Positions 1-64,000 of a stretch of 64,000 bases of DNA are shown one piece after another. Location: assembly GCA_965644295.1 (NCBI GenBank), contig CBFFRP010000238.1, forward strand, positions 1 through 64,000, written 5' to 3'. The notes beneath the pieces are model-generated. The model did no database searches and was not told where the DNA came from. It saw only the letters and a program-made list of their open reading frames with translations. The position numbers were made by a program, and so were the translations under genes. Source of the stretch: Paraphysomonas bandaiensis. Lineage: Eukaryota; Protista; Chrysophyceae. Numbering within the stretch: position 1 is the first letter of the stretch; every line of letters begins with the position of its first letter.

Positions 1-421
1 CAGTACAATCAATCCCCAATAAGCACTGAAGGAAATACGTAATGTATAACTGTATTACTGGATAATCTGGCAATACACATCTATCAGCGTGGATATCAAA
101 CCCGGAATTCTCCAGTAAACTTCTCCAGCCTTAAAGTCAATATATATATATAATAAGAACATATATATATATCATCCATCATCATTATCATCATTATGTC
201 TCATTATTGATAATCATGTCTTTCTTTGTCTTTTGAATGATTATGTAAATATCAATGATAAGCATGAATTGTCATAGTCATAATATATCATATATCTTAG
301 TGTGAGTTATGGCAATAATAATAATATTCAATCTATGTTTGCACAGATAGTATGTACAAACTTAAGCATATACAATAGAGAGCTTATGTAGAATAGAATA
401 ACCTGATAGCTGGTTATTACA
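1..421 (-). repeat. 3' LTR (partial) of the Gypsy-SET element
   Basis: Identical by eye to 9405-9828 except for one 3-nt indel. On the minus strand it begins TGTAATAACC immediately after the PPT. Confidence 0.93.
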
Positions 422-433
422 CTACCCCCTCCA
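422..433 (-). other. Polypurine tract
   Basis: Minus strand reads TGGAGGGGGTAG directly before TGTAAT of the 3' LTR. Confidence 0.8.
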
Positions 434-476
434 GCAGTCGCATACGCCAGTATGCGGAACGAAGTTCACTGCGAAC

Positions 477-1901
477 CTAAAATGGCTTCATATTAGTAGC
501 ATTTATTCGAACCTCTTTTCCTTCAATTTCAGCATCATAAAGTATTGGACTTAGTCGCCGAATAACTTTATAAGGTCCTTCAAATCTAGCTTGTAATTTG
601 GCATTGATTTTATACAATTCCTCATCATCAGCCGATTTAAACACATTAATTGGACGTCGAATTCTGAAGAATAAATCACCAGCATTATATTCTTTGAACT
701 CTCGAGGTCGCCTAGATACCATATTATGTCGAAGATGATTCTTTTGAGCTTTCTTCGTTGCATAATTCCAAGCTTGTTCCAAAGCAATCAACAAATTATC
801 TATCCATTCAGCTTCAATAGTTCCAGGTTGTAATCGAAGCTCGGAAAGTTTTGAGGACAATGTAAACTCTATTGATGGCAAACGGCATTCTCTACCGAAC
901 ATCATATAATATGGAGTAAAACTTGTACTCGAAGACACTGTAGTATTATACATCAGTTGTACTGTAGGCAAAAATATATCCCAGTCATCCTGTAATACAC
1001 CTACAAAATGGTACAACTGATCCTTCAAAGTCTTGTTGTGATTCTCAACTAAACCCTGGCTCCTTGGAGTATAAGGAGTAGTGTTAATCCTTCTATACTT
1101 GAATAACTTGGATATTGCTTTGGTCAGTTTATTGACAAACTCTGTGCCTTTATCACTCACCAGTAATTCTGGTAACCCAAATGGACAAAACACATGAGTA
1201 ATCAAAGCATTAGCCACTTCCAAAGGCGTCTTGTTCTTAAGAGGCATAAGCCAAACAAATTTTGTAAGGAAATCCTTTACCACCAGAATATAACTGAAAC
1301 CACTTTTTGTTTTCACCAATCTTCCTGTCAAATCAATATGAATTCGTGACAAAGGAAATTTTGCATCAGGGTATTTCATTATTGGAATCTTTGGTCGCGT
1401 TTGATAGGTCTTACGTAATTTACAAGGTATACATTCCTCCACATGTTTCTGTACATCCTTGCGTATTGACGGCCAAAACTATCTCAATTTCAAAGTTTCA
1501 AGCATTCGTTGTGTTCCTGGGTGCGTATATCCTTCATGGAAATACTTCATTAGTTGGTAACGTAATACTTGAGGGACCATAATTTGCCAAGTTGTCAATC
1601 CCTTGTTTTTCTGAACATGTTTTCTCAACAGTATCTTATGCGATGATTCATCTGTTTTCTCATGTAACTTGTAAACATGACCATCCACTTCTAACTCATG
1701 GCCCATTTCAAAATTTGATAGCTGTGATATAATCAATCCCAGTTGAGTATCATTTTCTTGGATTTGAAACATGCTCTCCCTACTTGAAGGCCACTTAATC
1801 TCCGGATCTTCTTCCGGATGATCTAATAAATATTGATCTGATAACTCCCATAATCCAGATTCTCCACATACGGCGAATGGGTGAGTATCATATTTATCCA
1901 A
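477..1901 (-). pseudogene. Integrase (HHCC zinc domain plus DDE core), with an in-frame TAG at 1479-1481; no chromodomain
   Basis: FHEGYTHPG...LKLR*FWPSIRKDVQKHVEECIPC; IHIDLTG, LVSDKGTEF, SQGLVENHN, GPY motif. ORFs 1479..1901 and 477..1442 are in the same frame. Confidence 0.92.
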
Positions 1902-4900
1902 CTTCCCTGATAAAAAGGCCTCCTATGACCAACCACTAACTTATGCGTTTCATCATAATGTATTGAAGCAATCTCATATTTTTGGAAATTATCGTCATCA
2001 ATATACTTTCTGCCTACCAGATATTGCAATTCGTCAGCAAGTGATTGGCATTGTACTAGATTCTCATAAGAGTACTTCTCCAAAGCGTCGGTTTCTAGAT
2101 ATCGGAGAGTTCTCTCAAAATTCCTAGTATTTCGTTCCTCCATCTCAACAAGTTCCTGGATTCTGGAATTTTCTTCATCGCTGTACTTAAAGATTTTGGA
2201 ATATAGTTTCTCCTGAATTTTCCGTTTTTGATCGTACACAATTAACTCAAATTCATCTTTAAAAGACACGGTAGCCCTTCGTCTAGATCCATCTAAATTC
2301 AAAATTTGATTATCTTCTGGACTAAGTTGATCGCTTCTAGTACTCCAAAATTCTTTACCATAGTCGAAAAATATTTCATCCCCAGGCAAGATCTCTCTAA
2401 GAGCCATCAAAACTCCTTTAGATTTTTTCCACACCAATTTTGCATTAATCAATTGTTTGGATATCCCATCATTCGCATATCGACCTAAGCTTGAACCAGG
2501 TTCCCATCCATCAATAACAATCCTACGATGTGCTCCAGCAATCATCTGCATCCCATAATTGGAGCTTAATTGATCCACTCCTTCAGATACAACCGGACCC
2601 ACATAATCACAAATCTCAACATTTGGACAGATCTGTTTGGTGGCAAAAAGTCCCCATCCTGCTTTTAGCTTTGTCGATGGAAGAATAGTACATTGGTTGT
2701 AACCAGAAATTCGTCGTTCTCGAATTAACTTCATATCTTCTGACTCTTCTGTATTATCCATATAGTCCGTTCGAGATGGATGAAAGCTATTTCGGTTCGA
2801 GTGTGCAGTTGCATGTTGTATATTCTGTCCCGAATTGCTGAATTTCATCCTTGACTCACCAGTTTCCTGAACTTCCGTGATATTCAATTCTTTAAGTAGA
2901 TTCTCGACTTGACAACTATATTGTTCTACATCGATATAAGGCTGCTTCCTTCTTTTTAATGTAGAGCCAGCAACTTTAAATCTAACTGCAGAATTTTCTA
3001 ATTCTGAACTTTCCCCTAATACTCCCCCTTTCTTGACATCAGTCAAAGAAGACAACAAATCCAAATCCAGCGCATCACAATTACAGATTTGAGCCTCAAA
3101 TTTGTTTGAACAAGTATGAGTTTTCTTAATAGTTTGCGCCTCTACAACCGCTTGGCGTTTCAATTTACTCAACTGTCGTTTTGCAGCCCCCCATGATCGG
3201 ATGAGATCTGGATCCTCATTATCAACCACCGGGCCGAGATGATCGGAGAGCTCCTCCCTAGTAGCTGGCGGTATATCCCCTATTTGCCAAAGGCGACTTA
3301 ACATATCAGCAACTACATTTTCCACCCCTTTTTTGTAATGTAAAGCAAAACGATATGATTGGAGATCCATGAGGTATCCCAGCAATCGTGGATTAAGTGT
3401 TGCAGTCACTGAATGGACCATATATTTCAGGCAATTGTGGTCAGAATGTACTTCAAATTTACGACCACTGCTCAGATAAATATGCCAATGGAGAATAACA
3501 TCCCGGAGGGCCTTACATTCCAAATCCGTGGCCGAGTAATTTCGTTCAGCAGGAGTTAACTTACGACTGAAATATTCCACCGGATGGAGCTGACCTGCGT
3601 CATCATGCTGCATGAGAACCCCACCGATACCACGCTTTGTCTTGGAAGCATCCAGGTGAATGACAAACGGTTTAGAATTATCAATGTAACGAAGCACAGG
3701 AGCCTTCCGCAGCGCCTCTTTAAGCCTCTCCATGGCATGGCCGTGTATCTCTGGGCGCCAGAGTTTCTTCACGTTGACATTTTTCTTCGTCAAGTCATAC
3801 AGAGGCAACGCAACGTCTGCGTATTGAGGAATATACTGACGGTAGAATGAAGTACTTCCTAAAAAACATCGAACAGCCGTAACGTCCTCTGGGTCTGCAA
3901 GGTTTGTAATCGCCTCAACCTTCTTCGGATCAGTGCATCGGCCGTTGCTGGACAGAATATGTCCAAGGAACCGCAGCTCCCGATAATTAATATGAGTCTT
4001 TTCAATTTTAAATGTAAGATGACGATTTCGAAGTCGATCATATATGGACTGCTGTGTCAGAAAATGTGCACGAAAACCCCCAGTATGGTTAAGCACATCG
4101 TCCAGGTATGCAGAGACTTGAAATCGATCCATGTCTTCAAAAGTCTGGGCAATGACTCTACTGAAGTGTGAAAGTGCATTGACCCAGCCTTGTAACATCA
4201 CCGTATACTGTAAATGAGCGTTATGAGTGCGGAATGCCGTTTTAAATCGACTATCAGCATCAAGCTCCACACAGAAAAATGCATCAGCAATATCGCCCGC
4301 TGAAAACCGGTCAGTTCCCACAGGAATGCTATCTAGCAAGTCATCAATCCTGGGAAGTGGGAAAATATCTACCTTAGTTTTCTGATTGAGCGATCGGACA
4401 TCTGAACACATCCGAAAAAATGTGGCCACTTCAGGCCAGTTAATCTTTTTGAAGATTTCTAAATGTGCCGTGTCTCCCCATTTATCTAAAAATTTCTGAA
4501 TACGGTCATGATAAGGAACCAGAACTAAACCATGGCTCCAATCACTGTTTGAGGGTTGAAGCTTTTTCTGACGAAGCATCATACCAGTTTTAGCCTCTAA
4601 AAATGCTTGTTGCAATAAAGAATATTTCCGAGGTCGCGCCCGAACCGGAACTTCATCAGTAGTTTCAATACTCACTTTATAATCCTTAATCCGTGGAGGG
4701 TTATCGGGATCAGGAAAACAGAAAACATCAATATTGGCCAAAGCTTGAGCCAAAAAATAATCACGTTCATTATGATGTGAAGCAATAGTATCCGCGTCGA
4801 TAGAAATCTCCCCTTGCAACGAGACTGCTTCATCATCCTTATATATATCCAGCTTAGTTAAAATCAGTTCAATACACTCTTGAAGACGGTCAGGAGTGTA

Positions 4901-4990
4901 CTTGTCAAATCGTGGTTGAACTGAATTTCGTTGACACAAATCCACTAAATTCCATAATTCCACAGGGAATGACTCCGGTCGTGTGGACAA
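1823..4990 (-). CDS. Gypsy pol segment: reverse transcriptase, RNase H, linker, SET domain and an unknown domain
   Basis: FPLPRIDDLL, DIADAFF, KTAFRT, MLQG, AYLDDVL (RT); LDAS, GGVLMQ, YFSRKL, ERNYSATDLE, SDH, NVVADMLSR (RNase H); GWGLFA...GRYAND...EIFFDYGKEFW (SET). Confidence 0.93.
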   Translation of the reverse strand: MSTRPESFPVELWNLVDLCQRNSVQPRFDKYTPDRLQECIELILTKLDIYKDDEAVSLQGEISIDADTIASHHNERDYFLAQALANIDVFCFPDPDNPPRIKDYKVSIETTDEVPVRARPRKYSLLQQAFLEAKTGMMLRQKKLQPSNSDWSHGLVLVPYHDRIQKFLDKWGDTAHLEIFKKINWPEVATFFRMCSDVRSLNQKTKVDIFPLPRIDDLLDSIPVGTDRFSAGDIADAFFCVELDADSRFKTAFRTHNAHLQYTVMLQGWVNALSHFSRVIAQTFEDMDRFQVSAYLDDVLNHTGGFRAHFLTQQSIYDRLRNRHLTFKIEKTHINYRELRFLGHILSSNGRCTDPKKVEAITNLADPEDVTAVRCFLGSTSFYRQYIPQYADVALPLYDLTKKNVNVKKLWRPEIHGHAMERLKEALRKAPVLRYIDNSKPFVIHLDASKTKRGIGGVLMQHDDAGQLHPVEYFSRKLTPAERNYSATDLECKALRDVILHWHIYLSSGRKFEVHSDHNCLKYMVHSVTATLNPRLLGYLMDLQSYRFALHYKKGVENVVADMLSRLWQIGDIPPATREELSDHLGPVVDNEDPDLIRSWGAAKRQLSKLKRQAVVEAQTIKKTHTCSNKFEAQICNCDALDLDLLSSLTDVKKGGVLGESSELENSAVRFKVAGSTLKRRKQPYIDVEQYSCQVENLLKELNITEVQETGESRMKFSNSGQNIQHATAHSNRNSFHPSRTDYMDNTEESEDMKLIRERRISGYNQCTILPSTKLKAGWGLFATKQICPNVEICDYVGPVVSEGVDQLSSNYGMQMIAGAHRRIVIDGWEPGSSLGRYANDGISKQLINAKLVWKKSKGVLMALREILPGDEIFFDYGKEFWSTRSDQLSPEDNQILNLDGSRRRATVSFKDEFELIVYDQKRKIQEKLYSKIFKYSDEENSRIQELVEMEERNTRNFERTLRYLETDALEKYSYENLVQCQSLADELQYLVGRKYIDDDNFQKYEIASIHYDETHKLVVGHRRPFYQGSWINMILTHSPYVENLDYGSYQINIY
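2342..2700 (-). other. SET domain embedded in the retrotransposon pol
   Basis: Motif I GWGLFATKQI, then EICDYVG, YGM, IDG, motif III LGRYAND, NAKL, and motif IV ALREILPGDEIFFDYGKEFW. Order and spacing are canonical over ~120 aa. Confidence 0.88.
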
Positions 4991-7900
4991 TCCGAAGTCG
5001 TATCGGCTATGTTAACAGGCGGTGGCTCCGGAGGTGGCCGATTCACCTCTTTGCCGTCTACTCATTTCGATGAGGACGCCAGCCTAGTGACATTTTCGTG
5101 ATTCTCTTCAGATAACATAGAAATATCTGAATGCTGGAATTTGTCATCAGTAGGCATGATAGTGGTATCCTCCGTCTTGGCACTGCCATTCATAGCAGAT
5201 TCCACCGTCTCCTGATTATGAACCTGCATCCCCAGTAGTATGGGTTGAAGTCGTACAACTAAACGCGGTCTACCCGGTAGATGAATCCACTCATCGGTAT
5301 GATTAGAAGCCCATATATAAGGTCTGCTCGCCGTACAAATAGCATCTTCAAATTGTAAGACGGGCTCATTAGCATCATCACCGGAATTAATCCTTGCAAC
5401 CTCTGGTAGAGTCTGTTTCCATCCACCTAACGGAGCACCCTTGCCCACTTGAACAGGAATCCGCATTTTAGAATGCGGTGGGATATGTTTCGATATACAG
5501 ACTGCAGCCTTGTGCGGTTGAGGTTTATTTTCACGGAGATGGCGTGCAACACATTTCTGTACACCACAGGGTCCTGAGCTGATGCCATTTGCGTAACAGT
5601 CTCATTCCAGTTGAATTGAGGCATTGCATACTGAATACCATTAGTTTGGAACAACAGCAGGTTATGATCAAACAAGTCAATCATTTTGATACGTCGTAAT
5701 GCATGCCCTCCAAAGATTACATTCATGGAACAATTAGGGATAATTGGTATCCATGCTTTCAACTGAACTTGTTCCTTTGCAGTGTTCAAAAGTGGTGCCT
5801 CTCCCGGCAGCACTGCCACAGGTAAGACCCGTTGTGCCGTAACAGTGTTGGTAAGACAAGCTCTCCAACTCACAGCGATATCCTGTGAACCTATTCCCCG
5901 AATAATGTACCGGTCTCTCTTTGGGATTCGTACTCGCTTAAGATTCAAGAGGGCTGCACACTCTTCGTCGATCAAGGACTCCATAGAGCCATGATCCACT
6001 TGGTGCCAACCGACTCTCTGTACTGGTTTACCAGTTTCATCAACTGTATCATATATAACACGAAACATGGATAATGTATCTTGAGATTCATCCCTAGGTG
6101 TCACAGTGTGCACTAAGTATCGAACTTTTTGTGCAGCATGAACCTTTCGTTTGGGTTTTGATTTTGACTTAGTAGATCGTGAACCGGAAAGTGAGTCTGT
6201 ACTGTGAGCAGGTATAGAGTCATCCAATGTAGAGAAAGAAGAGTCATCATCACTATCCGCCCAATGTACTTGTGGTGTACTAGAAACACTTGATGCTATG
6301 TAATTAGATTTCTTCCGTTCGCCACCAATGAACGTCGTATGCAAAGCACTCCCTCCATCCCACCGGCTAGTTAAATCCTGAAATGCTGCCTGAAATTCCT
6401 CCTTCTGAGCCGTAGGCAACTGAGACCAAGGTTGGCTATACTTATTCAATCTGGACAACCAAAAATTGTATATTCGATTCTTTTCAACGTTACGTGGTGT
6501 CTCAGACACAAATCCAAGTGGGTCAAATTTCCCATTCGTGAGGCGTCGGCATTGAGCGTTGTTAATGCTATGTCGAAGGCCACATCGTGAACATGTAAGC
6601 TTCGCAATCTCAATCGGTGTGAGAGATGGTTTGGATTCCTCGCGGATGCCGGCGTGAACTTTTTGATGTCGTCGTGAGCCACCCTCACCCTTATTTGTGT
6701 CTGGTTGTTTACTAGATTGGACATCAGGACGTATAATGTATAGTAGCGTTCCCTGTTGGAATTCTTCCTGAATCTCTCGCCATATTGATTCTACCTCCTC
6801 CCATGATAGACTCCAATTTTCAGTCGACTTCGCCCTTTCAATTTTTGTGATCTTATTGTCGTACGCCGCAACCAACGATTTACCCCAAACAGGCTCTTTT
6901 CCTACCACTCGGCGCATAGATTCTTCCATCACCTGTGCCGTCTGGCGATCCGGCGTATTATGCTCAACTACCTCTTTTAGTTCATAATATAGTTGCATAA
7001 CTGCTGTAGGCGTAGCGAGATCAGGAGCAGCCCAGTCCTCAATCTGTTTGGCACGCTGTTCATTGGTCTGTACGGGACAATAATTACGGATAGCCCAATG
7101 GCAGAAATGCACCCAACGACGCATCCAAAATTCATATTCAGTGGCTAATTGGCTATCCTCCTGGTCATCCCATATCTCTGGCACACGATTCAAAGACAAC
7201 CGTTGCAGTTCCTCTTTAAAACCGCCCTTAAAACACCAACCATTCTTTGTCTGTATGACCAAATCTTTCAGCCCCATCTTGGCCTGACGTGCCTTCTGGA
7301 CAGCGAAACGGAGTCCTCTTTCAATGGGGTATCAATTAGATTGGTCCTTATCTAGACGTATCTTGTCATCATTCTTCATGTAGAGAGTAGGCTCCTTGAC
7401 TTCTCTTCTCCATGGAGTAGCTTTGGGCAATGCTTTAGACATTAATCTCATGGCTCTAGACGATCGCATTTGGTTACAGAGCAGTGACCAGTGTTGCTCT
7501 CCAATTTGTTGAAGGTGACACCCGAATGCTTGTGCGTCTAGCATTCTGCCATCTTCAGTTGGATAAATACGGGAATTCGATCTTGAACATCTAGAACTCA
7601 ACACTCGGGATGTACTTGATCTGGTATCCGCTGACCGACTTCCTCTGCTGACAAAGGAACCCCGACTACCAGTGCTTACGAAGGAGTGGTATGACTCATC
7701 GTCTGAGTCAACGGTCCTCTCATCCCAAGCTCCAAATTTCTGATTTTTCCGACTGAGTTGTTTGCTGAGGAGATTGCAGCGCATCATTAATTGGCTATCG
7801 GCCTCCTCCCACATAGTTTCAGCCATGTCTCTTATATCCAGGTATTGGTTCAGCACCATGCACAATTCCGCTGTTTCGTAAATGTGCTCTTCAGCCACTA

Positions 7901-8210
7901 ACTCATGTACATTGTCAAGAACTGTCAGCCTACTTAACCACTCGCGAACATTTGATGGTAATTGCAAGCCGTTTCCTCGATTTAAGACTAGTTGGGCAAG
8001 CTGAGAAATATCTTCCGCAGAACTCTCTCTTGCTATTTTCATTTGCTCAAAAAAATGGTCCTGTAAACGATCAGTGACCTCAGTAGCTGTACAAGCCATG
8101 TAAATCTGCTGCTCCCAATGCTGCAGTGGCTCTGCTATATGTGTATCGCTGTTTTGACCATCTGGTGGTATGTACCCTCCGTCGATCTGCGTACTGCTGC
8201 AGGATGTCAA
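4991..8210 (-). pseudogene. Gag, zinc knuckle and aspartic protease region of the Gypsy-SET element (in-frame TGA at 7332 and 5062, frameshifts near 5466 and 4985)
   Basis: CSRCGLRHSINNAQC knuckle; protease-like VDHGSMESLI...IRGIG...NVIFG. ORFs 7332..8210 and 5427..7277 are in the same frame across a TGA. Confidence 0.75.
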
Positions 8211-9129
8211 GAGAAATCTTTAAGTCCATAGGGTCTCTAGCCCCACGATCCAGGTACAAATGATCCATATATGTGTCCTCATTTAAGTCTGGCCGAGGAC
8301 GCAATCTTCTATGGCCTAATATTATGCACTTATCTAAAGTGTCTATGGTGGGTCTCTTTGATCTGAGTATCCCCCTCCTTACTCGGCATCGATAACATAG
8401 ACCACCCTGAATTTCCATTGAATTTACCTGGTCCTCACAATCAATACATTGATTTTCCGAGCAATAATAACATATTCCTCCTGCGGTGAGACGCTTGGGA
8501 TCTGTGAGTCGCTGACAGATTTGACACCTATCCGCTTCTCTACCTAGTTGGTCTGGTCTGCTGGTGTTATATACACCTTGCAATCCAGAGGTGGAATGTA
8601 GCACATTGTGTGCTTCATCCCCTGCGTGAGGTAAGGGTGTATAATGACACTCCTTATCCTCATCCTCCCTGTTACTTTGTCCCTTGAATGGCAAGGGGTC
8701 CATATGTAATGGACTTTCTCCTGTCGCATCTGCATCAAACGAACAAAAATCATCTTGGGCCCTCAATGGTTGAATAGCGTCCTTACCGAATGCGAGAGGT
8801 TTTCGGGCTGACAAGGGTACCTCCTCCGGACTACTAAGACGATCCACCAGTTCTGGAACAGTCGTTGCTTGACTGTCTGCTTCATGAGTTTCTGTCTCTC
8901 TAAAGTCGTCACTTTGTTTATTGAGAGATGAAATTTCCTTAAAAAATTGAGACACCAACGTCTCTGATTCAGTCTCACTTAATCCAAAAGCCAAGCCTAT
9001 GTCTCGGATTTGATCCTCACTAGCATTGGCAATGGAAGGGTCTAACCCTCCAAGCATAAGCCTGAGAGTCCTTCTCACTGACTCAAATTTAGTAGACTCT
9101 TGTGCACTATCAAGAGTCTCCTCCTCCAT
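8080..9129 (-). CDS. N-terminal ORF of the Gypsy-SET element with two C4 zinc-ribbon-like repeats
   Basis: ATG lies just inside the 5' LTR. CQIC-x14-CYYC and CIDC-x13-CYRC. Overlaps the next ORF in another frame. Confidence 0.6.
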   Translation of the reverse strand: MEEETLDSAQESTKFESVRRTLRLMLGGLDPSIANASEDQIRDIGLAFGLSETESETLVSQFFKEISSLNKQSDDFRETETHEADSQATTVPELVDRLSSPEEVPLSARKPLAFGKDAIQPLRAQDDFCSFDADATGESPLHMDPLPFKGQSNREDEDKECHYTPLPHAGDEAHNVLHSTSGLQGVYNTSRPDQLGREADRCQICQRLTDPKRLTAGGICYYCSENQCIDCEDQVNSMEIQGGLCYRCRVRRGILRSKRPTIDTLDKCIILGHRRLRPRPDLNEDTYMDHLYLDRGARDPMDLKISLDILQQYADRRRVHTTRWSKQRYTYSRATAALGAADLHGLYSY

Positions 9130-9404
9130 AATAATAACAATATAATCAAATCACAATGAACAAATATGTGTCTACAACTACAATGCTATCTACCAGCAAT
9201 TTCAAGAGTAAGGAAATTGCATCTTATTATCAATAATATAAATATGTCTACCTACGATTCCGTGATCAATGGAATGAACATCATTCATATTCAATACCAA
9301 ACACATCAGTCTAACACAGTTGATCATAATAACTCATTACAACTGTATAAGGGAAGATACATTCAGTATTCTCATTGTAGTTGAAGCCTGGTATTCGTAC
9401 TCCT

Positions 9405-9828
9405 CAGTACAATCAATCCCCAATAAGCACTGAAGGAAATACGTAATGTATAACTGTATTACTGGATAATCTGGCAATACACATCTATCAGCGTGGATAT
9501 CAAACCCGGAATTCTCCAGTAAACTTCTCCAGCCTTAAAGTCAATATATATATATAATAAGAACATATATATATATCATCCATCATCATTATCATCATTA
9601 TGTCTCATTATTGATAATCATGTCTTTCTTTGTCTTTTGAATGATTATAATGTAAATATCAATGATAAGCATGAATTGTCATAGTCATAATATATCATAT
9701 ATCTTAGTGTGAGTTATGGCAATAATAATAATATTCAATCTATGTTTGCACAGATAGTATGTACAAACTTAAGCATATACAATAGAGAGCTTATGTAGAA
9801 TAGAATAACCTGATAGCTGGTTATTACA
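9405..9828 (-). repeat. 5' LTR of the Gypsy-SET element (inner boundary undefined; may extend to ~9376 or further)
   Basis: Match to 1-421; terminal TTATTACA at 9828. Confidence 0.93.
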
Positions 9829-10499
9829 GATGTGATGATATCTCATTAGCAGCTGTTGTTGAAAATAACATTTAGCCACTATACCGTAATAATATTTTTC
9901 ATTGTTGAACCGTTTCTAGATTTTATTATAATTAATGTGATAATAATTAATATATCAACACAAAATATAATAGTGAATTTATAAATGTACTGTAATTGCG
10001 GTCGGTGAATACTAACCTGTAAATTAAAGATACAAATACAAAACATACGTCAAAGCAACACATACACATCAGCATTATACATAATATATCACACATCATG
10101 CAAGGGATAAATCATCAAAAATTGCTGCAGTTATAGTTGGAAAAAACATAAATATATAAACGCTCAAAATTTGAAGGTGTTGAGTTCTGCAATATGATGT
10201 GATATATATTGTGCAATTGAAGTGAGTTAACAGTGTGCAATAGGTAATGTCAACTCATAGGTATAACGGGTGATTATAGTTACAAAGGAATTAAATTCAG
10301 TTACTGATGTGTGACTATACAAGATATAGAACTGACTGATGAACATATGATAAACAGGTGTTGCTGGGAACAGATGTTTCAACATATGTTACACGAATAT
10401 GTAGTGAAGTGTTCAGAATAATAATTATAATTTCTTACTTGAAAGAAGTACATTGTGTTCAACATAGCAAGGTTAAGGTTTACGTGTAGAGCAAAGTTA

Positions 10500-11945
10500 A
10501 CTTCAGTGAAATGTCCTATGTTAACATGGTAGCGAGTGGTAGCTCTGATGAGGCGAAGGAGGACAGCAAGGTGCTGAAGTTTGACAAGTGAAACGACACG
10601 TGTGTTGTAACGATTTGGGAGGCATGTGAACATGACGCAGATGTATTGGAGGGTGCCAGCCGATACATGGAGGCGACTACCAGATGATGATCCCAATAAG
10701 GAGGTTTTCTCCAATCATATGCTTCAAACGCTGGTGGATAGGTCTAGGAGTGAGTTGGGAGTAGTACTCGAGAAGACTACAGCGAAATACCAGCTTGTAA
10801 ATATTGGCTAATGATATGGTCGAAATAGAGATTGATAGGCTGAAATGTATTTTCTACTAAAACTGCCTTCTACTGAGCAGAGCAGTGCAGCTGTTCATAG
10901 ATAACGAGCAGAGAGTGCTGAACATACACATGAACAGAGACAGAGACGGAGTTCATCGGCGGAATGGTGCTAATATGTAGATGATGATGTCTCATCTGGA
11001 GGGGAGTCCAATAAGATAGATGGTGAAGTGCTTATGACTGAAACAGTAGACCAATGAGTGTATCTAGACAGTTGTGCCGGAAAGCAGCTATTCATTGTTG
11101 TCAAAGATCATAGAGTGCTAGAGAAATATTATGAAGCAGAGCCAGGAGTCATATCTCTGACGAAGAAGGGGTCAGCAATGGAGACTCAAGGAGTAGGAAG
11201 CTTTCAACACTGGCAAAAGAGAAGGCATCAAAGTATGTGAAGATGCGGTGAAGAATATTGTCTCAGGCGGAATGCTGCGAGCACTGGTGTGTGGATTGGA
11301 ACTACTTAGAGTACCGAGAATTGTAGAGTTAAACACTGGTAGAGAGGTACTGGTTGGAGACTATGATGAGCATGGAGGAATGCCATGGGAGGCACTATAT
11401 AATATTATGACGTTTTGAATTTGCCTATTATTACGTCATCATGCCATCATGTAATGGAGGAAAATGCCAAGGAGGACAGTAAAGTTAGTGGATGCTGCCT
11501 TATGAGTGTGTTCCTGGGAGGAAAGGTGCCCGAGTTATCCTGGTTGAGAGGAAATGGGGGTGCAAGACGTATGTATTAGTCCCGAAGGCCGATAGACGGA
11601 AAGACTGGGAGGAAAAGGCACAAACAGGATATTTTGTGGGTTTCCCAGATGAGCAGATGGGGTATCAAGTGTTGATAGGAGATATAATAGTCACGTCTGT
11701 TCATGTCCTGTTTGATGTATCAGTGCCCGAGAGATCGGCTGATTACTACCGAGAAATGGACTAAGCCACGGTGGCAGTGGTTCCTCAGGGAGGAGTGTTA
11801 TCGACAAAACCCATGTGAAGATGGCGGCCAACTGTACAACAAGACCACGCGAATATAGATTCGGAAAGAGGTCTAACTGTGGGATATAGATCCCTGATGT
11901 CAGGTGGTGAGGAGCAACTGGAAGTTAAGACTCCTATTCACATCA
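10500..11945 (+). mobile_element. Degenerate Ty1/Copia fragment (gag, protease and post-integrase SH3-like region)
   Basis: YLDSCAG protease motif; WGCKTYVLVPKADRRKDWEEKAQTGYFVGF...GYQV...TSVHVLFD is the typical Copia post-integrase module; many stops and frameshifts. Confidence 0.75.
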
Positions 11946-12545
11946 TCGCGCAGCTATTCCAATAGCGCTTCTAGCATTAGGCGGCTTGAGATTCCGAACG
12001 ATAGGAATGAGAGCCTCTCGCATAGCTAATCTCGTTAAAATTTTACACAATTTGGACATTTGGAAATATAATCTTCAACAACTTTATAAGGAATATTATG
12101 ACCCGGGAACTCCTTGTTCAAGCGTATCCATGTAGCTCTATCTCCCATGTGTCCTACTCGGGCGTTATGTACTTGGAGCAGAGCTTCTTCAGGAGTAACT
12201 TGTGTCTCAGACGGTGCCATCTCTCGGTCCTCAGGATCCATAAAATTTCCCAAGAAATTGAAAAACTCGTCCTCAGTGCAATCATCACCAAGAAAATAGG
12301 CAGCATCCAAGTTTTCATCTAAACATATGCCTGACAAATCTGCGACTTGGTGTTCCCGAGACAACCAATCCGCTAGCCAGTTCTTTGCACCAGATATGTG
12401 GCGAATATTAAAGTTGAAAGATTGCAGGAAAATTCTCCACCTTGTTATCTTCGGTACCTCTGATGCCTCCATCCATAACAGATTATTACGGTCCGTTTCA
12501 ATCATGAAATGTTTCCCAAAATCAAATAGTAGGCTAATTGCTTGA
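11946..12545 (-). mobile_element. Gypsy fragment (end of RNase H plus integrase zinc domain), related to the element at 35325-40243
   Basis: IETDRNNLLWMEASEVPKITRWRIFLQSF...NWLADWLSR; QVHNARVGHMG...FPGHNIPYKVVEDYISKCPNC, similar to ORF 39194..40243. Confidence 0.85.
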
Positions 12546-13146
12546 CACTATATATATAGAGAACCATACGTATTCCAACCTATTTAACAATGAATTATAA
12601 GGCACAAGTGACAATACGCTACAACCTCTTACACACCAATCTACATACTGAAAACGACTGGTTTGGAAACCTAATCGCATCTTGAAAGGATTTGCAGTTT
12701 GCTTGATGCATCAAAGGTGAAACATTCTGACTGTACAAGATACTTGCTCCGAAATATTAGTGGCTTGGAGGAAGGAGAGCATATAAACAAGCATTCCGAG
12801 ATCAAGTAATATGATGTATTATAAAAGACCTTGAAGCAATTTAGTATATATATATATATTTAGTTATGGATTCTTTGAGCCAGTTCTAATTGGTATGTGC
12901 GTGGATTACCGCGTAGTACCAAACCACAGAAATGCAAAAATTCATCGCTAGCAGTGTCGGTTTTTTTGATGCTCCTGATCACATACTGGCTCATCCGAAG
13001 ATTGTGGGGTACGATGCCCATGAAATGGAGAATGATGTGGAGCTACACCGGACTTTTGGTCATCAGAAACAGCCCAATTTTCATTCGACTGTGACGACTA
13101 AGTGTGGGCATATAGCATTTGAATTTGTGGCTACAGTATGATCCCC

Positions 13147-13292
13147 TGTTTGACTAGGTGAATTCCCACTCCCACCTAGTCATTGTAATGTTAAAAATCT
13201 AATTATTTAATGACCTGGGTTTTTCTACATTTTGACTAGGTTTTTACACCAATTTCGGTGTGACTAGGAAATTCAACCAATTTGACTAGGTT
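13147..13292. repeat. TGACTAGG-motif cluster with a hairpin; probable DNA-transposon/MITE end (related copy near 57925-57980)
   Basis: TGACTAGGTG...CACCTAGTCA inverted repeat plus three further TGACTAGG copies; a similar string occurs at 57926. Confidence 0.4.
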
Positions 13293-13637
13293 GAAAAATA
13301 GATCACATTTTAATTAAAGCATAGTGTGAATTACGTTCAGCTTATCAAAATTTTACCATCCTATTATGTCAAATCTTGATACATTACTACTTTATTCATA
13401 AAATGAACATGCATGTAAAAACCATCAACGACCAACAAAATTATATACCAAAAATGTCCTTATGACTGCGATCTAAGTATGTTTTGCTTTCGTATATATA
13501 TCGCTAGTATTCACGATAACAAAGGGTAGATATATCAATATTGTATATACATATTCATTCACACTTTATGAAATGTTACCATACATAGCTTCCTGTGTTT
13601 GAGTTCCATATGTAGTCGCAAAGACTTAACAATGTAT

Positions 13638-14756
13638 TCAGTCATCATCGCCGTAACACCCACTCAATATTTCCAGTGCATCACATCTTACTCGCGGCTG
13701 GATTTTCTTCTCTATTACATCACTACTCAAGCCTTCAATTGATTGATCAAATTTAGCTCTAGAGAATTGAGGGAGTAAAGCCGCCACCTCTGTATTGCGT
13801 GTCGTCGGCTGAATCTTCAGCTTCCGCACATCAATACAGCGCGCTGCTTGCTTTTGAACAGCAACTACTTCGCGCTGTTTTTGTCGAGCACTTGAGGACA
13901 CCATCGCTGGTGATTTGTTCGACTTCCTTGTATCTTTCGAAGTCAGCCCTTTACCACTCGATGGGAGGCGTCTCGACTTCGCAGATGGTATGTCAAATAT
14001 ACTACCACTCTGAATACTTGCATATGTGGATCGTTCCTTGGCTGCAAATGAATCCCTACATGTGTTCCGGCGAAAGGCTGCCTGCGAAGCACCCTCCCGG
14101 TCTGCCGCACTCGCCTCGACTAGGGGAATACACAAACCTTTTTGTGTCCCCTCCACTTCAAGCTCTCGCCTACGCTTACGAGATGCTCTGTTTTTTTTCC
14201 GAAGCATGAAATTTACATCATAGTCTTTACGAACCGTCATTTGCGACAGATTCATGAGAGCCGACAAATGACTTTTCGACGCCAATGCCTTTTCTTTGTC
14301 CTCTTTCTCATGCTGAAGTTGATATATGGGGTCCGACTGCAGGCGATCTCGCTCTTCATCCGTTACCGCATTGATTATAGAATCACCGAAATCTGGAGTA
14401 AACTCTTGCTCCATTTTGCGTATACCTTCAGCATAGTCATATGTTTTATTCTGTGGATCGGTCTTGATGACAATTTTATTGTCACAGGAGGCACACTTCA
14501 TTGTAAACGCAAATATAGTGGTTGAGAAATACGCCCCCGCCTTGTCTTTCTTTGCATTAAATCGAGTCCCTTTGCCAATGTGACGGTCGCACTTAAGGCA
14601 CCACCCATCAAACGGTACTTCAAACCGAATAATTCCATACTGCTGATACTGATTCGCTCCTTTCGACCCGGCGAACTTCGATATTCCTCCATACTCAGGA
14701 CGCCACTCCGGGGGAAAGTAGAAGTTATCTGCCCTACTTGCAGCCAACGACGACAT
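13638..14756 (-). CDS. CCDC130: CWC16/YJU2-family splicing factor (CCDC130/YJU2B)
   Basis: MSSLAASRADNFYFPPEW...IIRFEVPFDGWCLKC...KGTRFNAKK...YFSTTIFAFTMKCASC...IKTDPQNKTY. Start placed at the ATG at 14756; intronless. Confidence 0.9.
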   Translation of the reverse strand: MSSLAASRADNFYFPPEWRPEYGGISKFAGSKGANQYQQYGIIRFEVPFDGWCLKCDRHIGKGTRFNAKKDKAGAYFSTTIFAFTMKCASCDNKIVIKTDPQNKTYDYAEGIRKMEQEFTPDFGDSIINAVTDEERDRLQSDPIYQLQHEKEDKEKALASKSHLSALMNLSQMTVRKDYDVNFMLRKKNRASRKRRRELEVEGTQKGLCIPLVEASAADREGASQAAFRRNTCRDSFAAKERSTYASIQSGSIFDIPSAKSRRLPSSGKGLTSKDTRKSNKSPAMVSSSARQKQREVVAVQKQAARCIDVRKLKIQPTTRNTEVAALLPQFSRAKFDQSIEGLSSDVIEKKIQPRVRCDALEILSGCYGDDD

Positions 14757-15073
14757 CGAGGTGAATAGTGCTACAAATAATAAACGAGAGGGAAATCGAA
14801 AGCTATAGTTAATGTAGGTGAACTTATATTGACATGCTGTTATTTTCTGCTTATGTAGGTCATTTTCTGCTGCATAGAGCATACCATACCCTGGGCATAC
14901 ACGTCATAAATCTGAATTCATAAGTAACCCACCGCAAACGTATATTCCCTATACAACTATAGAAACTCCTGCTTTTTGGGAAATAAGTGGATATTTATAC
15001 TGTACATCACAGCGGTCCTGAAGATCATGTTGCTATTTCAGGGTTTCGGGAAAAAACAGTCTTGATATATTCT

Positions 15074-15563
15074 TTAGGCCGTTCTTAGGACATGTCAAAA
15101 TCAAAATAATTTTTGATGTGAAATCAATATTTTTGTGGATTTCGGTGGATTTTGACTTTTGATGTGCCATTCCTTACGTAGGACATCTCGCATCAAAATA
15201 GTATATACGGCCACGTATACACCTGTATAGCCTGGGTTGAATTCAAATGTTCAAATCAAGCAGTGTTGTCATTTAATGTGACATATATAGTGTCATTATT
15301 ATGAGCAGTGGGAGACAGGAATAACATGACACGTTTGTTCAATGCTTTCGAACGTATGAAGAGGAGACGACGCTGCAGTAAGATTATGCTGGAGTGGTTT
15401 CATCCTACGAAGAAGATCAAGAGTAAACTTCGGAGAGAGAGGAGATTTAAAAACAGGAACCGTAAGACATACCAGTTGCGAGAAGACGGCAAGCTGGAGC
15501 TGCAATTTAGAGTCTGTGCGTAAAGATGTTGAAGATGTATTCGGCATTTTGAAGAAGCGATTT
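15074..15563 (+). mobile_element. Internally deleted PIF/Harbinger-type transposon fragment
   Basis: 15494-15563 translates to WSCNLESVRKDVEDVFGILKKRF, the C-terminal catalytic motif of Harbinger/Plant_tran transposases. Subterminal TCAAAA/TTTTGA repeats lie at 15090-15200. Confidence 0.6.
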
Positions 15564-16318
15564 GGGGTTAGCCACGGACGCCCTAGTGGGGGGGTAAAAA
15601 TTTGGAATCCTTACCAGGTACGAAGATTTTTTGTCGGGGTAAGCATATATACTCTAGATGAACATATATCTATAGTATATTAATCACATTTATTGATAAC
15701 ATGAGTGATAGTGAGTCAATATAAGATCCTGTCGACGACACTCTCGTTGAATGCGGACCTGAGGATGAAATGGAATGATGCGCAAGAGTCTTTTTCTCTC
15801 ATCGAAGGACGTCTGCTCATAAGAAGGATATATATATGTCTCATGATATTCAATGTCGCGTGCTGCAAGAACTTCGAATACCTGTTATTGAGAAATTTCT
15901 TCGTTACATACCCTCAATAACAGGAGGCTCATGAGACCATTCTGGAGTCATTCCCTGAGAATGCATGGAGTTCACAAATGGACACCTGATTGAAACTTGG
16001 GCAAAAGCCGAAAAAGGCGGAGACACGTTTGGCACTTACTGAAGAGTACACTAAGGAAAATGCACTGGGGGATATTTACCTCAAACGAATGCGTAATATG
16101 ACTTTGGAGTGGACATCGAAGTGCAGGCAATTGAAAGCTGTATTGAAGCATTGAGTATAAGTTTACCTTCTGTTGTTAAGTTAATACTTCTCATATAATG
16201 TCAAACTTTGATACAGAGGATGAGTATGAGAAAACTTTTAATTAGTTAAGAAGTAGGGTTTCATTATCAAGTGACATTATAAGACAAGTACTAATAATTC
16301 AATTTACGGAAACCTTAA

Positions 16319-16455
16319 TGTAAGAACCAGCTATCAGGTTATTTTATGCTATATGAGCTCTCTATTGTATATGCTTAAGTTTGTACATACCATCTGTACA
16401 ACATAGGTTGAATATTGCTATGTTCTATATTGTTATTCATAATTTTCACTCTATC
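16319..16455 (+). repeat. Diverged LTR fragment of the Gypsy-SET family
   Basis: TGTAAGAACCAGCTATCAGGTTATT...GCTCTCTATTGTATATGCTTAAGTTTGTACATAC matches the reverse complement of ~9700-9828 with several mismatches. Confidence 0.8.
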
Positions 16456-18025
16456 GTGTTCATTACTTACACTCTAATAGTCACAACATTGTTTTACTAT
16501 TATAAAGATCAATTCTTTATTATAAAGATCCTAATGTCTGTTTCTCACGACACAAGGCCTTCCTGCATGCTCGTCCACGAATCCTTGTTGAATAGTATAT
16601 TCGTAGTCAACGTCGTTTCGTGGACGAGCATGCAAGAAGGCCTTGTGTCGTGAGACTAGAGAGGCTATCATTGCCCAGTATGTGGAGAGAGAGTGTTGGA
16701 AGGTAGTGCTAGTGGCAGTGGTGATGGTGTCGATGGCGTCGTGGTCGTATGTGGTTGCAAGAGGATCTTTGGCGTGAGAGCCGTCCATTGTGTTTGCTTG
16801 TGCTGTCGGAATGGGACGTCTCGTTGCGTAGTGCCTAGCGGTAGTGTTGACGGTAGGGAAAGAGTGTTGTGGCGATTAGTCCGTTTGTGCGCAATGGAGT
16901 TGATGTTGAGGGAGAATTTGGATATTAGTATAAGTTCGGTATGTGGGTAATATCTCTGATTGATTTGATAATGGCGATGTCTGTTCCGTGCTCTCCATGT
17001 TTAACTTTGATCTCGCAGTTTGGGTCTGTAATCTCGTGGAAGTCTGTGACGGCTCGGATGTGGGGTGCTATGGCTACCGGGGTCTTAGGTGGTCGGAGGG
17101 GGGGTAGTCTTGTGGTAGGGCAAAATAGGAGATGTCCGATGTCTCTGAGGGTTTTGTCTCCGATAATGTAACGTGCATGATTCCTACGTTGAGTTGGGCC
17201 TAGTTCGATTGCAAGGGATCCAGCTGGCAGGGAGCGCGCTTCAATTATTCTACCAACAACGGGACAGATGAGCTAACCCTTAGGTATGTTTCTGGTGGCA
17301 AAAGTGGCTGTCTCAGTAAGGCTGCCAGGGACGGCCTTGACTAGGAGCCTCGCGTCGTACAGGTAGTGCTCCGTATAATAACGGAGGATGGGTGCGTGTT
17401 CTCCCTGGAGAGGTTGTCTGTCCTCGGGTGTGCCTGAGTGAGGCATGGTGAATAAGGCTAGAGCCACGGCGTTGTAAGGGAGGGATCGACTAAGGACGGC
17501 AAGCTGGAAGTGTTCGGTGGCCTCGCTTCGCCGTCGGAGTGTGCGCTGATGTTGTCGCAGCTGCCGTGTAGTAGGAGCGCTGGCAGGGTGGAGGTGCTGT
17601 TGCTCGACAGATGGAGGGGGGATTGGTATTTGTGGTTTGCGAGCGTCTTCGGTTTTGTTGTTGCTGTTGGTGTCGTCGTGTTCGCGCCAAGTGTAGTCGG
17701 GACAGTAGTGTAATGGTACCAGAGCAGAGAAAAGGAAAGAGAAAGAGCCCTAGATTGCCAGAGAAGCAGCCTAGGGCAATCTGTCCAGGTACGAAATAAC
17801 ACATATCTCTCATATTCATGACCAATTCACATAAAGAACTAGTTTCAACCACTAAACAAAAGAATAATGGTGAAGGGACAAAATATTCCATTGCCAATTG
17901 TTAAGTTATTGATGCATCACTGCCTTAATTTGGGAAGCACGCCTGAGTTCGCTCATGAGAATCTTATTATAGATGATAATATCACCCTCAAACATATTAA
18001 AAAGTTGTGGACGGAATAGAAAAGC

Positions 18026-18904
18026 ATGAGTTGTGAAGAGAGAATTCATCGTGGTACGTATCACCCAAGAAAACGCCCCAGACACACGTTTGAACAGAAT
18101 GAAGAAGCTAAAGATTACCTTCATGAAATGTTGGAGATGAATCGTAGCGTCAAATTGCGGCTGCTTACTCTTCGATTCAATGAAGAGTACTTTGGGCATC
18201 ATTGTCCAGATTCTACTTCATTGGCAACGGTGTATAGGACCATCAAATTGGATAACACTCGAAAGAAAGTGGCTTGGAAAAATATCAGGAAGTATCCAGA
18301 GGAGCAGATTCAATTCTTGAAAGACATCTCACACATATCTGCTGGACGCATTGTGGATATTGATGGAATGGTCCAAAGCTCAGGTGATTTTTCAGCAAGA
18401 TATGGTTGGGCACCAAGGGGTGAAGATTGTGAGCGCGCACAAATTCAGATAGGTGGCCGTTCTTTTGCTGTTCACGCTGCATACACTGAATTGGGGTTTC
18501 TAGCATGGCATATTTTTGAAGGTACTGTCTCCGATAACGAAGTTATTTTTTTCTTGAAGTCGATTGCGCCGTTACTTAACGATGATGCATATGGTTTATT
18601 TGATAATGCTGCTAATCAGCGAACAGAAGCTGTGAGGATTGTAATTGGTGATACTTTTCGAGAATATTACATGTATTGTCCGCCATTCTCTCCGGAACTA
18701 AAACCTATCGAACAAGGATTTGCGGCTATTAAGAATTTCATTCGCGAGAGAGACGATGAACTACGTTGGCGGGACGACCCGGTAGGACTTATATATTTTG
18801 CATTTAGACACTACAGCATTGGGCAGTCGGGGGGTTTACAGGCATATCATCATTTTGACTTATACAGAGACAATTTTGACGTTGCTGCCTGCATGCAGAA
18901 TTAA
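18026..18904 (+). CDS. DD35E transposase (IS630-like)
   Basis: IVDIDG, YGWAPRG, LFDNAANQ, YCPPFSPELKPIEQGF; 35 residues between the second D and the E. Confidence 0.9.
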   Translation: MSCEERIHRGTYHPRKRPRHTFEQNEEAKDYLHEMLEMNRSVKLRLLTLRFNEEYFGHHCPDSTSLATVYRTIKLDNTRKKVAWKNIRKYPEEQIQFLKDISHISAGRIVDIDGMVQSSGDFSARYGWAPRGEDCERAQIQIGGRSFAVHAAYTELGFLAWHIFEGTVSDNEVIFFLKSIAPLLNDDAYGLFDNAANQRTEAVRIVIGDTFREYYMYCPPFSPELKPIEQGFAAIKNFIRERDDELRWRDDPVGLIYFAFRHYSIGQSGGLQAYHHFDLYRDNFDVAACMQN

Positions 18905-19032
18905 TTGATTGCTAGGAATCTGTTTTCATTATGTAGTATGTATTAAAACACTAATTACGTGGAGTGATTTGAATTAGGAAAGTAATGTAATAACTTGAAG
19001 TATATATGATACCAACTCGGTGGCGTTCTATT

Positions 19033-19407
19033 CTACAAAATGAAAAATCTGCCATTTACAAATCCAGCTGAATTGTCAATCACACGTAGACTCTTAATGT
19101 TCATAAACCGTAATTGTTCATAAAATATTTCAAGAAAATGTATGTTATTATGAATGGTTTTGTCCTGCACGAAACTAATAAAATAACTACAAAAAAGTGA
19201 TTGATCCAAAAAAGTGAGCTTGTGATATCCTTGGGGTGATGATTTCAACATCAAAAACTCCGTATCTGGAGATGGTGTCATGAGAAAATGATCCACTGGA
19301 TTATACGTCACAGGAATCTCGAGATTCTCCAAGGCCTCTTGAACCAACGGCAAAATATCGTCGTCAAACGTGAGGCGTGATGCACTGCCTAGAATCTGTC
19401 GTGTCAC
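19033..19407 (-). CDS. Convergent second ORF of unknown function inside the TIR element (true start may be near 19545)
   Basis: Open frame of at least 124 aa filling the space between the transposase stop and the right TIR. Confidence 0.45.
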   Translation of the reverse strand: MTRQILGSASRLTFDDDILPLVQEALENLEIPVTYNPVDHFLMTPSPDTEFLMLKSSPQGYHKLTFLDQSLFCSYFISFVQDKTIHNNIHFLEIFYEQLRFMNIKSLRVIDNSAGFVNGRFFIL

Positions 19408-20565
19408 TGGTGTTGCATAGCTTGTCTCAGATTCTTTCCATGCGACTTGGACAAGTAATAAGATGGTGGCCCACCATCTTGTGAGATTTCAACTCGCCCA
19501 CCAAAAGTAACATTTACTTTTATTGACTCGACTTCTTCATCCATGCACTGGTCGATTGATTTCTTTCGTTTTTTGCTATTAGAGTCGTTCTTTATGTGAA
19601 TTGGTCATGAATATGAGTGATATGTGTTATTTCGTACCTGGACAGATTGCCCTAGGCTGCTTCTCTGGCAATCTAGGGCTCTTTCTCTTTCCTTTTCTCT
19701 GCTCTGGTACCATTACACTACTCAGGATAATGCATTGGTGGCATTATTTTCCCATTGACTCCTATATGACACCTGTGGTAGCCTGTTAATGGAGTTATGT
19801 TGGGTCATTCTGAGTGTTGTGAGAAGGAAATCAAATCACTACTAAAAAAAAAAAGTGAACTGCAAAAAACCTCAGCGCTCCTTCGTTGAAAAAGACCATA
19901 CAGGAGTACCGGTAGTTCTTGCGCATCAATTTCATAAAAGCTTTTAGTGGAAAATATACTCCGTATTATTGGGTAGCGGCCGGTGGTGTCAGTGGTATTG
20001 CATCACAGTAGCAGTTAAAATTTTGTGTTTGTACCGCATGCAGAGTTTGAATTTGGGTAGGCTCAACTTGTGGTACAAAAAATGGAGCCACACTTGTTTA
20101 TATATACCGGGTCGAAAGGAAGTAGAAAGTTCTATGTACATAGAGATGTGCGGGCGGTGAAGTTAGGAGTAGAAGATTATGTTAAATGAATGAAAGATTC
20201 AGGAGATGGTTCCTACGATTGATGAGAAATGGACCAGAGAGTTATAAATCAGTTCAAGGACTTCTGTGGGAACTGTTGAGTTGTGTGCGGCATCATGGTA
20301 CTCTAACCATAAATAGATATGTTTGGTCAAGAGTTCAGGAGGGTGTATAGGCAATGGAAACAGCACACATGATCAGGAGGGTGTGCTACAGGAGAGCATC
20401 ATATATGTTGCAGGGGTTTGGTGTGGTTGTGTCGTGCATGTGGCTATAAAAGTTTATTTAGAGATCGACAACCTATTCAAAAGTATATACACCCGCCGAG
20501 TGACAGCAACACGAGGGAAACCCGAGAGTTAAAATTAAGGATATTTTTATTCAAGGACCTAGTAG

Positions 20566-23500
20566 TATTGCTAACCCGAGGTATAACACCGGGTGCAGCC
20601 ACTATATATGAATAATAAGGAAATGTAAGAAAGAAGAAAAGAAAAGAAGAAGAATATGTTTGTTATTAAGCCTTACAACAGCTCAGGCACCCCCCCAAGC
20701 TCTTATAACTGGACACCTCCAACTACGTGTTAAGGTGTAAGGCACTCTAACAAAAAACTGAACAGCAAGCAGAACACAAAATAACTCATAAAGAACCACT
20801 CATGTTCTACAAGCTATCTAGAAACACACAATAACATCTAGAACAATATTCTACAAAAGATTGTACAAGATTTGGTTGATTATGTGGACATATCAGTTTT
20901 CTGGAACACTCCCGTATCTGCAGTCAGCATCTTAATTTTCGGTAGTAAATTGAAGCAAATATACTTTATACTACTGCAACACAACTACGGCTGGAATACA
21001 CATAATTGCTGCCTCAATATTACAGGCATCTTTGAACAAAAATATACAAAGGATGCCAATACGCCCGTAGAATGCTATGAAGACCAACTCCAACCAACAG
21101 AGTCTCCAGCACACCAAAATGAGAATATCGTCCAATCATATGCTTGTACTCAACAATATACCGTCACTGTACTATAGACCATATACAGATATACAACAGC
21201 ACAATACTGTATACTCAGAATCATACACAGCATCATACAATTGTATATACAGAGGAGTACAGGGTCTCATACATCCCGCATACCAGAGTAGCATCCAGGA
21301 GTATACAGCAAATACAGTAAATACAGCATACAATAAAAACAACAGTTGAGAAGAGACTGAAGATGATAATGCTCTTAACGCTCATTGTAGATACATGCCA
21401 ACGCTCCATAATCAGTAAGAGATGAATGATGACACTTGGCACCCTAGTCAAGTCCATAATGACAGACGTATCAGGCAAATCTCGGCTCCAAACATCATGA
21501 ACACGAGAAGTTAGAGTCCACTGCGCTCCACAGGAATATGAAGACCACACAGAGAATATCAATGGCCTCATGACAAGATGAATGGACCCTCAGGTGATAC
21601 AATGTGTACATATACCATAAATACGTCATATTCATGTCATGTATACATGCAGATCGTGCTTATGACAAGACTTGGATCTTATACAAGCACATGTACTATA
21701 TGCCATACAGTATGCAAGGTGTCAAGAGTGTGATGATGGATATAGATGGTAATACACATACATATAGAGATATCGGAAGGTATAGATGAACATGTATACA
21801 CTACATTGATATCTAATTCTTTCTATCTGCAGCTAGAGAAGAATTAACACCAACACAGCATAGAGTGTTATATGTGTACAGTGTGATAATGGATAAGGTG
21901 CATAATGTATGTCATATGTGTATAGTGTGAGTGATGTTGGTGATATAGTAATAAGTGTGAGTGCATACAATGCAATATCAATACAATGATGACATGCAGT
22001 GCAAGGCATAGTGTTATGTACATGCAAGCATACATATAATAATATACACAATATGTATCACAAGCAAGAGGTCTCACTCTTACTAGCGTAGCCCATATAA
22101 GTATCCAACCATAGCCATAGCACTCACCAGTAGATAGACATCCAAATCTCACTCACAGGAGTATAGTTGAACGCCACAGCGTTACACTACCTTTTCCCAC
22201 CTCTCTTACGTATCTGCTGAAGAACAATTTGCAGCACGGCTGCACATTACCCTCTCTCATCTCTCTCTCTCATAGTTGTTATCAATATGAACAGTCCATA
22301 GAACTCCCACACAATAATCCCAAATGACAAGTCAAGCAAAATCTCGTCTTGATGAATCTTCTAGTAGAAAATGCTCCTTGATACCACATGCTCCCGATCT
22401 CCTCTTCATAATAACTGTTGAAAATCTCTAGCTACTCAAACTTATAGGTGATGCACGCGCTGCAATGTACGGGATTCCGAAGTACGAGAGTCATTGCTCC
22501 ATGCACACCAAAATTCAGAGCCAGTCCGCCGAAGTTGCATCGGGAGGCTCTGTTACAGCCCAAATTGTGAATCAACACTCTAGTCTGACCCAAGGTGGCG
22601 GCCCAGGACCATGTTCCTCAAAAATTGCCATCACCCAGATATAAGGCTGGATAAATCCTGGAATATCCTGGAAATCACCCATTATTCCCTGTACAGGGTT
22701 GGGAAGGAAGGACTTCTTAGTTAGAACCAAGCTGGACTTCCCGGGACTGGAACAAATCATCTCACGTTGAGAGGACCGGAGCTGCTTTACCTCTTGAACT
22801 CGGACGTGGATAGGAAGCCGCTTAGCGTTAGAAGTGGCGGGCACCATCACTGGAATTGAACCTTCTGAGGTTGCATTGTCTTCTCCATGATGCGTGGATG
22901 CTTCTGGCTCCATAAAACGCTCCTGCTGAGGTGAACAAAACTCTTCTTGGATCTGGTCGGCCGTTGCGGTGGTAGTGACCTCTGGATAAGAAACAGGCAT
23001 AGCTGAGGAGTTCTCTTGCATCTGATCAGATTTCTTAATTTCCCCACACTTCTTGCAGGCCAATACAAGTAAACTGATTATGTTCTGATTTCTTTGACAC
23101 ATCTTCTCAAGACGTTGTTCCAGTCTTCGCTCCAGTCTATCAAAAATCTCCTCCACATCCTTAGAGAACGTAGTTCTGCTGGCCAGTTCCATGTGACGGG
23201 GACTATTATCTTAACTTGACGTAGATATATCCTTCCAACAATGTTATCAAAATCTGCAGATTTCAAAGCTGCTTTTCGCTAGTAAATTTACTATTTACTA
23301 TTGCTAACCCGAGGTATAACACCGGGTGCAGCCACTATATATGAATAATAAGGAAATGTAAGAAAGAAGAAAAGAAAAGAAGAAGAATATGTTTGTTATT
23401 AAGCCTTACAACAGCTCAGGCACCCCCAAGCTCTTATAACTGGACACCTCCAACTACGTGTTAAGGTGTAAGGCACTCTAACAAAAAACTGAACAGCAAG

Positions 23501-24764
23501 CAGAACACAAAATAACTCATAAAGAACCACTCATGTTCTACAAGCTATCTAGAAACACACAATAACATCTAGAACAATATTCTACAAAAGATTGTACAAG
23601 ATTTGGTTGATTATGTGGACATATCAGTTTTCTGGAACACTCCCGTAGAATGCTATGAAGACCAACTCCAACCAACAGAGTCTCCAGCACACCAAAATGA
23701 GAATATCGTCCAATCATATGCTTGTACTCAACAATATACCGTCACTGTACTATAGACCATATACAGATATACAACAGCACAATACTGTATACTCAGAATC
23801 ATATACAGCATCATACAATTGTATATACAGAGGAGTACAGGGTCTCATACATCCCGCATACCAGAGTAGCATCCAGGAGTATACAGCAAATACAGTAAAT
23901 ACAGCATACGATAAAAACAACAGTTGAGAAGAGACTGAAGATGATAATACTCTTAACGCTCATTGTAGATACATGCCAACGCTCCATAATCAGTAAGAGA
24001 TGAATGATGACACTTGGCACCCTAGTCAAGTCCATAATGACAGACGTATCAGGCAAATCTCGGCTCCAAACATCATGAACACGAGAAGTTAGAGTCCACT
24101 GCGCTCCACAGGAATATGAAGACCACACAGAGAATATCAATGGCCTCATGACAAGATGAATGGACCCTCAGGTGATACAATGTGTACATATACCATAAAT
24201 ACGTCATATTCATGTCATGTATACATGCAGATCGTGCTTATGACAAGACTTGGATCTTATACAAGCACATGTACTATATGCCATACAGTATGCAAGGTGT
24301 CAAGAGTGTGATGATGGATATAGATGGTAATACACATACATATAGAGATATCGGAAGGTATAGATGAACATGTATACACTACATTGATATCTAATTCTTT
24401 CTATCTGCAGCTAGAGAAGAATTAACACCAACACAGCATAGAGTGTTATATGTGTACAGTGTGATAATGGATAAGGTGCATAATGTATGTCATATGTGTA
24501 TAGTGTGAGTGATGTTGGTGATATAGTAATAAGTGTGAGTGCATACAATGCAATATCAATACAATGATGACATGCAGTGCAAGGCATAGTGTTATGTACA
24601 TGCAAGCATACATATAATAATATACACAATATGTATCACAAGCAAGAGGTCTCACTCTTACTAGCGTAGCCCATATAAGTATCCAACCATAGCCATAGCA
24701 CTCACCAGTAGATAGACATCCAAATCTCACTCACAGGAGTATAGTTGAACGCCACAGCGTTACA
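20566..24764 (-). mobile_element. Non-autonomous LTR retroelement (long LTRs, ~1.1-kb internal region)
   Basis: LTRs at 20566-22186 and 23299-24764 are nearly identical; the right copy lacks 153 bp between CCCGTA microhomologies. 4-bp TSD GTAG. PPT GTGGGAAAAGGTAG at 22187-22200 on the minus strand. Confidence 0.9.
22572..23192 (-). CDS. Internal ORF of the non-autonomous LTR element (gag-like coiled-coil N-terminus, unknown function)
   Basis: 206-aa ATG-initiated ORF just downstream of the 5' LTR; coiled-coil segment FDRLERRLEQRLEK. Confidence 0.45.
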   Translation of the reverse strand: MELASRTTFSKDVEEIFDRLERRLEQRLEKMCQRNQNIISLLVLACKKCGEIKKSDQMQENSSAMPVSYPEVTTTATADQIQEEFCSPQQERFMEPEASTHHGEDNATSEGSIPVMVPATSNAKRLPIHVRVQEVKQLRSSQREMICSSPGKSSLVLTKKSFLPNPVQGIMGDFQDIPGFIQPYIWVMAIFEEHGPGPPPWVRLEC

Positions 24765-25984
24765 GTAGGTATACAAAGCAGCAGTGCGTTTATTTCGTTT
24801 GGTTGGTTTCTGGGATTTGTACTGTTATTATTCGACTGTGTGAAGTTACGATTTCTTTTGAAAGAAAGAGTTATTATGTTGCGAATGAGGTGTCAGCGTA
24901 TCAAAGTTTTTTTTATTGGGAGAGACTGAATGATCAGGGTCAAAGTTTTGTCAGTGTGATCAGTTATAGTTCTTCGTCGTTCTTCACTGTTTCAATGAAT
25001 GCAAAAGAGGGAGTTAATTCGGATGTTCAGTTGTTCGTTATGAGTTCTGTTCAAATATTGTGCTACAATTTTAAAGGAAAGGATTCTCAATGTGTCACAA
25101 GCAGTTAATCTAGTTATGAGTTCAATGGTGAAAGGAGTGATTGGTATTTCGACAATGCCGGTTCAGTGTTCGACAGCTTGTGAATTCAATGACCATGCAA
25201 CATTATTTAATTCGTGCAGTGGTACAGTGTGTGTGTTTTCTTTTTTCCTCGAATGACCCGTTGTTATTTATATTCCAATGGTTCTTAAAGTTACGCATTT
25301 GCGATGTTCGTGTGTGATGTTACGAAGAATATTTGTTCAACAGTATCATATTATCAGGAATGTTATTGTAGCGACGACATTATTTGCTTATAAATTTATT
25401 GGAGATTTTCCTGACAGCGAGTTTCAATTTCGATGATGGTTATCGGCAGAAGTTGAATGAATGACAAATAATTGCATCTTGATTCTCCATGAGAGTTTAT
25501 TATTATGTTGACATTGTTGGGAGGAGTGTGATACTACTGTGTATACTCTTTCGAGAGTGTTATTTTCAAACAAATCCATCATTACTGCGAAGGATATAAT
25601 GTCAAAAGAGTTCAATGCATTGGTCGATAGTTTATTTCAGTATGAGTTGGTGATATATATTATGAAGGAGAACTTGGTCCTTAGGCACGGACAATGATCA
25701 GAGCAATTTATATATGGCAGTTCAGAAGGTCGACTACATGGTGATCATTTGTGTGAGTTAAAGTCCAATACTGAGAGATATTTGATTTTTCGAAAATTGC
25801 TAGCGGAGCTAGGCCTTTTTGTGTGCAGTTGGAACCTACTCTAATATTTGCAGATAATGCGTCGTTGATTATTATGGAGGAGTTTTTTTTAGTGGAAATT
25901 ATAAGAAGGTCCTGCGGAGGATGAAAGAGAAAACAGATTCTGAATCAACGAGTATTCTCGTGTTATCTTCTTGTCTTCGGACAA

Positions 25985-26170
25985 TATTGCCTGGGTATCA
26001 TTTGGGATGTTAAAGCCTTTGACACAGAGCACTACTTTATGTTGTCTATAGGCAAAGGCCTGCGTTTCATTTGGGATGTTAAAGCCTATGACACAGAGCA
26101 TTATTTTATTCTGTCTATAGACAATCGCCTGCGTATCATTTGGGATGTTAAACCCTATGACACAGAGCAT
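25985..26170. repeat. 69-bp tandem repeat, ~2.7 copies
   Basis: GCCTGxGTxTCATTTGGGATGTTAAAxCCTxTGACACAGAGCA occurs three times at 69-bp spacing. Confidence 0.8.
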
Positions 26171-26893
26171 TAAGGGGGGCGGTTGTAACTCAGTCGAGCA
26201 ATAGCCGATTGATGTCACGGTATTTAATATTTATTTATAGGTTCATAATCTTATGGACGATAAGGAGATCAGGCGTTGGACTGAACATAGGAGGGTGTGT
26301 CGTCATCCCCATATATAGGACATTGACTGTCGTTGGATTGTGAGCTTGGCTTGGTAGTATACAGCTGTATACTGCACTATACAGTGGGTGCATAGTATAC
26401 AGGATATCGCCCTCAACAAAGTCGGACTCGCACCTTTTCGTGGTGTTCTGGGAGATAAGTACCGGAGTTATTTCTCTGAGAAACTAACGTGAGCCGCAAA
26501 CATAGTCAGCAGATATTCTTCTGCCCACTCATAGCCGAATGCTTGTGTGGTACAAGGGACACCAATAAGTGTCACTTGTGTAGACGTCTTTGGGCCCTGA
26601 CGAATAAACAGGCATCCGGGAATGGGTCCACCTCAAGGGCATCCGGGACAGGGCCCACCTGAAGGGTAACCGGGGTATTGGGCTGCCTGCTGAAGTCAAG
26701 CATCCGGGATGTTCACCTTAAGAACTCAGAGCGGAAGTGGTCGCACCTTGGTGCTTGCGGCGACGCACAAGCAGCTTCCGTAGCGTTAAATAGTAGGATA
26801 AAAAAAAGTGTGTACTGATTAGTTACAGGTAGAGGTCTAACTAGTTTGTCTAGCATTCATCTAGCTACTAAGTTAGTGCAGGTTTTTAACGCC

Positions 26894-27462
26894 TATTGCT
26901 AATAATAAGACTTTCAATATACAGGATATATACATTGTAGTGAAGACAGCCAGCTACAGTATACAGTAGAGTAACGGTATACCATTATACGGTGTATGAT
27001 GACAATACTATATGTAGGATATGTACAGTCCAATATGTACAGTGGATTGGTATAGAGTAAGGGCATATATATGCCCAAGGTGTGAGCTGTAGGTGTAGTC
27101 TGTGATATAAGACAGATTAGAATGCTAGTCATTATTATCACAGATAACCTCTAATAAAACAAGTTAATAACACTATCATTACTATCAACTTGTGGCTTGT
27201 TATTGCCTTACAACATTTCATGATAAAGAACCTAAGTTGTATTCGATGTGTTCAACACCATTCATTTACTACTATAGTGTACAAACCACACACTCAGTGA
27301 TCGTATCCTGTATAGTCACTAATCTTCTACTTCAGTTTCATACTACACAATATAATGTACTAATTACATACATATCTTTCTATCCTTGCATCTCACAATA
27401 CTGCACTCAATTGCAAGTATATAGAATCATCAGATCTCTACAAAACAAACTCCAGCGTTACA
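26894..27462 (-). repeat. Probable LTR with the same termini as the 20566 family (TGTAACGC...TTAGCAATA), followed on the minus strand by a conserved leader (26733-26893)
   Basis: Terminal strings are shared with 20566-22186; the adjacent leader recurs at 32593-32754 and 41574-41706. Confidence 0.5.
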
Positions 27463-27570
27463 ACATTGTGATGTCGTTATATATATTATCACCCTAAAAC
27501 ATCTACTCTGTCCACAACTTTGCTACTAAACGACTAGACATACTCGAAGTACAAACTAAAAATTCCTTAT

Positions 27571-29496
27571 CTACGAATTCGCCCTTTGTTTCATCGACTT
27601 GTTTTCCTTTGCTCTCTCTGCAGCGTTCAAATTCCTTTTGCGCAGTCTAACATTCTTGGGGGTCACTTCCAGCACCTCATCAGGGTCCATATAGGCGATC
27701 ATCTCCTCTACAGTCATCTTCCTTGCAGGAGTGAGACGAATAGCCTCATCAGTGCCAGAAGCTCTAATGTTAGTCAACTTTTTCATCTTACACGGATTGA
27801 CTTCCATCTCTCCCGATCTAGAGTTTTCCCCAACCACCATGCCTTCGTACACCTCCTCGCCAGGAGATACAAAGAGCTTCCCACGCTCCTCGGTAGCAGC
27901 TAGTGCGTATGCAGTAGTTTTTCCGTTGGCCATACAAACTAACTTACCTTTCCGCATTCCCAAGAAGTCAGTTTTGGGAACCTGGTCATAGTGGGAGAAC
28001 GATGAGTTGATGGTCACATTTCCCCTAGTAGCGTTGGTGAGCTCATGCCTGAAACCCATTAGCCCTCTACTTGGCACTGTGTAGATCATTCTTGATCTAT
28101 CCCCGATGTCTTTGAACTCCAACATCGTGCCGTTTCGGTTGCTCATACTTTCGATCACGATACCCTGTAAGTCTGGTGCAATGTCTACTACCACTTCCTC
28201 AAACGGCTCTTTCTCCACACCTTCCTCTACAATACTCAGCACACTCGGTGGAGATACTGTCAGCTCGAATCCCTCCCTACGCATAGTCTCTATGAGAATT
28301 CCGATTTGTAGCTCACCCCTGCCCTGTACGTCAACACTCTCCACATCACTGGAGGGGCGCAAGGAGAGGGTCACGTTATTTTCGACTTCCTGTTGCAGTC
28401 GCTGCTTGATGAGTGCACCTGTCAATTTGTTACCATCCTTGCCGGTTAGAGGAGACGTGTTGGGTCCAAATGTCATAGATATAACGGGAGGGGTGATCGG
28501 CACGGTCTCCACGGGAGTGTTGCGCTCTGGACTACATACCGTGTCGGCCACACCGCCATTACAACCCGTCAATGAGACGATCTGTCCTGCATACGCTCGA
28601 TCCACTTCCACGCGCTCTAGACCCCGCATATAAAAGAGCTTTGTAACCTTGCTCTCAGCTGCTATCTCATCACCGTTCCGAGAAAGAACATGGATTGAAT
28701 CACCCACTCCAACTGAGCCAGATTCAACACGGCCAGTGACTACACGACCCAGAAAACTATCCCCAGATATGGTATTCACACTAAGAGCAAATGGCTCACT
28801 TAGGGTGGCATCATTTGAAGGAGGAGGAAAAGTTTCGATTATTTTGTCCAGTAAGGCCACCACGTCTTTACCCGGAGCATCGGCAAGGTTTTCTACAGTC
28901 CAACCTTGTCTCGACGAGGCAAACAATAGTGGATAATCCAGCTGATCTTCATTCTCAGTCAAGTTACAAAATAGATCAAATATCTCATTTTGCACTTCTT
29001 CGGCTCTGTGACCTTCGCGATCTACTTTATTCAGTACAACGATTGCTTTCTTCCCACAATGTAGGGCCTTAGTCAGAACAAACTTGGTTTGAGACATGGG
29101 CCCTTCAGTCGCATCAACCAATAGGATGACGCCATCAACCATGCTCAATATTCTCTCAACCTCACCAGAAAAATCAGCGTGCCCAGGTGTATCAACAATA
29201 TGAAGCATGTGGTCTTTGTAGTGCAAACGAGTGTACTTGGAAGTGATAGTAATTCCTCGTTCCTTCTCGTGAACATTGGAGTCCATCGCTCTCTCACTGT
29301 CACCTGCAGAACCGCATGCCGCTAGTAGTTTATCCATAAGAGTTGTTTTGCCATGATCAACGTGTGCAATAATCGCACAATTTCGGACGAGTTGGGGATT
29401 ATATTTCACAGTGCAAAATGATCTCGTCAACTTCGTTGGTCGGATTCGCGGTATAACCCCGAATTGCCTCCCCAGATATCTAGTGAAAGAGTGCAT
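27571..29496 (-). CDS. typA: Translational GTPase TypA/BipA, organelle-targeted (likely mitochondrial)
   Basis: RNCAIIAHVDHGKTTL, ERGITI, DTPGHADFSGEVER, NKVD, QGRGELQ, PSRGLMG, EVYEGMVVGE, KKLTNIRASG, EVTPKNVRLRK. Arg-rich N-terminal extension lacking acidic residues. Confidence 0.95.
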   Translation of the reverse strand: MHSFTRYLGRQFGVIPRIRPTKLTRSFCTVKYNPQLVRNCAIIAHVDHGKTTLMDKLLAACGSAGDSERAMDSNVHEKERGITITSKYTRLHYKDHMLHIVDTPGHADFSGEVERILSMVDGVILLVDATEGPMSQTKFVLTKALHCGKKAIVVLNKVDREGHRAEEVQNEIFDLFCNLTENEDQLDYPLLFASSRQGWTVENLADAPGKDVVALLDKIIETFPPPSNDATLSEPFALSVNTISGDSFLGRVVTGRVESGSVGVGDSIHVLSRNGDEIAAESKVTKLFYMRGLERVEVDRAYAGQIVSLTGCNGGVADTVCSPERNTPVETVPITPPVISMTFGPNTSPLTGKDGNKLTGALIKQRLQQEVENNVTLSLRPSSDVESVDVQGRGELQIGILIETMRREGFELTVSPPSVLSIVEEGVEKEPFEEVVVDIAPDLQGIVIESMSNRNGTMLEFKDIGDRSRMIYTVPSRGLMGFRHELTNATRGNVTINSSFSHYDQVPKTDFLGMRKGKLVCMANGKTTAYALAATEERGKLFVSPGEEVYEGMVVGENSRSGEMEVNPCKMKKLTNIRASGTDEAIRLTPARKMTVEEMIAYMDPDEVLEVTPKNVRLRKRNLNAAERAKENKSMKQRANS

Positions 29497-29878
29497 TCCT
29501 TTGTGAAGAATGGTTGCAGAAGTAATGCAAGAGTTAAATCAACTCTTTGTTGTCGATCTGTTGCAACTTCTTCTCGGCTTTTGGTTGAGACTTGTAGGTT
29601 GGGATGCATTTGTGGCCGTCCAAGCACCAGCAAATACACCTCCTACGTACCACAAACTACTTTCAGTTTATGGCTTCTGAAGATTCGCCTTCACACTATA
29701 CCAAAAAATCAGAATGGCCAGTTGACTTTTTTGTCACTTGCTGCATATGTTTACACATGAGCACATGCATCTGCACATCCCATATAGACAACAGCCCTGA
29801 TATCATAACTATCCGTCGATCACAACATATCCATATCACTAACATTAACGCCACATTCTATAAGAAGAACATAATATA

Positions 29879-30379
29879 ATGGCTGAATTTCTGGAAATGC
29901 CTGATGCTGAAGAGGAAGAGCAGGAGACTCCGCAGCCTTTGATGCCCGATCCTGAGCCTGAAGATGCACTAACGTAATAAATATTTGATTGCTTTACCCC
30001 GTGAAACTGATTGAATATATATAGCGTCTTCAACCGCGAATGGAACCAGAAACTGGAGGAGAAGCGCCAGAAGGAAGAAGCGGCCGAGGAGGAGTCTCGT
30101 GCCTCTGCTGCTGAAGACCTCGCAAGCTGGGAATCCCAGCGTGAGAATCGTCTTAATTCGAAGAAGGAAATCAATAGAAGCGAAGAACAGGTCCTTTTGG
30201 AACAACAGGAGTCTGATTTGGATGCTGGAAATGTATGGGATCGTGTTACTAAGTTGATTGAAACTGGTGTGGACGCAGACGAGCTTGAGAAGGCTGATGT
30301 GTCGAGAATGCGCAAGCTTTTCATTCAGCTGAAAAATGAACCACTTGAAGCAAGCCGTGGCGCTATGGTAGAGGCTTAA
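29879..30379 (+). CDS. CLC: Clathrin light chain (exons 29879-29973 and 30025-30379)
   Basis: Acidic N-terminus, central helix FNREWNQKLEEK, C-terminal WDRVTKLI...DVSRMRKLFIQLK. GT-AG intron 29974-30024 keeps the frame. Confidence 0.85.
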
Positions 30380-30784
30380 TATTGCCGCTTTGACATTTCT
30401 CTCGCTGTTTAATGCTGAATATATTGCCATCTTTTGCACAAATCGGCATACGTATTGAATCATTCATGTTGCACTTGAGCATAAGTTAGCTCATTGGAGT
30501 TGCAAAAATAGCCATAAGAATAATAGAAGGGTGATATATGGTGTATCAGCATATTAAATCGATGGCTGAAGGGATTCGGCAATAGTGACGAATGCGCAGT
30601 GCGTTGTACCTTAGTAGTATATAAATCGCCATTGGTATCAAATGTAGATGCAACTCGCACACCACATCATACAAGCGTAGGAGTATTGCTACATCCACCA
30701 CAACATATATCGCATTATATAAAGTATTGTTCTATTATGATAATCTACCTTTGTTCAGTTTTATTAAACGTTATCAAAGTGTAG

Positions 30785-32513
30785 TATTAGGGTTCAGCTT
30801 AATACAAGATTGTATCTGTGAGATATATTGAGAATTGCTCATTTTAAGCTAGATCACAGAGAGAATTTGTCGTAAGACTAGATAGATTTATTAATATCGT
30901 TAACACGAAGTTGTGATAACCAACACTAACTCATTATAATCCCTGCATAATATCCTACATATGCGAACCTCTCGTTACTGAACATATCTTGAAAGATCAA
31001 ACTATTTCAGTTTCTCAATATCATCACAGCATTTGTACATCACTATATTTCACTGTATTTTCGTACATTGTCTTCAAGTGACATACTGAATATACTAGAA
31101 TAAGATCCATATTCTAATACTCCCACTCAATGTAGAATGCAGTGAGATAAAACAACAGTGATCACAATAATCTGATAATGCTATGACTATCTAGTCCCAT
31201 AGGTAAAAACAGATGTGAAATCTTTTAAAGATACATATATACCTAGCAGTCAACTAGATATACAGTTATGTGGGATTTTCACCCATTAAAACACACCTTT
31301 AACCTCTTCGGGGTCGTTTCTTCTGCTGCTCCTCCACTCTGTTAGACACACTCCTCTTAACCCCGGTAATCGTTTTCTCATGACGGCTGAAGATCTTCGT
31401 GGACAACGCCTTTGTAAAATTATCGGCCGCCATATCATCCGTAGATACATGAATCAACTTTGCTGTAGGAAATTTTCCATTAACATGTTCTCTTATCCAG
31501 TGATACTTGATGTCAATATGCTTCGACCTCTTATGATACACTGGATTCTCTGAAAGATCCTTTGCACTCTTACTATCCATAAAGAATGGAGTCGGCTTCG
31601 CTATCAAGAGTCCGAGCTCCTTGAACACCCCCCGAAGCCACACCAGTTCTTGCATAGCCGCATACTCCGCCATATACTCAGATTCCATGCTCGAAGTCGC
31701 AACTGTGGTCTGAATCTTGGACTGCCAGGCCAAAGCGCCCGCACATAAAAACACGATGTATCCCGTTGTGGACCGCCGAGTCATCCTATCCCCAGCCCAG
31801 TCTGAATCACTGAATACATGTAAATCAAACTCACTCCCACTGAATCTGATTCCCTTATCAACTGTACTACGTAAATATTTCAACAAATGAATAGCTAATC
31901 TGCAAGTCGCATATGTTGGAGAAGTACTAAATCGAGCCAATAACCCCACAGCGTAAGCCAGATCAGCAGGTCTAGTGTGAATCGCCAAATGCAACACCGC
32001 TCCAATAATTCCTCTATACGGAAATGATTCGACCCACTGCTTCTGCTCCTCCGTCAGCTCACGTTGCTCTGCCAACAAACCCTGAACATTGGTAGGTAGT
32101 GGAGTCTCCTTATTCTTACTGCTTTTTCCCATAAACGAACTGAATTTCTTGACAATATTCTTGGCATATTCTGATTGATCTAACATGTACCAGTCCTCGC
32201 CTCTCGTGATTCTGATATTCAGAAACCGTTTGCACACACCCAGATCATGCATTTCAAACGTTTCGCAGAACCTACGTTTAACACTTTCTAAGTAGGTGAG
32301 ATCAGCAGATGCAATGATAATAATATCATCAACATATAATATCAGCAATAAGTGTAATTGACCATTACTCCATCGCATATACAAGCATGCATCTAAAATG
32401 CAGGCAGTAAAATGTAACGATTTGATAAACTTGTCAATATGTTTGTTCCACTGCCTCGGTGATGCCCGCAGTCCATATATCACAGACGGATAAACAGTAA
32501 CTCCTGGCAACAA
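30785..32513 (-). mobile_element. 5'-truncated Ty1/Copia element (RT, RNase H and probable 3' LTR at 30785-31119)
   Basis: IYGLRASPRQW, LYVDDII, HDLG, SDSDWAGD, RRSTTGY, SSMESEY, RSKHIDIKYH. PPT GAGTGGGAG lies next to a segment bounded by TATTAG...CTAATA. Confidence 0.88.
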
Positions 32514-33257
32514 GCATCATTTTCTTAATTGCCAACACCTGATACATATCTCGAGTCATCTACTATATTGAATGTCTGATTATTTAGCAATAGGCGTTGA
32601 AAGCCTGCACCAATTAGTGGCTAGAAGAATGCTAGTCATACTAGTTAGACTACTACCCGTAACTAATCAATACAAACTCTTTTATCCTACTATTTAACGC
32701 TACAGAAGCTGCTTGTGCGTCGCCGCAAGCACCAAGAAGGTGCAACCACTTCCGTTAAGTCATCTACTGAACCCTCCGGAACATTATATTCACACTCAAG
32801 TAATAATATATACGGCTGTCGTACAACCAAATCTCCATGCCGATCCCACACTCAAATATACTCTCTACCTCAACACAGCAGCAACAATTTGAGGATAACA
32901 CTTCTGTTTGCTCATGAATCCACAAGGGCCATCATGCATGCATCCTTCCATTGATTCTGACCCTTGTTTACCCCAACAAACCGCTGCATACACTCTGTCG
33001 ATACTCCACTGGATCTAACTCATATTCTTCACTAATTATAACATCGCCCTCTTGATCGTACTCTATGTTTGACGATCACAGACAACAACCGGACATTCGC
33101 AAAAATCATGATACGTAAGATCCTGTTTCGAAGATCACCACTTTCCACGCATTCCAATCTCTGTCATTGACTTCTCAACGCCCAATGAAGGTGAGACAAA
33201 TGTTCCCGGAAAAGCCAGACCAGGAGGAATATTGATGCCACCTCTTGGTACATTATA

Positions 33258-34833
33258 AACCAATCAACCCAGAAGAAACCAACAAAGAATTACTTGTAAA
33301 GCCGTGGGCTTTTATAACACCCTTTAACACATTTAATGACATCAGTATAATATTGATAATTATGTTGCAATAACGATAAATTATATGTAGGGTATATGTA
33401 GCTGGTTTTGTATGAGATTGATGACTACAAAAGATACAGATTATTATTACGAGGGCAAGACAGCAGACAACTAGGATTTACCCTCGAACACACGTTTTTT
33501 TTTGGTCTACGCGATTGTTACCCGTCGGTTTACGCCTCTATCCATATGGTAGTCGGTGTCATAGCGTTTTGGGTTAGGAAGCATTGATTGGTACCGCATG
33601 TGCGATATTCGTAGTCCACCCATCGATATGAGAAGTCTTCTGATGTTTTTTGAACCAATCAACCCAGAAGAAACCAACAAAGAATTACTTGTAAAGCCGT
33701 GGGCTTTTATAACACCCTTTAACACATTTAATGACATCAGTATAATATTGATAATTATGTTGCAATAACGATAAATTATATGTAGGGTATATGTAGCTGG
33801 TTTTGTATGAGATTGATGACAACAAAAGATACAGATTATTATTACGAGGGCAAGACAGCAGACAACTAGGATTTACCCTCGAACACACGTTTTTTTTTGG
33901 TCTACGCGATTGTTACCCGTCGGTTTACGCCTCTATCCATATGGTAGTCGGTGTCATAGCGTTTTGGGTTAGGAAGCATTGATTGGTACCGCATGTGCGA
34001 TATTCGTAGTCCACCCATCGATATGAGAAGTCTTCTGATGTTTTTTGAACCAATCCAATCCCCAACAAAGAATTACTTGTAAAGCCGTGGGCTTTTATAA
34101 CACCCTTTAACACATTTAATGACATCAGTATAATATTGATAATTATGTTGCAATAACGATAAATTATATGTAGGGTATATGTAGCTGGTTTTGTATGAGA
34201 TTGATGACAACAAAAGATACAGATTATTATTACGAGGGCAAGACAGCAGACAACTAGGATTTACCCTCGAACACACGTTTTTTTTTGGTCTACGCGATTG
34301 TTACCCGTCGGTTTACGCCTCTATCCATATGGTAGTCGGTGTCATAGCGTTTTGGGTTAGGAAGCATTGATTGGTACCGCATGTGCGATATTCGTAGTCC
34401 ACCCATCGATATGAGAAGTCTTCTGATGTTTTTTGAACCAATCAACCCAGAAGAAACCAACAAAGAATTACTTGTAAAGCCGTGGGCTTTTATAACACCC
34501 TTTAACACATTTAATGACATCAGTATAATATTGATAATTATGTTGCAATAACGATAAATTATATGTAGGGTATATGTAGCTGGTTTTGTATGAGATTGAT
34601 GACAACAAAAGATACAGATTATTATTACGAGGGCAAGACAGCAGACAACTAGGATTTACCCTCGAACACACGTTTTTTTTTGGTCTACGCGATTGTTACC
34701 CGTCGGTTTACGCCTCTATCCATATGGTAGTCGGTGTCATAGCGTTTTGGGTTAGGAAGCATTGATTGGTACCGCATGTGCGATATTCGTAGTCCACCCA
34801 TCGATATGAGAAGTCTTCTGATGTTTTTTGAAC
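33258..34833. repeat. Tandem array of four ~395-bp units
   Basis: Units start at ~33258, 33653, 34048 (variant head) and 34436; near-identical. Confidence 0.93.
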
Positions 34834-35324
34834 AGCTCTATGTGCTTGCTCATCGTTCCGGACTATGATATGCGATTATTTTCCCACTGTCACACACCAT
34901 CGATTTTCTCTGGAGTGTCTATAAATTGGTAAGGGGCTTTAGGCCTGGTGTCAAATGATGGCATGGTGGATACTTGACTCAAGTATGAATGTATAATTCA
35001 GGGCACGTTCCTTGTACACAGCTGATGTGTATTAATACATTTGGCGGTTGGAATGTGATTGCAATTGTCAAGAAATGAGTTTGCAATTTTTTGGTGATTC
35101 GAATATTGTCATTTTTTTGGTTTTTGTGGCTCGAAAATCGGTGATTTTTGCAATACTCAAAAATCGGGGATTTTTGGTTTTTTGGGACTCGAAAATTGGC
35201 GGTTTTTGGAAAAGACCTATTTAGGCGTATTTCAGGGCGTTTTTGACTATAATCGATGTAGGAAATGAATCGTATGTAGTGTAGTACATGTATGAGCATA
35301 TTGTACGGTTGTTGTTGCATTCAA

Positions 35325-38300
35325 TGTCCTGTGTATGAGGAGGAGTCTTTAGACTAGATGTCTGTCTAGTCTTCTTCTCACTCTCTTTATCTAACTAATC
35401 ATAGCTAAGTTAATCGATCTACCTTTTGGGAGCTTAAGGTTGCGAGATACTTGGGAGCTTGTATTTCTGGCTGTGATAAGTTAAATAAGCATTCTGTTTT
35501 CTTGTTTCGACAAACAAGCGCATTTCTTTTCAGTGATCTTAGGCTTCAAAACCTAAGTTTTGCATACTAAATTTACTCATAGTAAAATCACATAAGTGAA
35601 GAATAGTTTTAAGGGAATAGATTTTTATTGATTATGTCTGATTCGGATAGTCCTATTGTTTCTTCTGAAATGGACGAAATCAAGGCAATGTTAAGAGTGA
35701 TCACGAGTGAATTAAGCGAAGTTGCGAAATTGTGTGCGACTACGGCTGGTAGAGTGGACCATCTTGAGTCAAGGGTTGCCATAGGTGAAGGGCAGTTTTT
35801 GGATGAGTTGGCAGCGGTTCAGAAGGAGGTCAATGATAGTATCGGTGTCAGACGAGGAAAGCAGGATGATGAGTCTGATGAACAACCGAGAGAGAAAAAG
35901 AAGGAAAGGCGAACTTCTGTGTTCATTAGGGAAGCGCAAGGCTCGGATGACATAGAGGTTAAGAAGCAGGTCGTTATTAATGTTGAGAAGCCGCCTCATA
36001 GGCATATTTATCTGGATTTGATGGAGCTCAGCGATTTTACCAAGTTTATCATTCAGTGGTTTGAATACGAACAGATCAACGGGATTAAGCTTGAGCCAGC
36101 CCAGATAGTTAGCAGGCGTGTTCGAAACCTGCCTGCTTATGTTCAATAATAACATGACGGATTCGATGTTTGTCAACAAGTTGAGTGCACAAAGTTTCTG
36201 CGAGATGATGGCGAAGGAAACTAAGGTGTTATCTAAGGTTGAGTTCATTGAGACTTTGCGTCACGCGCTGAGATTTCTTAAACCCCTGGATTGGAAGTCA
36301 GTGCGGCCGAATACTCATGAGCTATTTTTTCAAGAGATTTTGAAACGAAAGAACGTCTTTATGCGTACATTCAGTATCATGATGGAGGCTAATAGTCATA
36401 AGTGTCCGCCTGTCGGAGGAAAAGAATTTGGCTCTGCACAAGTTTTCTTAGAATTGGTCGATGAGTCTTACAACAAGCGCATTTTGGCAGAGATTCCGAG
36501 AGTGACTGATACGAACTATGATAACGTTGAGGAGTTTTTGAACAAAAGTACGTTTCTAAGGCGAGTGAGCATTATGAGGCGTCCAAGAATATGAGATTGG
36601 TGCCTTACGAAGGGTCCGATTTTAGTAGAAAGCAAGTGCAGAGGAATTCGAAGAACCGGGACAGCGGTTACGTAGTGAAGGAGAAACCGAAGTTCCTAAA
36701 CAACGTTCAGTTTGCGGATCGAGTAGAGGATGATTTCTATGGTGATTTGGATGCCAGGGAGATTGATTCTATACCTGTTATCGAGGAAGTCGGTGAGTCA
36801 GATGAGGATGATTTCGAGAAACAGGTGGACGGTATGATTAGAGAAGAGTCTGAGTCAGATCGAGAATCCGTGGAGCAGCTTATGAACATCGATAAGGCAG
36901 TGGGAGCAACAGGTGGGTGTATAGCCTTTGCATTATATGGGAATTGTTATAGAGGAAAAGAATGCAAACATGTTCAAGGGCATAATGAGGCAGTCGCACG
37001 AGAAACTCGGAAGTGGATGCAGAAGAAGTTGTCTCAGATGTCGGCGGATGAGTCCACAGGGCCACGTAAGATTTTGCCCAGCAGGCCTGGGGGACCATCC
37101 TGACAATTACAAAAGGCTGATAGTACTCGGAGTTGTGACAAGCAGTTATACGGATTGAATGACTCTGATACTGTTAGCCGAGTTTTCCTCAAGAATTTAA
37201 CAGAGGTTCTTAATGTTCAAAACCGGAGAGAATTGACGTTAGCACATTCTGAGGGAAAAATTGTGTGTGATGATAAATATATAATAATTGTGCGTGGAAT
37301 ACTTTTCGACACTGGAGCTTTGACCTCGAACTTTCTAAGGATTTGTTCGAGTCGTTCAAGTGCCATGTTGATGAAGGAAAAACTAGAGAAAAGAATATGA
37401 CAATTGGGTTTTTGCGGATAAGACGTCAAATACGAAATGCAACTCAATCGTGGAGCTGGAGTTAAGATTCGAGAGACTAGTAGGTTCTTCTGAGGAGTCT
37501 GTAAGTTATGTTGGAGATTTCATAGTAGCTGATATGATGGGAAGTAATGACATCATCGTGGGTCTTCCGGCCATATTGGGTAGCCTGTGGGAGTATTTCT
37601 TGTATTTGCTTAAAGGAAGGACTACAAAAATGCAGTAAATTATATGGATGAGATGCAGACAGAGGAAGAATATTTTGTGAAGAGCACGCTCTCAATATGG
37701 TCCAAGAGTTATTACATCCATGGAGCAATGATAATCAGGAAGTTGCGCCTGAGGAGTTGGAGGTACCTGATCCTGCGCAATTTGGGTTCGCTTCAAGCTT
37801 CCTGCTGGGAAAGTCTTGAGAGGAAGCTATTGTGGATTTCGAGAGTATGTTTGAAGAGCATGTCAGAGCGGAGTTTAGAGAGTCACAGCCGATGCTGGAG
37901 CTATTGAAGACTAAGGGATTGAAAGATTTTGTTCCAGAGAGGTGGGACGGCATTAAGGGAGTTGACCCGCTCGATATCAAGTTCGACGAGAATTTACCTC
38001 CTAGGATCAAGCCGAAAGCAAGGCCAGTTAATCCGAGATTGTATGAAGATGCAGAGAAGGAGTTCAAGAGACTTTGTGGGTATATTTATGTTCCCAGTAT
38101 AGGTCTCCATAGAGGCCTCTTGTCTTGTTTTATAGCCCCGAAGGCGACCAAATCATTCATACGTATCTGCGGGGACTACGTACAGATAAACAAAAATATA
38201 TTCCAAGTCCTCATTACACAGTTCCAAATGTGAGGCATGAGTTAGACAGGATCGTAGGGTACAAGATCTTTATGGACATAGATCTGACCAATGCGTTCCA

Positions 38301-40243
38301 CCAGGTGAAACTGCATGAAAATACTTCGGAGAAACTGTCCGTACAGACACCGTGGGGGCAGTATCAGCCATTGTTTCTACCTGAAGGAGTGTCTCCAAGG
38401 ATCAGTGTTTTGCAGGAAGCCGTTGTTAAGTTGTTCGGTGATCTTGAGTGGGTGTTATGCATTTTTGATAACGTACTTTTCTGCTAGCTCACGACTACGA
38501 AGACGCTTATAAGAAACTCGAGATATTCTTGGATCGGTGTGCTGAGCATGAGGTTGTGTTGAAATTCGCGAAGATCTGGTTGGGATTCCAAGAAGTCAAG
38601 TTTTTCGGCTACATAGTGCGACACAATAGTTTTGAGTTATCTGAAAACAGAAAGGAGGCTATTTTGAATATTCCGTTTACAGAGAATGGGAACAAATGCA
38701 AGAAAGTCCGTACCTTATTGGGTATGGGAGTGTTCTTTGCTCCTTTCGTGCCTAGTTATTCCGATTTGGTTAAACATCTAACGGATATGACGAAGAGTAC
38801 TTTTAACTGGGACGAGTCTACGTGGGGTTCGATTACAGACTGGAGTTCGAAGAGTACAAACGGGGTTTGCAGCGGTCCTGTTCTTTGTTATACCCGGACT
38901 ACAACCTGGAGTGGACGCTACAACGTACTGACGCTAGTGATTATGGAGTGGCTGGTATTCTTTTCCAGACGGTACCGGCAACAGAAACAGTTACAGCTCA
39001 GCAGCAAACTATAGCATTGTGTTCAAAGAAACTCTCAGTACAGGCTCAAAGATGGTGTACTATTGAGAAGTACCGGGAAAGAACAATGTCGTGGCAGATT
39101 GTTTATCGCGATTGCTATATCTATCGGGAATGACGGACGAGGATGACGATGAGGGCTCAGAGGAAGTAAATTTTGTGACACTGCATAACAACTTTGAAAA
39201 AAGACGATTTTGAGGACGAAGTGCAGGAGATCGCGCCACCTACGGAGGAGCAGAGGATAGATTATCATCAGGCTATCAAGGAGGTTCAAAACGCACAAGT
39301 AGGACATTGGGGTGCGAAAGAGAGGTGGAAGCGTCTGTGTAAGCAATTTCCGGGACACGGTGTACCATTCAAGGTGGTTGCAGATTTCGTGGACGAATGC
39401 ATCAACTGTCAGAAGAACCGGAGGGAGCTGAAGCAGCGATTGATTCCTATCACAAGACATTTAAAACCACCTCTTTACAGGAGTGCATTGGGAATTGACG
39501 CGGTTGCTATTACACCAGTTTCGAAATCGGGGTACACACACATTGTGGTTATGGTTAATTTGTTTACAAAATTGGTGTACTTATATGCGGTGAAAGGAAT
39601 GACGGCTATCAATTTGGCTACAGCAGTATGGAAGTGCTGGTGTACATACGGTCTCACGGATATGATTTTATCAGATATGGGTCCGGATCTCAAATCAGAG
39701 CTTTTCGCGGAGCTGGTCAAGTTGTCAGGACTCCGTCATCATGTTTTTAGTATCGCCAACAGGCATGTCAATGGATGTGAGCGTATTATTAAGGAAGTGG
39801 TTCGTCACATCCGTGCTATTTGTTTTGACAAGCGAATTGAGGCTGATGCTGTTTTGGAGGACGAACTGTTACTTGCCACTATCATGTTCATTCTGAATAC
39901 CCACGAGAGTAGTGAGACGGGGTATTCTGCATTCGAACTGACGTTTGGGTCCCAGGATTCTATCTATAAGAATCTTTTGGCTGCCCAGGGAAGAGACAAT
40001 GATCCGTCTCATCAGCTGTTGAAAAGACTGAACGATTACTTAGCTCTTGTTCGTCAGATATCAGCAGACTACCAGAAGTCTCTAGTCGAGAAACGAGCGG
40101 AAGCGGGTTTGGATCCTGCCAAACAGAACCAGTATTGTCCAGGCGATTTTGTTATGTTCGATGCTGGTGCTAAACCACATCCGAAATTATCCTCGAGGAT
40201 GAAGGGCAAATCAATTAAATTTATTGTATTACTCTACTACTAA
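35325..40243 (+). mobile_element. Degenerate Ty3/Gypsy element (probable short 5' LTR at 35325-35512; gag-CCCH-PR-RT-RH-IN; 3' end truncated)
   Basis: LFDTGAL protease; RICGDY, DIDLTNAFHQ, LPEGV, CIFDN (RT); TDASDYG (RNase H); LGIDAV, ILSDMG, NGCER (IN); many frameshifts. Confidence 0.9.
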
Positions 40244-42012
40244 TAAATAGTACTATCAGAGAGTGTGCTTGCATACACATACAAATCGTTTGCTAGAGTT
40301 TGACAATAACCAAAGTACTCAAAATCTTCGGAGTCGACATTCATTATATGACGATATGCGTTGACACAGTGTTTTCTATTATACAACAAAACATAAACGA
40401 ATTATGCTCTCCCGCCTCACCCAAACGCCCATTGCCACCATCCCTGTGTGGTCATACCCTCTGTTTGATTTGCGTGTTGTATTTGTCATAGGCATATATA
40501 ACAGCTTGTAATAGTCATCACGCACAGGAATACATATATGATGTCGAGGCCTTGGTTGTCCGCCTCCTGTACGCATTACTTAATACTGTGTGTTGCTTCC
40601 CATCTTTCCTATGAGCGTGCGCAACTATTTGCTTCTTTCTTTTGTTCTATACCCATTCCTTTTTCCTCACATATATCTACTCCGTGCTGCACCAATCGTG
40701 TCAACGCAGGAATTGCTTCGGATTAATAATCCCTCTACGAATACTCTTAAACTGCAAGGAGACATCTTCAGAGTAGAGCTTGTCAAACGTAAAGTTGGCA
40801 GTGAATGTTTCGGCAAATAGTATGCCAAACGACGAAATCGTAGGATAATTTTTTCTGAACTCTTTTCGGTATTATTCCAGTCCTGAACACAGTGGACGGA
40901 CCTTCTTCTGGACACCAGTAAACACGAATTGTTCGCCATAAATACGAATCCAAATAGCACGCATCTTGTTATATCTTAATTACTCACAGTGAACAGCACA
41001 GAGTTTCCTCTGTTGAAAAAGAGGTGCTCAGGATCTATATCTCGGGCAATTGTTGTGACAAGTGCAGGTGTAACAAACTAAAGAAATATGCTGAGGAGCG
41101 TTAGCCTTCGCAGCTCTAACGTTGGATATTGACTGAGAAAGTCTGAATCTGGCAACTGTCTCAAACCAATCCGCTTCCACTGTTTTTGAACCTTCTTCGA
41201 CTCAGCCCCTATTTTTTGGCTTGTTGTGCAGCCTTCTCTATGCGCTCTTTAGTACTGGATTGCTCTCCTTTGGAGACATCTTTAAGTATAAGAATGAGTC
41301 GAATATAATGAAGTTACCTGCACATCATTTTGCCCTGTGATTGGGTCACTGGGAGTGTTGTCTGCTGCTGTCATATGAATTCACATGTTAGCTTGCGGTG
41401 AAGCACAAGCAGCTTTCGTAGCGATCAATAAAGGGATATCAGAGTTAAAAGTACTACATAGTTGGTTAAATTATTTTGCTGTATTAGTTCTACAAAAATC
41501 CTGAAGCCAGAAGATGTCAGGTATATCAACATTCTGTTTGCTCACACGATGTTTGCTTTGAGTGATGGGGTGAAAGTGGTTGCACCTTGGTGCTTGCGGT
41601 GAAGCACAAGCAGCTTTCGTAGCGATCAATAAAGGGATATCAGAGTTAAAAGTACTACATAGTTGGTTAAATTATTTTGCTGTATTAGTTCTGACTCTTG
41701 CACGCATATTGCTAATAATCAGACATTCACTACTGTATACTGTATATTCTTACAATTTCCGGATCATGTATCATACAAGGTGTTGATCTAGTCGTCTTGA
41801 GCCAAGTTATACAATACGGTGGAGTATGTACTTGGGATCTTACTAACATCACATTTAAGAGTACTGTCATGAAAAATTGTTGGCCTGTATATTAGAAGAA
41901 ACCCAAACACTCCTATTTTCCCTCTAATAATTAAGAATTTCTAATGCTCGCAATGATGGCACGGTATGACATAACAACATGAAATTGCATGCAAAGCAAA
42001 CTACCACGATGT

Positions 42013-43953
42013 TTATTCAATTGTGTACTCATCCGATGACATCATCTTGGTGATTCCGTATTGTATTGGTGATGCACCATCAATGGTTGTCACAGAAGCG
42101 ACATCGATCTCACAGAAAAGCTGAGGAGAGGAAAAATTAACATTTATGGGGAAAAATGCACCGGCGTTATTTTGTTTCACCGTAAACTCAAAGGTTCCGG
42201 ATGAGTTGCTTGCATCAACGAGAGGAAGTTGCCACACGACCTCGTGGTTGGAGGTGCTGTGCTTATAGCTTCCATCGATGGTCACGACATTAATTGGGTC
42301 CGCGGTGCCAAGAGGGATGTGGATGTCTACGTCATGCAGAGTAAGACTAGGTACATCCATGGAGTATTCAATAGAGACGATCATATGGCCACGGGACTCC
42401 TCCTCTGGCCAGCAGTTGATTTTGAGTGGGATCATATCAGAATCGCTGTTGGTAGAGTAAGCCCACTTGAGAATACCAACAGGTCGCGCAGAAGGAAATC
42501 CTTTGTTCGTATCTTTCAGTTGCAGTAATCCGGACTTATCATACGCCCCCTTATTGATCTTCGGGTGTGTATTGAACGTGAACTGATCAACATTCGATCC
42601 GGATCTCATCTGGACACTGCAGAGTCCAGCCTCATCAGTGGATGCGGTCAAGCTAAGAGACCCTTTAATCTCGAAAGCCTCCACAACTCCATCCCTTGTG
42701 ATACGTGCGTGAATCTTTTCTACTACAGCCAACATTACGGGTTGCTGAACTACAGAATGCTGTGGCTCTGATGAGGCGTGTGCAACTGTTGCCCGCGATG
42801 GCACGACCGGAGCGAGTTTATCCTCGTTCATGAGTGCATCCTCCAGTGACTTGTTCTTGGTACTCTTCGAGGAAAGAGACATACCCTTCACTGCAGCGGG
42901 TTTACGACTCTCATATGCCGGAATTGCTGTCACTCTTTCTGGCTCTAAGTAGAAATACAGAGTAAGTACTATAACACAAGAGCACAACGACATGTATATC
43001 GTATAAATGAAGCTTCCTCAGCACAGGAGCACTGAGAACAAACGACACGTACCGCGATATGAAGGCGTCTGCAAGCGAGACATATCGGAGTTCATCGGCT
43101 CTCCTCCACCAATGCCCTGCATGGAAATGCCTTGCTTAGCCATGTCCCGCTGCCGTTCCCTAATGACTTTCGCCGCATCCTTTGCTTGATCTCGTGCAGA
43201 CTCCATCTTGCTCATTTGAATCATCTTATGTAGTTTCTCCTCGTGACTCTCCATTTCCAGGTTGGTACGAATTTGCTGAAGATTAATAGGCTCACGATAC
43301 CCACCCGCTGTGATCACCTACACCACTGTCAAGGTGGTCGCACTGCTTTACAGAAACGTACCTCGTCAAAAGCAAATATAAGTTCGAAGCATTTGTCAGT
43401 AACTTTCTCCTCTGTTAGATTGTTGGCAGTTCCCGCAACATCAGGGACAACTATTACGAGTACATTTCACTCCACATGGTATATGATTGACTTATTACCC
43501 ACCTTTGGACAGCAAGCGCAATGTATCCAAGTCTTGAATTATATTACTCGCTTTATTTGTAATGAGCAAAAGATAAAGATTTTCCATTGGTTGATAAACG
43601 TATCTTGAAAGATTTCATTACTATCAATGATCATACAATCAATAAGTCTCTATATACCTGACGCTCTCTGTTTCAACAAAAGTATGTTGTTTAGAATCAG
43701 ATCCTAATAGTTTTGGAAATGCTGCCAATAAACCCTAATAGAAAGACGGTTACAATGAATTTAATTCATATATATTCTCACCTCAATTCTAATTCTTGTC
43801 ATTTCAACAAATTGACGGGACATTAATGCTGTATTATATTGTTATATGAGTTGTATGTATGTATGTATGTGTATGTATTGTAGAGGTGTGACTTGTGTTA
43901 GTTAACATACCTTTGCCTGTCTTTGTACATATTGCTGCACTGAGAACAACCAT
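42013..43953 (-). CDS. ARCN1: Coatomer subunit delta (multi-exon)
   Basis: First exon [14 protein letters not shown]; [15 protein letters not shown]; C-terminal mu-homology domain FNTHPKINK...PVGILKW...PLKINCWP...SSGTFEF...FFPINVNF. Confidence 0.93.
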
Positions 43954-44055
43954 GGTGTATATTAGCACTGCAAATAGAAGCAGTTATGCCAAGATGTGTA
44001 TGCAGTAAGTTTGGTATATAAATTAAAGGAGTTTACTTGCAATACCCACTACAGC

Positions 44056-44343
44056 ATGTATGTATGTATGTATGTATGTATGTATGTATGTATGTATGTA
44101 TGTATGTATGTATGTATGTATGTATGTATGTATGTATGTATGTATGTATGTATGTATGTATGTATGTATGTATGTATGTATGTATGTATGTATGTATGTA
44201 TGTATGTATGTATGTATGTATGTATGTATGTATGTATGTATGTATGTATGTATGTATGTATGTATGTATGTATGTATGTATGTATGTATGTATGTATGTA
44301 TGTATGTATGTATGTATGTATGTATGTATGTATGTATGTATGT
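44056..44343. repeat. (ATGT)n microsatellite, ~72 units
   Basis: Pure tetranucleotide run. Confidence 0.98.
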
Positions 44344-44469
44344 TGACAGGGGAACCGCGTTCTATCGCGAGTGTCTGTACTGTACTATTGTCTCAAAGAG
44401 TATCTTTACTGGAGATCTACTCACAACTATGTTAACTATATAACACAATATTACAATTAATAAAACACA

Positions 44470-47400
44470 ATGGAATCTAATCAAAAGAATAAACATCATA
44501 ATATAAAGATATCATCAAATATATTCAGTAATTTTATTCATTTAGATTGTCAATTATACTTAAAACAATCATATCACAGAAACTCATCACTCATACAATT
44601 AAATAGAAGTAAAAGATATAAAGAAAAACAACATTTATGGGAAATTTCAATTATTCATTATATAGAAAATTATTGTAATCAATACTCTGATGTGACTGTG
44701 TTTCTTAATTGCTCAAATACATGTACTCTCACTGCTATTAGAGATCATATATATAATACACAACTATTAGAGGTATATATCTACCAACCAACTTTTAAAG
44801 TACCTTCTGAGCATTTACCAGAGTCTTTGCGAAATATATCTGCAGATATATCCGAAATAATTCCTGATTTTATTATATTGCACCGCCAAAGTACCTCGCA
44901 GTCTTGGATGCTCACTGTAATTGATTGTGAATCATCTGTTCAATTGAAGAAGTCTAACCAAGTTCAGGTTATTTTATAATTTACCATCACTGCTACACGA
45001 TGACTTAGTCTTGTGTTTGATTAGGTTGGCTTTAATGTGTATTTTCTCGAAATCGTGTTGAGAGAATTCATATCGAATGATACAATTGTCATGGATAATC
45101 GAGGGGCCGTGTGGTTATGGCAAGAAAACTTGTCGATTGAGGAATCTTTGCAGTATTTTATGCTACAACCGTGGCTTGACTTGATGGACGACTACTTGCG
45201 CCAGCTTATTCCGCATATATACGAAATGCCCGTTGAAATGGTTCCGTGGCAGCTGAGCACGAGGTGTGCGCAGTGCCCCTATGAAGAAGAATGTGTACGG
45301 CGAGGCCATGACGATGTACGGGCACTACCACATATATCGCCCGTGAACTCGCGATTTCTTCAGAAGATTACCATCGAATACTCTTCCTCCCCCTTAACCT
45401 CCTCTTCTACTACTTCTGCATCACCAGCGGCAGGGCCTGTGCAGTTCAACAATTCACATCTCTCTCTCGCTGCACTGACGAGTGCCTTACACTCTCCTCG
45501 CCTTCCTGGGCGGATGCTAGGCCGCGCACAGGAGATACTTGAGGCCAGTACTCATGCCGGCTGTCCGCATGGTGTTCTGGATGCTTTCCATCCTAATCCC
45601 TCTCCTCGCATTGAGGCAAAGTCAACGGCTTCCGCTGCCTCTACGACGGACAAAGATATGAACCCTGCAGCGGAAATGACGCCTCTGGTAAAGGGCCGGC
45701 CCTATGGATTGTGGCCACGTGACGAAGCGGATGTATCAATTGCAGTGGAGCTTGCTATGGACCCTGCGTATGAGCTCCCATTCAGTTGGTGTGTGGCGAT
45801 GCGGTCCATCGATATCGCTAAAATAAGTCATATGTATGATACGCTAGAAAAAAAGTGGGAGAGAAGAGGAAAGTTTGCAATTTTTAAGACAGACACAATT
45901 CCGTATTCACCAGCGACTGTAGCTAACGATGTTTCCGATTTGCGAGTTCGTGAAGAAGGTTGCTACATATCACTTCTCCTAGCCTTAATAAGTTTACTAG
46001 GAGTGGTACAAACTACTCAGTGGACGATTCAGTTCTATGTCTCTGATACCAGTACAAAGTTCAACCTCTCTCGTATGATTATACGCACTCTCTGTTATGG
46101 GTTCACCTATCATCCTGTGACTACTGTGAATTCTGGACACCTCTACGTGCTTGCAGTCACAATCCTTGATAAGTACGACCAGTGGATGTTACCTTCTCCG
46201 CTTCCGTCTCTCCACACCGATCTTCTGGTCGCCTTCGATAAACTGTCAATACAGCAGAAATCATCGGTCAATATGGATCATATTAGTATGTGTTGTGCAG
46301 TACCTCGTCTTTGTAATGTGACGGCGGCTTGTCGAGCCCTACTTCATTGGCCTGTACTGGGTTATTTAACGCTGCAGCGCATTTGCAATCTAATTCACTT
46401 AAATGGTGACGATGCACAGGGATTGAATGTCACAACTTCAGATCTTGAGGTGGCTTGGCTGAAAAATGATATAAATTTGCCTGAATTTATAATGAAAAAG
46501 ACGTTTTCTTTGTTTGCGGTGTGCCGTTTTCTGCGTGATAAAGTTGCCTGTACCCCACTGCTTTATAACACCGCGCAGAGCCTTCCTCAATGTATGGACA
46601 AAGCGCCACAGGTGCAGAATCCACTACTGAGACGACTACTCTTCATGAAGGAGCTGGACATCCTGATACGTTGCAATAAGCGCAGAGAGAAGAGAATGGA
46701 AGATATATTCAACCCCTCTGGATCTATCACACTACAATACTTGTCTCGATACGAAAATAATCATGACAAAGCTCCTCGCGGTATAGTAGGTCTCTATGAA
46801 TTTGCGCAGATATCGGGACCACCCCTTTGTGCAGACACTGCTGCAGAGAGATCTATGGGCATGAGAAAGTGGTGCTTTACCATTGCCAAAGATCATGTCA
46901 TTTCTTTTCTGGATATGAAATATCTGGGAGAGATGAGGTAAGCATGACAATAATAAGAGCGTTTCGTGAATTTGACAATTTACTTTTCTACATTTTTATT
47001 TAGTGACTACAGCGGAGAGCTCCCGTTGCTCTTTGTTTCGATACACAAAGTGCTGCCGGCGACTGTGCATGCTCCGCGAGGACGAGTGGTGCTCGCGGTG
47101 CCCTTTCGAAAGACAGATGGAAAATGGAAAGTGCCTTTAACGGGCGGACTGCAGTACACGCTGTATGAAAGAGAGATTGACATCAACTCACGCAAAACAG
47201 TGGAGGCAATAATAGCAGTAGACCAGGGAGTGGCGGCAAGGACTTATGCAGATTTGTTGGAGAATCCTTTGCAATGGTGTGCTCCACTGAAGCCACAGCA
47301 CGGCGAGGTTACCTTTTGTGGAATACCGATATCGCAACTCATTAGGAGTAAGAAAGAACTAAATTCCTTTTATAATGAGATGTATCGATTGGATGATAAA

Positions 47401-48989
47401 TGGGGCCCGTTGAGACCTCTTGTGGGTGCGCAAGATAGCGCTTATGAGAATGTGCTTCGCGAACGTATGACACTTCTATGGGGCCCTCCAGGTGTGCAAA
47501 TAGAACAATATCAGTTTTGAATAATATTGTGTACTCATGGAGCATTTTATCAATAATAGGTACAGGGAAAACTCACTTTGCGGCGAAGACAATGCTCAAT
47601 TTATTTGAATCAGTTTCACGAAACAATGGAAATAACAATTTGCCACTGAGAATATTAGTGACAGCGTTTACACACACAGCTATCGACGAAATTTTGAAGA
47701 AATTTACTGTCCTATTCCGCCTTGCAAATGACCCTAATCGCGGAGATAGTGGCGGCTGGGCAAGGTTGTGCTATGTGGCTAAACTTCAAAGCTTGGGGCG
47801 GGGAGGAGAAGCCGTACGTATTGAAGGTGTCGATTATACGGAGAGTGTAATCACTAAGATAAGAAGGGCGTCATTTTCTGTGATAGGCGGTACGACTTGG
47901 GCCCTCTATAAAAAGTACACAAATCATTTGAAGGAATTATTTGACCTCGTGATCATCGATGAAGCTTCTCAGATGCCGGTCATGGACAGTGTGATGGCGC
48001 TCTCATGTCTGCGCACCTCTCCTCCAGGAAGGCTGCTGGTTGTGGGAGACACGTTGCAGTTACCGCCGATATTTGCCTATAAGTTTCCCTTCCCTCCGAA
48101 CAACTTACCCCCACTCAATGCTTCTGTACTGGAATGTTTGATGAGAAACGACCAAAATCGTCGAGTAAACCTAAGCAATGTTGTGAGCGGTCAGGTGCCC
48201 CCTCCGCCTTTGATGATTAAACTCAACAATAATTTCCGCATGAATGGTCGCCTCAGTCAGTTCACGAGCCAGCTATATGGCCCAGGATATATGCCTTCCG
48301 ACCTATCTCGTAATGCCAATGGGAAATGGGTCGTCTCTAAAGACATGGTTTGTTCGATACGTGATACGCTTGGCAGTGGAGTGTTAGATGGCAATGCCTT
48401 GAAAGAACTCATTAGCATTCGCCTCGTACCCCACAGGTTCCAGAAGTCATCCTCGTCTTCTGAGAAGTCGTTGCTAAGTGAAGAAGAACTGCTGCTATTG
48501 TCAGATCATGATCAGCTGCAAGAAGAGGCCAATATTGTGGCGAAGCTTTTTGTACAACTTGCCCAAAGCCATAGTAGAATGAGTGAAGATGAAGCATCTA
48601 AAAATATATTTTGCTGTACACCTCATCGCAGACAACGGAGTGCTATTGTCACTACCTTAAGTGGTCTTGGGAAGGGACACTGGAGTAGCGTGGCCGACAC
48701 TGTTGAGCGCGTGCAGGGCCAAGAGCGGGATATTGTGATTATTTGCATGGGGTGTTTCTTTGAGCAGCATAATGTGTCTCGGGAAGCGGCGTTTCTATAT
48801 TCCAAAGAGCGTTTGAATGTTGCAATTAGCAGAGCCAAAAAGACTTGCATTTTGGTGTACACTGACGCCGTAACCGCACAAAATCTGGATGTCATCGGCT
48901 CACCTGACACAAATACAGCATATTGCCACTTACTCTCATTTATCAGAGAGTCATATAAAGTAGATTTTCCTGTCATGTTTTCCGTCTAA
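44470..48989 (+). CDS. PD-(D/E)xK (Cas4/RecB-like) nuclease plus SF1B (DNA2/UPF1-like) helicase fusion; introns ~44968-45024, 46938-47003, 47492-47559
   Basis: IIPDFI...VIDCES...NQVQV; Fe-S-like Cys pattern (LDC...CAQCPYEEEC); Walker A WGPPG|TGKT split by an intron; TAFTHTAID, IIDEASQ, VGDTLQLPP, NFRM, TPHRRQ, TVERVQGQERD, RLNVAISRAK. Confidence 0.85.
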
Positions 48990-50464
48990 AAAAAGTCATG
49001 TTATATTTTATAAAATATTTTCACTTCTACGAAAAAAGAATGTGAGCTCGTATTATTTTTGACGTTTATGAAACATTGCAACATACTAAAGAAGATCGGC
49101 TGATGAAGATGTTATCCTCGTAATTTAGCTAAATATTCATATATTTTTCATTTATTGCTGTGTATTAAATATATATATCATAATTTAAATATATATGGTA
49201 AAAATTAGCAGAGTGAAATAAATAAAATGATACTTGCTCGATAATCTACATGCAGCAAGTTGATTTATTAGTAGTTTCGCGTGTTGTTTTGCTGATAGTA
49301 TAATAATGGTATAGCGCTGCGAGCGATAATATGTGACGTGTGGTAAGAAAAGTATTGCAATTCCTTTGGCCGCTTTATTTGCAATTGTTGATGAAATATT
49401 AACGTCAAGTAAACCTTCTTGATTCTAGCTGTTTAGTCGCTCCAGAATTACTTTTGTATTCGATCCATTTCATGAATTATGGTTATCAAGTATCTAGAAA
49501 TATATCGATGAGTCCCTTACGACAATTTAAATCTATTGCTTGGTTAAAATCAATAGAGATGCATGTGCTTCAAATAGGGAACAATTTCATTGGCTTCCCG
49601 CTTCAACTGGCTATAGATTCTGTCCACAAAAAAAAACAATAGAAAAAAAGATGTTTTGGGTATAAAAACATGTATAAAACAATATGCTATCCTTATAGAG
49701 GAAGTCCTCATATGGATGATCACCACCAGCTCCATTAACAACAGCGTCACAGTCTTCTAACGGATACTATGCTTCCACAGCACCATTAATGCAGATACAC
49801 CATATAAAATAACACACTCAGAGGCGCATTAGTGGTGAACGCTTCTGTTTCAGTTGTATGGCTATTCAGGGTGCTCCATGCGGTCTATGCATGTATATGT
49901 GTGTGGGGGTTCTGTATGTATATGTGTGTATCTGCTGCGGTATTATTCATGTGATCATACGAGTCTCTCTCCTCATGAGGAGCACACACCACTATACACC
50001 ACTATGACCACACACTGTTGATAGTCCTCACTCGTGTCTGTGAGTAGAGGCAGCAGCAGAGCCTCTGAATCATGTACTCATATATGCATATATCCACATC
50101 ACATTCACTTCGAAGTGAGCCAGAGATATACACTCATATACGCACACGTATACCTATGTATTCCATATACACAGTATACAGAGAATACGTAGCTTGTATA
50201 TATGTAGGTAGGTAGGTAGGTATATGTATATATGTACAGCAGTACGTATGTACGAAGTTACGTACAGCAGTATTTGTTCACTGCAGATAAGCTACAGTAT
50301 CAAATCATATAAATTACAAAAAACTGAAATCGTTTCAAGATATTCCTCTATGTGTGGTGTAAGTTATCATTAATGTGTGTGGTATATTCATATAGAATCA
50401 ACTTAAATAAAGAATTCATAGTATCACTTATAGTGTATATTACCCCCCTGGCAATCGATAGAAT

Positions 50465-51279
50465 ATGGTTAGGCATAACAACGGTAAAAATATAATGAAT
50501 TTTATTATTATTATAATCAATCTTGTTATATATAGTCGTACCCAATCAACACTTTCATAAGGACTGGGACAAACGTGTGAAGACATGGTTCCATCAACCT
50601 ATTCAAAAGAAAATTCGTCGTGAAAGAAGGAAAATTAAAGCAGCTCGTCTTGCTCCTCGTCCTGCATCTGGTCCTCTTAGACCTCTAGTTCACTGCCCTA
50701 CTCAGAAGGTGAGTTACTCTTATATACATGCATACATACATATATAGATAAACATATACATGCATATATTTATATATATGTAGTAATATTTCTGTGTTTC
50801 AGTACAGCAGCAAGGTCCGTTCTGGTCGTGGCTTCACCCTAGAGGAACTTAAGGTGTGTTCTCTATGGAATTGCACGTGTGATTTATGTCTTATATCTGT
50901 ATAGGAAGCTGGCATTTCCGCTAAGCTCGCTCAGACTATTGGTATTGCTGTTGATCACAGGAGAACCAACAAGTCTGTTGAGAGTCTGCAGTTGAATGTC
51001 CAGCGTCTCAAAGAGTACAAGTCTCGCTTGATTGTATTCCCTAGAAAGAGCAACAAGCCCAGGATTGGTGATTCTTCAAAGGAAGACCTCGCCCAGGCTC
51101 AGCAGATCAAGGGCGACATTGTTGCCGCTCCTGTCGCTGAACCTGCTGTTACTTTCGGCACCATCACTGAGGATATGAAGGCTTTCAAGGCATACGGTTC
51201 TATGCGTGCTGCACGCAATGACGCCAAGCTTCTCGGTAAACGCTTGGTAAAGGCAAAGGCTGCTGAGGGTGACAAGTAA
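50465..51279 (+). CDS. RPL13: 60S ribosomal protein L13e (4 exons)
   Basis: MVRHNN|[11 protein letters not shown]...VKTWFHQP...[19 protein letters not shown]|[17 protein letters not shown]|EAGI...[13 protein letters not shown]...[16 protein letters not shown]. Confidence 0.97.
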
Positions 51280-52332
51280 ATTCCTGCATTTAAACTGTGA
51301 CATCGTTGAATTTGCCTATTCAAACCGTTTCGTCGTAATAAGGGGAGCATATATTATACAAATTTGCAGTATTTTGTAGTCACAGCGGAGTGGCTAACTT
51401 GATATACAATCTTGTTATGCGTCGTATCACAGTCTCACTCATTTTGACTTTGTTCAGCCTCAATTTAGTATTGCATGCACTAGAGTTTTGATGATGAATG
51501 CTCAATTAAATCCACGCCTGCACGTAGTTTGTAGTGTTGAACGAATGTGGAATTAAACTGAGTGCGTCAAAATAGTGAATTAGTATCTGATCCTCTGCAT
51601 AAGTTGAAAGCTATATGCGGGACAAATGGGATAAAATTCTCTGAGTTGGATTTACAATACATAGTATTCGTAGCAGAAAACAATGTTGAAGAAAATGAAA
51701 TAAAATTCGGAGTAAAGTCAAGAAACATTAGTCATGAGGACTTTTCTATTAAGACCTGTTGGAATACGTATGGTTCTCTAAGATAGTACTGTAGAATACG
51801 TTAAATACAATGTGAAAAACAGTAATACGTAGTCAATAGTCAAAGGTGCTATATAGCTATAACTGTGAAACTGAAGTATTATATCATGACGATTCAAGAT
51901 ACGGAAGTTGAGCAGTGGTTGACATGAACGAAATAATTTATCATGTTGTTGACATGTGTTACATGACAACACACACAATTGTGTATACAATCATAATAAA
52001 GTAATCTATCTAGTTTGACTAACTTAAACTTCTCTTACAACGATCTTAATCATCTGAAAATGGTCATTTGTCAATAAGACCTTCACTATATTACAACAAT
52101 AAGTCAAACCATATTAACTGTGAAAGCACCTTGAAAACGCATGTGAACATATTGACAATGATGAACTTGACATGTCCTATCACTTAACAATTTCACACGC
52201 TTGTACAATCATTTCGAAAACTCAAGTAAAATAACGATTCACACAGTGTATATAGTAGTACATATTTAAGGGATCATATATCTACTCAGAATAAGTACTG
52301 TGGTCTGTGGTACGCACACACGGCCACCACAG

Positions 52333-55300
52333 CTAACGCAGCCATAAATAATCGACACCAGCAACCCCAGACTCACAAGCATAAGTATCGTAGGTAGCAT
52401 TGTCATCCGCACTTTCATCTTTGCTTTCCACACTGCCGACTCCTTGTTCCACTAGTGACGTATCATCTGCCCTCTCACGGCCACTTTCAACAGTATCACT
52501 ACCAACCGCTCGCAGAGGTCGACCAGTGGGGAGCATCGCAGTCTCTTTTGCAGCACCGGAGGAAGATGAATCATGCGCTGCGTAAACCAAACCGACGGAT
52601 CGTCGGCGACGATTCTTTATTTCCATCGTTCTCTGATTCGCAGCATTGGCAACCGCTCTATCAGCGGCAACCTGATCGCGCTTATAGTACTCCCCCATCT
52701 CAACTACAATACCCAGAAACTCAGAGAAGTCTATCTGTCCACTATTGTCATCATCAACCTGATAGCAAAGTGTTTAAGGCAATGTGGATGCACATATTCA
52801 TATACACACTTTCATAAACAAGCGGATTTGGTCCACTTCATCCGGGATGGCTAGAGCCAAGACAGGTGTTATTTCAGCCAGCTGAGAACAAAATTTAGCC
52901 ACAAGTGCATTTCCAGAAAAATAACCGTACCGTTAGTGTGGCGTTCTTTGTTCTATCCACGATTTCGAATACTTCGAGCATATTATCTATCGCAGAGTCA
53001 CTCATTCTCAGTTCTTGTTGCTTTTCCCTAACTTTAGCCCATACATTGGCTTCAGCTTCAATACCTTCCTTCAAAAGCTCCATGCTGAGCATACGTTAAC
53101 CACACAAAACAAACATAATATCTATACCTGGTTATAATAATCCCGACGAATAACGAGACCAGTACCATTACGCCAAAAACTATAACTAGTACAAAGTACC
53201 TAGAGGAGATTAACAGCAAGATGCTTAACTTTAATCTGACCCACCATGCTGCGAACCACCTGCACATAAGAGAAACATCTAAGACTAATTCCTGCCTAAA
53301 GATATCTGCTTACCCTAACGCGTTAGGTTTTTCGCACAAACTATCATATTCTTCCTTGCCCGATTCATACCCATACAAGTCACAACCATACCTACAAAGC
53401 TGTTAACTCCGTAAAATGTAAGATGCTATCATACATGTTTGTCCTCGCTAGATCTGACCAGTTGGCCAATGTACATATCTATCATTGAAATAAAACCATA
53501 TCGCACTCGTAATACATTCAAACCTGAAATATTGATACAAACGCACGCCAAAGAGAGCCGAAATGGTAGTAGTCATTCTCAGCGAACAAATACACACCAG
53601 CAATAGCAACGTGGTAAAAAAATATACACATAATAAAAACGACGTATATGAGTGCTTTCATGGAACCGCCTATGGCCTGCATCATTATGTTAAGGTTCGA
53701 TATCCAAGTCAACAGTCGAAGTACTCTAAGTATGCGCAACACGCGAACCAAACCTATGATATATTAGATAGGTGCGTACGTTGCAGTATGAATCAAACCT
53801 AGATACTCGCTACCCGTCATCCCCACGGTAAAAAATGGTGTCCACGTCACAACGACGAGCACAATATCAAATATATTCCATGAACTATTGAAATAGGTCA
53901 TATATTCCGGATAGTGGGCAAGTAGCTTCAGTGCTATATCTACAGTAAAATAAACTTGCAACACCACCTGCGCAGCTACAATTGAAGTATATCGTTTATT
54001 CTTTTGCAAGACATATATTTCAAGAAAGGCTGCAAGGAATATCGTGAATGCAAAAATGATCTTATACACAGTATGCCCAGTGACGTTTCGCATCACAATA
54101 CTTTGTCGCTTGGCGTCAAAGCAATTCATTAGATTGTAGAACCAGTTGCCTATATTGAACCTGGAATTTTGCTTCTGCAGCAACACTCGTCTAGATACTG
54201 CATTGATATCGTCTACCTTCACAGTAGTTGTACGTTTGCGCAAATTTAATTTGGCTATAGCGGCCTCGTGTTGCTTCCATATTTGTTTTAGCATCAACAG
54301 CACGAGTTCAGGATCAAATCTATCGACAAAGTCTCCCTCATTGTCATTAACCTCACTCTGAAGTGAGCTATCCAATGAAATATCATCGCTTTCGTTATCA
54401 TCTTCGTGCTGAATCTGAGTAATTCGATCATTGATACCAGCCGTAACCGCAGCAACTGTCAGAGAGACCAGGATAAACCCACAAATGAGAATAAAAGTGA
54501 TGAATACGAAGGACGCCACTAACGGTCGTGCGACAGACTTCTCGCATATTGGTAGAAACATCTCTCCATAAGCCTCAATACTACGACCATTAATATTTTC
54601 ATAGGCAGTTCCGTTAAGTTCTTCTGCCATTTTGTAATAGAAGGGAGAGACATCACATCCGTACATGTTTATGTACATCACCTTTTCCCAATTCTGCGCA
54701 AGCACAGCGTTATAAAAAGTAAAGTAATAATGCCACTGCTTACATCCAAAGTAGCCATTTCAAAAAAAGTCCACATACTCATAGCAATCGAGCCGAAATG
54801 GAAGGGATCGTTTTCACTGAAGAGCGTGAGAGCGCAGGCTGCATATATGAAGAACACTACACCCAAAAGTAACCAGGTAGACATCAGTGACACAACTCCG
54901 AGACTGATACCACTCTATATATATATATATATATGAGAGAAAAACATATCTATTCAATCACAGAATTTACCATGAGTACGTCAATATGGGGCATATGCTT
55001 CAGCAACACAGTAGATATTACTAAAACACGAACCAATCTGCACCACAACCCAGCTTGGGAGTGACCGAGCATCAAGCACATTACTGCAATCAGGATCTCA
55101 ACCACTCCTGAATCCATTAAAATATCTACGTACTTCAGCTTCTCGCCAATATCCGTTTTAATAATTACAGTAGAAAACAAACTGGACAGTTTAAGAAATC
55201 CTTCAACGATGAAAAATATATCGACAATAAAATCAGATATTATAAGATTCCTTTTCGATTTATCAGACATATTTTCAGATGCTGTCATTGATAATGTAAC

Positions 55301-55573
55301 AAAAGCAATTATAATAATAATTCCTCGTGTTAATTGTATAGGTAATGATTCATAGAAATGACGTATATATGAGGATATCACCACTGCAGCTGATACAGTC
55401 TTTGAATGTGGTCTAATACTTGATTCACGTCGTATATCTTCACGTGTAACAGCTTTAGCTAAATTTTCTATTGCTTTAACATATTTGATTTGTTTCACTC
55501 TTTGTTCGTTACGTAATGCAGCAGCTTTAGTTATTAATTCAGAGAAATTGAGACGTCTCTTAGCAACAGGCAT
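52333..55573 (-). CDS. Voltage-gated cation channel with two 6TM repeats (multi-exon)
   Basis: Repeat 1: weak S4 WCRLVRVL and pore ENDPFHFGSIAMSMWTFFEMATLD|NW. Repeat 2: WNIFDIVLV, S4 VRVLRILRVLRLL, pore ENDYYHFGSLWRAFVSIFQ|ICTLANW, S6 LVSLFVGII. Confidence 0.85.
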
Positions 55574-55800
55574 ATTATTCTAGCTGATCATAATGTTCTT
55601 ACATGATATCTTTTATAAATTTTCATTAATAATATGATTTAGAGTGTGGTTATATATGTGTATGTATAGTGTGCTACTATGAGGAGTTTGATGTCTTGAT
55701 TCTATACAACTTTTCAGTGCAACTATTGGGACAAATCACACAACAATCATAATGGACAAAAAAAAACACTTTCCAGATTTACGTCAAAAAATAATCAAAA

Positions 55801-55919
55801 ACGGACAGTACCCGGACTTCGCACGTGGTCACCCACCGTACTACTAACCGGGCCAGATGCAACTTAACTTCCGCGAGCGGAACGAGAGCGGGTGCGGTTT
55901 GCATTGTATGACCGTCCAT
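55801..55919 (-). rRNA. 5S rRNA gene
   Basis: 119 nt: ATGGACGGTCATAC...CTCGTTCCGCTCGCGGAAGTTAAG...GGTTAGTAGTACGGTGGGTGACCACGTGCGAAGTCC...CTGTCCGT. The ends pair, a T-run terminator follows, and a TATA-like element lies ~20 nt upstream. Confidence 0.95.
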
Positions 55920-56414
55920 GTTGGGTTGACTTGATTTTATATATAGAAATACACTGCATTGTGTGCAGATACCGGTATGGTGTACAAATATATAGTATAT
56001 GCGAAGTATATAGCATATATTCTCCAATATTATACAAAAAATTGGAGTTTTCCAGTTATGTGTCTTGGAATTCCTTGACTGCTGCTGCACAGTACTGAGT
56101 ACTGTATGTATACCCGGTTATACGTATACGATAAGATATGGTAGTTCGTAGTACGTCAGTACTGTGCGAAATGAGCACGCTAAGTTCGATGTATGGTCGT
56201 ATATACGACAACAAAAAAAAACAGTTACTCTTTTTGTGTCAGACTGACCTACGAATCCCTCAACAAAAGATACATCAGACACTGATGATTCCTGATTTAG
56301 GCGCTTTATCCCTGATTGTTCTTGCACGAAAACGCTTCAGTCATCGCACGATACGTACTTATGAAGATAATCCGAAACAACATTATATGTGAGTCACTTA
56401 TTATTATTCCAAAG

Positions 56415-56941
56415 ATGCAGCAACCTGAGGAAGATACTTTTGCTATTTATGATCCTGACTTTGACTCCGCCAGCAAGTACGTACCAGCTGTGAGGATTCA
56501 CTACCGTGGCAATCTTATTGCACTCGCTGGGTTGAATGGAATTATTGTGTATTCCACATCCGAAGGAGATGCTGTATTAGGCTCATCCTACTGCACACGT
56601 GGACTCAAACTGAGGACCTTCCTTAGGTTCGAAGTTGATCGTTCATCATTGGAGTCTTTACTGCTATCTGCTCATTATATGAGCCCTTATAAATGTTGCA
56701 ATTATGGACTATCTTCTGTAACGACAAGGTTGAACACTGCGACCTGTTTTCAGTAACATTTAACATTCTCTTTAGAACTGGAGCTCAATTGAGCATTATG
56801 CTCGGTAACTCTATTATATATGACAGACCAAAGATTGACGATAAGAACTTAGCTACACGAGTTCAAAGTCAATATCACGACGACTTTAGTTTCGGAGATG
56901 CTTTTGAGTTGGCTGCTGTCGAGCAGACAACTGCTGCGTAA
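56415..56941 (+). CDS. Possible small multi-exon hypothetical gene
   Basis: Coding-like frames MQQPEEDTFAIYDPDFDS... and ...DDFSFGDAFELAAVEQTTAA; no family recognised. Confidence 0.25.
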
Positions 56942-57170
56942 GAGTTTGCTTTGTGCGACCCTATAGCAGAAAGTAATATCTGCGTATACTTAAACCCATT
57001 CAATGTAGTTTTATAGGTATTTTTCTGTTTGCTGTTTTTTGTACTTCGGAATATGTGTATGTGCTATCAGACATGCATAAGTATCATGCAGTCATATATA
57101 TTCAAACCACTTATATATAGTGGTGTGATTGAATTAGTAAGGAAATGCTTGTTTGCAATATGCAGTATAT

Positions 57171-57848
57171 TTATATCGCAATGAGTATTACGGTTTGCTT
57201 ATTTTTAATAAGATTAGTCTTTGATCTGTGACGCACATTTGGCGGCGTAAAAACTGGTATGTTCGTATAGTCCTCGAAGTCACAGCCGTCATTAGAATTG
57301 GAAGTATCTTCGTTTTCCAGGGAACTTGGTAGGTCTGATGATGTATCTAGAGTTCTGTCAACGACCGCATTTGACCAATTCACCTTTTACAGATAACTGA
57401 CTAGAGGAATAATCTATATAACTATTATGACTATTTAGCTTCAAATATCTTATAACATATATTAATTGACGTTGGAATGCTTGCTCAATGCTCTCCGAGT
57501 CAATAAAGTTTTGTATCAAACGAACTGAAAATCTTTTCAAGATTCAGTTTGGTTTCGTAACTAATTTTTAGTGCATTGCTTAGTGTGTTTGAGGTTGCTG
57601 GGCGTTGTAGTCATATTTGTGATGTAAACATGAGTGATAAACCCCTAGACAACAAGGTTACGTGACGTTTTCGAAGGGAATTTAAGAGCATACATGACGA
57701 TTGTGTAAACGAACGAAGGGTCCACATTGAGCGGTGGAGCCCTGACTATATATTTCTTTTTCTGTTCTCTAACAACAACTTCGTTTTTATCTGATCTATG
57801 CTTCATTGGTTTCACTATACCTGTTGTGTGATTATATTGCTCGCTCAT
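57171..57848 (-). CDS. Possible multi-exon hypothetical gene
   Basis: Chain of short minus-strand ORFs starting MSEQYNHT; no family recognised. Confidence 0.25.
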
Positions 57849-58923
57849 TAATGCATAGTTATATGAGAGTACAACTTATGACTACGTTTATGACTAAAAT
57901 TGATTGCATTGGATCACTTATTACTTTGACTAGGTATTTTTACCAAAATTAGTGGGACTAAGCAATTCCAACTAGGCTAGGATGAATATTATTTCCCATT
58001 ACATACAAGCAATAATAGAAGTACAGGTCATAAGTTCATATAGAATAAACAAAATCTGCAACCCTAATCTATCGAAGTGTGCAACATATCAAACGAAAAC
58101 TGTCGAGTAAGTTTCCGTTTATGGTCCACAGCATATAAGAGAGTCCATAACTGAATAAAGTAAAAGAGTCATGAGTTCGATAGACAATGTAATCGTCTCT
58201 GATCTCTCTATATCACTGTTGTGACCACTAATGTGCCTCTAAACCCCTTCAGATGTCAACCTGAGATCAACTCGTAGATAAGGAAACAGAATTTATTTAT
58301 TTGAAGATCTCTTAATGATAAGAGGGATTCAGTCAATTGTAATCGTTGACTGACTGTACTTTACAGACCATATGCTCGAATAAGGGTGTGAAACATTGCC
58401 TTGTAATCGGGAGACATGAATTTGTACTGGTGGGTTATATATACATGTACATGTAGAATTGTCCTCCTATATGTTCAATATATAAGTATTTTGTCTTTAA
58501 TGAACTTGACATGTACATCTGTACACACCAAGAAATTTCCTTTATGATTACAAAATTGCATCATCTATATGGAAAATTACATAGAAACTTGACAATATCT
58601 TTTTTATGTTGAAAATTTTACAAAAAAAAAACTTTTTACACCTGTGTACAACTACAGAGTAGAAGAGTACATGTAGTGGACAAACAAGTAGGAGACATAT
58701 CGATTTTATCGATTTATTTCATTGAAAAATCATCGCTTTTTCAATGAAAAGTTAAAAAAAGCGACTTTTTAATATAAAAACGATGATTTTTCAACGACAT
58801 CCACAACCACCTTCAGTACATATATAATCCACAGCTACTATCATATAGCGACAACAGTGGGAAGCATCTTAATATAACATTCAGATATATTCCATATTAC
58901 AAACATATTCTTAATAATCAAAT

Positions 58924-61900
58924 ATGTCAATCAATCATTCAAATGATACTATAAATATATTAGAAAATAATTGTAATCAATTATTATTTAAAGAATTATG
59001 TATAAAATTAGAAAAAATGAATCAACAATCACTAACAACCCAACAAAAATTAGATTTAATATTTAATAAAGGTTTAAAAACAATATTAAATGGTGGTTCA
59101 ATGTTTCCATTAATACGTTTATTATTACCACAAAATGAATCTGTTAGACCAAAATATCGTTTAAAACAAACAACTGTTGCAATGACTTATATTGAATCCT
59201 TACATCTTGAGAAATCTTCAACTGATGCATCTAGATTAAAGTTTTGGAAAAATCCAACAAAAGGTAATATTAAAGCATCAACATATGGTGCAGGTGATTT
59301 TTGTTCTATACTTGAAGATGTATTAAAATCAAGGATTACATTAGAGTTAAGTGATCATACAATTGGAGATGTTAATACAGTATTAGATGAATTGGCAAAT
59401 GAAAAAGATAAAGTTTCAGTTATTCGAATGAAAATATTAAATAAATATTCGGCATTAGAACAAAAATGGTTAATGCGAATTGTTTTCCAGGATATGAAGA
59501 TTGGTTTGAAAGATGAGACTGTACTTAAGAATCTCACACCTCTTGCGCTGCAAAGATTTAATGAGTGTTCTGACCTACGTTTGGTTTGTACTGAGCTAGC
59601 TAAGGGAACACTCTCAAGTCGGGTTGGTGAACAGGGTCCTACTGGAGTTGTCATGACCAAAGGAATTGAACTTTTCGCTCCCGTCTCGCCAATGCTCGCG
59701 AAGCGCTTCCACGAAAGCGGGCAAATTGTAGAGGTAGAGGCCGCTATGAAAGGGCATCCATTTGTAATGGATGTGAAACTGGATGGCGAAAGAATTTTAT
59801 GCCACATTAAGGATGGAAAAGGGATGTTCTATAGCCGCAACCAAACAGACTACAGCCGTCATTACAAGCATCTGCTGTCTGATGTGTTAGCCAACGTTAA
59901 GTGTTCAGCATGTATACTTGATGGTGAGGTATGCGCGTGGGACCCGGTGACAAAAAAATATGTTCCATTCGGTAGTAATAAAACAATGGCTCGACAAGAA
60001 GATGATGCACGAATAAACGGAGAGGAAATCGGTGACGATGACGGCCGCTTGGTATACGTGGTATTTGATATTCTTTACTTGGAAGGTTTACACGTGGATG
60101 GCATGCCTGTGGATGATATTTCTCGATTAGTCCCTCCAGAAAGAGTTGTCCCTAACTTGGATAATGTAACTCCTGCATGCCGCAAAGATGTTACTGATGC
60201 ATTCAGTCGCCCTAAATCTAGTCATAGCAGTGGTGAGATCCTACATCTACCGCTTCTCGCCCGGCGTACACTTTTGTCACTTGCTGTGAGTTTTATACCG
60301 AAACGTCTCGAATTCATACGTTCAGAGTCCGTGTCATGTAATGTAGTCTTAGAACGTCAAAACGCGGTGGAAGAGTTTTTTAGCCATGTTACTGGTGATG
60401 GCGAAGAGGGACTGGTGGTGAAGGACGGACTCTCCCCCTACCATCTCGGTGCCCGGTCAAGGCAATCCGGAATGTGGGTGAAAATGAAACCGGAATATAG
60501 TGACATGACCAGAGATCTCGACTTGATCATTTTAGGAGCGTACTATGGAGAAGGGAAGGGATATCGTGGCCAGGGTTTGTCTACATTTCTCTGCGGGGTG
60601 AAAGACGACTCTGATTCCCACTATGCAATGACGGCGTCGAACGAGCGCAATACTTCGTCGAGTCCAATCTTGAAGTATAAGACGCTTTGTAAGGTGGGCA
60701 CAGGGTATTCTGAGAGCGAACTGGATGAGATAAGGGCAAGACTCAGAGACGTTGCTGTGCCATGGGAGAGCAATAAGCATTTCTTACCGCCTCACTTCTC
60801 GTTCTGGAAGATTGGCAAGAATGATAACATTCCCGATGTGTGGATTCCTCCCGACAAGTCTATCGTTATTGAGGTTATGTGTGCAGAGATGACTCCCTCT
60901 ACACAGTTTTCCGCTGGATTTACCTGCCGATTTCCTCGTCTGCGAAAGATACGTTATGATAAAGACCTATCTGGGGTTATGACACTCTCAGAGACACAAG
61001 AGTTGATGCGGAATCTCCGTCTGGATGCCGCTGCTGCCGCTTCCAAGCGAGAAGTGAGCACGAAGCCCACTCGGGTAAAAAAAAAAGTGACCACAGTGGG
61101 AACGAGAAGTAGAGGGGGTCAAGTGGTGGCCTCTCAATTTTCCCTTCCAAAGTCGTCTGGAGAACTGAACAACGTCAGCAATGCATGCAACGGGTTAACC
61201 TTCTGTGTGCTTGAGAATGACTATAAATTACCAGAGGACTGCGCTGTTACGAAAGGTAATGGGTCATCTCTGATTGAAGCTGCTGGAAGTGATGGAAAGA
61301 TTAGCCGCGAGAAGGTATTGAGTATCTTTTTACTTGATAGTTGGCAAAATTTTGACTTCTGTATATAGGTGATCATGATTATTCAACAGCACGGTGGTGA
61401 GGTTGTGGCTAATCCATCCCCTAGCTGTGTTGTTGTTACAGGAGATAAACGGTGCGATTTACGTTCCTGTCAGCATTGTGCTTACATTGTGTATATGTCA
61501 CAGAACATTCCGAGTGAATAACCTTATAGAGTCTGGTAAAGTTAACGTTGTCCACTTCAGGTGACTTCTTTTTGAAGTCATTACTTTACTAACACAACTA
61601 CAGATATGTTGTGGACCTCATCACCGGAGCATGTGCTGGTGACCCCAAACCTACTCACTTTTTAGGTCTTACTGAAGGTTGTCTGAGAAAACGTAACTGT
61701 ATGAAATTTTTAATGGTGATCGTAACAGACACGAGGAAGATCTTCGCGGAGCAGTATGACTGCCTTGGAGACAGGTTGTTTGAGTGTTATTAGTGTGGGC
61801 TCTCTGATTTAACTCAAACAGTTTTTTTGATGAGCTGCAAGTCAGAGATGTACCAATGTTGTTTCGTCAGATAGATGACCTCTCGACAACATGGGATAAA

Positions 61901-62715
61901 GAGTTACGGTATGGCAAAAAGGAACCAGTTGTCACTCGCGGCAAAAGGAAAGTCAAAGTTGAAGAAGGAGCTAATGAAGCATCGTCTAGTATTTCTCGAG
62001 GATACGATAGTAGTATGCAGCTGTACAAGAAACTTAGGGGATTGGGGTAAGTCGTCGCTTTTGTATAATGTGTTTTGTTTAGCCACACCTCACTTGCTTT
62101 TAGGTGGAGGGAAGCAGCGTATGAATGCATGGACGAGATAGAGTGTGATGTACTATTAGATAACTCTTGTTGGAATATATTTTGGAGAAGCAATACTCTC
62201 ATAGTACGTAACTGTTTGTTGAAGCAGTGTGTTTTCATGTGATATATTCTTTTGATGAGTGCTTGTAGTATCTGGATATATACGAGGACTTGGGGAGCTC
62301 TTCTCCGAGCAAGATGTCAACGGAGTCAGACTTCCTTTATCGTGCCCTTCCCAGTGGGCAGTGTGAGCTATTTCGAGCGCGCCCTGTGCCATCTATGGAC
62401 TGTACACTAGTGGCGTTGCTACCACTTATTCACAGCAGAGGTGGGAGGGTATCACGAGACCTGACAGAGGATGTTACTCACATTATAGTGGATCCTGAAA
62501 ACTTGTCAAGAGCGCAACTAATTAAGGTATTTGCATGTTCTTTTGTAAAGTGTATACATTTGAATAATTTTTTGGGGCAGACGCGTTTGAGAGAGTTACG
62601 ACTGAAGCCAACATACCGCTTCGAAAAGAGAGTAGTTTCGCCCGAGTGGGTATATGAATGCATCAAAACAAAATCAATAATCGTGCCATCTCATAATAAC
62701 ACCGTGGACTTGTAA
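58924..62715 (+). CDS. LIG4: DNA ligase IV (ATP-dependent NHEJ ligase with C-terminal BRCT domains; multi-exon 3' half)
   Basis: IRLLLP, EQKWLMRIVFQDMKIG, PMLA, VKLDGER (adenylated Lys), ILDGEV, VFDIL, EGLVVK, WVKMKPEY, LDLIILG, CKVGTG, RFPR; BRCT motif RGGRV...VTHIIV...VVSPEWVYECI. Confidence 0.95.
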
Positions 62716-63308
62716 CATAGAGCCTCTAAGCAGCGATTTATACGAGTATATGTGGTGTGAAATTGTTATTTTGTACATATTTTAACTAGCAGTTGCTGGT
62801 TATTCTAATAAATTTAAACGTTACTTCCTTATAAAGTTTAGAAGAATAGTTTCTACTGTGTAGAAAGCTAGCTATTACACTGTACATTTAATGTCTTGTT
62901 ATCTTATATATTGTTAATTGTTAAACATCATCAGAACTCCTATAAATGGAGCTCTTCTCTATATAAATTATTAACTTTAAGTTAAGCTGTGACATTCTTA
63001 TATATACTTATACACTGGCACTGTTATATAAACATTATGATAACAAAGCAATACGGAATTTGTCAATCGATTGGTTCTGTTAAAAAGAAATATTGTGCAG
63101 TGCACTCATTAATCTGTCGGAGCAACGCATTTTGTACTTGTAGCTTTGTTTAACATTATAAGTGAAAAGAATACTATTTTCACATATTGTGCAATTGCAG
63201 ATTTATTCGATGAGATTATGTATTCTTATAGTTACAGAGTATGCAGGTGGTTTACTCGAGGCAGATTGTTTCTTTCTATATATTAAATCCGAAGGAGACA
63301 TCGACCAT

Positions 63309-64000
63309 CTAATAATACCGCGGTACCCTCCATCCTTTCTTCATCTTACGAATACGCAAATGCTCTTCAGTTCTCTCCTCTATCGGGGGCAACTTCTGTC
63401 GTTCTCTGCAGTACTCGCTCTTTTCAGGCATTGACTGCGGAGGGTTCACGTCGAATCCGAGTCGCTTGATCTGCATAGTACATTATAGTGACAGTCATAT
63501 TTTGAACATGTATCTTACCATTTTGTCATTCAGGTTCCCTTTCATGTACAGAGCTTGACCAACAAGGCGGCGTATTTTCGTTATGTAATTCGAATCCTTT
63601 TCCAAACATTATTAGTACGATAAAATTATAAATCTCTCTACAGTACCCGCACACTGGGCTCGTCCAGGCCTAATAAATAATTATCAATGCCGCCTTCTGT
63701 GTCAATTCCACGTAACGCAGCAGTAGTCATTCGGAATCGAACCCAATCGTTTAATGCCTCACTCCAAACTTTCTTGTTGATTACATTGGGATACCTATAG
63801 AAAAATTACTACTAACATATTATATTAACATCTGAGGAGTTCAACCATTTTCTTTTTGTCTTCTTATGTGAGAAGGAAATGTAATTACCAGACATGATAT
63901 CTTTCCCATGATAGAGACCTGTATAACAATAGTCATATATATATATCATATATACTATGCATGTCATATACATGTGATATGGTACGTAAGGTATGTATGT
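63309..64000 (-). CDS. MRPL28: Mitochondrial ribosomal protein bL28m (first exon outside the window)
   Basis: Manual splicing gives GLYHGKDIMSGNYISFSHKKTKRKW|YPNVINKKVWSEALNDWVRFRMTTAALRGIDTEGGIDNYLL, the bL28 signature; stop at 63309-63311. Confidence 0.85.

Follow-up and report, generated by a model that had tools for sequence, protein, structure and literature searches.

A SET domain retained within the Pol polyprotein of a clade of Ty3/gypsy LTR retrotransposons

We analyzed a 64,000-nucleotide stretch of Paraphysomonas bandaiensis DNA (positions 1 to 64,000 of contig CBFFRP010000238.1, assembly GCA_965644295.1; hereafter the window) and found at its start a young Ty3/gypsy LTR retrotransposon, here in a defective copy, with a SET domain encoded between RNase H and integrase. 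It is very nearly certain that this is a defective copy of an element whose Pol is ordered reverse transcriptase (RT), RNase H, linker, SET, a further module that we call X, and integrase, and that the SET domain is ancestral and selected. Judged from its sequence, the retained SET domain probably means that the element brings its own protein- or chromatin-marking enzyme. An element with a chromatin-acting SET domain is, taken as a whole, the explanation that fits best, and we lean slightly toward it; on its mechanistic part, a putatively active enzyme acting on chromatin, we are evenly divided.

All features of the window element lie on the minus strand. Comparison of the LTRs places a 5' LTR of 881 nt with TG...CA ends at 8948..9828. 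The 3' LTR (1..421) is partial, comprising the first 421 of approximately 880 nt with the remainder beyond the contig start, and is a direct repeat of 9405-9828 with 99-100% identity, recognized also by LTR BLAST against intact copies, as expected from a first-pass annotation of the sequence that had placed the element inside two near-identical LTRs. The purine-rich run GGAGGGGG immediately precedes the 3' LTR; no tRNA-type primer-binding site was identified. Together with these two direct LTRs, assignment to Ty3/gypsy rests on the Pfam order RVT_1, RT_RNaseH, (SET), Integrase_H2C2 and rve, which holds for the pieces in the window as well as for the uninterrupted 1521-aa frame of other copies.

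The open reading frame list and alignment delimit a 1055-aa open frame (1823..4990) which holds RT (3953..4417, ORF aa 192-346; Pfam RVT_1, E 4.8e-17), RNase H (3353..3745, ORF aa 416-546; RT_RNaseH and RT_RNaseH_2, E ~1e-28), a variable linker (2660..3352), the SET domain (2345..2659) and the first third of module X. The linker is poorly conserved in the alignment, with a pN/pS of 0.20, and contains no recognisable domain; both it and the ORF1/gag region are blank in Pfam even at E<=1. The claim that all SET motifs share an open frame with RT and RNase H is thus borne out. Module X, an unannotated stretch of approximately 160 aa delimited by alignments to relatives, lies at 1608..2092. A frame-shifted piece at 1479..1901, recognized from the ORF list, a partial Pfam Integrase_H2C2 match and alignment to an intact copy, covers the C-terminal half of module X together with the beginning of the H2C2 zinc-binding domain of the integrase, and an in-frame stop parts it from the integrase core and C-terminal piece (477..1442; rve at ~1065-1355, Pfam E 1.6e-9), which includes a weak Tf2-type SH3 match. 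As had been proposed, the integrase ends in ...INATNMKPF without a chromodomain, as judged from its translation and from Pfam, and the chromodomain profile (PF00385) is likewise absent from the integrase C-terminus in the intact Pol of both families described below. Upstream of Pol, the gag-protease region (5062..9129) consists of four broken ORFs, as judged from the ORF list and alignment to the intact 1356-aa ORF1, in which aa 1017-1199 match the N-terminal region of related polyproteins. A protease-like stretch at ~5536-6086, with a D-H-G-S sequence, and a zinc-knuckle-like motif were identified in ORF1 by eye only.

The window copy is defective because frameshifts and premature stops split gag, pol and integrase. 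Relative to intact copies, ORF1 has lost 5 nt near 8142, gained 2 nt at 5563-5564 and acquired a TGA at codon 601, and a 2-nt insertion at 4984-4985 leaves the 1055-aa frame out of register with gag-protease. Within Pol, alignment to an intact copy reveals a 2-nt insertion at 1915-1916, which splits module X and throws the integrase out of the RT-RNase H-SET frame, and a TAG at Pol aa 1188 in the zinc-binding region of the integrase, where intact copies have a Tyr codon. Of the original description of a gypsy Pol with SET between RNase H and integrase, the domain order therefore stands, but in this copy the integrase does not share the frame of the other domains. The broken state of the copy, its out-of-frame integrase and the second module between SET and integrase had all escaped the first-pass annotation.

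A search of the genome for intact copies was successful. Eight other copies have an uninterrupted frame of 1521-1526 aa, in which RT, RNase H, the variable linker, SET, module X and integrase follow one another in a single frame. Three of these were examined in full, and each has an identical pair of 876-nt LTRs with TG..CA ends and a 4-bp target duplication (TTTT, AATA and CAAA); the corresponding 3' end of the window copy lies beyond the contig start. Given the identical LTR pairs and the target duplications, this family, which we call family A, has moved recently. A second family in the same genome, family B, has the same layout, with 46% identity to family A in RT and 35-38% in SET. In other gypsy families of the genome (25% RT identity), RNase H is followed directly by integrase with no SET between them.

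The SET assignment was checked by both profile and fold. Pfam PF00856 matches ORF aa 778-878 of the window copy with an E value of 1.3e-7 and 32.4 bits, above the cut-off of 22.4, and scores 31-51 bits in the other copies and in family B. Likewise, a profile built from the SET segment and its relatives matches the solved SET domains of EZH2, G9a, PRDM12, SETD8 and MLL (best 3.5e-13). The AlphaFold model has only a modest pLDDT of 60.6, and every one of its top 50 Foldseek hits in the PDB is a SET or PR domain (probability 1.00, TM ~0.5), SET7/9 and SETD8 among them. The motif map places motif I (GWGLFATKQI) at 2630-2659, motif II (ICDYVG) at 2597-2614, motif III (GRYAND) at 2468-2485 and the motif IV segment ALREILPGDEIFFDYGKEFW at 2345-2404, with the core FFDYG and its conserved Tyr at 2357-2371. 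Motifs I (GxG), II (YxG) and IV (E-L/I-x-x-x-Y) are invariant in 18 sequences of approximately 35% identity and align to the motifs of EZH2. The residues invariant across such divergent members, G-x-G-L-F-A, Y-x-G, G-R, a downstream N and G-[DE]-E...Y, are the SAM-binding and catalytic motifs. From this pattern we infer a putatively active, SAM-dependent lysine methyltransferase.

The SET domain is under purifying selection in both families, with dN/dS values of 0.03-0.12; neutral evolution across families, which the first-pass annotation had suggested looking for, was not observed. For family A, comparison of the window copy with an intact copy gives a pN/pS of 0.13 for Pol as a whole and of 0.12 for SET (p=0.002). 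The family B values are 0.08 and 0.03 for SET (p=1e-6 and 2e-5) and 0.05 for module X. These results show a SET domain that is under purifying selection and compatible with recent transposition.

We found relatives of the element widely in metagenomes. Starting from the SET region of family A, a word-indexed homologue search returned one cluster only; the relatives were recovered by an exhaustive HMMER search and by a search seeded with a metagenomic relative. Among 68 metagenomic protein clusters with at least 48% RT identity, 63 carry SET and the remaining 5 end before the SET position, and SET is present in 0 of 52 clusters below 48% RT identity. In an RT-RNase H tree, one change accounts for the distribution of SET, and the single-origin branch is weakly supported (SH-aLRT 18). 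In a SET tree, all 85 transposon SETs group, again with weak support (SH-aLRT 21), with 19 short, possibly fragmentary proteins. At the level of sequence, these data show that SET was already present in the ancestor of a distinct gypsy clade, found in P. bandaiensis and many marine metagenomes, and has been passed down vertically within it. The element is present in runs from 14 studies, none of the runs that contain it being on record as RNA, and a marine metagenome of 2015 yielded an 8.6-kb contig that covers RT to integrase in one piece. By sequence features, the nearest Atlas clusters are small SET clusters of Nucleocytoviricota, Haptophyta and Chlamydiota. Across the collections searched, the clade was absent from the named proteins of NCBI and UniRef, and it is probably absent from current transposon library annotation.

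Module X is, after SET, a second conserved module of the insert, and it is unannotated. Its AlphaFold model has a pLDDT of 91, and the N-terminal half folds as an SH3-like beta-barrel. We obtained no Pfam match, a best E value of 0.19 in a PDB sequence search, an empty Foldseek result against the PDB at E<=0.001, and TM values of at most 0.37 in an ESM Atlas shape search. VIA-align gave a best Z of 5.5 (CAP-Gly), followed by 4.0-4.7 for a VapXD toxin-antitoxin chain, Tudor and the MRG15 chromo barrel, all of which are below the noise level stated for the tool. On the model, the assignment of the N-terminal half goes only as far as "SH3-like barrel".

In the mechanism that we propose, SET would be made as part of Pol and packaged with RT and integrase. 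It would then travel into the nucleus as part of the pre-integration complex, with module X probably keeping it attached to, or in association with, the integrase. There it would methylate the tail of a nucleosomal histone at the site of integration or close by. Such methylation might determine which chromatin state the new copy acquires, or might create or extend a mark that guides integration. SET would then be the writer counterpart of the chromovirus chromodomain, a reader that the integrase of the window element lacks. A more elaborate version, which we regard as doubtful, is that the insert between RNase H and integrase is a self-contained write-and-read device, in which SET would place a methyl mark on a histone lysine around the integration site and the module X barrel at the integrase N-terminus would bind that mark or a related one. 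The element could then seed its own chromatin state or track it, and direct later integrations. If this were true, a histone writer encoded by a mobile element would have been shown for the first time, and in a whole clade found in abundant marine protists.

A point against an active enzyme comes from motif III. The first-pass annotation had pointed out that this motif lacks the usual NH(S), and we found the same throughout: all members read G-R-[FY]-[AC]-[NQ]-D in place of the canonical R-F-I-N-H-S/C, with His always replaced by Asp. Since some SET enzymes depend to some degree on this His for their activity, the domain may instead bind without catalysis. The transposon domain might have lost methyl transfer and become, like many PR/PRDM domains, a pseudo-enzyme that binds histone tails or other proteins; it would then tether the pre-integration complex to particular chromatin, alone or with module X. 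The PRDM2 PR-domain model also matches family B and some relatives, the PR/PRDM-type profile PF21549 scoring 26-31.5 bits in family B against a cut-off of 27, and family A, including the window copy, gives no match. Furthermore, some other targeting device is to be expected because the integrase lacks a chromodomain. However, the best-conserved residues are the SAM contacts and the motif IV Tyr, which a pure binder would not need, and the Asp, too, never varies, as would be expected of a conserved variant active site and of a dead one alike. We judge a pseudo-enzyme to be unlikely.

An enzyme could also be active on something other than chromatin, such as the element's own Gag, RT or integrase, or a host restriction factor, in the particle or the cytoplasm. 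The transposon SET is a minimal core with no pre- or post-SET Cys clusters and no reader domains, and its fold matches include SET7/9 and SETD8. Non-histone substrates are common among SET enzymes, as with SET7/9, SMYD and Rubisco LSMT. Against this, its placement by the integrase and by an SH3-like barrel weakly like Tudor and chromo-barrel domains suits a nuclear chromatin role at least equally well, and we consider a non-chromatin substrate quite improbable. Finally, a chimeric assembly or a passively carried piece of a host gene, peculiar to the window copy (itself defective), retains no supporting point as an explanation of SET and can be dismissed: as the first-pass annotation had supposed, SET is integral to Pol, being present in the eight intact copies, family B and 63 clusters under a dN/dS well below 1, and contigs of independent studies cross its junctions.

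Transposons are usually viewed as targets of histone methylation, and the known exceptions carry readers (chromodomains, PHD, MBD) or DNA methyltransferases. That a SET domain is kept under selection throughout a clade of recently active LTR retrotransposons suggests that mobile elements can also write protein or chromatin marks. Such a mark may serve to pick or prepare integration sites, to limit the element's own expression or to interfere with host silencing. With natural intact copies, a small domain and a host that appears to be a widespread marine flagellate, the question is amenable to testing.

Several known systems resemble parts of this arrangement. Minimal viral and bacterial SET proteins, of which chlorovirus vSET is an example, and the small clusters of Nucleocytoviricota, Haptophyta and Chlamydiota have the same bare core of approximately 120-150 aa without Cys clusters and a similar ...G-[DE]-E-I-x-x-x-Y-G-x-x-[YF]-W ending, but they are free-standing and have N-H in motif III, whereas the transposon SET lies in a polyprotein and has N/Q-D. 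SETMAR (Metnase), like the window family, joins SET to a transposon-derived nuclease/integrase-type domain in one polypeptide; it is, however, a host gene with a captured mariner transposase, whereas here a mobile element captured SET and its family has moved recently. A survey of genes predicted in 172 eukaryotes lists SET among the chromatin domains fused to those of transposable elements, but does not describe the present architecture (Grau-Bove et al. 2022, 10.1101/2021.11.30.470311). Among the rows of its supplementary table covered here, the one SET-RVT_1 entry is a LINE-like Symbiodinium gene (SET RVT_1 DnaJ), and none of these rows is RT_RNaseH-SET or SET-Integrase_H2C2 (10.1101/2021.11.30.470311). 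Our literature search found no paper describing an RT-RNase H-SET-integrase element, which is not proof of absence; SET-transposon fusions have so far only been counted in bulk, and the architecture appears undescribed in the literature searched. Chromoviruses such as MAGGY and Tf1 have a chromodomain at the integrase C-terminus which is thought to link integration with histone methylation (10.1101/2021.11.30.470311). Like the window element, they are Ty3/gypsy elements with a chromatin-system domain in Pol beside the integrase, but theirs is a C-terminal reader, whereas the window family has a writer-type SET ahead of the integrase, an extra module and no chromodomain. Retrotransposons with cytosine DNA methyltransferases, namely SymbioLINE-Dnmt and SymbioDIRS-Dnmt3 of Symbiodinium and a Klebsormidium element (de Mendoza et al. 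2018, PMC5890265), likewise captured an epigenetic writer and are present in many copies in protist or algal genomes. Their captured enzyme methylates DNA (PF00145), whereas the window family has a protein lysine methyltransferase fold (PF00856) within a Ty3/gypsy Pol.

In the window the element occupies the minus strand, and comparison with the LTRs of intact copies delimits a 5' LTR at 8948-9828 and the first 421 nt of a 3' LTR at 1-421, the remainder of which is lost at the contig start. As the first-pass annotation had proposed, these two LTR stretches are nearly identical (99-100% over the available stretch). A minus-strand open frame of 1055 aa (1823..4990) contains RVT_1 (aa 192-346), RNase H (aa 416-546) and a SET domain (PF00856, aa 778-878) that scores 32.4 bits (E 1.3e-7) against a Pfam cut-off of 22.4 bits. 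The SET motifs quoted in that annotation were all located in this frame, at 2345-2659; the integrase is outside it in the window copy and shares one frame with the other domains in intact copies. The first ATG of the window gag frame, at 9129, is approximately 180 nt within the 5' LTR (8948-9129), and ORF1 of intact copies likewise starts inside the LTR (1192, relative to an LTR end at 1373, in L025, the intact-copy locus on contig C432). Since the element sits beside ordinary host genes, namely those for a Yju2/Saf4 splicing factor (13638-14882), a BipA/TypA GTPase (27571-29496), an adaptor-complex medium subunit (42013-42993), a UPF1-like helicase (47478-48989) and an ATP-dependent DNA ligase (58924-61368), the insertion is not in a gene desert. 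The window also holds a Copia-type RVT_2 fragment (31299-32513) and a separate rve integrase fragment (39194-40243).

Searches with the Pfam profile, against profiles of solved structures and with the fold of a model all return SET. A profile of the window segment and 17 relatives matches solved SET domains (best E 3.5e-13), including those of fungal and human EZH2, G9a/GLP, PRDM12, MLL and SETD8, with all four SET motifs in register. The AlphaFold model is of moderate confidence (pLDDT 60.6, core strands 70-90), and its best 50 PDB fold matches are SET or PR domains in 50 of 50 cases. At approximately 35% identity, the invariant positions are G-x-G-L-F-A in motif I, Y-x-G in motif II, G-R in motif III, a downstream Asn, and G-[DE]-E...Y in motif IV. 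The sole departure is in motif III, where Asn/Gln-Asp replaces the usual Asn-His in every member; this feature and the absence of pre- and post-SET Cys clusters from the element's SET domain, both remarked on earlier, are borne out by sequence comparison. The nearest Atlas clusters by sequence features are stand-alone SET proteins of 150-190 aa from giant viruses, haptophytes and chlamydiae. All 85 transposon SETs group with 19 short proteins in an unrooted SET tree with weak basal support.

When all six frames of the 62.6-Mb assembly were searched, eight further copies of this Ty3/gypsy family (family A) emerged. Their SET regions share 95-96% identity with that of the window copy, and they are >99% identical among themselves. 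Each has an uninterrupted Pol frame of about 1521-1526 aa. ORF1 of the C432 copy, 1356 aa long, covers gag and a protease-like region. The 1521-aa Pol frame after it encodes RT, RNase H, SET (aa 796-896), Integrase_H2C2, rve and a weak Tf2-type SH3 but no chromodomain. Gag-protease and Pol of intact copies are in the same frame and separated by a single TGA (L025:5260-5262), which implies stop-codon read-through rather than frameshifting. A purine-rich tract directly precedes the 3' LTR. In three full copies the LTRs are 876 nt long, have TG..CA termini and are identical within each pair, and the insertions are flanked by 4-bp target duplications (TTTT, AATA and CAAA), indicating that elements with an RT-RH-SET-IN Pol (reverse transcriptase, RNase H, SET, integrase) transposed very recently. 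Decayed remnants of this RT clade (C297:800555-801427, C234:193154-193597 and C297:2811-3575; 39-59% identity, many stops) show that it has long resided in the genome.

Alignment with an intact copy from the same genome shows that the window copy is defective. Two nucleotides are inserted at each of 4984-4985 (Pol codon 21), 1915-1916 (Pol codon 1043) and 5563-5564, 5 nt are deleted near 8142, and stop codons prematurely interrupt gag (ORF1 codon 601) and the zinc-binding region of the integrase (Pol codon 1188). One 2-nt insertion is common to both window LTRs (386-387 and 9793-9794). The window copy was probably derived from an already damaged template, an assembly error being the less probable source. 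Together, 2-nt insertions make up five of the eight small indels separating the window copy from intact copies, and several are tandem duplications of the adjacent dinucleotide; RT template-switch errors, host mutational bias and assembly artefact are all possible sources.

The window copy is 97.4% identical to the intact type at the nucleotide level. Pol differs by 76 synonymous and 37 non-synonymous changes (pN/pS 0.13) and the SET region by 5.5 and 2.5, respectively (pN/pS 0.12, binomial p ~0.002), while pN/pS is 0.00-0.07 in RT, RNase H and integrase and ~0.2 in linkers. The ratio is still low 3' of the frameshift, which places the substitutions in functional lineages and the disabling lesions after them.

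A second SET-bearing family of the same genome, family B, is 46% identical to family A in RT-RH and 35-38% in SET. It is found on contigs C476, C661, C654, C339, C463, C75 and C656, with frames of up to 2219 aa and RT-RH-SET-IN order wherever sequence reaches; its SET matches are stronger (E 1e-11 to 1e-13). Two comparisons of its SET gave dN/dS of 0.08 (14 synonymous, 4 non-synonymous; p 1e-6) and 0.03 (9 and 1; p 2e-5). With ratios of 0.03-0.12, SET evolves under purifying selection in both families. Other gypsy families are abundant in this genome (25% RT identity); in these, ~75 aa separate RNase H from the zinc domain of the integrase, and SET is absent from that interval.

Among public protein clusters with at least 48% RT-RH identity, 63 of 68 contain SET, and the other five stop 0-280 aa past RNase H, short of its expected position; none of the 52 clusters at 34-44% identity has it. 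In an unrooted RT-RH tree of 122 rows, one change, on a weakly supported branch, accounts for SET presence. JGI, ENA or Logan assemblies are the source of all these relatives, with no named NCBI or UniRef proteins among them in the collections searched; one is on a 537-kb eukaryotic contig, adjoining the flagellar gene FAP206. Sequencing runs of 14 studies, most of them on marine metagenomes, contain the element. In a marine metagenome of 2015, an 8.6-kb contig spans window 1400-5100 unbroken, lacking both 2-nt insertions of that stretch; this independent crossing of the junctions excludes a chimeric assembly. Most metagenomic members of the SET clade are 2250-2650-aa polyproteins, which also have Exo_endo_phos (PF03372, an APE-type endonuclease) between the protease-like region and RT (clusters P0014, P0016, P0164, P0170 and ~40 others; loci L063:3500-10774 and L062:7588-9645), so that an endonuclease of LINE type and an integrase of retroviral type occur in one protein. 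The endonuclease is missing from families A and B. In P0074, an ENA metagenome cluster, a related SET lies upstream of a LINE-type RVT_1; retroelements may have captured SET more than once.

SET is therefore not confined to the window copy. Given the intact frames, family B, the public clusters and the selection, the SET-fold domain is an integral and selected part of a transposing Pol, as first suggested, rather than a passive host fragment.

Relative to ordinary gypsy Pol, RNase H and integrase are separated here by an insert of ~545 aa. It runs from a variable linker through SET and a second, short variable linker to a conserved ~160-aa stretch, module X, which alignments place at Pol aa 985-1145 (window 1608-2092, minus strand). 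Its predicted fold, of high confidence (pLDDT 91), comprises a helix, a small SH3-like barrel, three helices and a beta-hairpin leading into the zinc-binding domain. Module X has no Pfam match and no PDB sequence match, and its fold matches are weak and below the tool's noise level (CAP-Gly Z 5.5, Tudor 4.4, MRG15 chromo barrel 4.0). It is strongly constrained (dN/dS 0.05 in family B). P0243 (E 5.7e-10) and P0241 (E 2e-4), the nearest two relatives without SET that were checked, also give weak matches to module X, so the module may predate the acquisition of SET. The module-X-like stretches are at P0243:1105-1213 and P0241:1326-1436, in relatives at 40-43% RT identity whose RNase H-integrase gaps are long (410 and 640 aa) and contain no recognisable SET. 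Accessory domains may have settled repeatedly at this inter-domain site.

Because the SAM-binding and catalytic motifs are conserved, we consider it fairly probable that the domain is an active methyltransferase rather than a binding-only pseudo-enzyme. A non-histone substrate is possible. The most economical reading is that the predicted substrate would be nuclear chromatin at the integration site, favoured by the position of SET just upstream of integrase, the absent chromodomain and the adjacent barrel module. With chromatin as substrate, self-silencing, anti-silencing and target marking are possible roles, in no order.

A survey of 172 eukaryotes lists SET among chromatin domains fused to transposon domains, and its table has at least one SET-RVT_1 row, a LINE-like Symbiodinium gene; the RT-RH-SET-IN layout is not described in the parts of the survey consulted (10.1101/2021.11.30.470311). 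DNA methyltransferases occur in some retrotransposons of dinoflagellates and charophytes (PMC5890265), and Copia elements of arthropods have an MBD (PMC6673714). Capture of a chromatin-system domain by a retrotransposon is thus known; the domain captured here appears, from its motifs, to be a histone-writer-type enzyme, in a layout for which a full-text literature search found no description. Whereas chromoviruses carry a methyl-lysine reader, this element carries a SET of the histone-writer type.
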